Below, in pieces: positions 1 to 64,000 of a stretch of DNA of 64,000 nt. The first letter of the stretch is position 1, and every line of letters begins with the position of its first letter. Source of the DNA: Candidatus Micrarchaeota archaeon (GTDB taxonomy: Archaea > Micrarchaeota > Micrarchaeia > Anstonellales > J096); the NCBI GenBank assembly GCA_015523325.1, contig WAKO01000003.1, forward strand, positions 77 through 64,076, given 5' to 3'. The position numbers and the translations under genes were made by a program. The notes under the pieces were generated by a model that saw nothing but the letters and a program-made list of their open reading frames with translations, was not told the origin of the DNA and searched no databases.

Positions 1-669
1 ACCAATTCCCCTCCTTGCCTTAAAGAGTCAAAAGCACTCACTATCATCCTCTTTTGCACCCTTGAGAGGGATTTTACTTTTTTCTTTGTTATCATTTTTA
101 TAGCACTTAAGGAGCTTCCTAAGTTTGAGCAAGGAGCGTCAACCAAAGCTTTATCAAAGCACTCCTTATAGGGCAATTTCCTAGCATCCCATAATGTTAC
201 TACAACATTTAAGGCCCCTAACCTATTTATGTTTCCCACTAAAGAACTTAATCTTTTCACTTTCACATCATTAGCAACAACAGCTCCTGTATTTCTCATA
301 AGCATACTAATTAATGTTGTTTTTCCTCCAGGAGAGGCACAGCAATCAATAACTTTTGTGTGTGGTTTAGGATTTAAAACAACAGCAGGAAGCATAGAGC
401 TTAGGGTTTGGGTGTGAATATAGCCTAAAAAGAATTCCAAAGTATTCCCTATTGGAAAATCTTTTGGAAGGGAAAATGCAAAAGGCAATGGAGTTTCCTT
501 TAGCTTCAGGCTTGTAAACTCTAAAAAGTTTTGAATACTTATTTTTAGAGTGTTAACTCTAAACACCCTCTCCATATTTAACATTGCTTCTTCCCATTCT
601 TCTAAAGGAGAAAAGCACTCTATATAATTCTTTCCATAATCTCTATCCACAACCTTCTCTAGGAGATGG

Positions 670-681
670 TTTTTAAATAAC
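670..681 (+). promoter_or_regulatory. TATA-like box (TTTTTAAATAAC) about 25-40 nt upstream of the GC-rich leader module of tRNA-Leu(GAG)
   Basis: AT-rich TATA-like hexamer in otherwise coding-like sequence. Its position matches archaeal promoter spacing relative to the start of the conserved module at ~722. Confidence 0.3.
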
Positions 682-721
682 TTGCTCCAAAAACATAACT
701 TAGTGTCTCTAACTTCGGGAA

Positions 722-867
722 CCTTGGAAGACCTCTCTGGAGGGTCTGGGAGTTGGCCCCGTGAAGAAGGCTTAGAGAAGCCTTAGCTCTGGGAACCTCA
801 GAAAGACCTTTCAGGAGGGTCCACGGGGGGCAAGGCCCCGTGAAGGAAGGTTCAGAGAGGGTTCTTG
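722..867 (+). repeat. GC-rich conserved module, 1.5 tandem copies (partial copy 722-775, full copy 776-867), immediately 5-prime of tRNA-Leu(GAG). Positions 776-896 are identical to 5600-5720.
   Basis: A 121-nt block (776-896) is exactly identical to 5600-5720. About 55% GC in a ~30% GC genome. It contains the perfect hairpin CACGGGG-GGCAAGG-CCCCGTG. The partial upstream copy has the GGCCCCGTGAAG core. Confidence 0.8.
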
Positions 868-951
868 GCAGGGGTCGCCCAGTGGTCAACGGCGCCACCT
901 TGAGGGGGTGGTCCCTTAGTGGGTTCGTGGGTTCGAATCCCACCCCCTGCA
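868..951 (+). tRNA. tRNA-Leu (anticodon GAG), type II with long variable arm, no intron
   Basis: Acceptor stem GCAGGGG/CCCCTGC with discriminator A. 3-bp D-stem. Anticodon stem CCACC/GGTGG with loop TTGAGGG. Variable arm CCC-TTAGT-GGG. T-arm GTGGG-TTCGAAT-CCCAC. CCA is not encoded. Confidence 0.8.
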
Positions 952-1040
952 ACTTATGTATCCATTGTAACTAGTTTCTACTAATAGTTTATCTTTAGTT
1001 TTCTGGAAATTAACCTAAATCTTACTAAGGAGGCGATAGT

Positions 1041-1460
1041 ATGGAGCTAAATCAAACAACCTTGATTATAGGAGTTGTAGCTCTTTTGATTATAGGTTTC
1101 TTTATCTTTTCTCAAGCCACAACTCCTATGCAAGAGCAAATGAATGCAATGGAACAAGAAATGGAAGAGATGATGGATGGAGAGGTTAGAGTTATTAATG
1201 TTGATGGAAGTGAGTTTAGATTTAATCCAAGCACTATTAGAGTAACAAAAGGGGAAAGAGTCAGAGTTGTGTTTAGAAATGTTGGAACTTTGCCACATGA
1301 CTTTGTTATTGAGGGAACAAATATAAGGACTAGGATAATATCTCCTGGAGAAACAGATGCAGTAGAGTTTATAGCTGATAGGACTGGGGAGCTTACATTC
1401 TATTGTTCTGTTGGAAATCACAGGGCAAATGGAATGGAAGGAGACTTAGTTATTGAATAA
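1041..1460 (+). CDS. Membrane-anchored cupredoxin-like (type-1 copper) protein
   Basis: N-terminal transmembrane helix followed by a cupredoxin fold. Candidate copper ligands are His (PHDF), and Cys-x3-His-x4-Met (YCSVGNHRANGM). Confidence 0.65.
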   Translation: MELNQTTLIIGVVALLIIGFFIFSQATTPMQEQMNAMEQEMEEMMDGEVRVINVDGSEFRFNPSTIRVTKGERVRVVFRNVGTLPHDFVIEGTNIRTRIISPGETDAVEFIADRTGELTFYCSVGNHRANGMEGDLVIE

Positions 1461-1461
1461 A

Positions 1462-1500
1462 CTTTGTTCTTTTTCTTTTTTGTTTTTTTAGTTTTTTTCT
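1462..1500 (+). terminator. T-rich tract (archaeal oligo-T terminator candidate) after the cupredoxin gene
   Basis: ttctttttcttttttgtttttttagtttttttc lies directly after the stop codon. Confidence 0.35.
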
Positions 1501-1632
1501 AGTAAAAATTAAGCTTATTTTTAAGATTAAATTTTCTGAAATTAATTTCATTTTTGCTTCATATTTTCTTAGAAATATTTTTCAAATCTATTTCTCTTCA
1601 ACTTTTAAAAGCTATTACAGCGCTCCCCAATC

Positions 1633-2103
1633 ATGGTAGGAAATATTAAGGTTTTGCTAGGATTGGCTTTGTTGCTATTATTGGTTGGTTGCACAAGTGT
1701 TGGAGAGGATTATCCAAACTTAAAGAAGTACTTGAACGGGAGGGAAGTTATTCTTTATAAGAGCAATTTCTGTGGATGTTGTGAGGCATATGCTTCCTAT
1801 TTAGAGGAGAATGGAATAAGAGTAAAGGTTGTTTCAATGGAAAACTTAGAGGAATTAAAAAATAGGATAGGTATTCCTATGACTTATTGGAGTTGCCATA
1901 CTGTTGATTTTGGAGATTTTATTGTGGAAGGGCATGTACCTTTAAGAGCTATTGAAATAGCCTTAAGGGAAAACATTGATTTTGATGTAATAGCATTGCC
2001 TGGAATGCCTGCTGGTTCTCCTGGAATGGGAGGAGTTAAACAAGGAAAGTTTGAAATATCCTTACTAAAAAATGGAGAGGCAGTTGATAATATTTTGATT
2101 TAA
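1633..2103 (+). CDS. DUF411 / CopG-like copper-binding lipoprotein
   Basis: Lipobox-like LLVGC signal and the CxCC motif (FCGCCEAY) typical of DUF411 proteins from copper-resistance loci. A conserved His/Met region follows (HVP, GMPAGSPGM). Confidence 0.6.
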   Translation: MVGNIKVLLGLALLLLLVGCTSVGEDYPNLKKYLNGREVILYKSNFCGCCEAYASYLEENGIRVKVVSMENLEELKNRIGIPMTYWSCHTVDFGDFIVEGHVPLRAIEIALRENIDFDVIALPGMPAGSPGMGGVKQGKFEISLLKNGEAVDNILI

Positions 2104-2155
2104 TCTTATTGGTCTTTGCTTTTTTGGAGTTTGACTAAAAAATGGAGGTGAGCAT

Positions 2156-2533
2156 GTGAAAGGTAATTTAGATTTAAGGAGTTTGGACTTAAAGAGCTTT
2201 ATTGGAGGATTTTTGGTTGCTCTTCTTGTTTTTGGAGCATTCTTTTTAGCAAAACCCCAGCAAGAGGTTTCAGTAGTTTCAACAACTAGTTATTTGGAGA
2301 TTAGGGATGCATTAAAAGCAAAGCTTATGGAAGAGGGAAAGTATAGGTGTTGTATAAAAGAGCCTTGTAGTTATTGCTTGGAGGAAGGAGGTTGTGATTG
2401 CATAGACAAAATAATGGAAGGAAGAGCTCCTTGTGGAGAATGCATTGGGGAAATTTTGGAAGGAAATGCAAACCCTTATCTTTCAGATGAACAAATCTCA
2501 AGAGCTCTCTCAGAAGTTAAGGAAGAGATGTGA
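2156..2533 (+). CDS. TM-anchored cysteine-rich protein (9 Cys in ~50 aa), function unknown
   Basis: GTG start preceded by GGAGGTGA. N-terminal TM helix. Motif CCIKEPCSYCLEEGGCDCIDK...PCGEC. Confidence 0.5.
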   Translation: MKGNLDLRSLDLKSFIGGFLVALLVFGAFFLAKPQQEVSVVSTTSYLEIRDALKAKLMEEGKYRCCIKEPCSYCLEEGGCDCIDKIMEGRAPCGECIGEILEGNANPYLSDEQISRALSEVKEEM

Positions 2534-2574
2534 TTTTTTTCCCTTTTCCTTTCTTTTTGTTTTATTTTTTAACC

Positions 2575-3060
2575 CTATTTTTTCATATTTAGCTTTAAAA
2601 CAACCGCATTTGTCATTCCTCTCCTTTTCCTCTCAATAATATCTTTTGATTCTAGCTTATCCAGAATCCTTGTTATTTTCACCCTACTAAACCCAGTTTC
2701 CTTAACCAACTCACTTTGCAGCATAATTCCTTCATTTTTTAGGAGCAACTCTAGGATTAGCTTTTCCTCTCCTTTAAACATTTTTAGCAACTTTTCAGGT
2801 TTTGCTTCTTGCTTTTTTCCTTCATTGTCAAAGAATAATTGCAGGAGTGAAGCTACTATTATTAAAAGAGAAAGGGTTACTCCAACATAAGCTTCTATTG
2901 GATAATAATCTGAGTGGGGGCAATAGCCCAAAGCTTCTATACACTTATTATCATCAACCTCCTTATATTTTAAGCTCATGTATATTACAATTATTAACAA
3001 TAGGAGAGCTGCAAAAACATTTACTAAAGCTAGTGCTTTCTTTTTTCCTATCATTTTCAT
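2575..3060 (-). CDS. Membrane-associated winged-helix (MarR/ArsR-like) transcriptional regulator
   Basis: Two N-terminal TM segments followed by a wHTH (SELVKETGFSRVKITRILDKLESKDIIERK). Transcribed divergently from the KaiC-like operon. Confidence 0.55.
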   Translation of the reverse strand: MKMIGKKKALALVNVFAALLLLIIVIYMSLKYKEVDDNKCIEALGYCPHSDYYPIEAYVGVTLSLLIIVASLLQLFFDNEGKKQEAKPEKLLKMFKGEEKLILELLLKNEGIMLQSELVKETGFSRVKITRILDKLESKDIIERKRRGMTNAVVLKLNMKK

Positions 3061-3080
3061 CTCAATTAACCACTGTTATC

Positions 3081-3090
3081 TATTTAAAGT
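3081..3090 (+). promoter_or_regulatory. TATA-like box (TATTTAAAGT) ~25 nt upstream of the ATG at 3110
   Basis: AT-rich TATA-like element at the canonical distance upstream of the first in-frame ATG of the 3110-3628 ORF. Confidence 0.35.
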
Positions 3091-3109
3091 TAATACTCCT
3101 TATTTGTTT

Positions 3110-3628
3110 ATGAGTGATGAAGCTATTGAGAAAATAAAGCAAAAGAAAAAAGAGATAATAGAGGAAGGAGGAGTTTTTGCTAGGCTCTATTTCCAGCTTT
3201 TTGGAAAGGAGAAGGAGGCTTTGCTAAACCTTGCAAAAGGATTTTCAGCGGCTTTGGTTAAAGCAAAAGGAGTTGAGATTGGAGCAACCGAGATTGCTGA
3301 AGTTGAAAAATTAGAGGATGGATATTTTTCTACTTATTTGATTGCACATCTTGTGTTTTCTTCCCCAAAAGACTTATTTGAGCTTGTTGTTGATACACAT
3401 CCTTTCTCTATTGAGGTTGTTGAACCAGAGGAGCTAACCCTAAACATTGGAAAAATGAATGAAATATTACATAGCCTCTCTTCCTATTCCTTTGAGCTTA
3501 AGAGAGCTATTCTTGAAGCAAATCCAGAAAAAAGGCAATTAATGAAAAGAATTGCAGCCGAAAGAGTTAGGCTAGGAGAAAAGCTTGGAAAAAAGGAAGA
3601 AAGCTCAAAAAAGGAGGAGCAAAAATGA
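3110..3628 (+). CDS. Hypothetical protein (172 aa), overlaps and is co-transcribed with the downstream KaiC-like ATPase
   Basis: The ORF track extends to 2978, but that stretch overlaps the opposite-strand regulator gene. The internal Met at 3110 has a TATA box upstream. The stop overlaps the next start (ATGA). Confidence 0.45.
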   Translation: MSDEAIEKIKQKKKEIIEEGGVFARLYFQLFGKEKEALLNLAKGFSAALVKAKGVEIGATEIAEVEKLEDGYFSTYLIAHLVFSSPKDLFELVVDTHPFSIEVVEPEELTLNIGKMNEILHSLSSYSFELKRAILEANPEKRQLMKRIAAERVRLGEKLGKKEESSKKEEQK

Positions 3629-4311
3629 TAGGTAATGGTATTATAAAAACTTCTATTCCTGGATTTGATGAGATTTTAGGGGGAGGAATTCCGGTTGGAT
3701 CAATAATTTACATTTCTGGCTCTCCAGGAACAGGTAAATCAATACTTTCTACTCAATTTCTTATAGGAGGAATAAATAGAGGAGAGGTTGGGCTCTATTT
3801 AACAATGGAAGAGCCTAGGGAAAAGTTTGTTTCCCATATGGAAAGAGTTGGTTGGAATATTAGGGCTTATGAAGATAGTAATCAAATGATTATAATTGAT
3901 TATCCTCCTCATGAAGTTGATCAGTTAACCTCTCCTTCCAATCCTTTACTTGAGATAATTAAAGATTATAATGTTTCAAGGGTTGTGATAGATTCAATTT
4001 TGCCTTTAGCTATATCCTTTGATACTGATTATTTGAGAAAAAGAGCGTTCTTCCAATTGATTTCAAATATAAGTGAGTGGGAAACAACAACTTTTATTGT
4101 AGGAGAGGAAACATCCTTTAATCCTTCCAATGGAATCCCTGTTCTTAAGTATGGTTTTGAAACAATAGCAGATGGTTGGATACATATGTATTATGTTAGA
4201 AAGAGAATGGAAAGGAAGAGGTATATTGAAGTTATAAAGCTTAAAGGAATGAACCACTCTACAAGGCTTCATGAGTTTACTGTTTCCAAAGGAATAAGTA
4301 TAAAACCTTAG
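3625..4311 (+). CDS. Single-domain KaiC/RadA-like (RecA superfamily) ATPase
   Basis: Walker A GSPGTGKS. KaiC-like N-terminus IPGFDEILGGGIP. ~228 aa, as in archaeal ArlH/KaiC-like single-domain proteins. Confidence 0.75.
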   Translation: MIGNGIIKTSIPGFDEILGGGIPVGSIIYISGSPGTGKSILSTQFLIGGINRGEVGLYLTMEEPREKFVSHMERVGWNIRAYEDSNQMIIIDYPPHEVDQLTSPSNPLLEIIKDYNVSRVVIDSILPLAISFDTDYLRKRAFFQLISNISEWETTTFIVGEETSFNPSNGIPVLKYGFETIADGWIHMYYVRKRMERKRYIEVIKLKGMNHSTRLHEFTVSKGISIKP

Positions 4312-4356
4312 TTGTTAGCTCTACCAATTGTTTCTTAAATTTCTTAAAGTTACAAG

Positions 4357-5484
4357 TTATTCAAAGCTCTTTTCCCACATTTCCCTAGCTAGCTTTCCTT
4401 CATACATCATTTTCCTTATTTTTTTCTCCACTACTTTCTTTTTTCTTCTATGCTCTTTCAAGTAATTATTTATTTTCTCCACCAACAACATCTTTATTTC
4501 TCCACTTAGCATTTCTCCTTTTGTGTAGCTTCTCGCTATTTCTTCCAACCTTTTGTCATCTTCTTCAAAAAATATACTTAGCCATTGGTAAGGAATGTCA
4601 ACGTTTATGTCTCCCCCATATTTTCTATGCTCTTCTATTGTTGGCTTTCCTCCAGAGAAAGCATATTTCATTATTTTTCTCTTTACTTCCTCTTCTCCAT
4701 CATTTAACCATATAGCTGTTCTTGGGTTTGAAGAGCTCATCTTTCCTTCCAATCCTTGGAGAGGAGGGAAAAACTTACTATGTATTGCAGCAGCTTTATA
4801 ATATCCTAAGCTTTCAGCAATATCCCTTTGTATTCTCCAATATGGGTCTTGGTCTATTCCTGCAGGAATTAAAGCTCTCTTTTTTTCAAAAAAAGTAGGA
4901 ATTATTTGATAAATGGGGTAGAAGCTAAGCCCTACATTTGTCTCATTAGTAAAGCCAAAAACAGCTTTTGCTGTGGAAAAAGTTACTTTTCTTGCTGCTT
5001 TCAGCATTAGCTTATAAACTCTCCCTATGTACTCACTATCTCTAAAAATGAATGTTTTATCCTCATCAAAGCCGATGCTAGCAATATCTTCAATATTTCT
5101 TTTAGCATATTTGTCTACTTCCTCCCAACTTAATCTTTTTTGTAGGAACTTCTCATCATCGCTTATTGCTATGTAGAGGTTTACTCCAAACCTTTTTTGA
5201 AACCATTTAACCAACTCAAAGCTTAAAATATGACCTAAATGCATATCTCCAGTAGGCCCTCTTCCAGTATAAAGGAAGAATCCCTTTCCTTTCTCAAAAT
5301 CTTCTAGCACTTTATCCAAATCTCTGTGTGAGAAGAAAAATCCTCTCCTTATTAATACATGAAGCTCTCCTGCAAGCTTTTCCATTCTCTTCAACAATTC
5401 CTCTCCAATTTTTTTTGTTCCAAACTCTTTTATTAGCTTATTATAATCTATTTTTCCTTCTACTTCCCAAGGGGTTACTCTCAT
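4357..5484 (-). CDS. trpS: Tryptophanyl-tRNA synthetase (archaeal/eukaryotic type)
   Basis: Class I HIGH-region TGDMHLGH and KMSKS-like KMSSS. Overall archaeal TrpRS architecture. 375 aa. Confidence 0.9.
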   Translation of the reverse strand: MRVTPWEVEGKIDYNKLIKEFGTKKIGEELLKRMEKLAGELHVLIRRGFFFSHRDLDKVLEDFEKGKGFFLYTGRGPTGDMHLGHILSFELVKWFQKRFGVNLYIAISDDEKFLQKRLSWEEVDKYAKRNIEDIASIGFDEDKTFIFRDSEYIGRVYKLMLKAARKVTFSTAKAVFGFTNETNVGLSFYPIYQIIPTFFEKKRALIPAGIDQDPYWRIQRDIAESLGYYKAAAIHSKFFPPLQGLEGKMSSSNPRTAIWLNDGEEEVKRKIMKYAFSGGKPTIEEHRKYGGDINVDIPYQWLSIFFEEDDKRLEEIARSYTKGEMLSGEIKMLLVEKINNYLKEHRRKKKVVEKKIRKMMYEGKLAREMWEKSFE

Positions 5485-5564
5485 AGCCCTCTACCTATCT
5501 CTTTTTTCCCTTAAAACCTTTTAAATTGTCTCCCTAAACCCTTTCTTCTCAAAGCTTCCTTTTG

Positions 5565-5573
5565 TTTTAAAAA
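5565..5573 (+). promoter_or_regulatory. TATA-like box (TTTTAAAAA) 27 nt upstream of the start of the GC-rich leader module of tRNA-Leu(CAA)
   Basis: Lies in the divergent intergenic region between trpS and tRNA-Leu. The spacing implies that transcription starts at the module boundary (~5600). Confidence 0.35.
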
Positions 5574-5599
5574 CCCTTTCACCACTAAAACTTTACAAT

Positions 5600-5691
5600 A
5601 GAAGCCTTAGCTCTGGGAACCTCAGAAAGACCTTTCAGGAGGGTCCACGGGGGGCAAGGCCCCGTGAAGGAAGGTTCAGAGAGGGTTCTTG
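5600..5691 (+). repeat. GC-rich conserved module (second copy) immediately 5-prime of tRNA-Leu(CAA)
   Basis: Identical to 776-867. Same hairpin CACGGGG-GGCAAGG-CCCCGTG. Confidence 0.8.
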
Positions 5692-5787
5692 GCAGGGGTC
5701 GCCCAGTGGTCAACGGCGCCGGACTCAAGATAGGATAAGAAATCCGGTCCCTTAGTGGGTTCGTGGGTTCGAATCCCACCCCCTGCA
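5692..5787 (+). tRNA. tRNA-Leu (anticodon CAA) with a ~12-nt anticodon-loop intron
   Basis: Same body as the 868-951 tRNA (D-arm, variable arm, T-arm and acceptor identical). Anticodon stem CCGGA...TCCGG. Loop CTCAAGA after removal of the insert (A)TAGGATAAGAA at the canonical 37/38 position. Confidence 0.7.
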
Positions 5788-5798
5788 ACTTTGGTGGA

Positions 5799-6758
5799 AA
5801 AATGAAAAAGCTGGTTGCTTTGCTTTCTTTAGCTTTCTTGTTGGTGTTGTATTATTTTGCAATATCCTTCTCCTCCTCATTGGAGGAGGTAGGGGTTTTG
5901 CTAGCTTATATAGCAGGCCTTACTATGATTGTTTTGCCTTGCACATTTCCTTTGGTTTTCGTAATAGTTCCTTTGACTTTGGGAAAAGAGTATAAGAAAG
6001 GAATTATTATGGCTATTTTGTTTGGTTTAGGATTAACAATAACTATAAGTATTTATGGAATCCTAACTGCAAAAGTTGGAGAGTTTCTTGGTTTAGATGA
6101 GTTTACAAGGGTTATGTTCTCTTTTGCAGGAATATTGTCTTATGCTTTTGGATTTTCTATGCTCGGTTTGGTTCCCTCTAACCTAATACCCTCTTTGAAT
6201 GTAGGGACTCCTTCCTTTATTTTGAAACAAAAGGATTACATAAGGGCTTTTTTAATGGGGCTATTTTTAGGAAATGCAGGAGTGGGTTGCCCTAACCCAG
6301 CCTTTTATGTTTTACTAACTTATATAGCCTCAACAGGAAGTGTTGTGGAAGGGTTTTTCCTTGGATTTATTCATGGTTTGGGAAGAGCAACTCCCCTCAT
6401 AATATTAGCGGTTTTAGGAGTTTTAGGGTATAATGCTTTAGACTTTTTAAAGAACAATAGGGAGAAGATAGAATCTATAACAGGCTGGATTCTTATTTTA
6501 TTTGGAGCTTTTGTATTAAATTATGGTTTATTTGGAATGTCCTTTTGGGAGGAAAGCTTTATCCATCAAGGCTGGAATGATTTTGTTAGAGATGTTTTTC
6601 CTTCTATAGCTGAGGAAGAAGGGCATGAGGTATTTGAGGGAGCAATTGAAACAGATACTTTAACCCCTTGGATAATAATAGCTATAATGTTTCTGATACC
6701 ATTAATTATAAGAGGAATTAAAGGAATTAAAGCCGAGAGTAAAGAAAAAGAACCGTAA
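5799..6758 (+). CDS. Polytopic membrane protein, CcdA/DsbD-like thiol-disulfide transporter candidate
   Basis: RBS GGTGG before the ATG at 5799. The ORF-track start at 5763 lies inside the tRNA. Multiple TM helices with membrane-embedded Cys (LPCTFP, GVGCPNP). Confidence 0.45.
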   Translation, partial: KMKKLVALLSLAFLLVLYYFAISFSSSLEEVGVLLAYIAGLTMIVLPCTFPLVFVIVPLTLGKEYKKGIIMAILFGLGLTITISIYGILTAKVGEFLGLDEFTRVMFSFAGILSYAFGFSMLGLVPSNLIPSLNVGTPSFILKQKDYIRAFLMGLFLGNAGVGCPNPAFYVLLTYIASTGSVVEGFFLGFIHGLGRATPLIILAVLGVLGYNALDFLKNNREKIESITGWILILFGAFVLNYGLFGMSFWEESFIHQGWNDFVRDVFPSIAEEEGHEVFEGAIETDTLTPWIIIAIMFLIPLIIRGIKGIKAESKEKEP

Positions 6759-6852
6759 TTTTTTAATATTAGCTCTACATACTTTTTCTTTGAAACTAGT
6801 TTCTCCAAATTCTTTAAGTAGGGATGTGGAGTTTTTTGTAGGAGGTGTAAAG

Positions 6853-7065
6853 ATGGAAATGAAAAGCGCATTGCTTTTAGGTGTGGTAGTGATATTGTTT
6901 GTGGTATCCATAGTTCAAACAATGCAACTTATGGAGTTAAAAGATAAAGTGAATAGCGGAGTTGCTTTATCTCAACAATCTCCTTCAGTTCCTCAAAACA
7001 CAGGAAACCCAGGAACACTAAGCCAAAACATAAATAACTTACCAACAATGGTTGGAGGTTGTTAG
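6853..7065 (+). CDS. Small TM protein (70 aa) ending in LPTMVGGC, a mini-paralog of the 7194-8570 protein
   Basis: Start context GGAGGTGTAAAGATGGA is identical to that of the next gene. One TM helix, a QLME motif, an S/Q/N-rich linker, and a C-terminal LPTMVGGC-stop. Confidence 0.45.
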   Translation: MEMKSALLLGVVVILFVVSIVQTMQLMELKDKVNSGVALSQQSPSVPQNTGNPGTLSQNINNLPTMVGGC

Positions 7066-7193
7066 AGTTATAAACTAAGAGTTATATTAGCTAATCAATT
7101 GGTTTTGATTTTTTATTCGTACTTACCTTTAAGATAAGCTAGGCCTTTATGATAGGTAGAGATTATTGGTGTTATTTAAATGGAGGTGTAAAG

Positions 7194-8570
7194 ATGGATA
7201 AAGGAAGTATTTTCCTTACAGGATTAGTTATGTTTTTCTTTTTAACATTTATCCCTAACTTTATTGATCCTTATTCCACTCAACTAACTTTTAGTTATTA
7301 TATGGTTAATACTCCATTTTATGTTTGGGGAGGAATAGCAACTCTTATTATTTCCGCTCTTGCTTTTGCTGGAACTGCTTATTATTTGAGAGCTTACCTT
7401 CCAACATTTTTTGGAGGTAATAGGGCTAAGATTTATTTAGCCATTTCAGCAGTGCTTGCTCTTGCATTTTATTACTTCACATTTGCTACAACATCCTTGA
7501 ACTTGTTTGCATACATTGAGATGAATGGCTTTCTCTACACATTCTTTTCAATGCTTCTTAATGCATTTATAATAGCTCTCTCCTCCATCCTTTTCATTGA
7601 TTTGGGAAATTTCTTGAGAAACTTAACAAAGGCAGAAACCTCTACATCTCTAGGAGGGTCTTTAGCTTCTCTTTTCTCCTTAGGTTGTCCTACCTGTGGA
7701 TCAATTATTTATTCAATGCTTGGAATAGTTGGAGGGCTTACAATATTGCCTTTAAAAGGATTAGAAGTAAAGTTACTTTCTTTAGCTTTGTTAATGTATG
7801 GAACTTATTTACTTTATAAGAGATTTTTCCCTGATGTAAAGATTAACCTTGTCCCTTCAGCTAACACCGCCTTAATTGCTTTGCTGGTCTTGGCCTTACC
7901 TATATTTGCTTATGGCCAATTCCAGCTAATGGAGATCTCCTCTTCTTTGGGGGGATCTCAAGTAGGAGGAAGCTCTTCTCCTGCTTTAGGACCTGCAAGC
8001 TCCTTTTCTTCAGCAAATTTGGAAGGAGTGGATGTTTATTCTGTTTCCTCCACTCCTGAAGCTTTAATTACAGTATTCCCAGAGCTTAAAAATGCTAAAA
8101 CAGAGCAAGACGTTATAGGCATTCTTTATCCGAGAGGAGCTCCAACCTATTCACAAGTTTTAGGAGGAATAAACTATGATGATCCGGTTAACTCAATGGA
8201 GTACTTATCCAGGTATTACTTTGCAGTAAGGGAAGATATAAGGAAAAACAAACCAGAGGTTTGGAACAGATATATTAATTTAGCTGCAGCTCCAAGAGGG
8301 ATTAGCTGTGAATTCTGTTGTGGAGTTGGGCCACAAGGAATAGATTCTCAAGGAAACCTAAGGTGTGGCTGTAAACACAATGTAGCATTACAAGGATTAG
8401 TTTTGGGATTAATGTCAAATACTGATTTGAGTGATGCAGAAATACTTAGGGAAGTTATGAAATGGAAAACTCTATTCTTCCCACGAAACATGGTTGCTTT
8501 AGGAGTTCAACTAGCTGGAAATGATGCCTCCTCCCTCTCCTCTCTTCCAGGAATGGTTGGAGGTTGTTAA
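7194..8570 (+). CDS. Polytopic membrane protein with intramembrane CPTC motif and a Cys-rich extracytoplasmic domain, ending in LPGMVGGC
   Basis: About 6 TM helices. GCPTCG lies in a TM segment. The C-terminal domain carries CEFCCGVG...CGCKH. The C-terminus is SLPGMVGGC-stop. The ORF-track start at 7149 is replaced by the ATG at 7194, which has an RBS. Confidence 0.6.
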   Translation: MDKGSIFLTGLVMFFFLTFIPNFIDPYSTQLTFSYYMVNTPFYVWGGIATLIISALAFAGTAYYLRAYLPTFFGGNRAKIYLAISAVLALAFYYFTFATTSLNLFAYIEMNGFLYTFFSMLLNAFIIALSSILFIDLGNFLRNLTKAETSTSLGGSLASLFSLGCPTCGSIIYSMLGIVGGLTILPLKGLEVKLLSLALLMYGTYLLYKRFFPDVKINLVPSANTALIALLVLALPIFAYGQFQLMEISSSLGGSQVGGSSSPALGPASSFSSANLEGVDVYSVSSTPEALITVFPELKNAKTEQDVIGILYPRGAPTYSQVLGGINYDDPVNSMEYLSRYYFAVREDIRKNKPEVWNRYINLAAAPRGISCEFCCGVGPQGIDSQGNLRCGCKHNVALQGLVLGLMSNTDLSDAEILREVMKWKTLFFPRNMVALGVQLAGNDASSLSSLPGMVGGC

Positions 8571-8685
8571 TTGAATTAACGCAAAAAACAAAAAATTCAG
8601 CGGTTGATTTAAATACTTTCTTATGTTTTTTCTTATACTTTTGTTTTTTAGGTTTTAGAGGTTTTTTAGAAAGGAGGTTGATTAA

Positions 8686-9837
8686 ATGGAACTTAGTAAT
8701 GAGAAAATAGATATTATTGTAGCTGTTTTAGTTGCTCTTACTTTTTTAGTTGTAATATTTAATTTTTATACTTCTCTAACCTTAAGCGAACAAATTGATA
8801 AGAAAATTGAGGAACTTTCTAATGTTAATGTTCCTAAAATAAATATTTATTTGATTAAAGAGTCTTCTTGTAATGAATGTTTGGATTTGCAAGGAGTTGC
8901 AAGCTCTCTTGCTTCTTCATTTCCTGGAGAAGCTAATTTAGAGGTTTTGAATAGAGAGGAGGGAAATTCATTTATAAGGAAGTATTTGATAAATAGGCTT
9001 CCTGCAATAGTTATTGAAGGAGATATCTCCTCCTTTAACGTTCCTCCCCAGCTAAACTTTGTTGAAAAAAATGGAGCTCTTGTTTTTGAAGGAGCAGTTC
9101 CTTACTTCTCATTAGAGGATAATTCTGTTAAGGGAGTTGTTGAGTTCATATTAATAAATCATAAAGGATGTGAGGTTTGTAAGGATATGAAAGTTGTTTA
9201 TGATTCCCTAACTTCAACAGGTATAGTTGGAAATCTTAAAGAGCTAGAACATCCGTCTGAAGAAGCAAATGAATTTGCTAATAATTATTCAATAACAAAA
9301 TATCCTACAATGCTTATAAGTAAGGATATTGATGAATATGGAATTCCAATAGGAGATTCAAATTTGGTTAGAACTTATGATAATTATTATGTTTTAGATC
9401 CCATTCCTCCTTACTTTGATTTAGAAGAAAAGAGGATAAGAGGAGAGTTGGAAGTAATTTACTTATTCTCACAAGACTGTGAGGATTGCATAAATATAAG
9501 TACTTTCTCAAGCGCTTTGAGGGATATCGGGCTTTACTTAAAGAATGAAACAGAGGTTGAAATAAACTCTCCTCAAGGAGAGGAGTTAATTTCAATTTAT
9601 AACATAACAAAGGTTCCAACGTTTATTCTAAAAGGAGATATAGAGGCTTATCCTGGTTTAAGAGGAAGTTTAGAAGAGATAGGATATTTTGTTAATGAGA
9701 GTTTCGTTTTCTCTGATTTGGAAAGAGTAGGTAAATATATAGCGGTTGGAGAAGAGCTTGAGAATGAAAGTGTTAATACAGGGAATGAAACTCTAGATGA
9801 AGGTTTGGTGAATGAAACAATGAATGAGACAGTATAA
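8686..9837 (+). CDS. Membrane-anchored protein with three thioredoxin-fold domains, each carrying a CxxC motif
   Basis: N-terminal TM helix. CxxC motifs CNEC, CEVC and CEDC. Trx-like cis-Pro contexts (ITKYPTMLI, ITKVPTFIL). RBS AAGGAGG. Confidence 0.65.
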   Translation: MELSNEKIDIIVAVLVALTFLVVIFNFYTSLTLSEQIDKKIEELSNVNVPKINIYLIKESSCNECLDLQGVASSLASSFPGEANLEVLNREEGNSFIRKYLINRLPAIVIEGDISSFNVPPQLNFVEKNGALVFEGAVPYFSLEDNSVKGVVEFILINHKGCEVCKDMKVVYDSLTSTGIVGNLKELEHPSEEANEFANNYSITKYPTMLISKDIDEYGIPIGDSNLVRTYDNYYVLDPIPPYFDLEEKRIRGELEVIYLFSQDCEDCINISTFSSALRDIGLYLKNETEVEINSPQGEELISIYNITKVPTFILKGDIEAYPGLRGSLEEIGYFVNESFVFSDLERVGKYIAVGEELENESVNTGNETLDEGLVNETMNETV

Positions 9838-9839
9838 AT

Positions 9840-10292
9840 TTGGTTGAGGATAGTATGGGAAAGCTAAAAGAGCCCTCTTTTCCAACAAAAAAAGTGGTTA
9901 TTGCTTTTGTTATTGCTCTTTTGTTTCTTTTTGTGCTATCACTTTTGTTCAAGAAGAACCTCCCTCCCACTGATATAAGAGGGCATATAGAATCCTATCC
10001 TCCTTCTAGGATAATGGAAGAGCCAATAAGTGTTGCTGTTCATAAGCATATTTTAGAGCATACTCCTTCTGGGAGGAGAGGAGTAATAATAAATTATAAC
10101 TGTGTTAAGTTTAGTTGTGAAGAGGGATTGCTAGAAAAGCTTGAGGAAATAGCACTTTCTGATGATAGGACTTATTTAATACCAAACAATGAAATGGATG
10201 CAAAGATAGTTGTTTCAGCAATAGGAAATCAATTGGTTTTGGATGAGTTTGATGAAGCAAAGATAAGAGAATTCATTCAACAAGTTCCTTAA
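9840..10292 (+). CDS. TM-anchored hypothetical protein (~150 aa) with CxxxxC
   Basis: N-terminal TM helix. NCVKFSCEEG. Last gene of the redox/copper island. Confidence 0.4.
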   Translation: MVEDSMGKLKEPSFPTKKVVIAFVIALLFLFVLSLLFKKNLPPTDIRGHIESYPPSRIMEEPISVAVHKHILEHTPSGRRGVIINYNCVKFSCEEGLLEKLEEIALSDDRTYLIPNNEMDAKIVVSAIGNQLVLDEFDEAKIREFIQQVP

Positions 10293-10329
10293 CTTAAATT
10301 AAGTTTAAATTTTGATGAAACCCTAGCAC

Positions 10330-10932
10330 TTAGAGCACAACCCTAACCTTATCCCCATCCTTTAGCTTTAACTTTTCTCTTAAAAAGTATGGGCTTACAA
10401 CCTCAAGCACATTATAACCATACCTACTCTTTATAGGTATTATTATTCCTCCTTCAACTCCATTTATAAAGCATTTTTTTAAGTATGTTCCTCCATATTC
10501 TTTTCCATCTTTTTTAAAGCCTTTTAGGTATTCAAAGGATAGACTACTTAGAAATGCTCTTTTTTTAGTATTTTTTTCATCAAGCCTTATGTTTAGTGTC
10601 CCTTCAAAAGGAGAAAATCCTAGCTTTTTCTTTATCCCCTCTTTATAATTTCTTATACTTAGGAACTTTTTTCCTTCTCCAACACCACTAAAAACAACTC
10701 CTTCTATTTCCATTCTTTTTCTTTCTAATAAGGAGTTAGAGAGTTCTTTATGGAGTTTTAATAAAAATTCCTGTCCTTTTGCTGTTAATTTTTTTCCTTT
10801 CACTAATCCTTCTTTCTCCAACTTCCTTAAATTATACGACACCCTTTGTTGTGAAACTTTTAATGAATCAGCTATTTCAATTTGTGTGTTTTTTCCCCTT
10901 AATAACTCAATAAGGATAAGTAGTCTTAGCAT
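10330..10932 (-). CDS. ribK: CTP-dependent riboflavin kinase (archaeal RibK) fused to an N-terminal wHTH domain
   Basis: N-terminal HTH (IADSLKVSQQRVSYNLRKLEKEGLV). The C-terminal domain has the archaeal RibK core motif GTLNIRL and the beta-barrel fold signature. Confidence 0.7.
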   Translation of the reverse strand: MLRLLILIELLRGKNTQIEIADSLKVSQQRVSYNLRKLEKEGLVKGKKLTAKGQEFLLKLHKELSNSLLERKRMEIEGVVFSGVGEGKKFLSIRNYKEGIKKKLGFSPFEGTLNIRLDEKNTKKRAFLSSLSFEYLKGFKKDGKEYGGTYLKKCFINGVEGGIIIPIKSRYGYNVLEVVSPYFLREKLKLKDGDKVRVVL

Positions 10933-11002
10933 TTTATCCTTCCGATTTAGTTATTTCAGTTTATTTTTTAAGCCCTTTCTCTTTCTCTTCTTTATATTTA
11001 AT

Positions 11003-12199
11003 CTAATTCATATTAAGGGTTTTTAAGCTCTTCAAGTCTTCTATAAGCTTTGAGGAAGCATCTTTCCCTTCTTCCTTATATTTCTCATAAAGCTCTACCA
11101 ATAGAGATAGGTAGTTCTTTTTTATTGGATTTCCAAATACTTCTCTTAATTCTTTTATTTTATCAAAGAACAAGCTAACTCTTTCCTTCCCTCCTTCCTC
11201 ATTTATTTGGTGGATTAAGAAAATTAATTCTTTATTCTCCCTATTTTTTAGCTTTGTTTTAGCCAAGTAGCTTAATAATTCAATTCCTTCTTCTCTAAGG
11301 CTTAGAATTAATGAGTGTATATTTTCCATTATTGGATAGGGAATTATTTCTTTAATTGCATATTCTCCTTTCATCATTGTTGGAATAAAAGCGGTATTAT
11401 AATCCAGTATTATTTTTCCAACTTTGTTGGGAGGAATTAGTTTTTTTGTTGAGTTTGGAAAGGTAATTTTTATTGTTGTGAGCTCAACCAAAAAACTTAG
11501 GCTTTCTAAAAAATAGGAGGAGGTTGTTTTTGAGCTAAGCATATCTTTTGAAAGAAGAAGGACCCTTATTATTTCATTTCCTTCAAAAATCCCTTCATCA
11601 GCTATTTCTTTTATTAGGTTTAAATGTTGGGGTTTGAAGTATTTAGCACTAACAAGTCCTGTTAAGTCTAAATATAGGCTTTTTGTCTCTATATTTTGTT
11701 TATTTTCTAGACTTTTTGCTTGAATAATTAGGTCTTTTATTTCCTCTTTCTTTAATTCTTCTCTCTTTTGAAGCAGGGCTTTTAGGAATTTTAGCTTTTG
11801 TTCTTGATCCTCCTCCTTAGAAAGCCCTATATTACTGAAGAAATAGCTAATTATTTCTTTTTCTTCTTTACTCAACTCTTTTTTTTCTTTTAGTAGTTCT
11901 TCGTAGATTAAGGACAACATCCTATAATACCTTTCTTTATAAGTTTCTCTAAGTTTGCTTATAAGAGGAATTTTTTGAAATTCTCCTTTTATGTTTACTT
12001 CTTCTATTTTTATCCCTATTAGCATATTTTCGTATTTCTCATAAGTTGGGAAGCTAAAGTTATGATTTATCTTAATTGGACCTTCCTCCATTATATTTTC
12101 TTTTATATTTTTCTTAAGTTTATCTTTATTCTCTCCGTTTTTCAAATCATTTTCTAGCTTGCTATGTTTTTTCCTTTTTTCTCTCATTATACCCACCAA
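11003..12199 (-). CDS. Hypothetical K/E-rich protein (398 aa)
   Basis: Long ORF with coding-like composition and predicted coiled-coil/helical repeats. No recognisable motif. Confidence 0.45.
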   Translation of the reverse strand: MVGIMREKRKKHSKLENDLKNGENKDKLKKNIKENIMEEGPIKINHNFSFPTYEKYENMLIGIKIEEVNIKGEFQKIPLISKLRETYKERYYRMLSLIYEELLKEKKELSKEEKEIISYFFSNIGLSKEEDQEQKLKFLKALLQKREELKKEEIKDLIIQAKSLENKQNIETKSLYLDLTGLVSAKYFKPQHLNLIKEIADEGIFEGNEIIRVLLLSKDMLSSKTTSSYFLESLSFLVELTTIKITFPNSTKKLIPPNKVGKIILDYNTAFIPTMMKGEYAIKEIIPYPIMENIHSLILSLREEGIELLSYLAKTKLKNRENKELIFLIHQINEEGGKERVSLFFDKIKELREVFGNPIKKNYLSLLVELYEKYKEEGKDASSKLIEDLKSLKTLNMN

Positions 12200-12219
12200 T
12201 TCTCTAGCTATTCTGATTT

Positions 12220-12504
12220 CTAAAATTTCTTTTCAATCTCCCTTAGCTTTTCTTCAAGCTCTTCAAGAGAAACCTTTCTTTTGTATGACTCTTTTTCTGC
12301 CCATTTAAAAAGAGCTTTTACTTCTCTTTCCAACATTTTAATCTCTTCACAACTTAGTATTTCATTTGCTTTTTCTCTTTTTTTAGCTTGATTTTTAGAA
12401 GGGATTGTTTTAATTATTCCTTCTTCAAGAATAGAGGAATAAATTCTTTTTGCTCTCCAGGCATCCTTTTCTTCTTTTATTTTCCTGTAGCTATAACTTT
12501 TCAT
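12220..12504 (-). CDS. Hypothetical K/E-rich small protein (94 aa)
   Basis: ORF immediately upstream, on the same strand, of the 398-aa ORF. Confidence 0.35.
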   Translation of the reverse strand: MKSYSYRKIKEEKDAWRAKRIYSSILEEGIIKTIPSKNQAKKREKANEILSCEEIKMLEREVKALFKWAEKESYKRKVSLEELEEKLREIEKKF

Positions 12505-12663
12505 AATATTAATTTAATGTGAATATTTGTGTTTAAAAATGTTTGTTTTCTTTTCTTAACCACTCTTTTCAACCCTCCCATCCCTTACCTTTTAATTGGT
12601 TTTTATAGTAATAATTTTGTGTGTGTTTTAAGAAGAGAGTCTCCATCACAAGAAAAAAACTTA

Positions 12664-14058
12664 ATGAGAGATTTGGAGAGAGGAATTAGGATTTCTCTGA
12701 ATCCTCAAAACTGGAATAAAAAAAGAAGAGGAAGGATGGAAAGAGCATTTCAGAATTTAAAAAAGTCTGGATATTTGAGAGAAAGAAGGAAATGGGTTAT
12801 TTCCTTTAATAAGTCAAAAGCGTTGGGAATAAAGGGATGGAGTAATGTTGTTCTAAAAGTTAGAAATTCCCTTCCTTTAGAAGCTGTAGGAGATTTTTTG
12901 GAAGAATTACCTACCCTTTTTCCTTTACTTATAACTTTGAGGGAAATGGTTCCAACAAATATTATAAGAGATTATAGACCTTCCTTACAATATAAAGCTT
13001 GGGAGTACATTTTAGATAATGTTCCTATAAATGCAGTTGTCTCAACAGATAGGTTTAGCTCCTTTGGCTTTTCTCAAATGCTTGCCTCTACTTATGATGG
13101 TTTAAGGAGAGCTTTTGGAAAGGAGTTGTTAAGTGAGAGTTATGAGGAATGTGTTTCTCCTCTCTGCCAAGTTAAGGCTCTTTACCTTTTGGTTTATACT
13201 GATTTGAGGAATGCTTACTTCTTTTTTAAGAAGACAAGCCCTAAAAAATTCCAAAAAATTTGGGATTCTTCCTCTAAAGAAGAGAAAAGAGAGTTTGTCG
13301 TTTTTTTAGGAGCCTTACTTGTAAATACTGGATGGACTAGGAAAGTTAGGCAAAATGTGATTGCTCCTGCATTAAAAAACTCTAATAGCTTAAAGGAATT
13401 AATGGCTGAGATTGCTGTTAGGGCGAATAGGATTATGAAGAATAATGATAGTGGAGATTATGCTTTAGACGTTTTGAAGTTTTATAGGTATTTAAGAAAT
13501 AGGGTTAGTCCTTCTTTGCTCTCTCCAGCTTTCTCTGAAAGTGTTAGGGAAACCCAACCCTTGGAGGAAATGGATAGTTTTGTTTATGCTGGAAGGCTTA
13601 AAAAAGTGAGGAGGAAGAGTAAAAGAACTGGAAATGAATATGATTGTTATATCTTTACAATAAATAGTGATGAAGAAGAATATGAAAGCTTTTGGAATTT
13701 TAACATGATTAGGGCTTTGCTTAGAGATCCTACTCCTGAGGATTTAGATGAAAATTATGATTTAGTGCTTGGTTTTAATGGATTGAAGGATGTTACAAAG
13801 GAAGAGATGGAAAGGGTTGGGGGGATAGTTGCTATTCCTGAGCATTTGTTTGATAAAGAAGGGATAGGAGAGGAGTTTGTTGTTGTTGAGGGAAAATGGG
13901 ATAGTTATGGAGATATAGTAAAAAAATATATAGATGACAACCCTTCCTCTAGCAATTCTATTAGATATCGTGCAATACTCTATGCTTTTAACAACTCCAA
14001 GAAAGCCTCAGAGCTAACAAGGGTTAGAATTCCCTTAAAGCTGTTGAGAAGAGAGTAG
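12664..14058 (+). CDS. Hypothetical protein (~465 aa) upstream of the ribonucleotide reductase
   Basis: Long ORF. The ORF-track start at 12529 gives a hydrophobic low-complexity N-terminus, so the internal Met at 12664 is more plausible. The start is uncertain. Confidence 0.45.
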   Translation: MRDLERGIRISLNPQNWNKKRRGRMERAFQNLKKSGYLRERRKWVISFNKSKALGIKGWSNVVLKVRNSLPLEAVGDFLEELPTLFPLLITLREMVPTNIIRDYRPSLQYKAWEYILDNVPINAVVSTDRFSSFGFSQMLASTYDGLRRAFGKELLSESYEECVSPLCQVKALYLLVYTDLRNAYFFFKKTSPKKFQKIWDSSSKEEKREFVVFLGALLVNTGWTRKVRQNVIAPALKNSNSLKELMAEIAVRANRIMKNNDSGDYALDVLKFYRYLRNRVSPSLLSPAFSESVRETQPLEEMDSFVYAGRLKKVRRKSKRTGNEYDCYIFTINSDEEEYESFWNFNMIRALLRDPTPEDLDENYDLVLGFNGLKDVTKEEMERVGGIVAIPEHLFDKEGIGEEFVVVEGKWDSYGDIVKKYIDDNPSSSNSIRYRAILYAFNNSKKASELTRVRIPLKLLRRE

Positions 14059-14188
14059 CATTGTGGGTTAAAATAAACTTAAGGTAAAGCTAAGGTTAAT
14101 ATTGAACGATTAATTTTAAATCTTTCCCGGAGTATAGGCTATAGTTAATTTTTTGCGTTTTTTAACCACTTTGCTTATGAGGGGTAAA

Positions 14189-16681
14189 ATGGAGGTTGTA
14201 AAAGAATTAGATGTTTTTAGTGAAGAAATGGAGAGGATGTTTTCCTATAAGCATAAACTTCTTTCTAGAGTTCCTGAAGATTATTTGAAGAGATATAAAA
14301 CTCTTTATTATTTTTTACTTGAGAAACAACAAGAAGGAGAACTCCCTGTCCATCCAAACTATTGGGGAGATAATGAGTTGGTTAAAAACATATATGAGAA
14401 AAAATACTTTCTAAAAAATCTAGATGGAAAGTGCATTGAGAGAAAGCCAGAGGATTTGTTTATTAGGGTTGCTGCTTTTATTGCTGCTGTAGAGGAGGAT
14501 TTGGAAATAGCGAAAAAGACAGCTATTCAATACTATAAGGATATGTATTATGGTTTATGGATTCCAGGAGGAAGAGTGATTACAGGGGCAGGAGATCTTT
14601 ATAGAATAAAAACTTTAGCAAATTGCTTTGTTTCTCTTATAGAGGAGGATAGTATTGAAGGAATTTATAAGGCTGCTTATGAGGCTGCAAGAACTTATAG
14701 TTATGGAGGAGGAATTGGAATTGATATCTCTCCTTTAAGGCCTGCTGGTTCTGTTGTGCATAATGCTGCAAACAACTCCACAGGAGCTGTAAGCTTTATG
14801 GAGCTTTATAGTTTAACAACTGGTTTGATAGGGCAAAGTGGAAGGAGAGGAGCTTTGATGTTAACAATTGATGTTAAACATCCAGATGTAAAGAGGTTCA
14901 TAAAGATTAAGAAAACCCCTAATTGGATAACTTCACAAATAACAAATTATTTGAAGTGGAGTAATATGTTTAATGAAAAACAATTGAGGAAGATTCAAGA
15001 GGTTGTTATGGAGAATACTCAAGTGAGGTTTGCAAACATAAGCATAAAAGCTACTGATGAGTTTATGTATGCTGTTGAGGAACAAAACCGTTATGGAAGA
15101 GCTCTTCTAGTTTATCGTAAAATGGTAAAAGGAAAGAAGATGGAGGAGAAACAAACAAAGGATAACAACTATTCTTATGGAATGCCTCGCAAAGATATTA
15201 AGAAGTATGAGTTTATAGGAAGCTTTTCCAACATGGTTGAGCTTAACTCTTTCCTAAGCAAAACTTTCTCTCTAACTATTGAGGAGAAAGAGCTAGATGA
15301 TCCTTATAAAAGAGATGTTTATGGGGATTATGTTATTGAGCTAGAAGGAAAAGATTATGATTTGGCAATAAGGAGGGCTGGCGACTTTTTGCTTTACTTC
15401 TCTAGTGAGGAAACTGGAACAATAAAGGAGCTAGTTCCTGCTAGGGAAATATGGAATATGTTTTTGGAAGGAAACTACAAAACAGCAGAGCCAGGAATAA
15501 TGTTTTGGGATAGAATTGTAGAGTATAGCCCAAGCAATTATGTGGGAAGGCCAATATGCTCAACAAATCCTTGTGGAGAAGTGCCTTTAGAGGATGGAGG
15601 AGCTTGCAATTTGGGAAGCTTAAACCTATCCGCTTATGTTAAAAATCCTTTTAAGACAAATGCAGAGATTGATTGGAAAAAGCTTGGAAAAGCTATAGAA
15701 CATTTAGTTAGGTTTTTGGATAATGTTGTGGAGTGGAATATCTACTTAAACCCTCTAGAAAAACAAAGGATTGCTGCAAAAGAAACAAGGAGAGTTGGTT
15801 TAGGAGTAATGGGAATAGCGGATATGTTCTTAAAGCTAGGTTTGGCTTATGATGAGGATAGGGCTTTAGAAGTTTTTGAAGAAGTAATGAAGTTTATAGC
15901 AAATAAAGCTTATGAAACAAGCGCAAAGCTTGCAAAAGAAAAAGGGCCTTCTCCAATTTATAATTATGAAAATTACTCAAAAGGAAAGTTCTTTAGAGAA
16001 GTTTTAGAGGAAAATGTAAAGAAGCTAATAAAGAGGAATGGAATTAGGAATATAGCACTCCTAAGCATAGCTCCTACAGGGACTATTTCTCAAATTCCTC
16101 TAACCTATTCTTTAAACGGAAAGAACTATTTAGGAGTTAGCAGTGGTATAGAGCCCATTTTTGCTCTTTATTATACTAGGAGGAGCGAAAGCTTTGGGAA
16201 CAAGAGGTTTTTGGTTTTCCATTCCACAGTTCAAGCATATTTGGATGAGAATGGGCTTAGTGATATTGATGAAGCAAGACTTAAAGAATTCCTCCCTCCC
16301 CACTTCTTTAAAACAGCCCACCACATTGATCCAAAGAAAAGAGTTCAAATTCAAGGGATAGCTCAAAAATATGTTGACCATAGCATAAGCTCTACAATAA
16401 ATCTTCCTGAAGACATACATCCAGAGGTTATTTCAGAGATATATTTGGAAGCTTGGAGAAATGGGTTGAAGGGGGTTACTGTTTATAGAGATGGAAGCAG
16501 GTATCCTATTTTGAGTGTAGAGGGAAAGAAAACAGAGTTCCAAGAATTTAAGGATAAAAAGTTTAGAGTTATTGTTGATGGAAAGGAGTATGTTGTTAAT
16601 GGGGATGAGATAATTGTCCTTCCTAACGGTAGGTTAACTACCGTTTATCATGGAATTAAGGAAGGAATTTTCTCTATGTGA
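14189..16681 (+). CDS. nrdJ: Adenosylcobalamin-dependent (class II) ribonucleotide reductase, catalytic part
   Basis: Active-site region NPCGEVPLEDGGACNLGSLNL. RBS GAGGGGT before the ATG at 14189. Confidence 0.9.
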   Translation: MEVVKELDVFSEEMERMFSYKHKLLSRVPEDYLKRYKTLYYFLLEKQQEGELPVHPNYWGDNELVKNIYEKKYFLKNLDGKCIERKPEDLFIRVAAFIAAVEEDLEIAKKTAIQYYKDMYYGLWIPGGRVITGAGDLYRIKTLANCFVSLIEEDSIEGIYKAAYEAARTYSYGGGIGIDISPLRPAGSVVHNAANNSTGAVSFMELYSLTTGLIGQSGRRGALMLTIDVKHPDVKRFIKIKKTPNWITSQITNYLKWSNMFNEKQLRKIQEVVMENTQVRFANISIKATDEFMYAVEEQNRYGRALLVYRKMVKGKKMEEKQTKDNNYSYGMPRKDIKKYEFIGSFSNMVELNSFLSKTFSLTIEEKELDDPYKRDVYGDYVIELEGKDYDLAIRRAGDFLLYFSSEETGTIKELVPAREIWNMFLEGNYKTAEPGIMFWDRIVEYSPSNYVGRPICSTNPCGEVPLEDGGACNLGSLNLSAYVKNPFKTNAEIDWKKLGKAIEHLVRFLDNVVEWNIYLNPLEKQRIAAKETRRVGLGVMGIADMFLKLGLAYDEDRALEVFEEVMKFIANKAYETSAKLAKEKGPSPIYNYENYSKGKFFREVLEENVKKLIKRNGIRNIALLSIAPTGTISQIPLTYSLNGKNYLGVSSGIEPIFALYYTRRSESFGNKRFLVFHSTVQAYLDENGLSDIDEARLKEFLPPHFFKTAHHIDPKKRVQIQGIAQKYVDHSISSTINLPEDIHPEVISEIYLEAWRNGLKGVTVYRDGSRYPILSVEGKKTEFQEFKDKKFRVIVDGKEYVVNGDEIIVLPNGRLTTVYHGIKEGIFSM

Positions 16682-17292
16682 GGGATAATATGATAGTTTT
16701 AGGTAATGAGAAGGTTAAGGTTGAGGAGGTTTTGGTTAAGGAGGCTGAGATAAAAGCAAAGAAGCTTGAGAGGCCAAATGTTTTGAACGCTTTTGTTTAT
16801 AAGCTTAAGAGTGGATTTGTTGACTATGCTATTTATATAACTTTGACCTATATTGAAGAGAATGGAAGAAAAAGGCCTTTTGAGATTTTTATTAACAGTA
16901 AAGACCTAACAAGAGCTGCAGAATATGCTGTTTTAACAAGGCTTATCTCTGCAATTTTTAGAAGAAGTGAGGATCCTTCCTTTATCTTAGAGGAGCTTAA
17001 GAGCATTTATGATCCTAATGGAGGGTATTTTAAGGATGGAAAATACATTCCCTCTCTTTATGCTGAGTTGGCTGAGGTGTTGGAAGAGTTTTTTGCTGAG
17101 ATAGGCTTGATAAAAAAGAAACCAAAAAAGGAGTTAGGCCTTAACAACTTCTCCTCTCTTAAGATTGATGATTCTTTAAAGGCAGAATCCTCTCTTAAAA
17201 TTTGCCCTAAGTGTAATCAAAAGACACTAAAACTTGAGAGCGGCTGTATTACTTGCGTAAACCCTGATTGTAACTATAGCAAGTGTGATTGA
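16678..17292 (+). CDS. Class II RNR C-terminal segment with zinc-ribbon (NrdJ-b-like), split from the catalytic ORF
   Basis: Overlaps the nrdJ stop (ATGA). Conserved RNR C-terminal region (PFEIFINSKD). Four-Cys ribbon CPKC...CITCVNPDC. Confidence 0.65.
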   Translation: MRDNMIVLGNEKVKVEEVLVKEAEIKAKKLERPNVLNAFVYKLKSGFVDYAIYITLTYIEENGRKRPFEIFINSKDLTRAAEYAVLTRLISAIFRRSEDPSFILEELKSIYDPNGGYFKDGKYIPSLYAELAEVLEEFFAEIGLIKKKPKKELGLNNFSSLKIDDSLKAESSLKICPKCNQKTLKLESGCITCVNPDCNYSKCD

Positions 17293-17365
17293 GTAAATGA
17301 TTTAAGGGGTAAGATTAAGGGATAGGAGTTAAATTAATCCCTATTTTATTAATTCCTTTTTTATT

Positions 17366-17785
17366 TTATATTTTCAAGCTCTCTCTAAAAGCCTTTGTTA
17401 ATGCCCTTCTCTTTGCCTTTCTTTCAATAAAGAGGAGAAGGTTAACAAAGCTAGAGATATTGAAGGATTTCCTAAGCCTTATTAATATATACTTTGATCT
17501 TATTTTTTCTTTTATTACATCCATAAAGAAAAACCCTTCTTTTACTTCCTCTCTTATATTTTTTGGAAAATAGGAGAGAAGAAATTCTATATTTCTGTTT
17601 ACCAGGCTTAAAGTAATTAAAAGGCTAAACGCATAGGAAAAATAGTAGGGAAAATAGAAAATTCCTTTAACTAAGGAGGGAAAGATAGCTAAAATAAGTG
17701 AGAGATTTAAGTGCCTCTCATAATTTCCTCTCTTTTTCTCTTCAAGAATAGCAAGCAAAAGCAAAAGAGCTGGGAATAATTCCAA
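17366..17785 (-). CDS. Hypothetical small membrane protein
   Basis: Hydrophobic ORF immediately downstream of GGGP synthase on the same strand. Confidence 0.3.
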   Translation of the reverse strand: MELFPALLLLLAILEEKKRGNYERHLNLSLILAIFPSLVKGIFYFPYYFSYAFSLLITLSLVNRNIEFLLSYFPKNIREEVKEGFFFMDVIKEKIRSKYILIRLRKSFNISSFVNLLLFIERKAKRRALTKAFRESLKI

Positions 17786-17843
17786 AGGTATAAAAGGAAA
17801 TATTAAAATAAGGGCTAGAGGAAGTGCTTTAAGGACCTTTATT

Positions 17844-18626
17844 TTAATTACCTCCTCTTCTTTTTCTTCCTTCCTCTCTTATAGCTTTGAGGAGGGCTTC
17901 AATCTTCCTCTTTGAATTATCTTCTTCAAACGCAGTCCCTATCTGCAAAATATCTGCCCCTGCTTTTACAGCATTTTTAGCTTGTTCAGGGGTTTTTATT
18001 CCTCCTGCAACAATATAAGGAAGGTTAATGCTTTTCCTAACCTCTCTTATAAATTCAGGAGGAATAGGCCCCAAACTTGGGTTACTTCCAGCATCATTTA
18101 TGTAAAGTTTAAATCCTATTATCTCTGCCACTTCTCCAAAATAAGCAGCTATTTTTGCTTTATTCCTTGGGATTAAATCTACGTCCCCAACCCATCCTAC
18201 AGTTCCTCCGGGCTCTACAACAACATAGGCTGTGCTTAGGGGCTCTACCCCTATCCTTTTTATGTAGGAAGCAGCCAACATTTGTGCTCTTGTTATCCAA
18301 TAAGGATTTCTTGAGTTTAGTAAGCTCATAAAATATATGGCATCAGCATATTTGCTAACTGTCCCTATATTTCCGGGAAAAAGAACGATAGGAAGGCTTA
18401 CTTCTTGTTTTATACTTTTTATAACATTGTCTAAAAATTCTCCTTGAACCCCTGTGGAGCCTCCAACTAATATTAAATCTCCTCCTACTTCCTCAACGTT
18501 TTTTGTTGTTTTTATTATCTCCTCAATTCCTTTATGGTCTAGAGGATCTATTAGAGAAAAGAGAAGAGCTCCTTTTTTTTCTAAGCTTTCTAAGATATAA
18601 TTGTAAATTCTTTCTTGGTTTTTCAT
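17844..18626 (-). CDS. Geranylgeranylglyceryl phosphate synthase (PcrB/GGGPS family)
   Basis: TIM-barrel GGGPS motifs (LILVGGSTG, YIVAGGGIKT-like YIVAGGIKTPEQA). 260 aa. Confidence 0.85.
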   Translation of the reverse strand: MKNQERIYNYILESLEKKGALLFSLIDPLDHKGIEEIIKTTKNVEEVGGDLILVGGSTGVQGEFLDNVIKSIKQEVSLPIVLFPGNIGTVSKYADAIYFMSLLNSRNPYWITRAQMLAASYIKRIGVEPLSTAYVVVEPGGTVGWVGDVDLIPRNKAKIAAYFGEVAEIIGFKLYINDAGSNPSLGPIPPEFIREVRKSINLPYIVAGGIKTPEQAKNAVKAGADILQIGTAFEEDNSKRKIEALLKAIREEGRKRRGGN

Positions 18627-18756
18627 GTTTCCCTCTCATTTCAGCTTTTATTTTTATTGTGAATCTATCCTTATTGTGTTTATTTTGTGTATACAATACT
18701 TTAAATTAGTTACTTTTTATGATTATACTAATTATCAACCTTATAAATGAGAGTTA

Positions 18757-21700
18757 TTGAGGAGAATGGTTATGCAAATCCTTTCTTTTTTTAATCTTAA
18801 TGGAGAGAAAGCAAGCATTAATTCCAGCTTATTTTACATTTTTCTTTTCTCTTTATATTTGCTTTTAATCTCTCCTTCTTTTTCCCTAATTTTGACTACT
18901 TGCTCAAACATAAGCTATTCTGGAAATTATTCTCTTGGTCAAAATATCAGTATTTCTCTAAACTCTTCTCAAGCTTGTTTTAGCATAGAAGCTCCCAATG
19001 TTTATTTTGATTGTAACGGCAATTCAGTAACCAGTACTTCTCCTTATTCTGGTTTTGCTTTCTCTTTATTAAATGTTTCTAATGTAACACTAAAGAATTG
19101 TAGAGCTTCTTTATTCAATGCATCCTTAATTTTAATCAACTCATCTTCCAATTACCTTTCTGCAAATTCTTTAATAAACAATACTTATGGACTTTATTTT
19201 TCTTCCTCTCCATTTAATCAAGTTAATGACACTAATTCTTCTCTTAATTCCATAGGGATTTTTCTTGATTCTTCTTCCCCCTCAAACCTAATCTTCAATA
19301 ACTTTTTTTCAAATACAATTAATGTTCAAGCAAATTCAGCCTCTTTTTGGAATACTTCGAAAGTAATATCAAAGAATATTCTAGGAGGGGCTTTTATAGG
19401 AGGAAACTTTTACTCCAATTACTCAGGATTTGATGGAGATGGGGATGGAATAGGGGAGAGCCCTTACTTATTTAATAATGGTGTTGATTTCCTTCCATTA
19501 ACAACAAACCTTTCCTTAAATAATTGTTTTTATGCTGGTTATGATAATTTTGTTTATAACATAAATTTTTCAATGAACTTGAATAAATCTGATGGAGCTT
19601 GTATAACTGTTTTGGGAGAGAATGTAAGCATTTATTGTAATGGTTTTGATTTGGTTGGAAATGCTTTGGAGAGTGAGCAATTAAAAGGGATTCTAGTTTT
19701 ATCAAATAATTTTAGTCTTTTTGATTGTTCTGTAATAAATTACTCCTATGGTTTATTTGCTGAGAATGTTTCTTCTCTTAGAGTGGAAAATTCAAGCTTC
19801 TTTAATAGCTCTTTTGGGATTTATCTCTATAATGTTAGCAATTCTTTATTAGAGAACAATTCCTTAATTGGTTTTTATCAAGACTATGTTGGGGACCAAG
19901 ATTATTCTATATTTTCTTTCGCTTCAAGCTTTGAAAGTAGTAACGTGATAAACTCTTCTTTTATTGGTATCTATGCTAATTCTTCTTCCATATCTTCAAA
20001 GGACATATTCTATAATTGTAGCTCTTCTTGTTTTATTTTAGTTAATTCAACAGCAAATTTGTCATCTTTTTCCTATTCCTCAACAACCTATGCTAATTTT
20101 AGTTCTTCAAATATAACCTTGAGAGATTTTGCTGTTGGTTTTTCTAATGAGTTTGGAATCATAAATTGGTCTTATGTTGGACTTTCTCAACTTTTGCTTC
20201 AAGAAGGAAAGAATATAAGGTTAGAAAGGGATTTTGTTTCACTTAACTCCTCTGATCCTTTAGCTTCTCCTCTAAACAAATCTGCAAATGTTACTCTCTT
20301 TATAGAGTATTGCACTTACGATATTTATAAAAAAGTTGGATTTCCTCTCTACAAATTAGATGTTTTGGAAAATGGAAGTGTTTATGAAGATGTTCCTTCT
20401 TGTGCTTTTAACAAAGCTAGGTTTGAGGCGGATTCTTTTTCTGGATTTGCTGCAGGAGTTTCTTTAAACAGTTGGTGGAATTGCTCATTTGCTTATAGGA
20501 TAGTTTATGAAATTAATAATAGCTTTGCAAACGTTTCTGGGGCTATTTTAAGTATTTATATAAACCACTCTATTTATCCTTCTTATTTATTCAAAGAAAA
20601 CGGAGAGGATATAAGGGTTGTTGACAAAAACCTCCAAGAAGTTCCTTTTTATATCTCCTACTTTAATGTTAATTCAACAACGCTGATTTATGCAAAGATT
20701 AACACTACCTTTAATTCTACTGAATATTTGTATGTATATTTTGGAAATGAGGAAGCTTCTTCAAAAAGCAACTTAAGTGCTGTTTTTGATTCTGTTCTGG
20801 AAGTAGGAAGAATAATTTTACCAGCACAAACCTATGCAGGGCAATGGGTGTTGAATGTTAGCTTTAACAATACAATACAAAACCCAGTTCTTGTTTTAGG
20901 TCCAGACGTAACCTATTCTGGAGTTCAAGAGTTTTATCCAAGGGTGAGAAACTTAACTCCTTATGGTTTTGAAATAAGACAACAAGAGCCTTCAAATAGG
21001 GATGACATACATATTAGTGAAACCCTCTATTATTTTGCAATGCCTCAGGGAGTGTATTTAACTGAAGATGGAAAGTTAATTGAGGGAAGAACTCAAATAC
21101 TTTCTATAGCAAAGAATGGTAGGGGGCAACCTCCAACAACTTCCTTAATTTATTTCACTTTACCTTTAAATAACCCTATTGTTGTTTCCTCAGTTGTTGA
21201 TTTTTCTTCTACAAACTATGTGCATACTAGGCAAAGAAACATACAAAGCACTTCCTTTGAACTTTATTTGGAGCCTGAAGAAAATCAAAATGCTGGTTCA
21301 GTTTCCCCAAGCCTAGTCAGTTGGATTGCATTAGAGAATTCTTCAGGAAGTTGGGATGGAAAGCTTTATGAAACCTCTCTTCTCACAACAAACCAGAACT
21401 TTGGAGTGTTAAGCTTTTTGAATAATTATAGCTATCCAGCAGTAGTTGCCAGTATGCAAACATTGAATGGAGGTGATTCAGCGGTTTTGAGGGGAAGAAA
21501 CTTACAAAGCAATTCTGTTGAATTAAGAGTTCAAGAAGATACAACTAGAGATGCAGAAACAAACCATGTTAATGAGGTTATAGGGGTTTTTGTTTTTGAA
21601 GAAGGTGTTTATCCTCTAAGACCTTACACTCCAAACATATCTATAAATGAATCATTTGCAAATATAACTAAGAGGGTTAACCTAACCTATCCAAATACCG

Positions 21701-24700
21701 GTCTTAAAGTTGATAAAGGGGAGGAGTTTACTGTTTCCTGTGAAATAAAAGCTAATGAATGTTTTGGTTGTTCAACATCTGGGTTTACTTATCTACAATT
21801 CTTTAATGGAAGTGATTGGATAACAGCAAATTCAACAACCTTACTTTCAACCCCCCTCAATGGAATTTCAACAACTCTTTCCTGTCCTTCTAGCCAAACA
21901 GTGAACTTTACGGCAAAAATAAATGAGTTGAATCAAACACTTAGGATTAGGTGTTTAACTACTTCCTCCTCAAATGCTAGTTATAGGTCAAACCAAGTTG
22001 TTGTTATAGCCCCTTACTATGAAATTGAGATAACAAACCCTGAAAACTATGAGATAGTTTACAAAGGCTCTTCTGTTCCAATAAATGTTAAAGAGTTATT
22101 TGGAAAGGACGATATAATTTATGTTAATATTTCAATAGATGGGGTTAACTACACAGCAATAGAAATATTCCCTGATGTTTGGGAGTATGTTTGGAACATT
22201 CCTCCAACACAACCAGAGGGTTTTGTTAAAATAATTGCTTATGCTTTCAACTCCACCTCTTTAGTAGCTACAAAAGAAATAGAGGTTTATGTTAGAGAAC
22301 AAGTTGTTTGTGAGTGGGTTAATACAACTTTTAAGTATAAAATAGCTGCTTTAATAAGAAATACTGAGAACTATGATATTGGAGAGGTTATGGTTCCTCT
22401 AACCTTGAAAGATTTGAACTTTTCTCTCTTCCAACCTAATGGAGAAGACCTCTACATTGTTGATTTAAATAATAATGAGATTCCATTTTGGATAGAGCAA
22501 TGGAACTTTAACAACCAAAGCATAGTTTGGGTAAGGCTTAACTTTACAGGAGGAGAGACTAAGATAATAAATATTTATTTTGGAAATGAAAGTGGAGTAG
22601 TTCCTTTAAGCAATAGAACCAACACATTCTTCAGACCTTTTGGAAAGCCCTATTATGTTGCTTTTCATGCTTCTCTTTCTGGGGCTCTAAACCTAACAAG
22701 CTATGTTGACAACAACTATTTGGTTAGTAGCTCATTAAATCAAATTGTGAATGAAAAGCAAGTTGTTGCAACTTCTTTCAATAAAGGGGAGTTAATAAAC
22801 TCCACTTATCCTATTGCTTCAACAATAACCCAAAACGCTGGGGATAGTGTTATTCCTATTGCCTTTGCAGGAACGACTTTTGTTTATCCATTTGGGGCTA
22901 GGACAGGAAGTACAGATAGCTTTTCCTTTTATGCTGTGTTTAATGACTCTTTTGTAGAGGTTTTTAGTGATGGAACTTTGGTTAATTCTGTTAATGTTCC
23001 TCAAGGCAGTTGGGTAACAATAACTGCTGATATTGCAAATAATCAAAATGCTATAATAAAGGCCTCTTCCCCAATCATTGCTTATCATGACGGAGGGAAT
23101 AGGGATTCAGTAATAATGGTTCCAGCATCTACTGAGCTCTATGGAATCTCCTCCTCTGCCTTTGTTTCAGCTCTTCAAGACAACACTTTGGTTACTATTT
23201 ATGATAGCAGTGGAGCTGTTTATTCAACAATTCTTTCTTCAAATGGATTCTTTAATATTGGAGGAGGAGGTTCTCAAGGAACAGGGGTTGCAGTTAGGCT
23301 TGTTGCAGACAAACCTATAGGAGCTATTCAAAGAGCTGATGGGGATGGAGTGGAGGAGAGCACCTTTCTCCCTCTTTCTGAGCTTGATAACTATTATGTG
23401 CTTCCAACAACTGCTGAATATGTAGCAATAGCCTGTCCTTATCCAACAGCAATTGACATTTACTCCCCTTCAGGGGTTTTAATAACCACCTTAAATTGTA
23501 ATGCTCTTCCCCCAAACCCTGGGAAAGCCTATTATTCAGCAACAAACCTTGTTGCAGGGACTTCCTTAAATTCCTCTTTGCCTTTCTATTTGTATTATGA
23601 GAGCATCCATCCAGGGGAGAATTCAGGAGGAGAAACAAATATTCTCTCCTTTAAGCAATTTAGAGGTTACACCTCTCCTTTAGCTGTTTATGTTGGAAAA
23701 GTTGAAAACAGAACTTCTGATTTGGAGGTGTTGCCTTTTATTCTCCCTACAGAAAAGAAAGAATTTGAGGATATAAACTTTTCTTCTATAATAGTTAATA
23801 ATAGAGTAGCCACCCCTTCTCCATTCAACGTTTCCTTTATTGTTGAATTCAATTCAATTAATTACACAATAGATAAGGTTGAGGTCCCTTCTTTAGCTTG
23901 TGGAGCTAATGTTTCCTTAAACTTCTCTCTCAACCATTCTAATTTGGCAGGAGGAGTTGGAATAAAGAAGCTAATAGTTTTTGCTGATGAGGATAATGTT
24001 GTTAATGAAGTTGATGAAAATAACAATATTTATTCCAGAGATGTTTCCTATTCAAAAGCTCTTTTGACAACTTGTAGGAATGCCTTGGCCGTGAATAGAA
24101 ATATAACTAAGGGAGCTATTTTAACTTTAAGAGCTATTGATGATTCTATTTATCCAATTTACAATGTTTCTTTGAGCTATTCCCCTAGCTCTCCTCCTCT
24201 TCCTTCTAGTTGTGTTTTATTTTCCCCTTCTTTCTTCTCTTCAATTCCAGCTTTAGGTTATTATAATTATTCCTTTATCGTTAACGTTTCTTGTGCTCCT
24301 ATTGGAACTAGCTTAGGATTAATAAAGTTGGATGGATTAGATTATTATCAAGACCACAACCTTTCTCAGGAGGTTTGCCAAATATCCTTAACAAAAGATT
24401 CAAATGGAGTTGTTGTTGGATCTAGCCTAATAGATTTCTCTGTTGTTGAGCCATTCTCTTATAATCAAATTAATTTCACAATTCAAAACAACGATGAGGG
24501 AAACATAACTAACTTATCCTTTACTTTCTCCAACATGCTAGCTAATCCTTCCTCGAACATTATTCCTTCCTCTTCTCTCTCCTACATTTCTGTTTTACCT
24601 ATTGAGAATGGCTCTTCAAAAGACCAGCTTATTTCTATAAACTTATCAAACACTATGCCAGGACTTTATTTGGGAAATGCAAATTCCTCCTTTTATTTCA

Positions 24701-26016
24701 ATGATAACTACTCTTTAGTTATAGAAGCTAATTTCACAACAAGGGTTAGGGTTCCATTTATTTATGATTTAGATGGAGATGGCTCTAATGAGTGGGTTTT
24801 TGATGATAATAATAATTATAATCCTGATGCTGATAGCTTTGTTGATTATGGAGATCCAACTCCTTCAGTCTTAATTTATAACAGCACTACTCTAACCTCT
24901 TCTTCTAAAAGAGGATTCTTAATAGATACTAATGGAGATAACCTTCCAGATAAGTTTTGGGATCCTACTTTTTATGGAAATCAAAGTGGTTTGGTTACAA
25001 ATGTAAATCAAACAGATTCAAACAATGATGGTGTTTTGGATTTCTTGATAGATAATGATGGAGATGGTATTTATGAGAGGGTTTTTGATGGAAAAAGGGA
25101 TTATGAACTTCCTGATTTGGTTATGGAGGCTATAAACGTTTATCCTAAGTTTAGCTCAAAGAGGATTAACATAACAATAAATGTTACAGTAAACAATTCA
25201 GGAGGCTTTAATGCAAGTAATTTTGAAGTGGGGCTTTATGTTAATGGAAATTATATATCAAACCAATCTGTTGCATTTTTGGGGGCTGGAGATAAAATAA
25301 ACTTGACTTTCTTATATGAGAATTCTTTTAGAGGTAATTCTACTGTTCTTGTTAGGGCAGACATCTTAAATGTTATTTATGAAAGTAATGACACAAGGCA
25401 GGGTTGGAACCTCTCTAATAACCAAATAAGTGATTGGTTTTACTCCAATCTATCTCATTGGGCTTATATTTATGGAAAGATAAACACTTCTCTAATATTA
25501 TCTGATTCTACCAATGTTTTTTATAAGTGGATTTGGAATGGAACAGGAAATGTTTATGTTGTTCCTCAAAACTCTTTTCCTTCTCTCTCCTCTTTAGTTG
25601 CTTTAGGAAGAACCCCTTCTTTAACTCCTTCTCTTTCTGATTTTGATGAGTTTGATAGCTTAGTTGGGCTTTCTGGATATAGTGATAGCTCAAGAAATCT
25701 CTATACAATTGGGGATGGTTCAACACCAAAGGAAACTCTAAATATTACTTTCTTTGATTACACCATTTATTACTCTCCAATCTATAATAGCTCTGACTAC
25801 TACACTGAATTTGTTACAGCTATAGCTTGGGATAGTAGTGATGACACAAACGGAGAATTTGATATTTCTGATAATGAAGATGTTGTATTAATATCACCTA
25901 TAAAATTAAATTCTACTGGAAGTTTTGGCGTTTATGATTATGAGATTAGAGTCCCAGAGTTTTTTGATACTTATAAAGGAGGTAGTTATGTTGAGATCTG
26001 GATGGAGATTAGATAG
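18757..26016 (+). CDS. Giant (2,419 aa) secreted or surface protein with parallel beta-helix repeats, dockerin/EF-hand-like Ca-binding repeats and a CARDB-like domain. Heavily N-glycosylation-sequon rich.
   Basis: N-terminal signal/anchor. Extreme N/S/T content with hundreds of N-x-S/T sequons. Beta-helix-type repeats (NSS.FN.S.GIYLYN.SNS). DxDGDG Ca-binding motifs near 24,770-25,100. A CARDB-like segment near the C-terminus. No C-terminal TM. Confidence 0.8.
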   Translation: MRRMVMQILSFFNLNGEKASINSSLFYIFLFSLYLLLISPSFSLILTTCSNISYSGNYSLGQNISISLNSSQACFSIEAPNVYFDCNGNSVTSTSPYSGFAFSLLNVSNVTLKNCRASLFNASLILINSSSNYLSANSLINNTYGLYFSSSPFNQVNDTNSSLNSIGIFLDSSSPSNLIFNNFFSNTINVQANSASFWNTSKVISKNILGGAFIGGNFYSNYSGFDGDGDGIGESPYLFNNGVDFLPLTTNLSLNNCFYAGYDNFVYNINFSMNLNKSDGACITVLGENVSIYCNGFDLVGNALESEQLKGILVLSNNFSLFDCSVINYSYGLFAENVSSLRVENSSFFNSSFGIYLYNVSNSLLENNSLIGFYQDYVGDQDYSIFSFASSFESSNVINSSFIGIYANSSSISSKDIFYNCSSSCFILVNSTANLSSFSYSSTTYANFSSSNITLRDFAVGFSNEFGIINWSYVGLSQLLLQEGKNIRLERDFVSLNSSDPLASPLNKSANVTLFIEYCTYDIYKKVGFPLYKLDVLENGSVYEDVPSCAFNKARFEADSFSGFAAGVSLNSWWNCSFAYRIVYEINNSFANVSGAILSIYINHSIYPSYLFKENGEDIRVVDKNLQEVPFYISYFNVNSTTLIYAKINTTFNSTEYLYVYFGNEEASSKSNLSAVFDSVLEVGRIILPAQTYAGQWVLNVSFNNTIQNPVLVLGPDVTYSGVQEFYPRVRNLTPYGFEIRQQEPSNRDDIHISETLYYFAMPQGVYLTEDGKLIEGRTQILSIAKNGRGQPPTTSLIYFTLPLNNPIVVSSVVDFSSTNYVHTRQRNIQSTSFELYLEPEENQNAGSVSPSLVSWIALENSSGSWDGKLYETSLLTTNQNFGVLSFLNNYSYPAVVASMQTLNGGDSAVLRGRNLQSNSVELRVQEDTTRDAETNHVNEVIGVFVFEEGVYPLRPYTPNISINESFANITKRVNLTYPNTGLKVDKGEEFTVSCEIKANECFGCSTSGFTYLQFFNGSDWITANSTTLLSTPLNGISTTLSCPSSQTVNFTAKINELNQTLRIRCLTTSSSNASYRSNQVVVIAPYYEIEITNPENYEIVYKGSSVPINVKELFGKDDIIYVNISIDGVNYTAIEIFPDVWEYVWNIPPTQPEGFVKIIAYAFNSTSLVATKEIEVYVREQVVCEWVNTTFKYKIAALIRNTENYDIGEVMVPLTLKDLNFSLFQPNGEDLYIVDLNNNEIPFWIEQWNFNNQSIVWVRLNFTGGETKIINIYFGNESGVVPLSNRTNTFFRPFGKPYYVAFHASLSGALNLTSYVDNNYLVSSSLNQIVNEKQVVATSFNKGELINSTYPIASTITQNAGDSVIPIAFAGTTFVYPFGARTGSTDSFSFYAVFNDSFVEVFSDGTLVNSVNVPQGSWVTITADIANNQNAIIKASSPIIAYHDGGNRDSVIMVPASTELYGISSSAFVSALQDNTLVTIYDSSGAVYSTILSSNGFFNIGGGGSQGTGVAVRLVADKPIGAIQRADGDGVEESTFLPLSELDNYYVLPTTAEYVAIACPYPTAIDIYSPSGVLITTLNCNALPPNPGKAYYSATNLVAGTSLNSSLPFYLYYESIHPGENSGGETNILSFKQFRGYTSPLAVYVGKVENRTSDLEVLPFILPTEKKEFEDINFSSIIVNNRVATPSPFNVSFIVEFNSINYTIDKVEVPSLACGANVSLNFSLNHSNLAGGVGIKKLIVFADEDNVVNEVDENNNIYSRDVSYSKALLTTCRNALAVNRNITKGAILTLRAIDDSIYPIYNVSLSYSPSSPPLPSSCVLFSPSFFSSIPALGYYNYSFIVNVSCAPIGTSLGLIKLDGLDYYQDHNLSQEVCQISLTKDSNGVVVGSSLIDFSVVEPFSYNQINFTIQNNDEGNITNLSFTFSNMLANPSSNIIPSSSLSYISVLPIENGSSKDQLISINLSNTMPGLYLGNANSSFYFNDNYSLVIEANFTTRVRVPFIYDLDGDGSNEWVFDDNNNYNPDADSFVDYGDPTPSVLIYNSTTLTSSSKRGFLIDTNGDNLPDKFWDPTFYGNQSGLVTNVNQTDSNNDGVLDFLIDNDGDGIYERVFDGKRDYELPDLVMEAINVYPKFSSKRINITINVTVNNSGGFNASNFEVGLYVNGNYISNQSVAFLGAGDKINLTFLYENSFRGNSTVLVRADILNVIYESNDTRQGWNLSNNQISDWFYSNLSHWAYIYGKINTSLILSDSTNVFYKWIWNGTGNVYVVPQNSFPSLSSLVALGRTPSLTPSLSDFDEFDSLVGLSGYSDSSRNLYTIGDGSTPKETLNITFFDYTIYYSPIYNSSDYYTEFVTAIAWDSSDDTNGEFDISDNEDVVLISPIKLNSTGSFGVYDYEIRVPEFFDTYKGGSYVEIWMEIR

Positions 26017-26102
26017 TAATTTAATATTACTAGTTTTTAAACTTTCCCGTATTAAAAATTTCTATAAATTAAATTAAAATTATTAGAGAGAGGTAAACGG
26101 AA

Positions 26103-27761
26103 ATGAGAATTTCTATTCTTGTTTTGATTTTGTTTCTTATTTCCTATTCGTTCTCAGTTATTATAGTTAACTCCTATGATGGGAGAGATGTGGTTGTTGG
26201 AACGTATTATGCAGCTGCTTTAGGAGAGGAGGTGTTTTTTGTTCCTCAAGAAAGCTCAGTAGAGATGGTAACTTCAAAGATAGGGGGGTTTGACGAGGAA
26301 GTTGTGTTAATAGAAGGAAAGAGAAAGGTTTTTCCAGGGCTTGAGCTTTCTTTAAGGAATAGAGGATATAAAATAAAGGAGATAATTAACTCTTCTGATC
26401 CTTATACACTAAACTTTGAATTAGCTTCAAGAGTAAATCCAAATGGTTTTGTTATAGCTTCTCCTGATTTTGGTTATAATACTGTTGCCCCTATTCCTTT
26501 TGCTAGAAAAAATAGGTATTTTTTTATATTTGATATAGAAGGAAAAGAGCAGGAAATTGCTTCTATTGTTGATTCAAAGCCTGTATTGGTTTATGGAGAT
26601 GTGAGAGAAGAGCTACTAGAAAAACTTAGTGAGAATCCAAATTTAATTGTAATAAATAATGGAGATAAGTATTTGGATAGTATTGAATTAGCAGACCTTC
26701 TTTTAGAGGGCCAGAAAAACACCCAAGTTATTCTTTCTGATGGGAACTTTTTGGAGAGTACAATAATGAATAGTCCCTATCCAATAGTTTATGTCTCAAC
26801 ACTAACTCCTAGGGTTGTTATTGATTTTTTATACAATAAAACATTATCAAACCAAATAAGTACTTTATTAGTTGTTGGAGAAGAATACACTAATGTTGCA
26901 TATAATATAAGGAGAGAGATAAATGAGAAGATTGGAGAGGATAGATTAAGCACTTTTGTAAAGCTAGGAGAAGCAATTCCTCCTCTTTCCCAACCTGTCC
27001 CTTCCCCTATTTTTCCACTTCCTTCTCCTTTTTCTTCTATTGTTGTAGAAGAGGTTGTGTTTAATAATAATACCAATACTTTAACAATATCATTTAGAAA
27101 TAAAGGAAATAGTATTGGTTACTTTACTTATTCAATAACTGTTTATGATGAGAATAATAATGCTTTATTCACTTTTTCTTCTGATGAAATTTTAGAGTTA
27201 AAAGAAGGGGATAGCTATGTTTTTAGGAAGCAGTTGGATTTAGGAAATTTAGAAGGATATTTGGAAGCAGATGTTAGAGTTGAGTATGGAACCTCTAAAA
27301 CATTACTTGATAATGGTTATGTAGAGAGGTTTGTATTGACTTTTCTTTCGCTAGAGGAGAAAACATCTTTGGTAATAGAGGATGCAAAATATGATAAAGA
27401 AAGTAAGACTTTGACACTCTCTCTTAGAAACACAGGGGAGGTGGATGCTTTCTATAAGGTTTTTCTTTACTACAAAGACAAGGATGGTAAAGATGTAGAG
27501 GTTGAAGAACAACTTTCTGTTATAGAGGCAGGAAGAAATAGAATTATTTTGTTGAGAGGAGTTGATCTACCTTATTCAGATATTTTAATAGAAGTTAAGT
27601 ATGGTTATAAGGAGAACTTGTTAGTTAAAAGTGCTTACTATACGTTAAGAATTGAAGAGGAAGATCTACTTAAGACTATTGCTGTGATTGTTTTAATTAT
27701 TTATGTAATAGTTCTTCTTAAGAAGCTGTTAATGCTAAAAACTAAAAAAGTAGAAAAATGA
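26103..27761 (+). CDS. Surface protein: N-terminal signal, cell-wall-binding-like N-domain, two CARDB-like domains, C-terminal TM anchor with basic tail
   Basis: CARDB-like repeats (LTISFRNKGNSIGY, LTLSLRNTGEVDA). C-terminal TM helix IAVIVLIIYVIVLL followed by KKLLMLKTKK. Confidence 0.65.
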   Translation: MRISILVLILFLISYSFSVIIVNSYDGRDVVVGTYYAAALGEEVFFVPQESSVEMVTSKIGGFDEEVVLIEGKRKVFPGLELSLRNRGYKIKEIINSSDPYTLNFELASRVNPNGFVIASPDFGYNTVAPIPFARKNRYFFIFDIEGKEQEIASIVDSKPVLVYGDVREELLEKLSENPNLIVINNGDKYLDSIELADLLLEGQKNTQVILSDGNFLESTIMNSPYPIVYVSTLTPRVVIDFLYNKTLSNQISTLLVVGEEYTNVAYNIRREINEKIGEDRLSTFVKLGEAIPPLSQPVPSPIFPLPSPFSSIVVEEVVFNNNTNTLTISFRNKGNSIGYFTYSITVYDENNNALFTFSSDEILELKEGDSYVFRKQLDLGNLEGYLEADVRVEYGTSKTLLDNGYVERFVLTFLSLEEKTSLVIEDAKYDKESKTLTLSLRNTGEVDAFYKVFLYYKDKDGKDVEVEEQLSVIEAGRNRIILLRGVDLPYSDILIEVKYGYKENLLVKSAYYTLRIEEEDLLKTIAVIVLIIYVIVLLKKLLMLKTKKVEK

Positions 27762-27815
27762 TTAGTATTTTCTTATATCATGTTGGTTTAAAATTGTTAA
27801 TTTTCTAATTTTATT

Positions 27816-29132
27816 ATGGATTTTGATTATAAGAAAGCAGAAGAAGTAATAGAAAGGGCAAAAGCTCTATTTTCTCCTTCAAAAGAGGAAAGAGAGGAGC
27901 TCCTTTCTATGTTTGAGAGTTTTAGAGTTGAGCTTTCCCCATACTTTAAAGATATCAGGTTGTTGGGAAGTGTTGCAAAAGGTACTTTTTTGAAAGGAAG
28001 TAAAGAGTTAGATGTTTTTGTTTTTTTTGATAAGGATGTGAGTAAGGAGGAAATGGGGGAAAAGATATTTCAGGTTTTGAGGAAATTAAACATAAACTTT
28101 GAGATTAGATATGCAGAGCATCCCTATGCAAAGGTATTTTATAAGGGCTTTGAAATAGATTTAGTTCCTTGTTACAAAATAAAGCAAGAGGAAAGGATAA
28201 GAAGTGCTGTTGATAGAAGCCCTTTTCATTATGAGTTTGTCTCAAAAAATCTAAAAGAACATCAAAAAGCAGATGTCAGGGTTTTAAAAAAACTCCTGAA
28301 AAATTTTGGATTGTATGGAGCTGAAGTAGGAGTAAGAGGATTTTCAGGATACTTATGTGAGCTCTTAATAATTTATTATGGAAGCCTCTTAGAGCTAATG
28401 AAATCTTCCTTAAAGTGGAAAAGGCCAAAACTTTCTCTAAATAAAGAAACAACTTTAGATTTGTTTGATGAGCCTTTTGTTTTCATAGACCCAACTGATG
28501 AATATAGGAATGTTGCTTCTTCCCTATCTTTAGAAAACCTTTCAAAGTTTATTCTCCTCTCTTCTTCATTTTTGAGGTCACCATCCTTAGAGTTCTTTGA
28601 GTTTTCATCCTTAGATTTGAGCTTTAGCAAATTAAAGGAAGTTTTGGGAGAAGCTGTTGTTGTTAAACTTAAATCCCCTGATGTTGTTAGAGAAACCAAG
28701 ATGGGTCAACTTAAGAGGATTGAGAGGTATTTGAAAAGCTTTTTGATAAAAAATGGTTTTCTTATTTCATCGAGCTTTGTTGAGGATAGGGAGTTTTCTT
28801 ACATATTCATAAGTTCTCTGTTCTCTCCTCCTAATTTTATTATAAAAGAGGGCCCTTTTGTTTGGATGAATAAAAATGCAGAAAACTTTATGGAGAAAAA
28901 CAAAGCTGTTTTGCTTGGAGATAGGCTTTTTACAATAAAGGAATACAAATTTAAAAGGCTTAAAGAAGCTGTTGAAAAGGCTTTGGTTTCTTATGATTTT
29001 CCCTCTCACTATAAAGGGAGTTTGGTTGATGTAATTTCTCTCAATCCTTCCGAGATTGATAAATTGTCGTTAAAAAATAGAATTTTTGTAGAGGTTAGGA
29101 GGAACGAATTTTTGTTTAGAAGAAAAGTTTAG
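27816..29132 (+). CDS. cca: CCA-adding tRNA nucleotidyltransferase, archaeal class I
   Basis: Motifs GSVAKGTFLKGSKELDVFVFF, DRSPFHYEF and GVRGFSGYLCELLIIYY. Consistent with the tRNA genes lacking an encoded CCA. Confidence 0.85.
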   Translation: MDFDYKKAEEVIERAKALFSPSKEEREELLSMFESFRVELSPYFKDIRLLGSVAKGTFLKGSKELDVFVFFDKDVSKEEMGEKIFQVLRKLNINFEIRYAEHPYAKVFYKGFEIDLVPCYKIKQEERIRSAVDRSPFHYEFVSKNLKEHQKADVRVLKKLLKNFGLYGAEVGVRGFSGYLCELLIIYYGSLLELMKSSLKWKRPKLSLNKETTLDLFDEPFVFIDPTDEYRNVASSLSLENLSKFILLSSSFLRSPSLEFFEFSSLDLSFSKLKEVLGEAVVVKLKSPDVVRETKMGQLKRIERYLKSFLIKNGFLISSSFVEDREFSYIFISSLFSPPNFIIKEGPFVWMNKNAENFMEKNKAVLLGDRLFTIKEYKFKRLKEAVEKALVSYDFPSHYKGSLVDVISLNPSEIDKLSLKNRIFVEVRRNEFLFRRKV

Positions 29133-29182
29133 AGGAAAAATTGGAGGTAATCCTTATAATAATTTCTTTAGCTAACTTTTTC

Positions 29183-30445
29183 ATGGGAAAAAATTTGGAT
29201 TGGAAAATTCCTATTTTGTTTTTAGTAACTTGGATTTTGGTTTATCTTTCTTATATAGCTTCTGTATCTAATTTTATTAAGGTATCTTTTGTTTTAATTA
29301 TTCTCTATCTCTCTGGAGAATATTTGTTTAGAAAGCTTGGTTTAGGGAAGGAACTCATATTTTTGCTTTGGAGGAGTAAGAGGTACTTAAATGTTTTGAA
29401 GGATATGTCAATTAAGTATAAACATATCTTTAGTTTTTTGGCAGATTCTGCAATTTTTGTTGCGTTTGGTTTGTTTGGATTTCTAGTAATCTCTTGGAAG
29501 AGCTTAAAAGAGAAGCTAAAAAATTTTGTTTTTGGATATCTTGTTTTGTATCTAATAACTTATGTCTATGGAAGTGTTGTACCTCTCTTCATGATAATGC
29601 TTGGAATAGGGTTTGAGGGAGGAGCCTCTTCTTTTTTAGGTTACTTAGTTTATATATTTGGTTTAGCTCCTTTGGTATTTTTTTCTCTACTCTATACCTC
29701 CTTAAATATTTTGATTTCTTTGATATCAATCTTATTTGGAGAACAAAGAACTGTTTCTCAAGCAGTTGCTTTGCTTTTGCCAGGAATAAACCTTCCATTT
29801 TTAGAGGGAATTTTGGCTTTAGCTATTGTTTTGATAGTCCATGAATTTTCTCATGGAATTGTAGCTATAGGAGAGAGAATAAAGGTTAGGAGTATGGGAA
29901 TAGTTACTTTTGGAACTATTCCTGTGGGTGCTTTTGTTGAGCCGGATGAAAAGGGACTTTTTGCTTCTTCAAAAAAATCTTTTGTTAGGACAATCATTTC
30001 AGGAGTTTCTTCAAACTTCTTGACAGCTATAATAGTTTTTGGGTTCTTCCTTATTTTCCTCTCCCTAACTCAACAATTTTCTTCTCCTTCTTGCCTTTTA
30101 GTTGTTGAAAACAAGCTTTATCATGTCTTTTCCTGTCATGAAAAAGCTTTAACATTTGAAGGAGAAGTGATTGAGTTTAAACCAGACCAGATAAAAAACA
30201 AAATAATTTTGGAAGGAGATGAGATGCTTAGGTATTATGAGTCCCCACTCCTTAGATTTATATATAATTTTTTCCTTTTAACTATCTCACTTAACTTGGT
30301 TGTGGGAGTTATAAACTTACTTCCTGTTCCATTTTTTGACGGAAATCTAATAAGTTCCAGGGTTCTTCCAAAAAAGGCTCATGATTTGGTTTCATTTTTA
30401 GCTTTACTTTCATTGTTGATTAGCTTTTTACCATCTTTAATTTAG
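29183..30445 (+). CDS. Site-2 protease (M50 family intramembrane metalloprotease)
   Basis: HEFSHG (HExxH) within a TM segment and the LDG-type motif FFDGN. Polytopic. The start is uncertain (the ORF track gives a TTG at 29141). Confidence 0.75.
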   Translation: MGKNLDWKIPILFLVTWILVYLSYIASVSNFIKVSFVLIILYLSGEYLFRKLGLGKELIFLLWRSKRYLNVLKDMSIKYKHIFSFLADSAIFVAFGLFGFLVISWKSLKEKLKNFVFGYLVLYLITYVYGSVVPLFMIMLGIGFEGGASSFLGYLVYIFGLAPLVFFSLLYTSLNILISLISILFGEQRTVSQAVALLLPGINLPFLEGILALAIVLIVHEFSHGIVAIGERIKVRSMGIVTFGTIPVGAFVEPDEKGLFASSKKSFVRTIISGVSSNFLTAIIVFGFFLIFLSLTQQFSSPSCLLVVENKLYHVFSCHEKALTFEGEVIEFKPDQIKNKIILEGDEMLRYYESPLLRFIYNFFLLTISLNLVVGVINLLPVPFFDGNLISSRVLPKKAHDLVSFLALLSLLISFLPSLI

Positions 30446-30495
30446 TTTAGGGGGTTAGGAGAAACGTTATAAAAACCTCCTTTCATAGCAACAAT

Positions 30496-31749
30496 ATGCT
30501 AGATATTTCTTTAATAAGAAATAATAAGGAATTTGTTAAAAATGAGCTTTCAAAGAGGTCTTTGAGTTATAAGGAGTTAGTAGACAAGGTTTTTGAACTT
30601 GACTTGGAATGGAGGGCATTAAAGAAAGAACTTGACTCTTTTAGAGCTAAGAAGAATGAAATCTCAAAGCAAATTTCAAAAACAAAAGATGAAGAGTTAA
30701 TTCTTAGAAGTAAAGAGATTGGGAAGAAAATTAAAGAACTAGAGAAAAAAGAAAAGGAGTTGTTAGAAAAAAGAGATTTGCTTTTGTTAGAGCTTCCCAA
30801 TATTCCTTCTCCTTCTTGTCCAATTGGAGAGGGAGAGGAGGAAAACAGAGTTGTTTTTGAAGTTAAACCAAAGAAGCTTAGTGCCATTCCCCATTATGAA
30901 TTAGGGGTTGAAGAAGGAGTTTTGGACTTTGAGAGAGGCTCTTTAATCTCTGGTCATAGGTTTGTTGTGATGAGGAAGTGGTTAGTAAAGTTAAATAGAG
31001 CTTTAATCAATTTTATGTTGGACTTTGCTTCTTCTCATGGATATGAAGAGGTTTGGGTCCCACATTTAGTTAGAAGCTCCTCATTAATAGGGACAGGACA
31101 GTTACCTAAATTTAAGGAAGACTTATATAGAACTCAAGATGACCTTTGGCTAATCCCAACTGCTGAGGTTCCTTTGGTGAATTTAGTTAGGGATAGTTTT
31201 ATTGAGGAAAAGGATTTACCGCTAAGATTTTCTAGCTTTACTCCCTGCTATAGGAGGGAAGCAGGAGCTTATGGAAGAGATATAAAAGGAATTATAAGGC
31301 AACATCAATTTGATAAGGTTGAGTTAGTCTCAATAACATCTCCAGAAGAGAGCTATAAGGAGTTGGAAAGGAAAAGAGGTATTGTTGAAGAACTATTAAA
31401 GAGATTGGAATTACCTTATAGGGTTGTTGAACTTTGTACAGGAGATTTGCCATTTAGCTCAGCAAAAACTTATGATTTGGAGGTTTGGATTCCTTCACAG
31501 AAAAAGTATAGGGAAATCTCCTCAATTAGTAATTGCACTGATTTTCAAGCTAGAAGGATAAAAGCAAGGATTAGGAGAGGAAACGAGCTTATTTATCCCC
31601 ACACATTAAATGGCTCTTCTCTAGCTCTAGGAAGAACCTTAGTCGCTATAATGGAAAACTTTCAGGAAGAGGATGGAATAGCCCTTCCAAGGGCTCTTTG
31701 GGATTACTCAAAAACAGAGTTTATAGAATTCAAGAGAACTTCAAAATAA
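30496..31749 (+). CDS. serS: Seryl-tRNA synthetase
   Basis: N-terminal coiled-coil arm. Class II motifs (FRRE-like CYRREAG, GSSLALGRTLVAIMEN). Confidence 0.9.
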   Translation: MLDISLIRNNKEFVKNELSKRSLSYKELVDKVFELDLEWRALKKELDSFRAKKNEISKQISKTKDEELILRSKEIGKKIKELEKKEKELLEKRDLLLLELPNIPSPSCPIGEGEEENRVVFEVKPKKLSAIPHYELGVEEGVLDFERGSLISGHRFVVMRKWLVKLNRALINFMLDFASSHGYEEVWVPHLVRSSSLIGTGQLPKFKEDLYRTQDDLWLIPTAEVPLVNLVRDSFIEEKDLPLRFSSFTPCYRREAGAYGRDIKGIIRQHQFDKVELVSITSPEESYKELERKRGIVEELLKRLELPYRVVELCTGDLPFSSAKTYDLEVWIPSQKKYREISSISNCTDFQARRIKARIRRGNELIYPHTLNGSSLALGRTLVAIMENFQEEDGIALPRALWDYSKTEFIEFKRTSK

Positions 31750-31791
31750 TTGATAACTGTTAGCCTGTTAGCACCACTACTCATAACTAAG

Positions 31792-32406
31792 TTAATATTC
31801 TATTTCCCACCAATAAGGCTTTGCCATTTCCTCCTTTATCTTCTTTCCATAATATAGGCCTAGAAACAACCCTCCTAAGTGTGCTGCTGATGCAATTCCG
31901 GAAGAGGGGTTAAATACTCCTAAAAACTCTATGACTATCCAAATAACACTAGCAGTTCTTAGGCTTACTGGAAAGAAAACTGGAAACATTATTATTTTTG
32001 AGTTTGGAAATAGCATGCTTGCAACTCCCATTATTCCAAATATAGCTCCACTAGCGCCTAAAGCTGGATTTGTTGTTAACCCTAATAAAAAAGTTATGTA
32101 ATATCCAATACTACCACTCAACCCTGTTAGTATGAATATCTTTAGAAACTCCTTTTCCCCTATTTCTCTAACTACTGGCTTTCCAAAGAGGTAGAGTGCA
32201 TAAGCATTAAAGAAAAGATGAGTAAGATTTGCGTGTAAGAATATGCTAGTTAAGAACCTCCAAGGTTGTTGAAGAGCTAGGTAAGGGTCAAAATAAAATA
32301 GAGGTGTTAGTTCCTCTATAAATGTTTGAAGTAAAAAAACAATTCCTATTGTTATAAGCAAGTAATCTACTATATCCATCTTTTCAGCCTGCCTATCATT
32401 CATCAC
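31792..32406 (-). CDS. Rhomboid family intramembrane serine protease
   Basis: GASGAIFG (GxSG) and the downstream AHLGG His, within a 6-TM core. Confidence 0.8.
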   Translation of the reverse strand: MMNDRQAEKMDIVDYLLITIGIVFLLQTFIEELTPLFYFDPYLALQQPWRFLTSIFLHANLTHLFFNAYALYLFGKPVVREIGEKEFLKIFILTGLSGSIGYYITFLLGLTTNPALGASGAIFGIMGVASMLFPNSKIIMFPVFFPVSLRTASVIWIVIEFLGVFNPSSGIASAAHLGGLFLGLYYGKKIKEEMAKPYWWEIEY

Positions 32407-32531
32407 TGTTCAGAGATCACCTTTTTCATCACAAAGCTAAAGCTCACTTACTTTAAATTTTTAAGTTTTTTTAAAATTTTTTATGGTGAGAAGTAGCTAG
32501 AGTTAAAAAATGTTTTGTGCTATGGTAATTT

Positions 32532-32921
32532 ATGAGCATTTCAGAGATAACAATGTTATTATTTTATGGTTCTTCTTTAGTTTTTCTTCTCAGCTTTTTT
32601 GTTTACGCTTTCTCTTCAAAAGTAGAAAGAAAGGAAGATGCTAAAAAAGAGGAAAAAGAGGAAAGAAGCGCGATTGTTGAAGAGAGGGTTTATGTTAAGC
32701 CTTTGATTAGAAAAGAAGATGTAATTTATAATGCTCTTGTAGTTTACCCAGAATTGGAAGATTATTTATTTTACAAAGGAGCCAAAGCAATAAAAAACCC
32801 AATAGTGAAAAAGGCCTTTACAAAAAAGACTACTTTCTCTTCTCTTGCAAAAGCACTGGGAAAGGAAGAAGATGAATTTGTGAATGAGATAAATGAGTTT
32901 CTTTCAAGAAAGTTGAACTAA
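32532..32921 (+). CDS. Hypothetical protein with N-terminal TM helix, possibly DUF1858-like C-terminal domain
   Basis: Pattern VIYNALVVYPELEDYL...SLAKALGKEEDEFVNEINEFL resembles Cys-less DUF1858 domains. The match is weak. Confidence 0.3.
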   Translation: MSISEITMLLFYGSSLVFLLSFFVYAFSSKVERKEDAKKEEKEERSAIVEERVYVKPLIRKEDVIYNALVVYPELEDYLFYKGAKAIKNPIVKKAFTKKTTFSSLAKALGKEEDEFVNEINEFLSRKLN

Positions 32922-32938
32922 AAGATTTGATAAGTTTT

Positions 32939-33451
32939 TCAAATCTTTTTATATTCTTTCCATTTTGGCCAAGGAAAGATGGAGAAAGGAAAAGATCTTT
33001 TTAGTTTATTAAACTCCTCTCTCATTTTTAGATAATTCTTTACAGCTATTTTTATTTTTGTGTTTAGGTTTTCTATTTCTTGAAGTGTTTCTCTATAGCT
33101 TTCCAAGACTAAAAGGTCTTTATTCCCCTCTGTTTCCTTGGCTATTCTGATCAGCTCTTCATTTATTTCCTCATCTTTTATTATTTTTTCATCAACATTT
33201 AATGAAACCAATTCCTCTGTTAGTTTTTCTATGTTTTTAAAAAGAGGTAGGAGGTAGTTTAAACCCTCCTTTTCTATAGAGGCTTTTAGTTTAATCAATA
33301 GCCTAACCTTTTCCTTAAGAAGCTCATCAACCTTTTCTTGTGAGCTTTTAACTTCAGCCAATATCTCCTTTACTTTGAGGTTCAAAAATATTAAGTATGC
33401 TCCTATTAAACCAAGGATTGTTATTACTCCATCTAGAGGTATTTGAAGCAT
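32939..33451 (-). CDS. LemA-like membrane-anchored protein
   Basis: N-terminal TM helix, helical core, and C-terminal FPxxIFP motif (RSFPFSIFPWP) characteristic of the LemA family. Confidence 0.5.
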   Translation of the reverse strand: MLQIPLDGVITILGLIGAYLIFLNLKVKEILAEVKSSQEKVDELLKEKVRLLIKLKASIEKEGLNYLLPLFKNIEKLTEELVSLNVDEKIIKDEEINEELIRIAKETEGNKDLLVLESYRETLQEIENLNTKIKIAVKNYLKMREEFNKLKRSFPFSIFPWPKWKEYKKI

Positions 33452-33503
33452 ATTCTCCTAACTTAGAAAATCTTTAAAAAGATGTAGAAGCTTTAGCATA
33501 TCT

Positions 33504-34715
33504 ATGATTATTGAAGAGTTGAAATCCCATTGGATAGTTGACTCACGAGGAAACCCAACCATAGAAGTTTTTATGAGAAGTGGGGAGTTTTCTTCTTTTG
33601 GAGCCTCTCCTTCTGGAGCTTCCACAGGAAAAAGGGAAGCTATTGAGCTTAGAGATAATGAATTTTTTGGAAAAGGAGTTTCCAGAGCTATTGAAAAGGT
33701 TAAGGAGATAGAATCAAAAATAATAGGAAAGGATTTTGAGCCTTTTTCTTTTGATGAGTTTTTAATAGAGCTTGATGGAACACCTAACAAATCAAACTTA
33801 GGGGGAAACACTACTACTGCTTTAAGTGTTGCGTTCTATAAATTGTATTCAAAAGTTCATGGGATTCCTCTTTGGAAATTGTTCTCTAATTTAATAAAGA
33901 GAGATCCTTCTTTTCCTAAGTGTATGTTTAATGTGATAAATGGAGGGAAACACGCTGGGAATCCTCTTGCAATTCAAGAGTTTATGATTGTTCCCTCTTT
34001 ACCAACTATAAAAGAGAGAATTGAAGCAGCTCTTGAGATTTACCATGTCTTAAGAAAAAAAATAGGTTCAAAATATGGGGCTGTTTTTACCTCTGTAGGG
34101 GATGAAGGTGGGTTTTCTCCTCCTATCTCTTCTTCTCATGAAGCCCTATCTCTTTTAGAAAGCTGTATTGAAGAGCTTGGTTATGGAGGAAGAGTTTTGT
34201 TAAGCTTAGACTGTGCTGCGGATTCATTTTATAAGGATGGCTATTATTTTGTTGATGAAAAAAAGCTTTCTCCAGAAGAGCTTGTGGATTTTTATTTGGA
34301 ACTTGTGAAATCATATAAAATTCTTTCTTTAGAAGACCCATTTTTTGAAGAGCATGGGAATTGGTTCTCAAAATTAAGGAAAAAGCTCTTAGGAAAAAGC
34401 TTGGTTATAGGAGATGATTTGACTGTAACAAATAAGGCTTTAATAGAAAAAGCGGCTAATAATTCTGAAATTGATGGTTGTATAATAAAAGTTAATCAAG
34501 TTGGAACATTAAAGGAGGCTTTGGAGGCACTCTCCTTTAGTTTTTCCTCTGATTTAAAGACAATAGTTAGCCACCGCTCTGGAGAGGTGGAGGATAACTT
34601 TATTTCCCATCTAGCTTATGGAGTTGGAAGTGAGTTTATAAAAGCAGGAGCTCCTGCAAGAGGAGAGAGGACTTCTAAATATAATGAGTTGTTGAGGTTG
34701 GAAAATGTTGTTTAA
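33504..34715 (+). CDS. eno: Enolase (phosphopyruvate hydratase)
   Basis: N-terminal IVDSRGNPTIEV. Active-site SHRSGE. 403 aa. Confidence 0.9.
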   Translation: MIIEELKSHWIVDSRGNPTIEVFMRSGEFSSFGASPSGASTGKREAIELRDNEFFGKGVSRAIEKVKEIESKIIGKDFEPFSFDEFLIELDGTPNKSNLGGNTTTALSVAFYKLYSKVHGIPLWKLFSNLIKRDPSFPKCMFNVINGGKHAGNPLAIQEFMIVPSLPTIKERIEAALEIYHVLRKKIGSKYGAVFTSVGDEGGFSPPISSSHEALSLLESCIEELGYGGRVLLSLDCAADSFYKDGYYFVDEKKLSPEELVDFYLELVKSYKILSLEDPFFEEHGNWFSKLRKKLLGKSLVIGDDLTVTNKALIEKAANNSEIDGCIIKVNQVGTLKEALEALSFSFSSDLKTIVSHRSGEVEDNFISHLAYGVGSEFIKAGAPARGERTSKYNELLRLENVV

Positions 34716-35100
34716 GAGAGTCCCTTTTGTTAATGTTGGAGATAAAAATAGGAATGAAGAGGAGAATTCAATTGTGCTTTCCTCTATTCTTGAAACACTA
34801 GAGAGCATAACACTCTTTTTGGCTATATTTGATTTGTTTGAGATTGCTTTGGTTACTTTTTCTTTAAGCTCTTTAATGTTGTTGTTTGATTTAAAAATGA
34901 ATTTAATCTCTAAGGAAGAGAATTTAGTAGAAATGTTTAAGAAGTATTTTTCTTTTCCTTTGCTTTTTTTAGCTTTCTCTTTTATTTTCCCTTTAGGTGA
35001 ATCAGGAAAAAAGTTTTTAATTATCATAAGTAGCTATGCCTTTTTGAGAGTTCTCTATACTTTCTTAAAAGCTTCATTACAAAAAAAGCAGCCCTCCTAA
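34705..35100 (+). CDS. Hypothetical small membrane protein (uncertain)
   Basis: Hydrophobic ORF overlapping the end of enolase. Could be spurious. Confidence 0.2.
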   Translation: MLFKRVPFVNVGDKNRNEEENSIVLSSILETLESITLFLAIFDLFEIALVTFSLSSLMLLFDLKMNLISKEENLVEMFKKYFSFPLLFLAFSFIFPLGESGKKFLIIISSYAFLRVLYTFLKASLQKKQPS

Positions 35101-35152
35101 ATTGGTTAAGCTTTAAATAGTTTTTTGTGCATCTACCTACTGAGGTGGGCAA

Positions 35153-35362
35153 ATGTTAGTAAAATGTGAAAGATGTTCAAAAAAAACTCCTAAAATTGAG
35201 CTTTGTAACTATTGCAATAGGCATGTTTGCTTAAGATGCGTAAAGGCTTCAAAAAGAACCAAAAGAAGAGATGTGTTTAGAATAATAATATGTAAAGATT
35301 GTTGGACCAATACAGAAACAAGGAAAAAATACAAGAGGTCAGAACCAATATATTACATCTAG
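35153..35362 (+). CDS. Small double zinc-ribbon protein (69 aa)
   Basis: Four CxxC pairs (CERC, CNYC, CLRC, CKDC) and a basic tail. Confidence 0.45.
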   Translation: MLVKCERCSKKTPKIELCNYCNRHVCLRCVKASKRTKRRDVFRIIICKDCWTNTETRKKYKRSEPIYYI

Positions 35363-35391
35363 CTTTGACTTATTAATTTTCTTCTTAACTT

Positions 35392-38175
35392 TTAGCTTTT
35401 TCTTATTTTAACTTCAACTTCTTCTCCCTCTATTTTCCATTTCTTAGTTAGTCCTTCACTAACTTTTCCTTCTTTTCCATTAACTCTCTTAAGCAATTCT
35501 ACTTTGTATTTTTCTATGACTTCTTTTATCTTTCCTTTAGCTTTTATCTCTAGGATTATTTCATCTCTTTCAATTAGTTTTAGCTCTTTTCTTGTGGCTT
35601 GGATTCTCCTTACTACTTCATTTAATAGCCCCTCTTCCTTTAGCTCTTCACTTAATTCTTTTGGTATTCCCACCACTAATCCTTCTAGCTCTTCTTTAAT
35701 TAATCCCTCCCCAACTTCTCCAACTTCAATTGCTTTTGAGTTTGTTAATAATTTTAATGCCCTCTCATATCTTAAAGGTTTATTAACCACTACTTTTTCA
35801 ATAGGCCACCTTAATTTTATTCCTAGCTCATTTCTTAGCTTTAATACAGCAGACACAACTTCTTTTATCTCTTCCATCTCATCTTTTTCCATGTCTTTTC
35901 CTTCTCCTAGCTCAAACATGTGAATACTCTCTTCTCCTTCAAACTTTCTGAAGAACTTTTGGTAAACATACTCGGAAGTGTAGGGAGTTATGATAGCAAA
36001 CATCTTTAGCATTTCAAAAACTATATGGTAAAGGAGAGCTTTTGTTTCTTCTTGCCTTTTTTTTGCTATTTTCATGTAAAATTGGCTTAAATCCTCAATA
36101 AGCAGCTTTCTTAATTCCCTAACTCCTTCAAAAGGTTTGAGTTCTTTCATTGATTTATTAAATTTGTATATTGTTTCTTCTAACCTATCCATTATCCACT
36201 TATCTTCTTCTTTTAACTCTCCCAGTTTTTCTCTTTTTGCCCCAACCCTCTCCAAGTAAGAGGCCAGATTTATTAGCACATTTAGATCTCTTGAGGCTAG
36301 CCTTAAATCATCCCAGACAAATTTAACTTCTTCCCATGTTGTTGAACTAGCTCCCCATAGCCTAAATGAATCTGCTCCTACCTTACTTAATATTTCTTCA
36401 ACAGGAACAAAGTTTCCAATGCTCTTGCTCATTTTCTCTCCTTTTTCGTCAACAAAAAATCCATGCATAAGTAATCTTTTGTAAGGAGAGCTCCCATTCC
36501 TTACCATGCCACTTCCCAATAAGGAGTAGAACCATCCTCTTATTTGGTCTTGTCCTTCAAATATCAAGTCAGCTTTGTTTCCCCAATATTCCTCTTCTTC
36601 TTTTGTTAGAGGAGCCCACACAGCATTTCCAGAATCAAACCAAACATCTAACACATCCTTAACTCTCTCCATCTTTTCTCCGCAATGACATTCCAACACT
36701 ACCTCATCAACATAAGGCCTATGCAATTCTTTAACTTCTTTTCCCAATTCTTTTTTGCTCCCAACTACTTTCAAGTGACCTTTTTTACATTTCCAAATTG
36801 GTAAAGGAATCCCCCAATACCTTTGCCTACTTATACACCAATCAGGGGCCTCTTTAACAAATGATGAGAACCTTTCTTTAACAAAGCTTGGAGAGAACTC
36901 TATGTTATCTATTTCCTTTAACATTTCTTCCTTTAGCTTTGTTATTTTTATGAACCATTGTTTTGTAACTAAATAAATTAGAGGTGTTTTACATCTCCAA
37001 CATATAGGATAGCGGTGCCTTATTTTTTCTTTTAACACAAGATTTCCTTTTTCTTCTAGAAGCTTTATTATTTCCTCATTAGCTTCCCTTACATTTTTTC
37101 CCTTAAATTCTCCTCCAAGTTCATTATAATCTCCATTTTCATTTACAGGAGAATAAATTGGAATGTTATTTTCTTTTCCTACTAAGTAATCTTGAGGACC
37201 ATGTGCTGGAGCCATATGCACAAGTCCAGTTCCTTCCTCAACTCCAACAAACTCCTCACTCAGTACTACTTTTCTTTCAAATTCTATTCTTATTTTTTCC
37301 TGGAAAGGATGTTCATAGTTAATTCCCTTCAATTCTTTTCCTGGAATTTCCCTTAATACAGAATAACTTTTATCTAGCTTTTCCATAACTTCTTCAACAA
37401 GTTCTTTTGCTATTATCCATCTCTCTCCTTCCACTTCAATCTCTACATAATTAACATTTGGATTAACCATAACCCCCATATTCCCTATTAATGTCCAAGG
37501 TGTTGTTGTCCATATTATTAGGTAAAGATTGTCTTCTCCCTTTACTTTAAATTTCACATATACGCTTGGATCTGTTAGCTCTTTGTATTCAAGCTCATAA
37601 TTTGCTAGAGAGGTTTCACATCTAAAGCAATAAGGAACTACATAATCCCCTTCTTCAAGCAAATTTTTTTCAAATGCTCTCTTAAAGGTCTCCCAAGATC
37701 TTTCAATATAATTGTCATAATAAGTAACATATGGATTTTCCCAATCCATCCAAACTCCAAAAGCTTTCATTTGTTTTGTCATTATCTCAATGTATTTGTC
37801 TACAAACTCTTTGCATTTTTTTATGAATACATCTATTCCTAGCTTTTCAATCTCGTGTTTTTTGTTTATTTTTAGGAGTTTTTCTACTTTAACCTCTATA
37901 GGCAATCCATGAGTATCAAATCCTGGTTGGTCTCTTACATCAAATCCCTTAGCCCTATAATATCTTATGTAGATATCTTTCATTACTTTGTTCCAAGCTG
38001 TTCCTGGATGTATTTCTCCTGTTGCAAAAGGCGGCCCATCAACAAAAAAGAACTTTTTTTTATTTTTTAACCCTCTTTTTTTTGTTAGCTCTTTTACTTT
38101 TTCATATATTTTGTTCTTCTCCCAAAACTCTTCTATTTCTTTTTCTATTTTTTTGAAATCATACATTTTTACCAC
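35392..38175 (-). CDS. ileS: Isoleucyl-tRNA synthetase
   Basis: Class I. HIGH-region variant EIHPGTAW. GFDTHGLPIE. WCISRQRYWGIPLPIW. KMSKS. Confidence 0.85.
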   Translation of the reverse strand: MVKMYDFKKIEKEIEEFWEKNKIYEKVKELTKKRGLKNKKKFFFVDGPPFATGEIHPGTAWNKVMKDIYIRYYRAKGFDVRDQPGFDTHGLPIEVKVEKLLKINKKHEIEKLGIDVFIKKCKEFVDKYIEIMTKQMKAFGVWMDWENPYVTYYDNYIERSWETFKRAFEKNLLEEGDYVVPYCFRCETSLANYELEYKELTDPSVYVKFKVKGEDNLYLIIWTTTPWTLIGNMGVMVNPNVNYVEIEVEGERWIIAKELVEEVMEKLDKSYSVLREIPGKELKGINYEHPFQEKIRIEFERKVVLSEEFVGVEEGTGLVHMAPAHGPQDYLVGKENNIPIYSPVNENGDYNELGGEFKGKNVREANEEIIKLLEEKGNLVLKEKIRHRYPICWRCKTPLIYLVTKQWFIKITKLKEEMLKEIDNIEFSPSFVKERFSSFVKEAPDWCISRQRYWGIPLPIWKCKKGHLKVVGSKKELGKEVKELHRPYVDEVVLECHCGEKMERVKDVLDVWFDSGNAVWAPLTKEEEEYWGNKADLIFEGQDQIRGWFYSLLGSGMVRNGSSPYKRLLMHGFFVDEKGEKMSKSIGNFVPVEEILSKVGADSFRLWGASSTTWEEVKFVWDDLRLASRDLNVLINLASYLERVGAKREKLGELKEEDKWIMDRLEETIYKFNKSMKELKPFEGVRELRKLLIEDLSQFYMKIAKKRQEETKALLYHIVFEMLKMFAIITPYTSEYVYQKFFRKFEGEESIHMFELGEGKDMEKDEMEEIKEVVSAVLKLRNELGIKLRWPIEKVVVNKPLRYERALKLLTNSKAIEVGEVGEGLIKEELEGLVVGIPKELSEELKEEGLLNEVVRRIQATRKELKLIERDEIILEIKAKGKIKEVIEKYKVELLKRVNGKEGKVSEGLTKKWKIEGEEVEVKIRKS

Positions 38176-38198
38176 TTCATAGATTTATTTAGATATTC

Positions 38199-38882
38199 TC
38201 AAAATACTTTTTCTCCTACAAATACCTTTATGCCGTTTGGCTCTACTCTGAATGGAACAAGATCCCTTGAGTGGTTTGTTCCCCTCATTTTAAATATTTC
38301 CAATGCCCTAACTCTATTTCCTCCTCTATCCAAATTGTAAAGATTTATTATTCCATCAGCTATATAATGCTCAATTTCAAACTTAACCCCTCTGTCCCCA
38401 CTTTCAGCTTCAACTATTATGAATACATTACACTCTAATGTTTTTAAGAGATTAAAGAATTCAACTATTGTTCTCCTATATTCATTCTCGTTATCAAACA
38501 TAGCTCTAAGCATTGTTGAAGAATCAATTACAGCTCTTTTAGCATTGTTTTTTACTATGCTATTTTCAAGTATCTCTATTACTGAATCTATGCTAAACTT
38601 CTCTGGCTCGCTAACAGTTATTTTATTAGAGTTTACCAACTCCCTTATATCTTTAAATTCTGTGAATTGAGCTTCCATGTTCTCTATAATACTCTCAGGA
38701 CTCTCTTCAAGAGTTATATAAACTCCATTTTGTCCTTCTTTTGCTCCTTTGTAGAGATATTCAAAGCTAAATGATGTTTTTCCCGTTCCTGGCCCTCCAA
38801 AAATTGCAACATGTCTTTTCAGAGGTATTCCTCCATTAAGCATCTCATCTAGCCCAGATATTCCTGTCTTTATTCTTTCCAT
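38199..38882 (-). CDS. Single-domain KaiC/RadA-like ATPase (second copy)
   Basis: GISGLDEMLNGGIP and Walker A GGPGTGKT. 227 aa. Confidence 0.75.
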   Translation of the reverse strand: MERIKTGISGLDEMLNGGIPLKRHVAIFGGPGTGKTSFSFEYLYKGAKEGQNGVYITLEESPESIIENMEAQFTEFKDIRELVNSNKITVSEPEKFSIDSVIEILENSIVKNNAKRAVIDSSTMLRAMFDNENEYRRTIVEFFNLLKTLECNVFIIVEAESGDRGVKFEIEHYIADGIINLYNLDRGGNRVRALEIFKMRGTNHSRDLVPFRVEPNGIKVFVGEKVF

Positions 38883-38914
38883 AGCATCACATTCATAAAA
38901 CAGTGGAGAATTTT

Positions 38915-39244
38915 TTAAATCTTTTTAAAGTAACTCTTCTCTAGTCGTTGTAGGATTAAGAGGAGTTTTTTGAGTTTTTCAACCTTTTCACTGTAGAGTT
39001 CTTTTCCTACATTTAGGAACCATTCCACATATTTTGGGAAACTTGTTAGCTTTGCATCCTCCTTGCTCATTTGTTCAATTATTATGAGCAGGATTTCTCT
39101 ACTTTTATCATCATCCTTAAGGATGCTTATGAATAAGCTAATCATATCCAAAAAGAGTTCTTTTTCACTCTCATCCAAAGCCAACCATTCCTTAGCCAAA
39201 TAATTTTTTGTCTCTCTATTAAGTTCTTCAAAAAATTTTTTCAT
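38915..39244 (-). CDS. Hypothetical small helical protein, immediately upstream of and co-oriented with the KaiC-like ATPase
   Basis: ORF of 109 aa. 33-nt gap to the KaiC-like gene. Confidence 0.4.
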   Translation of the reverse strand: MKKFFEELNRETKNYLAKEWLALDESEKELFLDMISLFISILKDDDKSREILLIIIEQMSKEDAKLTSFPKYVEWFLNVGKELYSEKVEKLKKLLLILQRLEKSYFKKI

Positions 39245-39272
39245 ATTTTTAACTTTTAGTTAATCCTTTATA

Positions 39273-40016
39273 TTGTTTTTTGTTTCTTTTTTATTTGCTA
39301 TGGAGGAAAAAAAGGAAAGATGGAAAATTGAGGAGTTGGTTTTTGATAAGCAAACTCTTCTCTCTCTAAATAGGATTGTTAAGAAGGGATTGATAGAGGA
39401 GATAAATTACGTTGTTTCCACAGGAAAAGAAGCAAATGTTTATAGGGCTAAAGCCCCTAGAGGATATTTGGCTGTTAAAATATATAAAATAGAGACTTCA
39501 AAGTTTTTTAGAAGAAAAAAATATCTTTTTAGCGATCCTCGCTTCAACTTCTCCGTGAGAAATGAGAGAGAGCTTGTTTACATTTTCTCATCCAAGGAGT
39601 TTAAGAATTTACTTTTAGCAAAAAAAGCAGGGGTAAGGGTTCCTTCTCCTATTTATTATGAAAAGAACATAATAGTTATGAAGTTTTTGGGAAGAAAGGG
39701 AGTTCCATTCCCTCTTCTCATAGATTCTTTTAGGATGGTTGAAGATAAAGAAGAGTTGTTTTTTTCAATTCTTAATGATATAAGGAGAATGCATAAGAAA
39801 GGTTTTGTTCATGGAGATATTAGTGAGTTCAATATAATGTTTGATCCTGAAAAACAAAGACATTTTTTGATTGACTTTGGCCAAGGAACGGTTAGGAACA
39901 ACCCTATTTATGTGGAATTGGTTGAGAGAGATGTTAGGAATGTGGTTAGGTTTTTTTCAAAATTAATTGGAAAAAAGCTCTCTTTTGAAGAGGCTTTATC
40001 TTATGTTTATGATTAG
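39273..40016 (+). CDS. RIO-type serine/threonine protein kinase
   Basis: ATP-binding STGKEANVY...AVKIY. Catalytic FVHGDISEFNIMF. Metal-binding IDFGQG. Confidence 0.85.
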   Translation: MFFVSFLFAMEEKKERWKIEELVFDKQTLLSLNRIVKKGLIEEINYVVSTGKEANVYRAKAPRGYLAVKIYKIETSKFFRRKKYLFSDPRFNFSVRNERELVYIFSSKEFKNLLLAKKAGVRVPSPIYYEKNIIVMKFLGRKGVPFPLLIDSFRMVEDKEELFFSILNDIRRMHKKGFVHGDISEFNIMFDPEKQRHFLIDFGQGTVRNNPIYVELVERDVRNVVRFFSKLIGKKLSFEEALSYVYD

Positions 40017-40052
40017 TTTCTGTGGTTTATGTTGTTAGGAATGAAGTAATAG

Positions 40053-40736
40053 CTAATAGTAATAGCTTTCACTCCCTTTTTTCTCTGTCCTGATTAGCTT
40101 TTCAAGCCTTTTCACCTTTTCCTTCCCAACCTTCAGACTTTTTGCTTTTCCCATCCATTTTTCTAATGCGTTGTTTATTGAAAACCTATTTGGAAAGCTT
40201 TCTGCAAAATCTAATAAAACTTCTAAGGAAAAGGGATTTTTTGAATCCCCTAGGAGCTCTATACAATAATCTGCAAGTGCGTTATAGAATTGGTTTTGTT
40301 GTGCCAAATATTTAGAGAGGAAGTGAGACAATATCCTTATGCTGTAATTGTCATCAATATCTCCAAGCATTTTCAGTAGAAATTTTTGGCCTGAAAAGGA
40401 ATTATAGTAATCCAAGCTTATTAATAGAGGATGATTGTTTTCTGTTTTTTGGGAGAAAAAGTTTTTTATGTTGTTGTTGCTTGAGAGTTCAATTATTATT
40501 CCAAACAAAATCGCTCCTTTAATTTTATCGTTCTCTTTTTTATAAGTCTTTAGTAATTTTTCTTTTATTTCTTCTTTCTTTTTTTCATCTATTGGGTAGG
40601 GATAGTTTTTTAACATCTTTATTAGGTTTGCAACTTCCATTATCTTCTTTTTTGTTTCCTCCTCATGGCTTTGTTTGTTTTCCTTTAAGCTTTTATTTTT
40701 TTGGCTATTCTTGTTACTTTTTTTTCTTTTTTCCAT
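40053..40736 (-). CDS. Hypothetical helical-repeat protein (227 aa)
   Basis: ORF overlapping the topoisomerase start by 23 nt. K/E-rich termini. Confidence 0.35.
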   Translation of the reverse strand: MEKRKKSNKNSQKNKSLKENKQSHEEETKKKIMEVANLIKMLKNYPYPIDEKKKEEIKEKLLKTYKKENDKIKGAILFGIIIELSSNNNIKNFFSQKTENNHPLLISLDYYNSFSGQKFLLKMLGDIDDNYSIRILSHFLSKYLAQQNQFYNALADYCIELLGDSKNPFSLEVLLDFAESFPNRFSINNALEKWMGKAKSLKVGKEKVKRLEKLIRTEKKGSESYYY

Positions 40737-42465
40737 AATAAAACCTCTTCTTTGGAAGGTTTTTTAGTAGTTCTTCTCCTATCTTCTCTTCATTCTCTTT
40801 AAATTCTTTTAATATTTCCTCCAATGTTTTTTTACCTTTTTCAAAAACAACATTTGCATTTAACTTTAGATTGCTCACTTTCTCCATATCTTCCTCAATT
40901 TCTCTTGTTAATTTTTCATCTAATATTTTTGGGACATATTTTTTTAGAGTTCTGTAAACAGCTCCTCCAAATTCAGTGAGTTTTATTGACCCTCCTTCAA
41001 AGTATTGCCTCCTAAATAGGGTGTCTATTATATGACTTCTCGTTGCTTTTGTTCCTAGGCTTTTTCTCTCTAACTCTGTTATTAAGGAGGAGGAAGTATA
41101 TCTTTTTGGAGGTTTTGTTTTTTTCTTTTTTAGCTCAACCTTTGAAATCTTTTCTAATTCTCCTTCTTTAAATTCATCTATTTCCTTTTCTTCAAACTTG
41201 TAATAATTGTAGACTTCAAGCCATCCTTTGCTTTTTATTTTTTGCCCTTTTGCTTTGAATAGGAGGTCATTGCTTTCAACCTTTGCCCTTATTTCTTCTT
41301 TTTCCATAAAATCATAAAACACAGAAATAAATCTTCTAACTATTAACTCAAATAGTTTCTTTTCCTCTTCCTCCATCTTTCCCATATTTCCTGTTGGATA
41401 TATTGCTGGATGAGCTGGATCATCTTTCTTTCCTTCAATTGGCTTTAAGTATGGTTTTTCCAATAGCTTTTCAGCTTCTTTATAGTACTTTGCGAGTTTT
41501 TCTATTATCCTTTTATAGCCAATGCTTGGAGGAAGTTTTTGTGAACTAGTTCTTGGATAAGAAATATATCCAGATTCATAAAGAGATTGTGCAATCTTCA
41601 ACGTTTTTGAAGGAGAAAACCTTAAGTATTTTGCAGCCTCTACCTGAAGGCTAGTTAAATCAAAAGGAGGAAATGGAGGAACTTTCTTTATTTCTTTTGA
41701 GTATTCTATTACTTTTGCCTCTTTTCCCACCTTATCTTTTAGTTTTAGAGCTTCTTCCTCCTCTTCAATAGGGTTTTTTTCATACTCAAAGTTTGTGTTC
41801 TTTATTTTTATCCAAAGTTCAAAATAAGGTTTAGGAACAAACTCTTCTATTTCCTTCTCTTTTTTAGCAACTAGTGCTAGAGTAGGACCTTGAACCCTTC
41901 CTATGCTCATGACCCTCCTTATATTTTGGGTTGCAAGGCTTTTCATTAAAGCCCTACTAAGGTTTATTCCATATATCCAATCTAGCTTGTGCCTTAACTC
42001 TCCTGCATAAGCATTGCCCTTATCAAAATCAATTAAGTTTTCATAGGCTTGTTGCAACTCCTTTGATGTTAATGTTGAGAATTTCATTCTTTTTACTTCA
42101 TTCTCAGAGAATTCTGATAAAAATCTAAAGATGTTATATCCTATGAGGGTTCCTTCAGTATCAAAATCAGTAGCAACTATTAGCTCTTCTGCTTCTTTTA
42201 GAATGTTTTTTATTACAGCAAAGTAAGGTTTTGCAAAGTAAGAGGTCTTATTAACTTCAAAAACAGGTTTCCATTCTATATCAAATACGGGATAGTCAAA
42301 GCTTTGGTTTTTTTCGGCTAATGTAAATATATGCCCTACAGAGGGAACAATGATTAGCTTTTCTCCTTCAAATATTGTGACTTTCCCTTTTCTCTTTGGT
42401 TTTGCTTTTAGTGCATACGCTATTTTGCTGGCTGCTTTTGGCTTTTCTGCTATTATTACTTTCAT
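40714..42465 (-). CDS. Type IA DNA topoisomerase (topoisomerase III-like)
   Basis: N-terminal Toprim (VIIAEKPKAASKIA), catalytic Tyr region (YISYPRTSS) and a GxxxG DNA-gate helix region. Confidence 0.8.
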   Translation of the reverse strand: MKVIIAEKPKAASKIAYALKAKPKRKGKVTIFEGEKLIIVPSVGHIFTLAEKNQSFDYPVFDIEWKPVFEVNKTSYFAKPYFAVIKNILKEAEELIVATDFDTEGTLIGYNIFRFLSEFSENEVKRMKFSTLTSKELQQAYENLIDFDKGNAYAGELRHKLDWIYGINLSRALMKSLATQNIRRVMSIGRVQGPTLALVAKKEKEIEEFVPKPYFELWIKIKNTNFEYEKNPIEEEEEALKLKDKVGKEAKVIEYSKEIKKVPPFPPFDLTSLQVEAAKYLRFSPSKTLKIAQSLYESGYISYPRTSSQKLPPSIGYKRIIEKLAKYYKEAEKLLEKPYLKPIEGKKDDPAHPAIYPTGNMGKMEEEEKKLFELIVRRFISVFYDFMEKEEIRAKVESNDLLFKAKGQKIKSKGWLEVYNYYKFEEKEIDEFKEGELEKISKVELKKKKTKPPKRYTSSSLITELERKSLGTKATRSHIIDTLFRRQYFEGGSIKLTEFGGAVYRTLKKYVPKILDEKLTREIEEDMEKVSNLKLNANVVFEKGKKTLEEILKEFKENEEKIGEELLKNLPKKRFYYGKKKKK

Positions 42466-42525
42466 TATAGCTTTTTCCTTTAGATTTATTTTTAAACTTG
42501 CCGTACTGAACTTGTTTCATTTATT

Positions 42526-42918
42526 TTAGGAGCTCTCTTTTTTTCTTCTCAAGCTCAACCTTGGTGGAATGAAGTGAGGAGGGTAGTTTAGCACTCTCGC
42601 TATTATTATTGCATGAGAGGTTGCAGCGTAATTTATTACATTCAATAACCTTTCCATATAGCTGTCTTCTATTTTTTTGTTTTTCTTCCATCCCTCAAGG
42701 ATCTTTTCTTTTTCCTCTTTTTCTTCTTGAGCAAACACAACTCCTCTAATTTTTATTGCTCCAACTTCCACATAATCCACAATATACTCATATTCAAACA
42801 AAAGATTATCTTGGTCCTCTCTAACATTTATTATGTTTATTCTAACTTTTATCCCTTTGTGTGGTTTTCTCTCTTTTAATTCAGCTTCAATCTTATCAAC
42901 CCTATCTCCTATAAACAC
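42526..42918 (-). CDS. Hypothetical protein (130 aa)
   Basis: ORF with coding-like composition. No recognisable motif. Confidence 0.35.
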   Translation of the reverse strand: MFIGDRVDKIEAELKERKPHKGIKVRINIINVREDQDNLLFEYEYIVDYVEVGAIKIRGVVFAQEEKEEKEKILEGWKKNKKIEDSYMERLLNVINYAATSHAIIIARVLNYPPHFIPPRLSLRRKKESS

Positions 42919-43027
42919 ATCAATCCCTCCATTTTAAGTAGCTAATTTAAACAACCTCAAAAAGCTTAAAAATACACTCCTAATATTTTAGGAAACATTT
43001 AAAACACTTCCTAGTTAAATCTCAAAC

Positions 43028-43858
43028 GTGTATTCAAGAAGGCTAATTGTAATTATATTATTTATCCTGTTCTTTGTTAAACTCCAGTTCTCTGAATTTA
43101 TAATAACTAAGAATGAGATAACAATTAATATAGATAGAGAAGGAAATGCTCAAGTGGTGGAGAGGGTAATGATTTCTATAAGTGGAAGGGGATCTATTTC
43201 TAGTTATGTTAAGGCTTTAGAAAACCCAACTTTGGCGGATTGGCAAAAGTTGCTAGGAGAGGATGTGAGAGTTCATTTAAACCCCAGTGTTGTTAAAATA
43301 GAGGATTTAACAGTTAGACCTCAACCTCTCTATGATTATAATGCTTTGTATGACACTGCAAAAGGAGAAATAATAATAAAGTATAGGGCTATTCCTTATG
43401 ATAATAGCTCTGGTTTATTTGAGCTTGTGAATGTTAAACCTAGAACTTATAGGCTAATTTTAAATGAAGAAGCCCTATCTTTTAAGAGGAGCGTTATAGG
43501 AAACTTGGTAATAGATAAAAAAACAATTCTAAAATTCATTCCTCCAAAAGGAGCAAAGCTTATTGACATTAATCCTATTCCAGAGGAATTAAGGGAAGAG
43601 AAGTTTCCAATTTATATTGAGAGTGTTGAGTGGAATGATGTTGTTTTAGTAGAGCCTGTTTTAGTTTTTGAGTATGAGGAAACAATTGGAGAAGAGATTT
43701 ATAGATTTTTTGAAGAATACAGCTATCAACTCATTAATTTCTTCACAACCCCAGAGGGAATATTTGTTGTTTTGTTCTTTGTTCTTCTATCATTATTTTA
43801 CTCTAAACTCAACTATTCTTTGACATTGCTTAGGAGGAGAGGTAAAAATGTTAAGTAA
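43028..43858 (+). CDS. Hypothetical protein with N- and C-terminal TM helices
   Basis: Signal/anchor at the N-terminus and a TM helix near the C-terminus. Precedes and overlaps pheS. Confidence 0.4.
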   Translation: MYSRRLIVIILFILFFVKLQFSEFIITKNEITINIDREGNAQVVERVMISISGRGSISSYVKALENPTLADWQKLLGEDVRVHLNPSVVKIEDLTVRPQPLYDYNALYDTAKGEIIIKYRAIPYDNSSGLFELVNVKPRTYRLILNEEALSFKRSVIGNLVIDKKTILKFIPPKGAKLIDINPIPEELREEKFPIYIESVEWNDVVLVEPVLVFEYEETIGEEIYRFFEEYSYQLINFFTTPEGIFVVLFFVLLSLFYSKLNYSLTLLRRRGKNVK

Positions 43859-45263
43859 AAATGAGAAAGTTATACTTAAAGAACTTAAAAAAGAGAGAAG
43901 CCTGGATTTGGAAAGCTTAATGAAGAGGACTGGTTTAGGAAAAGATGCTATAAAGAGAGGAGGTTACTTTTTATCTCAAAAGGGATTGGCTAAGATGAAT
44001 TATAGGAAGGAGAATTTGTTTAGCTTAACTCATAAAGGAAAGGAGGTATTGCTTAAGGGATTTGAGGAAGAGAGCATAGATAACTTGAGTGTTAAAGACT
44101 TGCCTGAAGAAGTTAGAGAGAGGTTATGGATTGCTAGGGAAACTTCTTTCTTTTCAATAGAAAAAGGAGTGGTTAGGAAAAATAAGGACAAGTTTATATT
44201 AAGAGAAGTTTTAGAGGCAATTTCATCAAATACTTTAGAAGAAGGTAAGTACAGCAAATACCTTCCTTATTTGGAAAAAAAGGGATTGATTAAAAAAATT
44301 GAAGAGGAGAAGATTAGTTTTGAGATAACTCCTGAGGGAGAAGCTTATGTTTTAGAGGAAAAAGAGGGATTAGATGAGCTTAGTGAGGAGGTTATTAAAA
44401 GTCTAGATTGGAAGAAAAAAGAGTTTAAGCCATACTACATAGATTACTCTTCTATAAAAAAAGCTACATCTGGAAAACTGCATCCCTTTACTTTAGCAAT
44501 TAACAAAATAAGAAGTGTTTTTCTTTCTCTTGGTTTTAAGGAGTTGCAAGGAGATTATGTGGAGAGCTCTTTTTGGGTTTTTGATGCCCTCTTTCAACCT
44601 CAAGACCACCCTTCCAGGGAGTTGGCTGATACGTTCTTTTTGAATAAAAAGGAAAGAGTGGATGTTGATGATATAACTTTAAATAGAGTTAAAGAAGAAC
44701 ATCAAAGGTATTGGAAATATCCTTGGAAAAAGGAGATTGCAGAAAAGCTTGTTCTTAGAACACACACGACAGTTTTAAGTGCTAGAGCCCTCTATGAATT
44801 CAAAAAGGGGAAGTTCTTTGCTATTGGAAGAGTATTTAGGAATGAAGCAATTGATTATAAGCATTTAGCAGAGTTTCATCAAATAGAAGGAATCATAGCT
44901 TGGAGAGGGGCAAATTTCAGAAACCTTTTGTGGATTTTAAAGAAGTTTTTCACTAAGCTTGGCTTTGAGAAAATAAGGTTTAGACCAAGCTATTTCCCTT
45001 ACACAGAACCCAGCTTAGAGGTAGAATATTATTTTGAGGAAAAAAATGAGTGGATGGAGATCGGAGGAGCAGGAATTTTTAGAAAACAAGTTTCCTCTCC
45101 TCTGTTGGCAGAGTATCCTGTTTTAGCTTGGGGATTAAGCTTAGAGAGATTGTTAATGCTTATATTGGATTTAAGTGATATCAGAGAGTTTTATAAAAAT
45201 AAAAAACCTTGGTTAGATAACATATCATCAAATAAAATTAAGAGGATAGAGATAAAGGGTTAG
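43848..45263 (+). CDS. pheS: Phenylalanyl-tRNA synthetase alpha subunit (archaeal type, with N-terminal winged-helix domains)
   Basis: Class II motifs (HPSRELADTFF, FRNEAIDYKHLAEFHQIEG, GAGIFR). Confidence 0.9.
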   Translation: MLSKNEKVILKELKKERSLDLESLMKRTGLGKDAIKRGGYFLSQKGLAKMNYRKENLFSLTHKGKEVLLKGFEEESIDNLSVKDLPEEVRERLWIARETSFFSIEKGVVRKNKDKFILREVLEAISSNTLEEGKYSKYLPYLEKKGLIKKIEEEKISFEITPEGEAYVLEEKEGLDELSEEVIKSLDWKKKEFKPYYIDYSSIKKATSGKLHPFTLAINKIRSVFLSLGFKELQGDYVESSFWVFDALFQPQDHPSRELADTFFLNKKERVDVDDITLNRVKEEHQRYWKYPWKKEIAEKLVLRTHTTVLSARALYEFKKGKFFAIGRVFRNEAIDYKHLAEFHQIEGIIAWRGANFRNLLWILKKFFTKLGFEKIRFRPSYFPYTEPSLEVEYYFEEKNEWMEIGGAGIFRKQVSSPLLAEYPVLAWGLSLERLLMLILDLSDIREFYKNKKPWLDNISSNKIKRIEIKG

Positions 45264-45270
45264 GGAGACC

Positions 45271-45771
45271 ATGGAGGGTTATAAAGAGATTTTGGAATTA
45301 ATTAATAAGCAAAAGCTAAAGGAAGCAGAATCCCTTTTACTGGAAAAAAAAGAGAGGGATGGACAATTCTATTATCTACTTGGGCTAGTTAGCTTTTTTA
45401 AGGGAAATGAAGAGGATGCATTAGGGTTTTTTTCACATGCTTTGAAAAAAGGCATAGTTGATAGCTCTAAAAGGTCTTTTTCCTATGTTTTGTTTTCAAG
45501 AGGAAGGTATGAGAAGGCAAAGGAAATTTTAGAGAGTATTGAAAACAAGAGAGTAGAGGATTATTTTGTTTTGTTTTCTTGTTATTTAATGCTAAAGGAT
45601 TATGAAAAAGCAAAGCTAAACCTTGAAAAGGCCTATATTGAAGATAAGAAGAAGACAAAAGAATTGCTTATGAAGTTTTATAAGGCATTTTTTGAAGACT
45701 CCTCTTTAGCAACAGAGGAAGAAAAGGAGAGATTAAAGTCACTTATTAGCTCTCTTAAGGAGAATAATTGA
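45271..45771 (+). CDS. TPR-like helical repeat protein
   Basis: Helical-hairpin periodicity. Lies 8 nt downstream of pheS. Confidence 0.45.
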   Translation: MEGYKEILELINKQKLKEAESLLLEKKERDGQFYYLLGLVSFFKGNEEDALGFFSHALKKGIVDSSKRSFSYVLFSRGRYEKAKEILESIENKRVEDYFVLFSCYLMLKDYEKAKLNLEKAYIEDKKKTKELLMKFYKAFFEDSSLATEEEKERLKSLISSLKENN

Positions 45772-45876
45772 AGAGCCACTACAACCAACTGCTACAGCCT
45801 AAATAATAAAAAAAGAAAAAAGAGAAACAAGTATAATGATCTAAACGAATATCAAAAAAAGAAAAAAGAAAATGAA

Positions 45877-46245
45877 TTATCTCCTCCTTCTTCTGGAGGA
45901 TTTAGATCTCTTTTTACTCCTACTGCTCTTTTTCTTACTCCTACTACTTCTCTTCTTTTTTGAGGAAGCCTTTTTCTTCTTTTTTGAGGAAGATCTTCTT
46001 CTCTTTCTTCTTGCTCCTTTCTTTCCTCCTCTGTTCATTTTTGTTTTATATACATATCCATCACTGCCTACAAAATAAAGGTATCCTTCCTCTTTCTTTA
46101 TTTTTTCACTTCCAACTTTTTTCCTTCTTCCTCTCTTGTTGTGCTTCATTGGTGTTGCCCAGACATAGCCGTCTTTACCTACAAAATAAAGGTATCCAGG
46201 CTCCCTCTTAATTCTTTCCTTGGAAACCTTTACGTGTCTTCCCAT
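45877..46245 (-). CDS. Small protein with duplicated IK(R/K)EPGYLYFVGxDGYV motif and a poly-S/K/R basic tail
   Basis: Two ~33-aa repeats followed by ~55 residues of SK/RR low complexity. RBS AGGTGAA. Confidence 0.5.
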   Translation of the reverse strand: MGRHVKVSKERIKREPGYLYFVGKDGYVWATPMKHNKRGRRKKVGSEKIKKEEGYLYFVGSDGYVYKTKMNRGGKKGARRKRRRSSSKKKKKASSKKKRSSRSKKKSSRSKKRSKSSRRRRR

Positions 46246-46316
46246 TCATTTCACCTCGTATCCTCGTCGTTGTAATTTACTACCACAAACTTTTTAAGCT
46301 TTTCCCTAAATTTAGA

Positions 46317-48635
46317 TTAGTTTTTCCCAAGCTTCTCCTTTAATTCTCTCAAGCTTTTCATTATTACCTTTCTCTCAGCACTATTTATTATGTGCTTTAC
46401 TCTCTCAACCGCATCAGGGTTTACGCTTACACTAGTTATTCCAAACTCAACGAGCTTCTCTGTTAATTCAGGATAAACACTAGGAGCCTGACCACAAATG
46501 CTTACTGTTACTCCTCTTTTATTACACTCTTCAATAACTATCTTCATAGCTTTAAGAACAGCTTCATTCCTTTCATCAAACTCCCTCCCTAGTATTTGAG
46601 AATCCCTATCTATTCCTAAAATCAATTGTGTTAAATCATTGCTTCCAATACTTACTCCATCTATTCCTTCTTCCAAAAACTTGTCTATTAAGAATACTGT
46701 TGAAGGAACTTCCACCATCATCCAAAGCTTGAAATCCTTTGTTCTATAAAGCCCCACTTCTTCCATTATCTTTTTTATGGCTTTTAGCTCTCCAACCCTC
46801 CTAACAAAAGGAATCATTAGCCATAAATTCTTTAGTTTGAACTCCTCTCTTACTTTTCTTATCGCCTTAAGCTCCATCTTAAAAACTTCTGGCTGTCTTA
46901 TGTAGCGAGAAGCCCCTCTAAACCCTATCATAGGATTTTCTTCTTCAGGCTCGTATTTTTCTCCTCCTTCTAAAACTCTATATTCATTTGACTTAAAATC
47001 AGTTGCTCTGTACACAACAGGTCTTGGATAGAAGGCAGCTGCAATAACTCTTAGTTTTTCAGCCAATTGGTTTATGAATTCCTTCTCTTTTTTCTCTTCT
47101 ATAAATTTTAGAGGGTGTTTTTTCATATCTGCTATTATAAATTCTGCCCTAAGCAACCCAACTCCATCCACACTTAACCTAGCCACTTTTTCAGCAAGCT
47201 CTGGTTGAGCTAGATTTACATAAACCTTTGTGCCAGTAGGAGGAAGCATTTCTTGAATAAAGGCTGGATGAGCTTGAGTTTCTTTTTTTGGTTTTGCCAC
47301 GTTCCCTCTATAAACAACCCCTCTTGTTGCATCAACAGTGATTAGTTCTCCTTCTTTAAGTAGTTGTGTTGCTTTTTGAGTTCCAACAATACAAGGAATT
47401 CCTAGTTCTCTACTAACTATTGCTGCATGAGAAGTCATCCCTCCTTCATCCGTAACTATTGCGCTAGCTTTTTTCATTGCAGGAACCATATCAGGGGTTG
47501 TCATTTTAGTTACTAAAACATCTCCTTGCTTAACCTTTCCCAAATCTTTCATATCAAGAACTAGCTTTACTCTCCCTACTCCAATTCCTGGAGAGGCTGG
47601 AAGCCCACTCAATATCTTTTCTCCTTTTCCCTCACTTCCCTCAATTTTTTCGGCTTCCCCTTCCTTTAGCTCTGAAATTGTAGTTATAGGACGGGATTGC
47701 ACAATATAGAGCTTTCCTTTCTCCAAAGCCCACTCAATATCTTGAGGGTAGTTGTAGTGCTTTTCTATTTCTCTCCCTATTCTTGCCAATTCAACAACAT
47801 ATCTATCCTCTAACTTTTGCTTGTTTCTCTCTTCCATTGGGACTTCAACGCTTACATTTTCTCCTTCTTCATCCCTAACAAGCTTAATCTCTTGAGTGCT
47901 TACTTTTTTGTTTATTATTTTTAAGTCTGATTTTCTAACTTTGTAAGTGTCTGGTGTTACTTTTCCTGAAACTATATATTCTCCAAGTCCATAAATTGCT
48001 TCTATAACTAACTCATCCTTGTTTTGAGTAACAGGATCAACGGTAAACATAACTCCTGAAACCTCTGAATTAACCATCTTTTGCACAACAGCTGCTAGAG
48101 CAACTTTTAGATGGTCAAACCCTTTCTCAGCCCTATAAAATATTGCTCTAGGTTCAAATAGAGAAGCCCAAGCTTCCTTTACCTCTTGCAATAACTCTCC
48201 CACTCCCCTAACATTTAGGAATGTCTTTTGTTGACCTGCAAAGCTGGCTTCTGGCAAATCCTCTGCTGTGGCAGAACTCCTAACCGCTACCCATGGCTCT
48301 TCTCCAATCATCTTTGCTAAATCTTTATATGCTGCTATTATTTCTTCCTTAACATCTTCAGGAAAAGTTCCTCCAAGGATTGAGAGCTTAATCATCTCAG
48401 AGGCTTTATTCAATTCTTCAACATTTGAGGTATCCAATCCATCTAAAAATTCTTTTATACGTGGAACTAGGTTGTTGTATTCTAAATGTCTGTAGTATGC
48501 TTTTGATGTTACAACAAAACCAGGAGGTACAGGAAACCCAGCATTCCTCATCTCTCCTAAGTTTGCTCCCTTTCCCCCAGCAATTGAGACATCCTTCTTA
48601 CTTAATTCTTCAAACCATTTTATGTACTTATACAC
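46317..48635 (-). CDS. ppsA: Phosphoenolpyruvate synthase (pyruvate, water dikinase)
   Basis: PEP-utilizing enzyme mobile domain GGMTSHAAIVSRELGIPCIVG. N-terminal ATP-grasp. 772 aa. Confidence 0.9.
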   Translation of the reverse strand: MYKYIKWFEELSKKDVSIAGGKGANLGEMRNAGFPVPPGFVVTSKAYYRHLEYNNLVPRIKEFLDGLDTSNVEELNKASEMIKLSILGGTFPEDVKEEIIAAYKDLAKMIGEEPWVAVRSSATAEDLPEASFAGQQKTFLNVRGVGELLQEVKEAWASLFEPRAIFYRAEKGFDHLKVALAAVVQKMVNSEVSGVMFTVDPVTQNKDELVIEAIYGLGEYIVSGKVTPDTYKVRKSDLKIINKKVSTQEIKLVRDEEGENVSVEVPMEERNKQKLEDRYVVELARIGREIEKHYNYPQDIEWALEKGKLYIVQSRPITTISELKEGEAEKIEGSEGKGEKILSGLPASPGIGVGRVKLVLDMKDLGKVKQGDVLVTKMTTPDMVPAMKKASAIVTDEGGMTSHAAIVSRELGIPCIVGTQKATQLLKEGELITVDATRGVVYRGNVAKPKKETQAHPAFIQEMLPPTGTKVYVNLAQPELAEKVARLSVDGVGLLRAEFIIADMKKHPLKFIEEKKEKEFINQLAEKLRVIAAAFYPRPVVYRATDFKSNEYRVLEGGEKYEPEEENPMIGFRGASRYIRQPEVFKMELKAIRKVREEFKLKNLWLMIPFVRRVGELKAIKKIMEEVGLYRTKDFKLWMMVEVPSTVFLIDKFLEEGIDGVSIGSNDLTQLILGIDRDSQILGREFDERNEAVLKAMKIVIEECNKRGVTVSICGQAPSVYPELTEKLVEFGITSVSVNPDAVERVKHIINSAERKVIMKSLRELKEKLGKN

Positions 48636-48772
48636 GATACCACCTAAAACATATTAGATTGCCTTAATTTAAAATATTTCTAATTTAATTCACATTTCTT
48701 TATCTCTTTTTAGTAAAAATACAAAAAATTTTTTATCATGTTTTAAAAAACGATCCAAAAATAAGAAGGCTT

Positions 48773-49525
48773 ATGGAATTAAAAGGAAGGGCTGGGGAGC
48801 ATTTTAAGAACATCTTTGCAATTTCACTTGGGGTCTTTTCTTTAATCCTCTCTTTATCTAACTCAATAGTTGGATTTAATACTGGGTTTGGAATGATAGT
48901 AGATATCTCTACTGTTCCAATATTTTTTGCTCTATTCTACCTCTCTTATAAACATGCTATAAAGTCTTTGGTTGTATTTAGCTTTCTCCTCTTATTTTTT
49001 TCTGAAAGTGGGTTTATAGGAGCTTTAATGAAGTTTACAGCGACTCTTCCTTTATTAGCTCTTCCTTATTTTGCAACAAACATGGGTTTTGGCAAGGTTG
49101 GAGGAGCCCTTCTATTGATAGTTATATTGCTTTTATCCTTTGCATTACTCAGTAACGTTTATGTAATAAATGAGTTCTTAAGTTCTATTTTACTTTTCAT
49201 TTTATCCATAATGATTGTTCCTATGATAAAGGAGGAGAGCTATTCCTCCTCCTTCTTCAAAATCCTACCCTTAAGTATAATACTAAGAGGAGTGGTTATG
49301 ATAGTTGCAAACATTTACTTTGCTGGCCCCCTCTTCTTTAAAATGAGTAGTGAAGAGCTTTTTTCTTTTTTTGATAATTTGGAGTTCCCATTTCTTGGAA
49401 GAATAGGTATTTATGGAATAATATTTTTATGGAATGCTATTCAAAGCATTTTGGAGGTTAGTGTTGCATACTTGCTTTACAAGGCATTTTTAAAGGTTAA
49501 AAATTCTTCACTAAAGGGAGGATAA
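48773..49525 (+). CDS. Polytopic membrane protein, candidate substrate-binding (S) component of an ECF/ABC transporter
   Basis: About 6 TM helices. Sits 2 nt upstream of the ABC ATPase gene. Confidence 0.45.
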   Translation: MELKGRAGEHFKNIFAISLGVFSLILSLSNSIVGFNTGFGMIVDISTVPIFFALFYLSYKHAIKSLVVFSFLLLFFSESGFIGALMKFTATLPLLALPYFATNMGFGKVGGALLLIVILLLSFALLSNVYVINEFLSSILLFILSIMIVPMIKEESYSSSFFKILPLSIILRGVVMIVANIYFAGPLFFKMSSEELFSFFDNLEFPFLGRIGIYGIIFLWNAIQSILEVSVAYLLYKAFLKVKNSSLKGG

Positions 49526-49527
49526 TT

Positions 49528-50202
49528 TTGATCTCTATAAAAAATCTCTCCTTATCTTATGGTAAAAGGAAGGTTTTTGAAAACCTAAACTACTTCTATG
49601 GAAAGGAGAATGGATTAATATGTTTGATAGGCCCTAATGGGATTGGAAAAACATCTTTAATGTATTGTATAGCTGGTTTTATCCCTAATTATATAAAGGC
49701 AAGGCTTGAAGGGGAGATTAGGGTTTTTGGAAAAGAACCTACAAAGCTGAAACAAAAATTCTTTGTTTTTCAGGATGTTGAGGATTCATTTCTCTACCCC
49801 AAGGTTGGAGAAGAGGTAGAAAGTGTTTCAAAGGATAGGGAAAAAACAGTTAAAATTCTAAGGGATTTAGGTTTAGAAGGAAAGACAGAGGAATATATAA
49901 CTTCTCTTTCTTTTGGAGAAAAACACAAATTAGCAATTGCTTTAGCGCTTTTAAGTGACTCAAAGATTGTTTTTTTTGACGAGAGCTTTTCCTCCTTAGA
50001 TAGGGAATCAAAGCTTGAGGCTATAAGAGATATAAAGGAGTTAAGTAAAAAAGCTATTGTAATGCTTACAACCCATGATTTGCAGTTGGTTTATGAGATA
50101 GGAGAGGAAGTAGTAGAAATGAAAACCAATTGCTTGGAGATAATTCCTAAAAATAAGCTGGAGCCTTTTGTTTGTAAAGATAAGAAGTTTTATGAGGTTT
50201 AG
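49528..50202 (+). CDS. ABC transporter ATP-binding protein (short, CbiO/EcfA-like)
   Basis: Walker A GPNGIGKTS. Signature LSFGEKHK. Walker B IVFFDES. TTG start with RBS AGGGAGG. Confidence 0.8.
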   Translation: MISIKNLSLSYGKRKVFENLNYFYGKENGLICLIGPNGIGKTSLMYCIAGFIPNYIKARLEGEIRVFGKEPTKLKQKFFVFQDVEDSFLYPKVGEEVESVSKDREKTVKILRDLGLEGKTEEYITSLSFGEKHKLAIALALLSDSKIVFFDESFSSLDRESKLEAIRDIKELSKKAIVMLTTHDLQLVYEIGEEVVEMKTNCLEIIPKNKLEPFVCKDKKFYEV

Positions 50203-50207
50203 GTTTT

Positions 50208-50732
50208 ATGGAATTAGATCTTGAGCAACAACTTATGGAGCTTTCTAAAAGAGAGGGGTTAAATCCCTCTATAATAGAGAGGGCCTTATTAATTGCAAAA
50301 AAGGCCCATTGTTCTAAAAAAAGAGCTACAGGAGAACCTTTCATTAATCATCCTCTTAGAGTTGCTCTAAGAATTGCTAGTTCTAACATTAAGGAAAAAG
50401 AGCCCTTAATAATAATAGCTTTACTCCATGATGTGTTAGAGGAGGTGGAGGAGAATTACAGAGAACCTCTTGAGAGAGAGATACACGTTACTTTTGGAAA
50501 AGAAATTTTTGAAAGGGTTTTACTCCTGACTAGAGAAGAGGGGGAAGATTATTTTGAGTATTTGGATAGAGTTAAAAAAGACAAGCTTGCAGCAATAGTT
50601 AAGTACTTTGATGTTTTGGATAACTTGCAAAGTTTACCAAGTAATTGGAGTAAGGAGAAGATTGAAAAAAAACTTAAAGAATGGAAAACAGCTTTGAGAG
50701 TACTTGGGGAGTTAAGAGAGGAATTGGAGTAA
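50208..50732 (+). CDS. HD-domain phosphohydrolase (RelA/SpoT-type HD_4 family)
   Basis: H...HD motif (NHPLRVA...LLHDVLEE). Confidence 0.65.
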   Translation: MELDLEQQLMELSKREGLNPSIIERALLIAKKAHCSKKRATGEPFINHPLRVALRIASSNIKEKEPLIIIALLHDVLEEVEENYREPLEREIHVTFGKEIFERVLLLTREEGEDYFEYLDRVKKDKLAAIVKYFDVLDNLQSLPSNWSKEKIEKKLKEWKTALRVLGELREELE

Positions 50733-50789
50733 GTGATTAGCTAAGATTAATGAAAAACCTTTAAAAAATATAGTTTTGAATAATCTTGC

Positions 50790-52016
50790 ATGAAAAATTA
50801 TGATGTTATTGTTGTTGGTGGAGGGCCTGGAGGGAGTAGTACTTCCTTATTTTGTGCAAAAAAAGGTTTGAAGGTTCTACTTATTGATAAAGCAACTTTT
50901 CCAAGAGATAAGGTTTGTGGAGATGGAGTAAGTGGAAAATCTGTTAGGGTGTTGAGGGAATTGGACTTAATTAAAGATATAGAGAGCAATGAGCATGCAA
51001 AGATGAATGGAGTTATTTTTTCTTCTCCAAAAGGAGATGTTTTGGAGGTAGAAGCTCCTAAAAAAGACACAAAAGAGCCAGCAGGTTATGTAGTGAGGAG
51101 GTATGTTCTTGATAACTTAATTTTCCAAAAAGCAAAATCCCACAAAAATGTTGATGTAATGGAAGGAACCCCTGTTATTGATGTTTTAAAAGAGAATGGA
51201 AAGGTTGTAGGAGTTGTTGTAAATAGTAAAGGAAATAAAGAGGAAATAAGAGCAAATGTTGTTGTAGGAGCGGATGGAGCTAGCTCAATAATAGCAACAA
51301 AGGTTGGAGCAGAAAAGATTGAAGAAGAACATCATGTTATTGCAGTAAGAACTTATTATGAAGGAGTAGAGGGAATGAAAGATAAAATAGAGCTTCATTT
51401 TATTGATGAGGTTTTGCCAGGATATTTTTGGATATTTCCATTACCAAATAAGAGGGCTAATGTTGGAGTTGGAATGCTAACAAAAGAGTTAAGGAGAAAA
51501 AAAGTTGATTTAAAGAAAGCTGTTGAAAAAGCAATTAATTCAAAGTTACTTAGGGAGAGATTCAAAAACGCAAAGCCTTTGGGAGAGTTAAAAGGTTGGA
51601 GCCTTCCTTTGGGAAGTAAAAGGAGAAGAGGTTATGGAAATGGCTATTTATTGGTAGGAGATGCAGCTTCTTTAATTGATCCGTTTACAGGAGAAGGAAT
51701 TGGAAATGCTTTGTTGAGTGGAAAATTGGCGAGTATTGTTATTGAAAAAGCCTACTCATTAGGAGATTTTTCTGAAAATGTTTTAAAAGAATATGATGAG
51801 TTGTTGAGAAAGGAGATGGATGAAGAGCTAAAGGTAATGTATAACTTACAACGCTTAGGAAGGTTTAAGTTCTTGTTAAATCTTGCAATAGATAAGGCTA
51901 GGAGAAATAGCGAGTTAAGAAGGATTATCTCTTCTACTTTGGTTCAAGAAACTTCAATGCAATATAAGAAGAAGCTTGCAAACCCTCTCTTCTGGCTAAA
52001 GGTTTTGATAAGTTAA
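50790..52016 (+). CDS. Geranylgeranyl reductase family (FAD-dependent digeranylgeranylglycerophospholipid reductase-like)
   Basis: FAD-binding YDVIVVGGGPGGS. Conserved CGD. LVGDAA. Confidence 0.8.
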   Translation: MKNYDVIVVGGGPGGSSTSLFCAKKGLKVLLIDKATFPRDKVCGDGVSGKSVRVLRELDLIKDIESNEHAKMNGVIFSSPKGDVLEVEAPKKDTKEPAGYVVRRYVLDNLIFQKAKSHKNVDVMEGTPVIDVLKENGKVVGVVVNSKGNKEEIRANVVVGADGASSIIATKVGAEKIEEEHHVIAVRTYYEGVEGMKDKIELHFIDEVLPGYFWIFPLPNKRANVGVGMLTKELRRKKVDLKKAVEKAINSKLLRERFKNAKPLGELKGWSLPLGSKRRRGYGNGYLLVGDAASLIDPFTGEGIGNALLSGKLASIVIEKAYSLGDFSENVLKEYDELLRKEMDEELKVMYNLQRLGRFKFLLNLAIDKARRNSELRRIISSTLVQETSMQYKKKLANPLFWLKVLIS

Positions 52017-52852
52017 TTTCTACTGTTTTTTCTTTTTACAAAAAATCCTAATAGCTTTTCATCCCATTCATAAACCAACCCCTTTTCATTAAAGAATTTC
52101 TCCATTATTTCTTTTGCTATTCTGCCAGTATAAAAGTAAAGCTTTCCTTCCTTTTTTAATGATTTGAGGAGAAATGCTAAAAATTTTCTTGAGTAAAAGT
52201 GCCTACTCTCTTTATATCTAAAGGATGGAGGATCACAAACAATATAATCAAATTCTTCCTTATTTTTAGAGAGAATTTCCCAACAATCCCCTTCTTTTAA
52301 TTCAATCTTTTTATTTGCAAAGAACTCTTTGCTATAAGGGTTTATTTTGGCTAATTCAATTACAGCTTTGTTTTTTTCAATTGCAACAACCCTCTCAACC
52401 TCTTTTCTTTTAGTTAGCTCTATGCTTATATAACCAAGCCCTGCAAAACAATCCAAAACTTTTCCTTTAGGAGTTAATTTCCTCACCACTCTGTTTGCAT
52501 AAGCTAGAGGAGAAATGCTAATTAAATGCATCCTAAACCCATCAATAACTAGATAAGGAACTCCATCTTTACCTATTTCTAGCTTGTAAAAATGCTTGTC
52601 AAATATAGCCAATTTATAGAGCTCTTGTTCCTTTTTATTCCAACAATATATGAAGTTCCCTTTCACTTTTTCTAGAGGAATTTCCTCAATTTCCTCTATT
52701 AAGAATTTCCTCCTACTTTTTCCCAAATCTGGGGAGAATTCAATTTCCCTAACTTCCTTTTCTTTCTTCCTTTCTCTCTTAATTTTTTCAAGCTCCTCCT
52801 TCAACCCTTTTGCTATTTTTTCAGTTAGGAAAATGCACTCGTCTTCATTCAT
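52013..52852 (-). CDS. Class I SAM-dependent methyltransferase (likely RNA methyltransferase)
   Basis: Motif I VLDCFAGLGYISIE. Motif IV IVCDPPSF. Confidence 0.6.
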   Translation of the reverse strand: MNEDECIFLTEKIAKGLKEELEKIKRERKKEKEVREIEFSPDLGKSRRKFLIEEIEEIPLEKVKGNFIYCWNKKEQELYKLAIFDKHFYKLEIGKDGVPYLVIDGFRMHLISISPLAYANRVVRKLTPKGKVLDCFAGLGYISIELTKRKEVERVVAIEKNKAVIELAKINPYSKEFFANKKIELKEGDCWEILSKNKEEFDYIVCDPPSFRYKESRHFYSRKFLAFLLKSLKKEGKLYFYTGRIAKEIMEKFFNEKGLVYEWDEKLLGFFVKRKNSRN

Positions 52853-53621
52853 TCTTTTTCCTCTTTTTCATTATTTTTAGGAGTTCTTTGTGAATACCAC
52901 TTCCATATTGGAGTGCTTGTTTCCTCCTATTTATTGCTTTTTCAGGAACTCCTAAAATTTTTGCTGCTTCTCTAAGCAAAAACTTCTTCTTTTCTTTATC
53001 TTTAAACCTAAGCTCTAAAGGAGAGGAAAACGCTATTCCCTCCAAAGCGCAAAAAGGGAAGAGAGGCTTTTTTCCAAAATGCTTTGCAAGTTCTTTTATA
53101 AAATAAATGTCTCCACAGCATATTAAATTTTTGTACTCCTCCTTAAGCATTTCCTCTATCTTTTCTTTTGGCTCTTTTTCCCACCATTCATAATACCTCT
53201 CATAACCTACAAAGAGCTCTTCACTTCCACTACCAAATAGGATTATTTCTTCCTTTGCAACCTCAAATATTTTGGCTATAGGAGCTAAAATCTCGCTTTT
53301 TAAAAATCCCAACGAAAATTTCTCCTCTACAAAGTTATAAAGTCTTAACGCCTCTTCCCTATCAAGGAAATAAATGTTTAATTCTAAATCTAACTCTCTT
53401 GCAATTTCTATTGAGTAAAGAACATCTTTACTCTCAGGAAACCCAACAGTGTAGAGAGAAACCTTACAGTATTTCTTTGCTAATTTGGCTAGAGTTGTGC
53501 TATCCACACCTCCAGAAAAAGCTATTCCAACTTCCTTTCCTTCTAGCTTTTTCAGTTCCTCCTCTAGCTTAGTAGCTATTTTTTTAGAAATGCTTTCTAT
53601 TTTTGACTCCATAAACCCCAA
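52845..53621 (-). CDS. PP-loop ATP pyrophosphatase superfamily protein (NadE / asparagine-synthase-C-like)
   Basis: PP-loop SGGVDS. Confidence 0.6.
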   Translation of the reverse strand: MGFMESKIESISKKIATKLEEELKKLEGKEVGIAFSGGVDSTTLAKLAKKYCKVSLYTVGFPESKDVLYSIEIARELDLELNIYFLDREEALRLYNFVEEKFSLGFLKSEILAPIAKIFEVAKEEIILFGSGSEELFVGYERYYEWWEKEPKEKIEEMLKEEYKNLICCGDIYFIKELAKHFGKKPLFPFCALEGIAFSSPLELRFKDKEKKKFLLREAAKILGVPEKAINRRKQALQYGSGIHKELLKIMKKRKKNE

Positions 53622-53664
53622 AAAGTAAGGAAAAGTTTATATTTCTAAACTTCCACTAAAATTT

Positions 53665-54483
53665 GTGGATAAAGATAGTGCTTTAAGGGAGATTTCAGAT
53701 TATGCAGAGTTTATAATAAAAATTGAAGGTGTTAAGAGCTCTATAGATGCCTTAACCCTAGCCAAAAAAAGGCTTTTTGCGTTAAAGATACTTAAGAACG
53801 TTGATAGCCCTACAAAAAAAGAGTTGATCTCACTTAAAAAGATAGCTGGTTTTTTTGGAGCAATTCCATTCATAATTGGAGAGCAATCAAACAATGGAAG
53901 GCTTAAGGATTATGTCTTGTTTGAGAGGCTTTCTATATTAGTTGGAACTCTAAACACTTTTATTGAATACATGAGAGGAGAGAGCCTACCTATCAAAAAA
54001 CCTCAAGAATTTTATAGCATTGATGGAAAGAGGATGAAGGAGCTTAGAGAAAAAAAGAAACTAAGCCTAAGAGAACTTTCCTTAATAACAGGAATTTCAA
54101 AAGAAACTCTTTATAGATATGAAAATGAGACAATTCTCATAGGAGTTGAGAATTTAAGGAAGCTTGAGAAAGCACTTAATACAACTCTAAGAAAACAAAT
54201 AACTCCAAAGGTTGAGATTAATGAATGGATCTCTTCAGCCAACCCCTTCAGCTATTTGATAAATTTAAGAAAGAAATACTTGATAGGAAAACAAATGTCT
54301 ACCTCTAGTATAACTAAAAGATATATTCTTATATTCGAAGAAATAAGTGAGAAGCTGGAAGTTCCTTACTTTATTCTCTCTAAGAGAAAATCCCACTATC
54401 CTTTCCTTTTAATGTCTGAGTTTTACTCTAAAAAATCAAAAAAGGAAGAGCTACTTGAGTTTTTGGAGAACAGCTCTACTTAA
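53665..54483 (+). CDS. XRE-family HTH domain protein with N-terminal uncharacterised domain
   Basis: HTH segment KKLSLRELSLITGISKETLYRYENE. Confidence 0.45.
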   Translation: MDKDSALREISDYAEFIIKIEGVKSSIDALTLAKKRLFALKILKNVDSPTKKELISLKKIAGFFGAIPFIIGEQSNNGRLKDYVLFERLSILVGTLNTFIEYMRGESLPIKKPQEFYSIDGKRMKELREKKKLSLRELSLITGISKETLYRYENETILIGVENLRKLEKALNTTLRKQITPKVEINEWISSANPFSYLINLRKKYLIGKQMSTSSITKRYILIFEEISEKLEVPYFILSKRKSHYPFLLMSEFYSKKSKKEELLEFLENSST

Positions 54484-55456
54484 CTACTGCATTTCTTAGC
54501 TCTTCTAATTTTTGTTTTATGTTTAATATGGTTTCTTTGTAAATACACTCCAAAGAGCTATGCAAGTACTTTAGAGGATAACCCATCGCTATAGCTTTTC
54601 TCCCCAACCTATAGAGAGTAGTAGCATCTGTAACCTCCCACCTGCTAGATGTTTTTATCTCCTTACAACCAATCTCTCTTAGAAGTTCAATTAGTTCTTT
54701 TGGAGCTATATTTCCTAACCCTTTTCCCTCTACTCCAGCAAATCCTATCTCTCCTTTTCCTAAAGCATTAACAATTCCTTTATAGTGTTCATCCTCTTTA
54801 GAAGGAAAAGAATCTAATATTATGTAGAGAGGGTTTTCAACTTTTTCTTCTATAAATTCTAAGCTTTCTAAAAACCTAGTAGTTCCTTGCTCTTCTCCAT
54901 GAGAAAGGATGAATGAGAACCCTAGCTCTTTAGCCAATAGAAGAATGCTAACAACTCCAGCCCTATCATCTAAGGATTTTGTGAAAATTCTGTCTTTAAA
55001 CTCAATTAGTTTATTTTCAAAGGTAAAAGGATAAAGAGGAGGCAAATCGATTTCTTCTTCTAGTTCTAAGAAAAGCCTGTTCTCTTCTGAGGAGGAATGA
55101 GGGAGGGGAGAGCTTCCTATGGCTTTTATTATTCTTCCCTTAAAGTGTGTTTGAAAGACCTTCCCATACCCTCTTTCCCAACTCATCAATCCAAATGGAA
55201 TAGTTCTATAAAGATTTTTAGCATATTGGTTATCAACAACAAATCCAACCTCATCATAATGAGAAATTAAAACCAAGTTTGAGAGCTCTCCTTCTGAAAT
55301 GTTTAGGATGTTTAACCCTATTCTCTTAGCTTTTTTGTAGTTCCTCCTCGCTATTTTTAAAAGCTCATCCACAAAAAGATGTTCAAAACCAGTAACCAAG
55401 GGATAATTCCCAATCTCTATTAATAGTTTTTTAAAACTCTCCAAGTAGTTGTTCAT
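54476..55456 (-). CDS. M42/FrvX-like aminopeptidase family protein
   Basis: Motifs SLDDRAG and SHGEEQG are reminiscent of M42 peptidases. Confidence 0.45.
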   Translation of the reverse strand: MNNYLESFKKLLIEIGNYPLVTGFEHLFVDELLKIARRNYKKAKRIGLNILNISEGELSNLVLISHYDEVGFVVDNQYAKNLYRTIPFGLMSWERGYGKVFQTHFKGRIIKAIGSSPLPHSSSEENRLFLELEEEIDLPPLYPFTFENKLIEFKDRIFTKSLDDRAGVVSILLLAKELGFSFILSHGEEQGTTRFLESLEFIEEKVENPLYIILDSFPSKEDEHYKGIVNALGKGEIGFAGVEGKGLGNIAPKELIELLREIGCKEIKTSSRWEVTDATTLYRLGRKAIAMGYPLKYLHSSLECIYKETILNIKQKLEELRNAVVK

Positions 55457-55513
55457 AAGCTAATTTAGAAAAGAAAAAATAAAATCCTTACTAAAGCTTT
55501 TCCTTTCCTTTTC

Positions 55514-56902
55514 TCATACTTCAACGGCATTTGTAACTTCTTTAATTTTCCTCCTTTTTAGTTTCCCTTCTTTTCCAACTTCCTTTTCCAAAATACTTCC
55601 CTTTTCCTCATCAATACCTTCAATTACTTCAATCACTTCTCTATATGAAGGTTCTTTTAATCTATCTTCAACTTCTTCTCTTTTGCATGATATCAATCTT
55701 CTATATCCTGCTTCTATATAATTAGCTATTTTCTCTATTATTAACTCAAATACCCCTCCAGTGTTAGGATTTACTCTTCCTTCATCTCCTTCTACAAAAT
55801 AAATTGTTTCTATTCTTTCCTTTACCCCATCAAATAGGTTTGAGATTATTGTTTCTAGTGAGTAATAATCCTCATTTCCATTCTCTTCAACATTTTCCAA
55901 GAATTCTTTTATGAATTTCCTTTCTTCTCTCCTTTCATTTAATACATACCCTTCTTTTCTATTCAGCTCTTCCTCTAATATTTTGCTCATGTTCCATAAA
56001 TGAGAGAGCAGAATCAAAGGATATTTTAGGGAAATAAATTCTGCTTTTTCTACAATTTCTAAGAATTCCTTAAGCTTTACTCTAGCTGTAGTTTCTTCTT
56101 CAAAGCCTTCTACTATTAAAGACCTATTTTTTATACGAACTTTTTTTCCTTTATCCTCTAAGCTATACCAAGAGGGGCTGTTATAGTAACCATTATAATT
56201 AAAGAACACTGGAATATAATTGTTGCTTTTCATTGTTATTTTTTCATGAATCCTTTTTACCTTATTTTTGAAACGCTTTGGTTCATTAGTGAGTAGGGGA
56301 AAAATTACATCTAAAACATTTTCCTTATTTATTATGCTTGGAGAAGGGGCCTCTACAAAATTTACTCTTGGAACTTCTACTTTTTTATTATAGTTAATAA
56401 CATACTCTATAAGCCTGTACGAGGCTTCCCTATCAAAAACCCTCATTGGAGTTCCAGGAGGAATTTGTGAGTAAATCTCCCAACCATCTCCTAAATTTTC
56501 ATTCAATCCCATAAAAACTTCAAGTTGATGGGAAACCAATTCTGAATTCTTTATTCCTTTTCCTCTAGCGCCTTCTTGTATATCTCTTTTAATTGGCATT
56601 ACTTTTTTCCACTCTTCAAATATTTCATTACATTTCTTTTTTTTGTTTTTACTTAAAAACTCTACAAAGCTTGAAGGAAGATTATACTCATAGGTTGAAA
56701 CTAAACTATCAATTACTGGGATTATAATAACTTCTTTTCTAGCTTCTTTTAATTTTGAATAAAGAAGAGAGGAATGTATTAGGTTTAATGCTGGAGAATC
56801 AATAAAGACTCTTTCTTTTTCTTCATATTTATATTTAAATAGGCTCCATGCTCCTCTTCCTTCACATATTATGACATTAACCTTATTTGTTCTTTGTTTC
56901 AT
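55514..56902 (-). CDS. Hypothetical protein (462 aa)
   Basis: Long ORF with coding-like composition. No recognised motif. Confidence 0.45.
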   Translation of the reverse strand: MKQRTNKVNVIICEGRGAWSLFKYKYEEKERVFIDSPALNLIHSSLLYSKLKEARKEVIIIPVIDSLVSTYEYNLPSSFVEFLSKNKKKKCNEIFEEWKKVMPIKRDIQEGARGKGIKNSELVSHQLEVFMGLNENLGDGWEIYSQIPPGTPMRVFDREASYRLIEYVINYNKKVEVPRVNFVEAPSPSIINKENVLDVIFPLLTNEPKRFKNKVKRIHEKITMKSNNYIPVFFNYNGYYNSPSWYSLEDKGKKVRIKNRSLIVEGFEEETTARVKLKEFLEIVEKAEFISLKYPLILLSHLWNMSKILEEELNRKEGYVLNERREERKFIKEFLENVEENGNEDYYSLETIISNLFDGVKERIETIYFVEGDEGRVNPNTGGVFELIIEKIANYIEAGYRRLISCKREEVEDRLKEPSYREVIEVIEGIDEEKGSILEKEVGKEGKLKRRKIKEVTNAVEV

Positions 56903-57082
56903 AAAACTAATGAAGGGAATAGAAAATAATTTAAATTTTATTAACGTTATTTAAGTTTTATTAGTCTTGCTTTTATTTAATTTTTTATCTACTTTCCAAT
57001 TGGACTTTGGATTTTGGGTTTAAACAATTAACGCACTTCCTTGGAGGAGGTTTTTAAACTAATTCCTTGTATGCTTTTGGCT

Positions 57083-58246
57083 ATGAGAAGAGTTGCTATA
57101 ATAGGGGTTGGAATAACAAAATTTGGAGAACATTGGGAAAAAGGATTGAGGGATCTTGCTTTAGAAGCTGGAATAAAAGCTTTGGAAGATGCAAAAATTT
57201 CTGGAGAGAAAATTGATGCTGGTTATGTTGGAAACATGGCTTCAGGAAGCCTAGCTGGACAAGAACATTTAGGAGCTTTGCTAGGAGATTATCTTGGCTT
57301 AAATCCAATTCCAATAACAAGAGTGGAGGCTGCTTGTGCTTCTGGAGGAGTTGCTCTACTCCAAGCTTATCTTGCTGTTGCTTCTGGAATGCATGATATT
57401 GTTGTTGTTGGCGGAGTAGAGAAGATGACGGATTTGAGCACAGAACAAGTAACTGCAATACTTGGAGGAGCCGGGGATCAGGAGTGGGAACTTTTTCATG
57501 GAGCAACCTTTCCTGCTCTTTATGCTTTGATGGCAAGAGCTTACATGAATAAATTTAAGGCTAGAGAGGAGGATTTGGCTAGAGTTGCTGTAAAAAATCA
57601 TAAGCATGCTTCACTTGTCCCTTATGCCCAATTCCCTAAACCAATAACTATTGAGACTGTTATGAACTCAAAATACATTGCTTCCCCTCTGAAGGTTTTT
57701 GACTCCTCCCCAATTACTGATGGGGCTAGTGCATTGGTTTTAGCTCCTTTGGAAATTGCTGAAAGCTACACCAACAAAGTTGTTGAAATAAAAGCAATTG
57801 AACAAGCTAGTGATACAATAGCCCTACATGATAGGAGCTCTTTGGTTGAGATAAATTCCACAAAAGTTGCAAGCAAAAAAGCCTATAAGAAAGCAGGACT
57901 TTCCCCTAAATCCATTGATGTGGCAGAAGTGCATGATTGCTTTACAATAGCTGAATTACTAGCCATAGAGGATTTAGGATTCTTTAAAAAAGGAGAGGGC
58001 TTTAAGGCTGTGGGAGAAGGAAAAACAACATTTGGAGGAGATATTGTAATAAACACTAGTGGTGGTCTAAAGGCAGCTGGCCATCCTGTTGGGGCTACTG
58101 GAATAAAGCAGGCTTATGAAATAACCCTCCAATTAAGAGGAGAAGCTGGAAAAAGACAGGTTAAAAATGCACAGATTGGTTTAACTCATAATGTAGGAGG
58201 TTCTGGAGCCACAGCAGTTGTTGGAATCTATGAGAGAGTTTCTTAG
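57083..58246 (+). CDS. Acetyl-CoA C-acetyltransferase (archaeal thiolase of the mevalonate pathway)
   Basis: N-terminal RRVAIIGVGITKFG. Catalytic Cys region VEAACASG. C-terminal NTSGGLKAAGHPVGATG. Confidence 0.85.
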   Translation: MRRVAIIGVGITKFGEHWEKGLRDLALEAGIKALEDAKISGEKIDAGYVGNMASGSLAGQEHLGALLGDYLGLNPIPITRVEAACASGGVALLQAYLAVASGMHDIVVVGGVEKMTDLSTEQVTAILGGAGDQEWELFHGATFPALYALMARAYMNKFKAREEDLARVAVKNHKHASLVPYAQFPKPITIETVMNSKYIASPLKVFDSSPITDGASALVLAPLEIAESYTNKVVEIKAIEQASDTIALHDRSSLVEINSTKVASKKAYKKAGLSPKSIDVAEVHDCFTIAELLAIEDLGFFKKGEGFKAVGEGKTTFGGDIVINTSGGLKAAGHPVGATGIKQAYEITLQLRGEAGKRQVKNAQIGLTHNVGGSGATAVVGIYERVS

Positions 58247-58260
58247 GTTACTTAAATTCC

Positions 58261-58731
58261 TTAATGTTGGCTCTTTTGAATTTCTTTAAGTGTCTTTAGA
58301 ACTTCTTCAGCATGCCCCTCTGCCTTAACATTTCTCCACTCCTTAACTACTTCTCCCTCTGGGTTTATAAGAAAAGTGCTCCTAATAATTCCCTCAAACT
58401 CTTTTCCATAAAGCTTTTTCTTTCCCCAAACTCCAAACTTATTTATCACTTCTTTATTTGGATCGCTCAATAAAATTACTTTCAATCCATGCTTCAAGTA
58501 AAATTTTTTGTGGGACTCACAGCTATCTGCATTAACTCCAATAACAACAGCATTTAGCTTTTCAAATTCATTTATTATGGAGCTGAACTCTATGGCTTCC
58601 TTAGTACATCCCGGCGTATCATCATGAGGGTAAAAGTAAAGAACAACCCATTTCCCTCTAAACTCTGATAAGCATCTTTCCTTATTTTCCTGGTCTTTTA
58701 AGCAAAATTCCACTTTTTCACCTCCTAGCAA
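58261..58731 (-). CDS. bcp: Peroxiredoxin, Bcp/PrxQ-type
   Basis: Peroxidatic Cys motif DDTPGCTKE. AhpC/TSA fold. 156 aa. Confidence 0.85.
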   Translation of the reverse strand: MLGGEKVEFCLKDQENKERCLSEFRGKWVVLYFYPHDDTPGCTKEAIEFSSIINEFEKLNAVVIGVNADSCESHKKFYLKHGLKVILLSDPNKEVINKFGVWGKKKLYGKEFEGIIRSTFLINPEGEVVKEWRNVKAEGHAEEVLKTLKEIQKSQH

Positions 58732-58975
58732 TTTTTTTGATTTTATTTGATTGGATTACTAATAGGGATAGCTTGTGTAAACACACTAACCACTAGATAG
58801 TTTTTAAACTTTTGTTACTGAATTTAGTGGATTACTTTTATAAATTTAGGATTTAAAACCTAGGTGTTATGAGTAATGAGATTGAAGAAGGAAAAAGTTA
58901 TCTAATAGTTCTTTTCAATAACTTAATCTTATATTCCAAATTTACTATAGAATAAGGGATTATAAAAAATAAGAT

Positions 58976-59076
58976 TGGGCCCGGTGGGATTTGAACCCAC
59001 GACCTACGGCTATCTTAGAATCCATTAGAGCGGGTCTTATAAGACCGTCGCTCTAACCTGGCTGAGCTACGGGCCC
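58976..59076 (-). tRNA. tRNA-Ile with predicted UAU anticodon and a ~26-nt anticodon-loop intron
   Basis: Reverse complement reads GGGCCCGTAGCTCAGCCAGGTTAGAGC-G-ACGGT-CTTATA[A-GACCCGCTCTAATGGATTCTAAGAT]A-GCCGT-AGGTC-GTGGGTTCAAATCCCAC-CGGGCCC-A. The archaeal tRNA-Ile-like acceptor/D-arm GGGCCCGTAGCTCAG is present. Spliced loop CTTATAA. Confidence 0.65.
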
Positions 59077-59098
59077 TTTATACACAAATTAACATTTA

Positions 59099-59113
59099 GG
59101 TAAAATTTAAAAA
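59099..59113 (-). promoter_or_regulatory. TATA-like box ~27 nt upstream of tRNA-Ile 5-prime end
   Basis: The minus-strand sequence reads TTTTTAAATTTTA, centred ~27 nt before the mature 5-prime end. Confidence 0.35.
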
Positions 59114-59256
59114 CACTCCTCTTATGGGCTAGGTTTAGCACTCTTTTTGTTATCTCTTAATAATTCTCTTAATAATTTTAGGAGGTTTTAAATACTTTAG
59201 CACTCTCATAGCTAGCTTATACTAGTTTATAGTTTTTGGTTTTATGAGGTGTTAAA

Positions 59257-60579
59257 ATGAAAGAAAAATTAGAACACATAAAGTTTGATGTTAAAAATAA
59301 GAGATTTATTTCTGAAGGAAAAGGAGAGCTCCTAAGGAAAGTTAAACCTCAAATATTTGAAGAAGGTTTAATTAGGATAGATAACTTTAGAGACTCCTTG
59401 GTTAAAATAAACAATAGAGTAAATAACCAACTAAAGGGTTTATCTCACAAAAACACAAGGGAGTTGGCACTTTTTTTAGCTTTTCTGAATGTTGAGACCT
59501 CAACAGATATTTCTTTGGTTTTCAATGATGGCAGGAATGGAAAGAATATAAGCAAAGAACTTTATCCATACTCGACCATAACTTTCTCTTCTGTTGATGA
59601 GCTAGTTTTAGTTTTGTTAAACCCTTACTTAAACAAAAGGGTTAGAAATGTCTTATTTTTACAACCAGGAAATCTAGAATCCCCAAACCCTGATTTATCA
59701 TTTATGGTGTTAAAAAGAAACGAGTTTTTGAATAGATTTTATAGGATGGGATTTAGAGTTGAAGGTCCAATTCTATTTTTAGATAAAAGAAAAGTTCCTT
59801 TCTTTTCAGGAGTTTTAGCTAAAGGAGAGATTTTTATTGTTGATGAAAAAGAGCTCTACCCATTAAATAATAAGGATTTAAATCTCTATTTTAAAGAAAC
59901 TAGGAAGAGCTTTCTCCTCCTCCAACAGCTTAGAAGGTTTAAAGTTAGAAAGCTGAGTTGTGCAGAGTGTTTTTCCTCCCATTCTCTACTTTCAACCACT
60001 TTTTTTGGTTATCCTGATAAAGAGCTTTTAAGAGAGTTCCTAAAACAAGATTTTTCAATAGGGATTGTGGAATTTCATTACCCTTGCAATTTTATTAGAA
60101 CCTCTTTAGATTTTCATGAGATGTTCTTTAAGATTAGGGATAGTTCAGTAATGAAGGCTATTCTCTCTCAACTTTCATCTTTTTTAAGAGGAGGACTAAT
60201 AGCACTCCATAATTCTTATTTTGATTCAACTTCCTTAAAAACAGATAATCCTCTATTCTTGAGAACATTTAGAGACAACCCTGTTGAGTATCAACCACTG
60301 CTTAGAGCTCTGTTAAATAAGGGGTTGTTAAAGGTAGGAAAGCTAAAGAACTTTAATGGAGGAAAAGAAGCAATATTTTTTGAGGAGGCTGAGGAGGTTC
60401 TAAAAACAACTATTAAATGCCTAACCAGAGAGGAAATGGAGTTAGCTGTTATGGAGAGAATTGCTTTTAAAACTGCTTTGATTTTGAAGGAGCTACTAAA
60501 TGAGCTGCTTGAAGAGGGTCATTTATATCTAAAGGAGAGAGAGTTATTTATCTTAGTTAGAGGGTGTGAAAAAGAATGA
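59257..60579 (+). CDS. Hypothetical protein (440 aa)
   Basis: Long ORF with an AGGAGG-like RBS. Confidence 0.5.
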   Translation: MKEKLEHIKFDVKNKRFISEGKGELLRKVKPQIFEEGLIRIDNFRDSLVKINNRVNNQLKGLSHKNTRELALFLAFLNVETSTDISLVFNDGRNGKNISKELYPYSTITFSSVDELVLVLLNPYLNKRVRNVLFLQPGNLESPNPDLSFMVLKRNEFLNRFYRMGFRVEGPILFLDKRKVPFFSGVLAKGEIFIVDEKELYPLNNKDLNLYFKETRKSFLLLQQLRRFKVRKLSCAECFSSHSLLSTTFFGYPDKELLREFLKQDFSIGIVEFHYPCNFIRTSLDFHEMFFKIRDSSVMKAILSQLSSFLRGGLIALHNSYFDSTSLKTDNPLFLRTFRDNPVEYQPLLRALLNKGLLKVGKLKNFNGGKEAIFFEEAEEVLKTTIKCLTREEMELAVMERIAFKTALILKELLNELLEEGHLYLKERELFILVRGCEKE

Positions 60580-60651
60580 GATTTAAAGCTAGTTTTTTAG
60601 ATGGTTCCCCTCTTAGTATGGATTTTTAAAAAATGAAGTAGTTTATAAGGC

Positions 60652-61488
60652 GTGGGAGACTCTGTGGAAAAATCTAAGAGCAAAAAAAGAGGAGGAACAA
60701 TTTTATCTATCACTTTTGATGGCAAAAGAACAACTCTCGTGTTAAAAGGAAAATTTCTGGCTTTTGAGCTAGGGGATTTATTTATTTTGGTAAGAAAGGG
60801 CAGTGGTTCTCTAAGATTAATTGCTCCATTAGAAAATAAAGAAAGTAGAAAAGAAAAAAGAGAGGAAGAAGTTATTTTTCAAGGAGAAGGAAAAACACAG
60901 CAAACTTCTAAAAGAGCAGGTAAGCCTTACCCTTCCGAGAGCTTGGAGGATTTGGAGGAAAAAGAGTTTGATGTGCTAAACAAGGTTTCTTTAATTCCTT
61001 TTTCGAGAAGAGATTTAAGAAGCGTTTTACTAGAACTTTCTTCAGAAGAGAGAAAAATACTGAAAAGCTTAGCTTCTAGAGGTTTTTTTAAGTTATATGA
61101 AAAAGATGGGAAAATATTCCTTTCTTTTGATGAAAGAGTTTATGAGAAACTTAAGGATTTAAGTAAAATAAAGAGGGAAAACAAAAACTTTATTAGTAAT
61201 GATTTCATGATAGTGGCTCCCGCTTTTGTTAAAAAGTATCTTGCAGAAATTGATAATAGCTTTGTGTTTACCATTGATGCAAAAGGAATTTTATTTGCGG
61301 TTAAAAGAGACAGAGCTAAACAGTTGTATAAAAAAGTAACTTCCATCCTTAAAAAAGGAGAGCTTTCTTTGGAGGAGATAGCAGCAAAGCTAAACCTTAA
61401 GAAAGAAGAGGCCCTCGCAGTTTTAAAATTAATGGGAGAAGAAGGTATTATTTATGAACCTTCTCCAAATAGGTATAGCTTAGCTTAA
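60652..61488 (+). CDS. Hypothetical protein with C-terminal winged-helix domain
   Basis: C-terminal wHTH-like segment LSLEEIAAKLNLKKEEALAVLKLMGEEGIIYE. Basic N-terminus. Confidence 0.45.
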   Translation: MGDSVEKSKSKKRGGTILSITFDGKRTTLVLKGKFLAFELGDLFILVRKGSGSLRLIAPLENKESRKEKREEEVIFQGEGKTQQTSKRAGKPYPSESLEDLEEKEFDVLNKVSLIPFSRRDLRSVLLELSSEERKILKSLASRGFFKLYEKDGKIFLSFDERVYEKLKDLSKIKRENKNFISNDFMIVAPAFVKKYLAEIDNSFVFTIDAKGILFAVKRDRAKQLYKKVTSILKKGELSLEEIAAKLNLKKEEALAVLKLMGEEGIIYEPSPNRYSLA

Positions 61489-61517
61489 ACCTTAACTTTA
61501 ACTTCTAACAAAGGCTA

Positions 61518-62597
61518 ATGATTCTTGGAAAAAGGAGGGAAGCTATGTTTTTAAGAGACCCAATACATGGTTTGATTTCAATTAGCGAAGAGGAAAAGAA
61601 AATAATAGATTCTCCTGTTTTTCAAAGGCTTAGAAGGATAAAGCAACTTTCTCTGGCTTCTCTAGTATACATTGGAGCAAACCATTCCCGTTTTGAGCAT
61701 AGTTTAGGAGCAATGCATGTTGCTGGTCTTATAGCAAAAACCCTAGGATTGGATGTTCAGCTAGCTAGGATTTCCTCTTTAATTCATGATATAGGCCATG
61801 TTAGCTTTTCCCATACAGGAGAGATAATTCTCGAGAAGTTCTCTTTAAACCATGAGGAATTAGGAAAGAAAATGGTGGAAGAACTTAATATTTATGAGAA
61901 TTACTCAAAAGCTGAGCTATTCAACTCCTTGGAGAGCTTTATATGCTCCTTTTCTTTAGGCAGTGATAGGATCGATTATTTGAAAAGAGATTCTTATTAT
62001 ACTGGGGTTTCATTTGGTGTTTTGGAGGAAGATGTTTTAATAAGGAAAATGAAGCTCTCAAGAAATAAGATAGAAGTAGAGGAGAGTGCTTTAGAGGCTT
62101 TAGAGTCTTTTTTTATAAGTAGGTTTATGATGTTTTTTGCTGTTTATATGCACAAAACAGTTAGAATAGCAACTTCAATGCTTGAGAAGGCTTTGTTGGA
62201 TGCTTTTGAAAGAAATAAGCTAAGCCTTGAAGAACTTATTTGGGATGGAGATGATGTTTTGCTTTATAAATTAAGCAAATCTGGGGGAGAAGCTTCTCAT
62301 CTTTCTCAACTTTTATTGAAGAGAAACCTCTACAAAAAGCTTTGCTATTTGGAGAACAATAAATTTGGGGTTGAAGTTGCGAGAGAACTTGAAAAAGAAG
62401 GAGCCTTAATCTCTTATCCAAAAAAAGTAGAAAAAGCTTATGATGCGTATGTTTCAAATAAATCTGTAGAAGAGGTTAGTGAGCTAATTAGTTCTCTAAA
62501 AAAGGCTGAGGAAAAGAAATCCAAGATTTTAGTTAGTTGTGATGCTAAAGAAATTAAAAAATTTGAGAATTTGCTCTCTAAATTGCTTAGAAGATAA
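61518..62597 (+). CDS. HD-domain protein of the dGTPase / dNTP triphosphohydrolase-like family
   Basis: Motifs RLRRIKQL...FEHSLG...HDIGHVSFSH...D. Confidence 0.65.
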   Translation: MILGKRREAMFLRDPIHGLISISEEEKKIIDSPVFQRLRRIKQLSLASLVYIGANHSRFEHSLGAMHVAGLIAKTLGLDVQLARISSLIHDIGHVSFSHTGEIILEKFSLNHEELGKKMVEELNIYENYSKAELFNSLESFICSFSLGSDRIDYLKRDSYYTGVSFGVLEEDVLIRKMKLSRNKIEVEESALEALESFFISRFMMFFAVYMHKTVRIATSMLEKALLDAFERNKLSLEELIWDGDDVLLYKLSKSGGEASHLSQLLLKRNLYKKLCYLENNKFGVEVARELEKEGALISYPKKVEKAYDAYVSNKSVEEVSELISSLKKAEEKKSKILVSCDAKEIKKFENLLSKLLRR

Positions 62598-62702
62598 TAA
62601 TTAATAATAAAATAATTAAGAGATTGAGAGATAAAGAAAGAAGGAATTTCGCAAGGTTTTTAAACCCCCTCTCTGAAATTCTAGTAGGTTTGAGGTGTTA
62701 GT

Positions 62703-63173
62703 ATGAAGGGACAAGGTTCAGTTGAGTATTTAGTTATCTTTGCAGCGGTATTGATTATAGCGGTTATAATAGTGTTCTTGCTAGGGCAATTCGCAGGGTT
62801 TTCTCAACAAAGCTTGGTTGACCAAAGTATAACTTATTGGTCTGGACAAAAGCCAATAGCAATTAGTGATTGGTCATTCTCAGCATCTGGAAATGATAGG
62901 TTTGTTCTTGTAAATAGGGACATAACAAAGATTGAAGTAGTTTCAATTAACACAAGTGAAGCAAACTACTCAGTTTCAGCAACACTTTCTCCAGGAGACT
63001 CATTTGTATTATCAACAGCAACTACAGTTGCAGATTGTGATGCTGCAGGAGATGTAAACCAACCAGTAGAGCAAGATAACGTAGTTATCTACTACAGGAA
63101 ACCAAGTATAGACCCAACAGAGATGTTTACACAAACAGGAACAGTTCCAATAAGAGGTGTTTGCGCTCCATAA
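62703..63173 (+). CDS. Archaeal type IV pilin-like protein with class III (prepilin-peptidase) signal peptide
   Basis: N-terminus MKGQGSVEYLVIFAAVLIIAVIIVFLL, with a KGQ/G cleavage motif and a hydrophobic helix. Ser/Thr-rich beta domain. Confidence 0.65.
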   Translation: MKGQGSVEYLVIFAAVLIIAVIIVFLLGQFAGFSQQSLVDQSITYWSGQKPIAISDWSFSASGNDRFVLVNRDITKIEVVSINTSEANYSVSATLSPGDSFVLSTATTVADCDAAGDVNQPVEQDNVVIYYRKPSIDPTEMFTQTGTVPIRGVCAP

Positions 63174-63194
63174 ATTTAATCTTTTTTCTTCTTT

Positions 63195-63980
63195 TTGTTT
63201 CTTTGCTTGAGAGATTTTATGAAGGAGAAATTCTCTGATAGGTTTATTCAGGATTCCTTAAAAAAGGAGGAAGAATCATTAAAAAAGAAGCTTGAGCTCT
63301 ACTTAACTCTTTACAAAGTTGAAAGAAAGCCAAAGGATATTGTTGAACCTGCAAAACCTATGTTTTCTTCTTCTCCAATTAAAATAAAAACACCTGAGTC
63401 TCCAACCCTCTCTTTAGAGCAAAAAGTAAAAGAAGACAAGTTTGATATAGTTTATTTTAATCCTGTCTTAAAGAAAAAGGAAGTTTTGGAGAGTGTTACA
63501 AAGTTATTTTATAATGACATAAGACAAGAAGTGGTAGATTTGACTCTTTCCTTAAGAGAAGCTCCTATCGCCATAACTCATGTTATTTACTCTCCATTAA
63601 TAGAAAAAGTAAAACAAAATAATTTGAAGTTAGAAGAGCTTCAAAAAATTGAGGTTTCTCCTATCTTAAAGGAAAGGGATGAGGTTGTTAAAGAAATAGA
63701 GGAGCAAAGGAAAGCTATTGAAGAGTTATTAGAGGCTTCAAAATATAATTTTGAGGAACAAAAATTTTTTGAGAAGCTTAATAGGCTTCCTCCATTAACA
63801 AAAAAGAGAATAGAGGCTTTGGTTAAAAGAGGTGTGGATAAAAAAATAATTATAACTCTTTTGCTTGCTGAGGAGTATTTCCTTATAAATTTAAGGAACT
63901 TTTTGCTTTCTTTAACCCCAAAATCTATAAGGTCTATTATAAAAAAGATTTTTAAAGGTGGGAAAAATAACTCATTGTAG
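63195..63980 (+). CDS. Hypothetical K/E-rich protein (261 aa) downstream of the pilin gene
   Basis: ORF with coding-like composition. No recognised motif. Confidence 0.4.
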   Translation: MFLCLRDFMKEKFSDRFIQDSLKKEEESLKKKLELYLTLYKVERKPKDIVEPAKPMFSSSPIKIKTPESPTLSLEQKVKEDKFDIVYFNPVLKKKEVLESVTKLFYNDIRQEVVDLTLSLREAPIAITHVIYSPLIEKVKQNNLKLEELQKIEVSPILKERDEVVKEIEEQRKAIEELLEASKYNFEEQKFFEKLNRLPPLTKKRIEALVKRGVDKKIIITLLLAEEYFLINLRNFLLSLTPKSIRSIIKKIFKGGKNNSL

Positions 63981-64000
63981 GTGTTTTTATGAAATTGCAA

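Follow-up and report, generated by a model that had tools for sequence, protein, structure and literature searches.

What does the interrupted tRNA gene on the minus strand at 58976-59076 decode, and does the archaeon that carries it read the isoleucine codon AUA with a genome-encoded UAU anticodon instead of with TiaS and tRNA-Ile2(CAU)? The gene lies in the 64,000-nt stretch of DNA analysed here (the window), which comes from a metagenome scaffold of 270,707 bp (ENA ERZ23495365, REYS20-1_SAMN12239301_METAG-scaffold_5). The Rfam model RF00005 matched the locus over its full length, from model position 1 to 71 of 71, and placed a 27-nt insertion inside the anticodon loop; the match scored 63.1 bits, where the gathering score is 29, with E = 2.5e-11. 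ARAGORN in default mode reported only one tRNA in the window and did not report this one; with introns allowed, it returned tRNA-Ile (tat) i(40,26) at c[58976,59076]. Because the default run gave no report of it, this tRNA-Ile(UAU) gene is easily overlooked in annotation.

Read directly on the minus strand, the 101-nt gene (75 nt when spliced) runs from the 5' exon GGGCCCGUAGCUCAGCCAGGUUAGAGCGACGGUCUUAUA through the intron AGACCCGCUCUAAUGGAUUCUAAGAU to the 3' exon AGCCGUAGGUCGUGGGUUCAAAUCCCACCGGGCCCA. The 5' exon (59038-59076, tRNA positions 1-37, by direct reading and from the evaluated cloverleaf with its bulge-helix-bulge, or BHB, motif) contains the acceptor strand GGGCCCG, the D-arm GCUC/GAGC, the 5' strand of the anticodon stem, ACGGU, and the loop nucleotides CUUAUA, with the anticodon U34 A35 U36 at 59039-59041 (TAT on the minus strand; Rfam, ARAGORN and direct reading agree). 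The 26-nt intron (59012-59037, from the BHB register) sits at the canonical position 37/38. The 3' exon (58976-59011, positions 38-73, by direct reading and Rfam) supplies A38, the 3' strand of the anticodon stem, GCCGU, the variable loop AGGUC, the T-arm GUGGG-UUCAAAU-CCCAC and the 3' strand of the acceptor, and ends in the discriminator A73; CCA is not encoded by the gene. Spliced, the loop reads CUUAUAA (C32 U33 U34 A35 U36 A37 A38) on the stem ACGGU/GCCGU. The initial annotation had described this acceptor and D-arm, this stem and loop and an insert of about 26 nt, and Rfam, ARAGORN and direct reading show each of these, together with the coordinates and the strand, to be exact; the spliced UAU anticodon with U33 and A37 that it proposed is borne out by the intron mode of ARAGORN and by the BHB register. 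The locus is a real intron-containing tRNA gene with a UAU anticodon and what appears to be an Ile-type body, and its isoleucine identity rests on the anticodon, on that body and on orthology. Direct reading also placed an A/T-rich, TATA-box-like element, TTTTTAAATTTTA (59101-59113, minus strand), 25-37 nt upstream of the mature 5' end, which would be the archaeal promoter of the gene, and a T6 run (58964-58969, minus strand) 7 nt downstream of the discriminator, a putative terminator, oligo-T being a known archaeal termination signal.

Related genes turned out to be numerous. A pattern scan for Ile-type tRNAs with a UAU loop, run over one genome per GTDB species, gave at least 120 loci (L003-L122), and among the matches listed ARAGORN confirmed tRNA-Ile(tat) in about 100 of them. 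An intron-specific pattern run over JGI metagenomes likewise gave at least 120 loci, and the two scans together gave at least 79 distinct intron-containing pre-tRNA-Ile(UAU) sequences. Judged by record title, at least 43 of the loci among the matches listed are archaeal, nearly all of them from DPANN groups (Micr-, Woese-, Iain-, Aenigmat- and Pacearchaeota, and Nanopusillaceae). The non-archaeal matches listed come mostly from CPR/Patescibacteria (Saccharibacteria, Peribacteria, Uhr-, Doudna- and Magasanikbacteria, and others), and they also include some Ignavibacteria and MAGs labelled Gammaproteobacteria. These distributions suggest that tRNA-Ile(UAU) is widespread in CPR bacteria too, for which our literature search found no published statement. 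The initial annotation had called a genome-encoded tRNA-Ile(UAU) rare, citing Nanoarchaeota and Korarchaeota only; since each scan is full of UAU genes, from DPANN and CPR alike, and the examples from ARMAN, of the Micrarchaeota/Parvarchaeota, were published in 2011, that description is outdated.

What defines an archaeal intron is a bulge-helix-bulge motif, not its sequence. At the intron of tRNA-Ile(UAU) we found a strict hBHBh' motif with its cuts at 37/38, made up of helix h (ACGGU/GCCGU, 5 bp), the 3' bulge AU|A, a 4-bp central helix CUUA/UAAG, formed by C32-A35 and the UAAG close to the intron's 3' end, the 5' bulge UA|A, and an outer helix h' of at least 2 bp (G-C, A-U); the two bulges are of 3 nt each, U36-A37|A and A-U|A38. 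The boundary of an intron is unreadable from DNA alone, and here there is an A at both junctions, so that the cut can slide by 1 nt in the 3' direction, although the mature sequence would be identical. Removal in some other register, leaving CAU, GAU or yet another anticodon, is nevertheless hardly credible. Two 3-nt bulges and a 4-bp helix beside the anticodon stem are available in one register only, CAU and GAU are excluded because any other boundary fails to produce a 7-nt loop in which U33 is present and position 37 is a purine, and no 7-nt loop closed by ACGGU/GCCGU has C or G at position 34. Moreover, all four pairs of the central helix, in the same register and with the bulges in the same place, are present in 15 of 19 intron-containing archaeal copies (the window copy counted), where G-U variants of the helix (UGGG, UGAG, UAGG) occur; the register is also shared by homologs in the set of at least 79 distinct intron-containing sequences, and intron-less orthologs, such as that of a Micrarchaeota MAG (L017), have the identical CUUAUAA loop. 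The alternative registers are ruled out by the geometry of the BHB.

We also considered whether the intron could be a box C/D guide (compare haloarchaeal pre-tRNA-Trp) and rejected this, as direct reading of the 26 nt found neither a C box (RUGAUGA) nor a D box (CUGA). A 160-aa gene with a weak, precomputed match to PF01974 (tRNA intron endonuclease) lies about 8.4 kb upstream of the window, where its last 98 nt were read (L123:1-98; scaffold about 191,309-191,406), and may encode the splicing enzyme of tRNA-Ile(UAU).

The intron is also complementary to the exon that precedes it. The first 13 nt of the intron (AGACC CGCUCUAA) read as the reverse complement of nt 20a-33 of the exon (UUAGAGCG-AC-GGUCU), a segment that reaches from the D-loop and the 3' strand of the D-stem through the 5' strand of the anticodon stem. 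Together with exon nt 20a-37 they occupy 59025-59056 (minus strand), and the DNA there is palindromic about the anticodon, TTA|TAA. Because of this complementarity, the unconstrained minimum free energy (MFE) fold predicted for the pre-tRNA (-43.5 kcal/mol) is not a cloverleaf (-36.3 kcal/mol with the BHB) but a long hairpin, in which the D-arm is unfolded and U34-A37 are presented as a tetraloop, and the correct folding needed for splicing is therefore assumed, not predicted. The intron-exon duplex, at -20.1 kcal/mol, compares with -9.4 +/- 2.7 for shuffled introns, one of 300 being as good.

Similar complementarity (z of -1.8 or below) was seen in 8 of the 19 archaeal copies, the window copy included, and in the larger set the D-loop and the 3' strand of the D-stem are matched by a block of the gene's own intron in many introns of 22-40 nt. 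The D-arm and intron blocks pair as UUAGAGCG/CGCUCUAA, GUCAGAG/GUCUGAC and GGCAGAG/CUCUGCC, and as GGCAGAG/CUCUGUC in L128 against GGUAGAG/CUCUAUC in L233; the differences between DPANN copies look compensatory. For the D-arm segment alone, 16 of 79 introns had z < -1.64, where about four were expected. An intron-swap test was not significant over all 79 introns (p = 0.09) and gave p = 0.03 in the 22-32-nt class only. Among other isotypes, 3 of 22 had D-arm complementarity, all of them tRNA-Arg(UCG) (Mann-Whitney p = 0.14). Given this similar rate in other isotypes and the overall swap result, the idea that the complementarity is specific to Ile(UAU) is unsupported, and a tie to the UAU anticodon is likewise not supported.

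We consider it distinctly improbable that the alternative precursor fold is selected, for example because it licenses an intron-dependent modification of U34 and U36 that limits misreading of AUG, or because it orders maturation. Eukaryotic tRNA-Ile(UAU), which is alike in its UAU anticodon, in its 37/38 intron and in reading AUA without a modified C, reportedly has intron-dependent pseudouridines at 34 and 36 (Pus1; the work is that of Szweykowska-Kulinska and colleagues, 1994). In contrast, among the matches listed, 18 of the 29 parsed archaeal UAU genes have a 37/38 intron, of 13-79 nt, and 11 are intron-less, the closest relative (L017) among them, a count that speaks against an obligatory role of the intron. 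More mundane origins, such as shared intron ancestry or an inverted duplication, at the palindromic UUAUAA loop, that gave rise to the intron, may account for the complementarity.

How much work such a tRNA has to do can be judged from the codons around it. In the 48 window ORFs of at least 150 aa, AUA makes up 773 of 1481 Ile codons (52%) and, at 41.8 per 1000 codons, is the commonest Ile codon and the fifth commonest codon of all. It is formally possible that AUA has been reassigned, for instance to Met as in some mitochondria, and that the tRNA is not an Ile acceptor, but the probability of this is negligible: AUA positions in IleRS and PheRS-alpha correspond to Ile (56% and 35%, respectively), Val and Leu in homologs, which is the profile of the AUU positions in the same two proteins, the AUG positions align with Met, and the body of the tRNA appears to be of Ile type. 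AUA in the window is an ordinary Ile codon in heavy use, and the tRNA that decodes it must therefore be abundant and essential; the codon's share of Ile codons, together with the Ile, Val and Leu found opposite it in homologs, implies a heavy decoding load on tRNA-Ile(UAU).

The window is rich in translation genes, with a Trp/Tyr-type aminoacyl-tRNA synthetase, SerRS, IleRS, PheRS-alpha and a CCA-adding enzyme (4357-5484, 30496-31749, 35392-38175, 43848-45263 and 27816-29132), and HisRS and tRNA-His lie directly upstream of it on the scaffold (L123). Its GC content is about 33%, and that of its tRNAs 56-67%. The IleRS (minus strand, 924-927 aa; NCBIfam TIGR00392 ileS, 851 bits) is of type 2 (archaeal/eukaryote-like), is encoded 21 kb from the tRNA-Ile(UAU) gene and would be the enzyme that has to recognise UAU. 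Its named relatives are 52-54% identical to it and all belong to Candidatus Micrarchaeota, Micrarchaeia, Anstonellales or Bilamarchaeaceae; unnamed ones reach 66%. The named relatives of PheRS-alpha are nearly all from the same Micrarchaeota groups, at about 45-51%. The Micrarchaeota relatives of the IleRS are about 940 aa long. Alignment of the window protein to solved type-2 IleRS structures (PDB) ends near residue 795 of 927, with the C-terminal 130 or so residues unaligned; this region is short, and the corresponding region serves anticodon recognition in other IleRSs. The CCA-adding enzyme (plus strand; Pfam PF09249, PF01909 and PF21133), which has to supply the CCA absent from the tRNA gene, is of the archaeal class I.

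The tRNA itself points to the same relatives. Spliced, it is identical at 71 of 75 positions to the intron-less tRNA-Ile(UAU) of the Micrarchaeota MAG (L017) and at 68-69 of 75 to copies from other Micr- and Woesearchaeota, several of which also have the ACGGU/GCCGU anticodon stem. On these best-hit matches, the named ones being at about 45-54% identity, the host appears to be a deep-branching, low-GC, Micrarchaeota-type DPANN archaeon. A taxonomic clue towards a Nanoarchaeota/DPANN-like organism had been read from the gene at the outset; the DPANN part of it stands, and Nanoarchaeota gives way to a Micrarchaeota-like host, given the named relatives of the IleRS and of PheRS-alpha and the best match of the tRNA.

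The window holds two further tRNA genes, tRNA-Leu(GAG) at 868-951 and tRNA-Leu(CAA) at 5692-5787, both on the plus strand, which differ in the anticodon arm only, their acceptors, D-arms, variable arms and T-arms being the same. The tRNA-Leu(CAA) gene has an intron, of 12 nt by ARAGORN and seen as a 15-nt insertion by Rfam, so that with tRNA-Ile(UAU) two of the three window tRNAs are interrupted. A 2419-aa ORF (18757-26016, plus strand) is also present. At E <= 1e-4, Pfam gave no match for seven ORFs of 278-552 aa (7149-8570, 11003-12199, 12529-14058, 26103-27761, 55514-56902, 59257-60579 and 60652-61488), both genes flanking the tRNA region included, and for 55514-56902, 59257-60579 and 60652-61488 there was no NCBIfam match either. 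Neighbours of this kind, together with a precursor whose predicted MFE fold is not a cloverleaf, are what one might expect of a pseudogene or of a tRNA on an integrated element or virus. Against such a non-functional or foreign copy, which we regard as very unlikely, are the high Rfam score with every stem intact, the 71 of 75 identities to orthologs in other lineages with changes in stems compensated, the housekeeping neighbours (thiolase, peroxiredoxin, aminoacyl-tRNA synthetases), and the use of AUA as the main Ile codon, which makes a decoder indispensable where no second one was found in the region.

If tRNA-Ile(UAU) is the AUA decoder, is it the only one? We inspected about 79 kb of the scaffold (191,309-270,707), that is the window and one step on each side of it, from a genome of probably about 1 Mb. 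No CAU tRNA was found there, the tRNAs present being His(GUG), Leu(GAG), the intron-containing Leu(CAA) and Ile(UAU). Over the same 79 kb, no match to the TiaS family was found in the 28 window ORFs scanned (a 156-aa peroxiredoxin and otherwise ORFs of 272 aa or more; the 2419-aa ORF was left out) or in the precomputed Pfam lists of the flanks. This result is compatible with replacement of the agmatidine system and far from decisive. A search of the literature on TiaS in DPANN archaea found no paper, and among the matches listed GAU or CAU tRNAs adjoin UAU tRNAs in bacterial loci only, which is uninformative on archaea.

TiaS and tRNA-Ile2(CAU) could thus be encoded elsewhere in the genome, with the UAU tRNA as an extra reader of AUA. 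The inspected portion is limited to the 79 kb, and some bacteria have both an LAU and a UAU decoder, which is described as an evolutionary intermediate (Taniguchi et al., PMC3575796). On the other hand, the literature that we searched reports no archaeon with both decoders, neither gene was seen within the portion inspected, and published members of the phylum, ARMAN-2, -4 and -5, have tRNA-Ile(UAU) and lack TiaS and tRNA-Ile(CAU), according to Fujishima et al. 2011 (PMC3239211). We consider a redundant decoder unlikely; that this organism lacks the agmatidine system would follow from the ARMAN precedent in the phylum.

Taken as a whole, the evidence suggests that the gene very probably encodes a functional AUA-decoding tRNA-Ile(UAU) (sometimes called Ile3) of a Micrarchaeota-type DPANN archaeon and most likely replaces tRNA-Ile2(CAU) and TiaS. 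Transcription would probably start from the A/T-rich box about 25-37 nt upstream and end at the T6 run. The archaeal splicing endonuclease would then cut the two 3-nt bulges to release the 26-nt intron from position 37/38, after which the exons would be joined by an RNA ligase; the motif is observed, and the enzymology is suggested by the published in vitro splicing of the ARMAN-2 precursor. CCA would be added by the window-encoded enzyme, the type-2 IleRS would probably charge the tRNA with isoleucine, and the UAU anticodon would pair with AUA, which the window uses more than any other Ile codon. Within this lineage, it would most likely be this tRNA that stands in for tRNA-Ile2(CAU) and TiaS/agmatidine, as published for ARMAN, Nanoarchaeum equitans and Korarchaeum cryptofilum. 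Avoidance of AUG by U34 could depend on a modification of U34 or on co-adaptation of tRNA and ribosome as in Mycoplasma mobile.

The importance of the gene is mostly for annotation: it marks the scaffold as DPANN, and annotators should expect AUA to be decoded in this organism by a genome-encoded UAU tRNA and not through agmatidine. More generally, to have a tRNA-Ile(UAU) is the normal condition in much of DPANN and CPR. The question of U34 and AUG has been known since 2010-2014, and the window gene makes it no more testable than do the ARMAN, Nanoarchaeum and Korarchaeum examples.

Comparison with known systems brings out what is shared and what differs. A Haloarcula tRNA-Ile substituted to have U34 (present as cnm5U) binds AUA > AUG > AUU and misreads AUG (PMC3895270), which means that the decoding fidelity of a tRNA-Ile(UAU) needs some adaptation. 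Mycoplasma mobile and other TilS-less bacteria parallel the replacement proposed for the window host, a UAU anticodon standing in for a system based on a modified C34, and in M. mobile, where U34 is unmodified, adaptation of the tRNA, IleRS and ribosome limits misreading of AUG (Taniguchi et al. 2013, PMC3575796). Unlike the window gene, M. mobile tRNA-Ile2(UAU) is bacterial and intron-less, and its bacterial-type IleRS relies on Arg865 in a Zn-binding C-terminal domain, whereas the C-terminal region of the window IleRS, which is of type 2, is non-homologous and unaligned to solved structures. Also comparable are N. equitans and K. cryptofilum, TiaS-less archaea in which a genome-encoded tRNA-Ile(UAU) reads AUA in place of TiaS and tRNA-Ile2(CAU), the gene of K. 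cryptofilum also having an intron (PMC6000648, PMC8450103). Both belong to other phyla than the window host, and the UAU gene of K. cryptofilum looks like a recent derivative of its resident tRNA-Ile(GAU).

The nearest published system is that of ARMAN-2 (Candidatus Micrarchaeum acidiphilum) and ARMAN-4 and -5, which are of the same superphylum and apparently of the same phylum, and which share the UAU anticodon, the 37/38 intron and the strict hBHBh' motif. The ARMAN-2 precursor, compared here by its published description, has a 37/38 intron of 25 nt, against 26 nt in the window gene, and was spliced in vitro (PMC3239211). The host of the window gene differs in being a separate deep-branching lineage with 33% GC and GC-rich tRNAs, which shares about 45-54% identity with named Micrarchaeota in its IleRS and PheRS-alpha. 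The splicing endonuclease may differ as well, ARMAN-2 having a three-unit epsilon2 enzyme and the scaffold a 160-aa candidate with a weak PF01974 match, which is much smaller and not obviously epsilon2. Replacement of TiaS and tRNA-Ile(CAU) is published for ARMAN and would apply to the window host by extension. Set beside these genes, the window gene is another ordinary example of an arrangement published for the phylum in 2011, and will be no surprise to the specialist.
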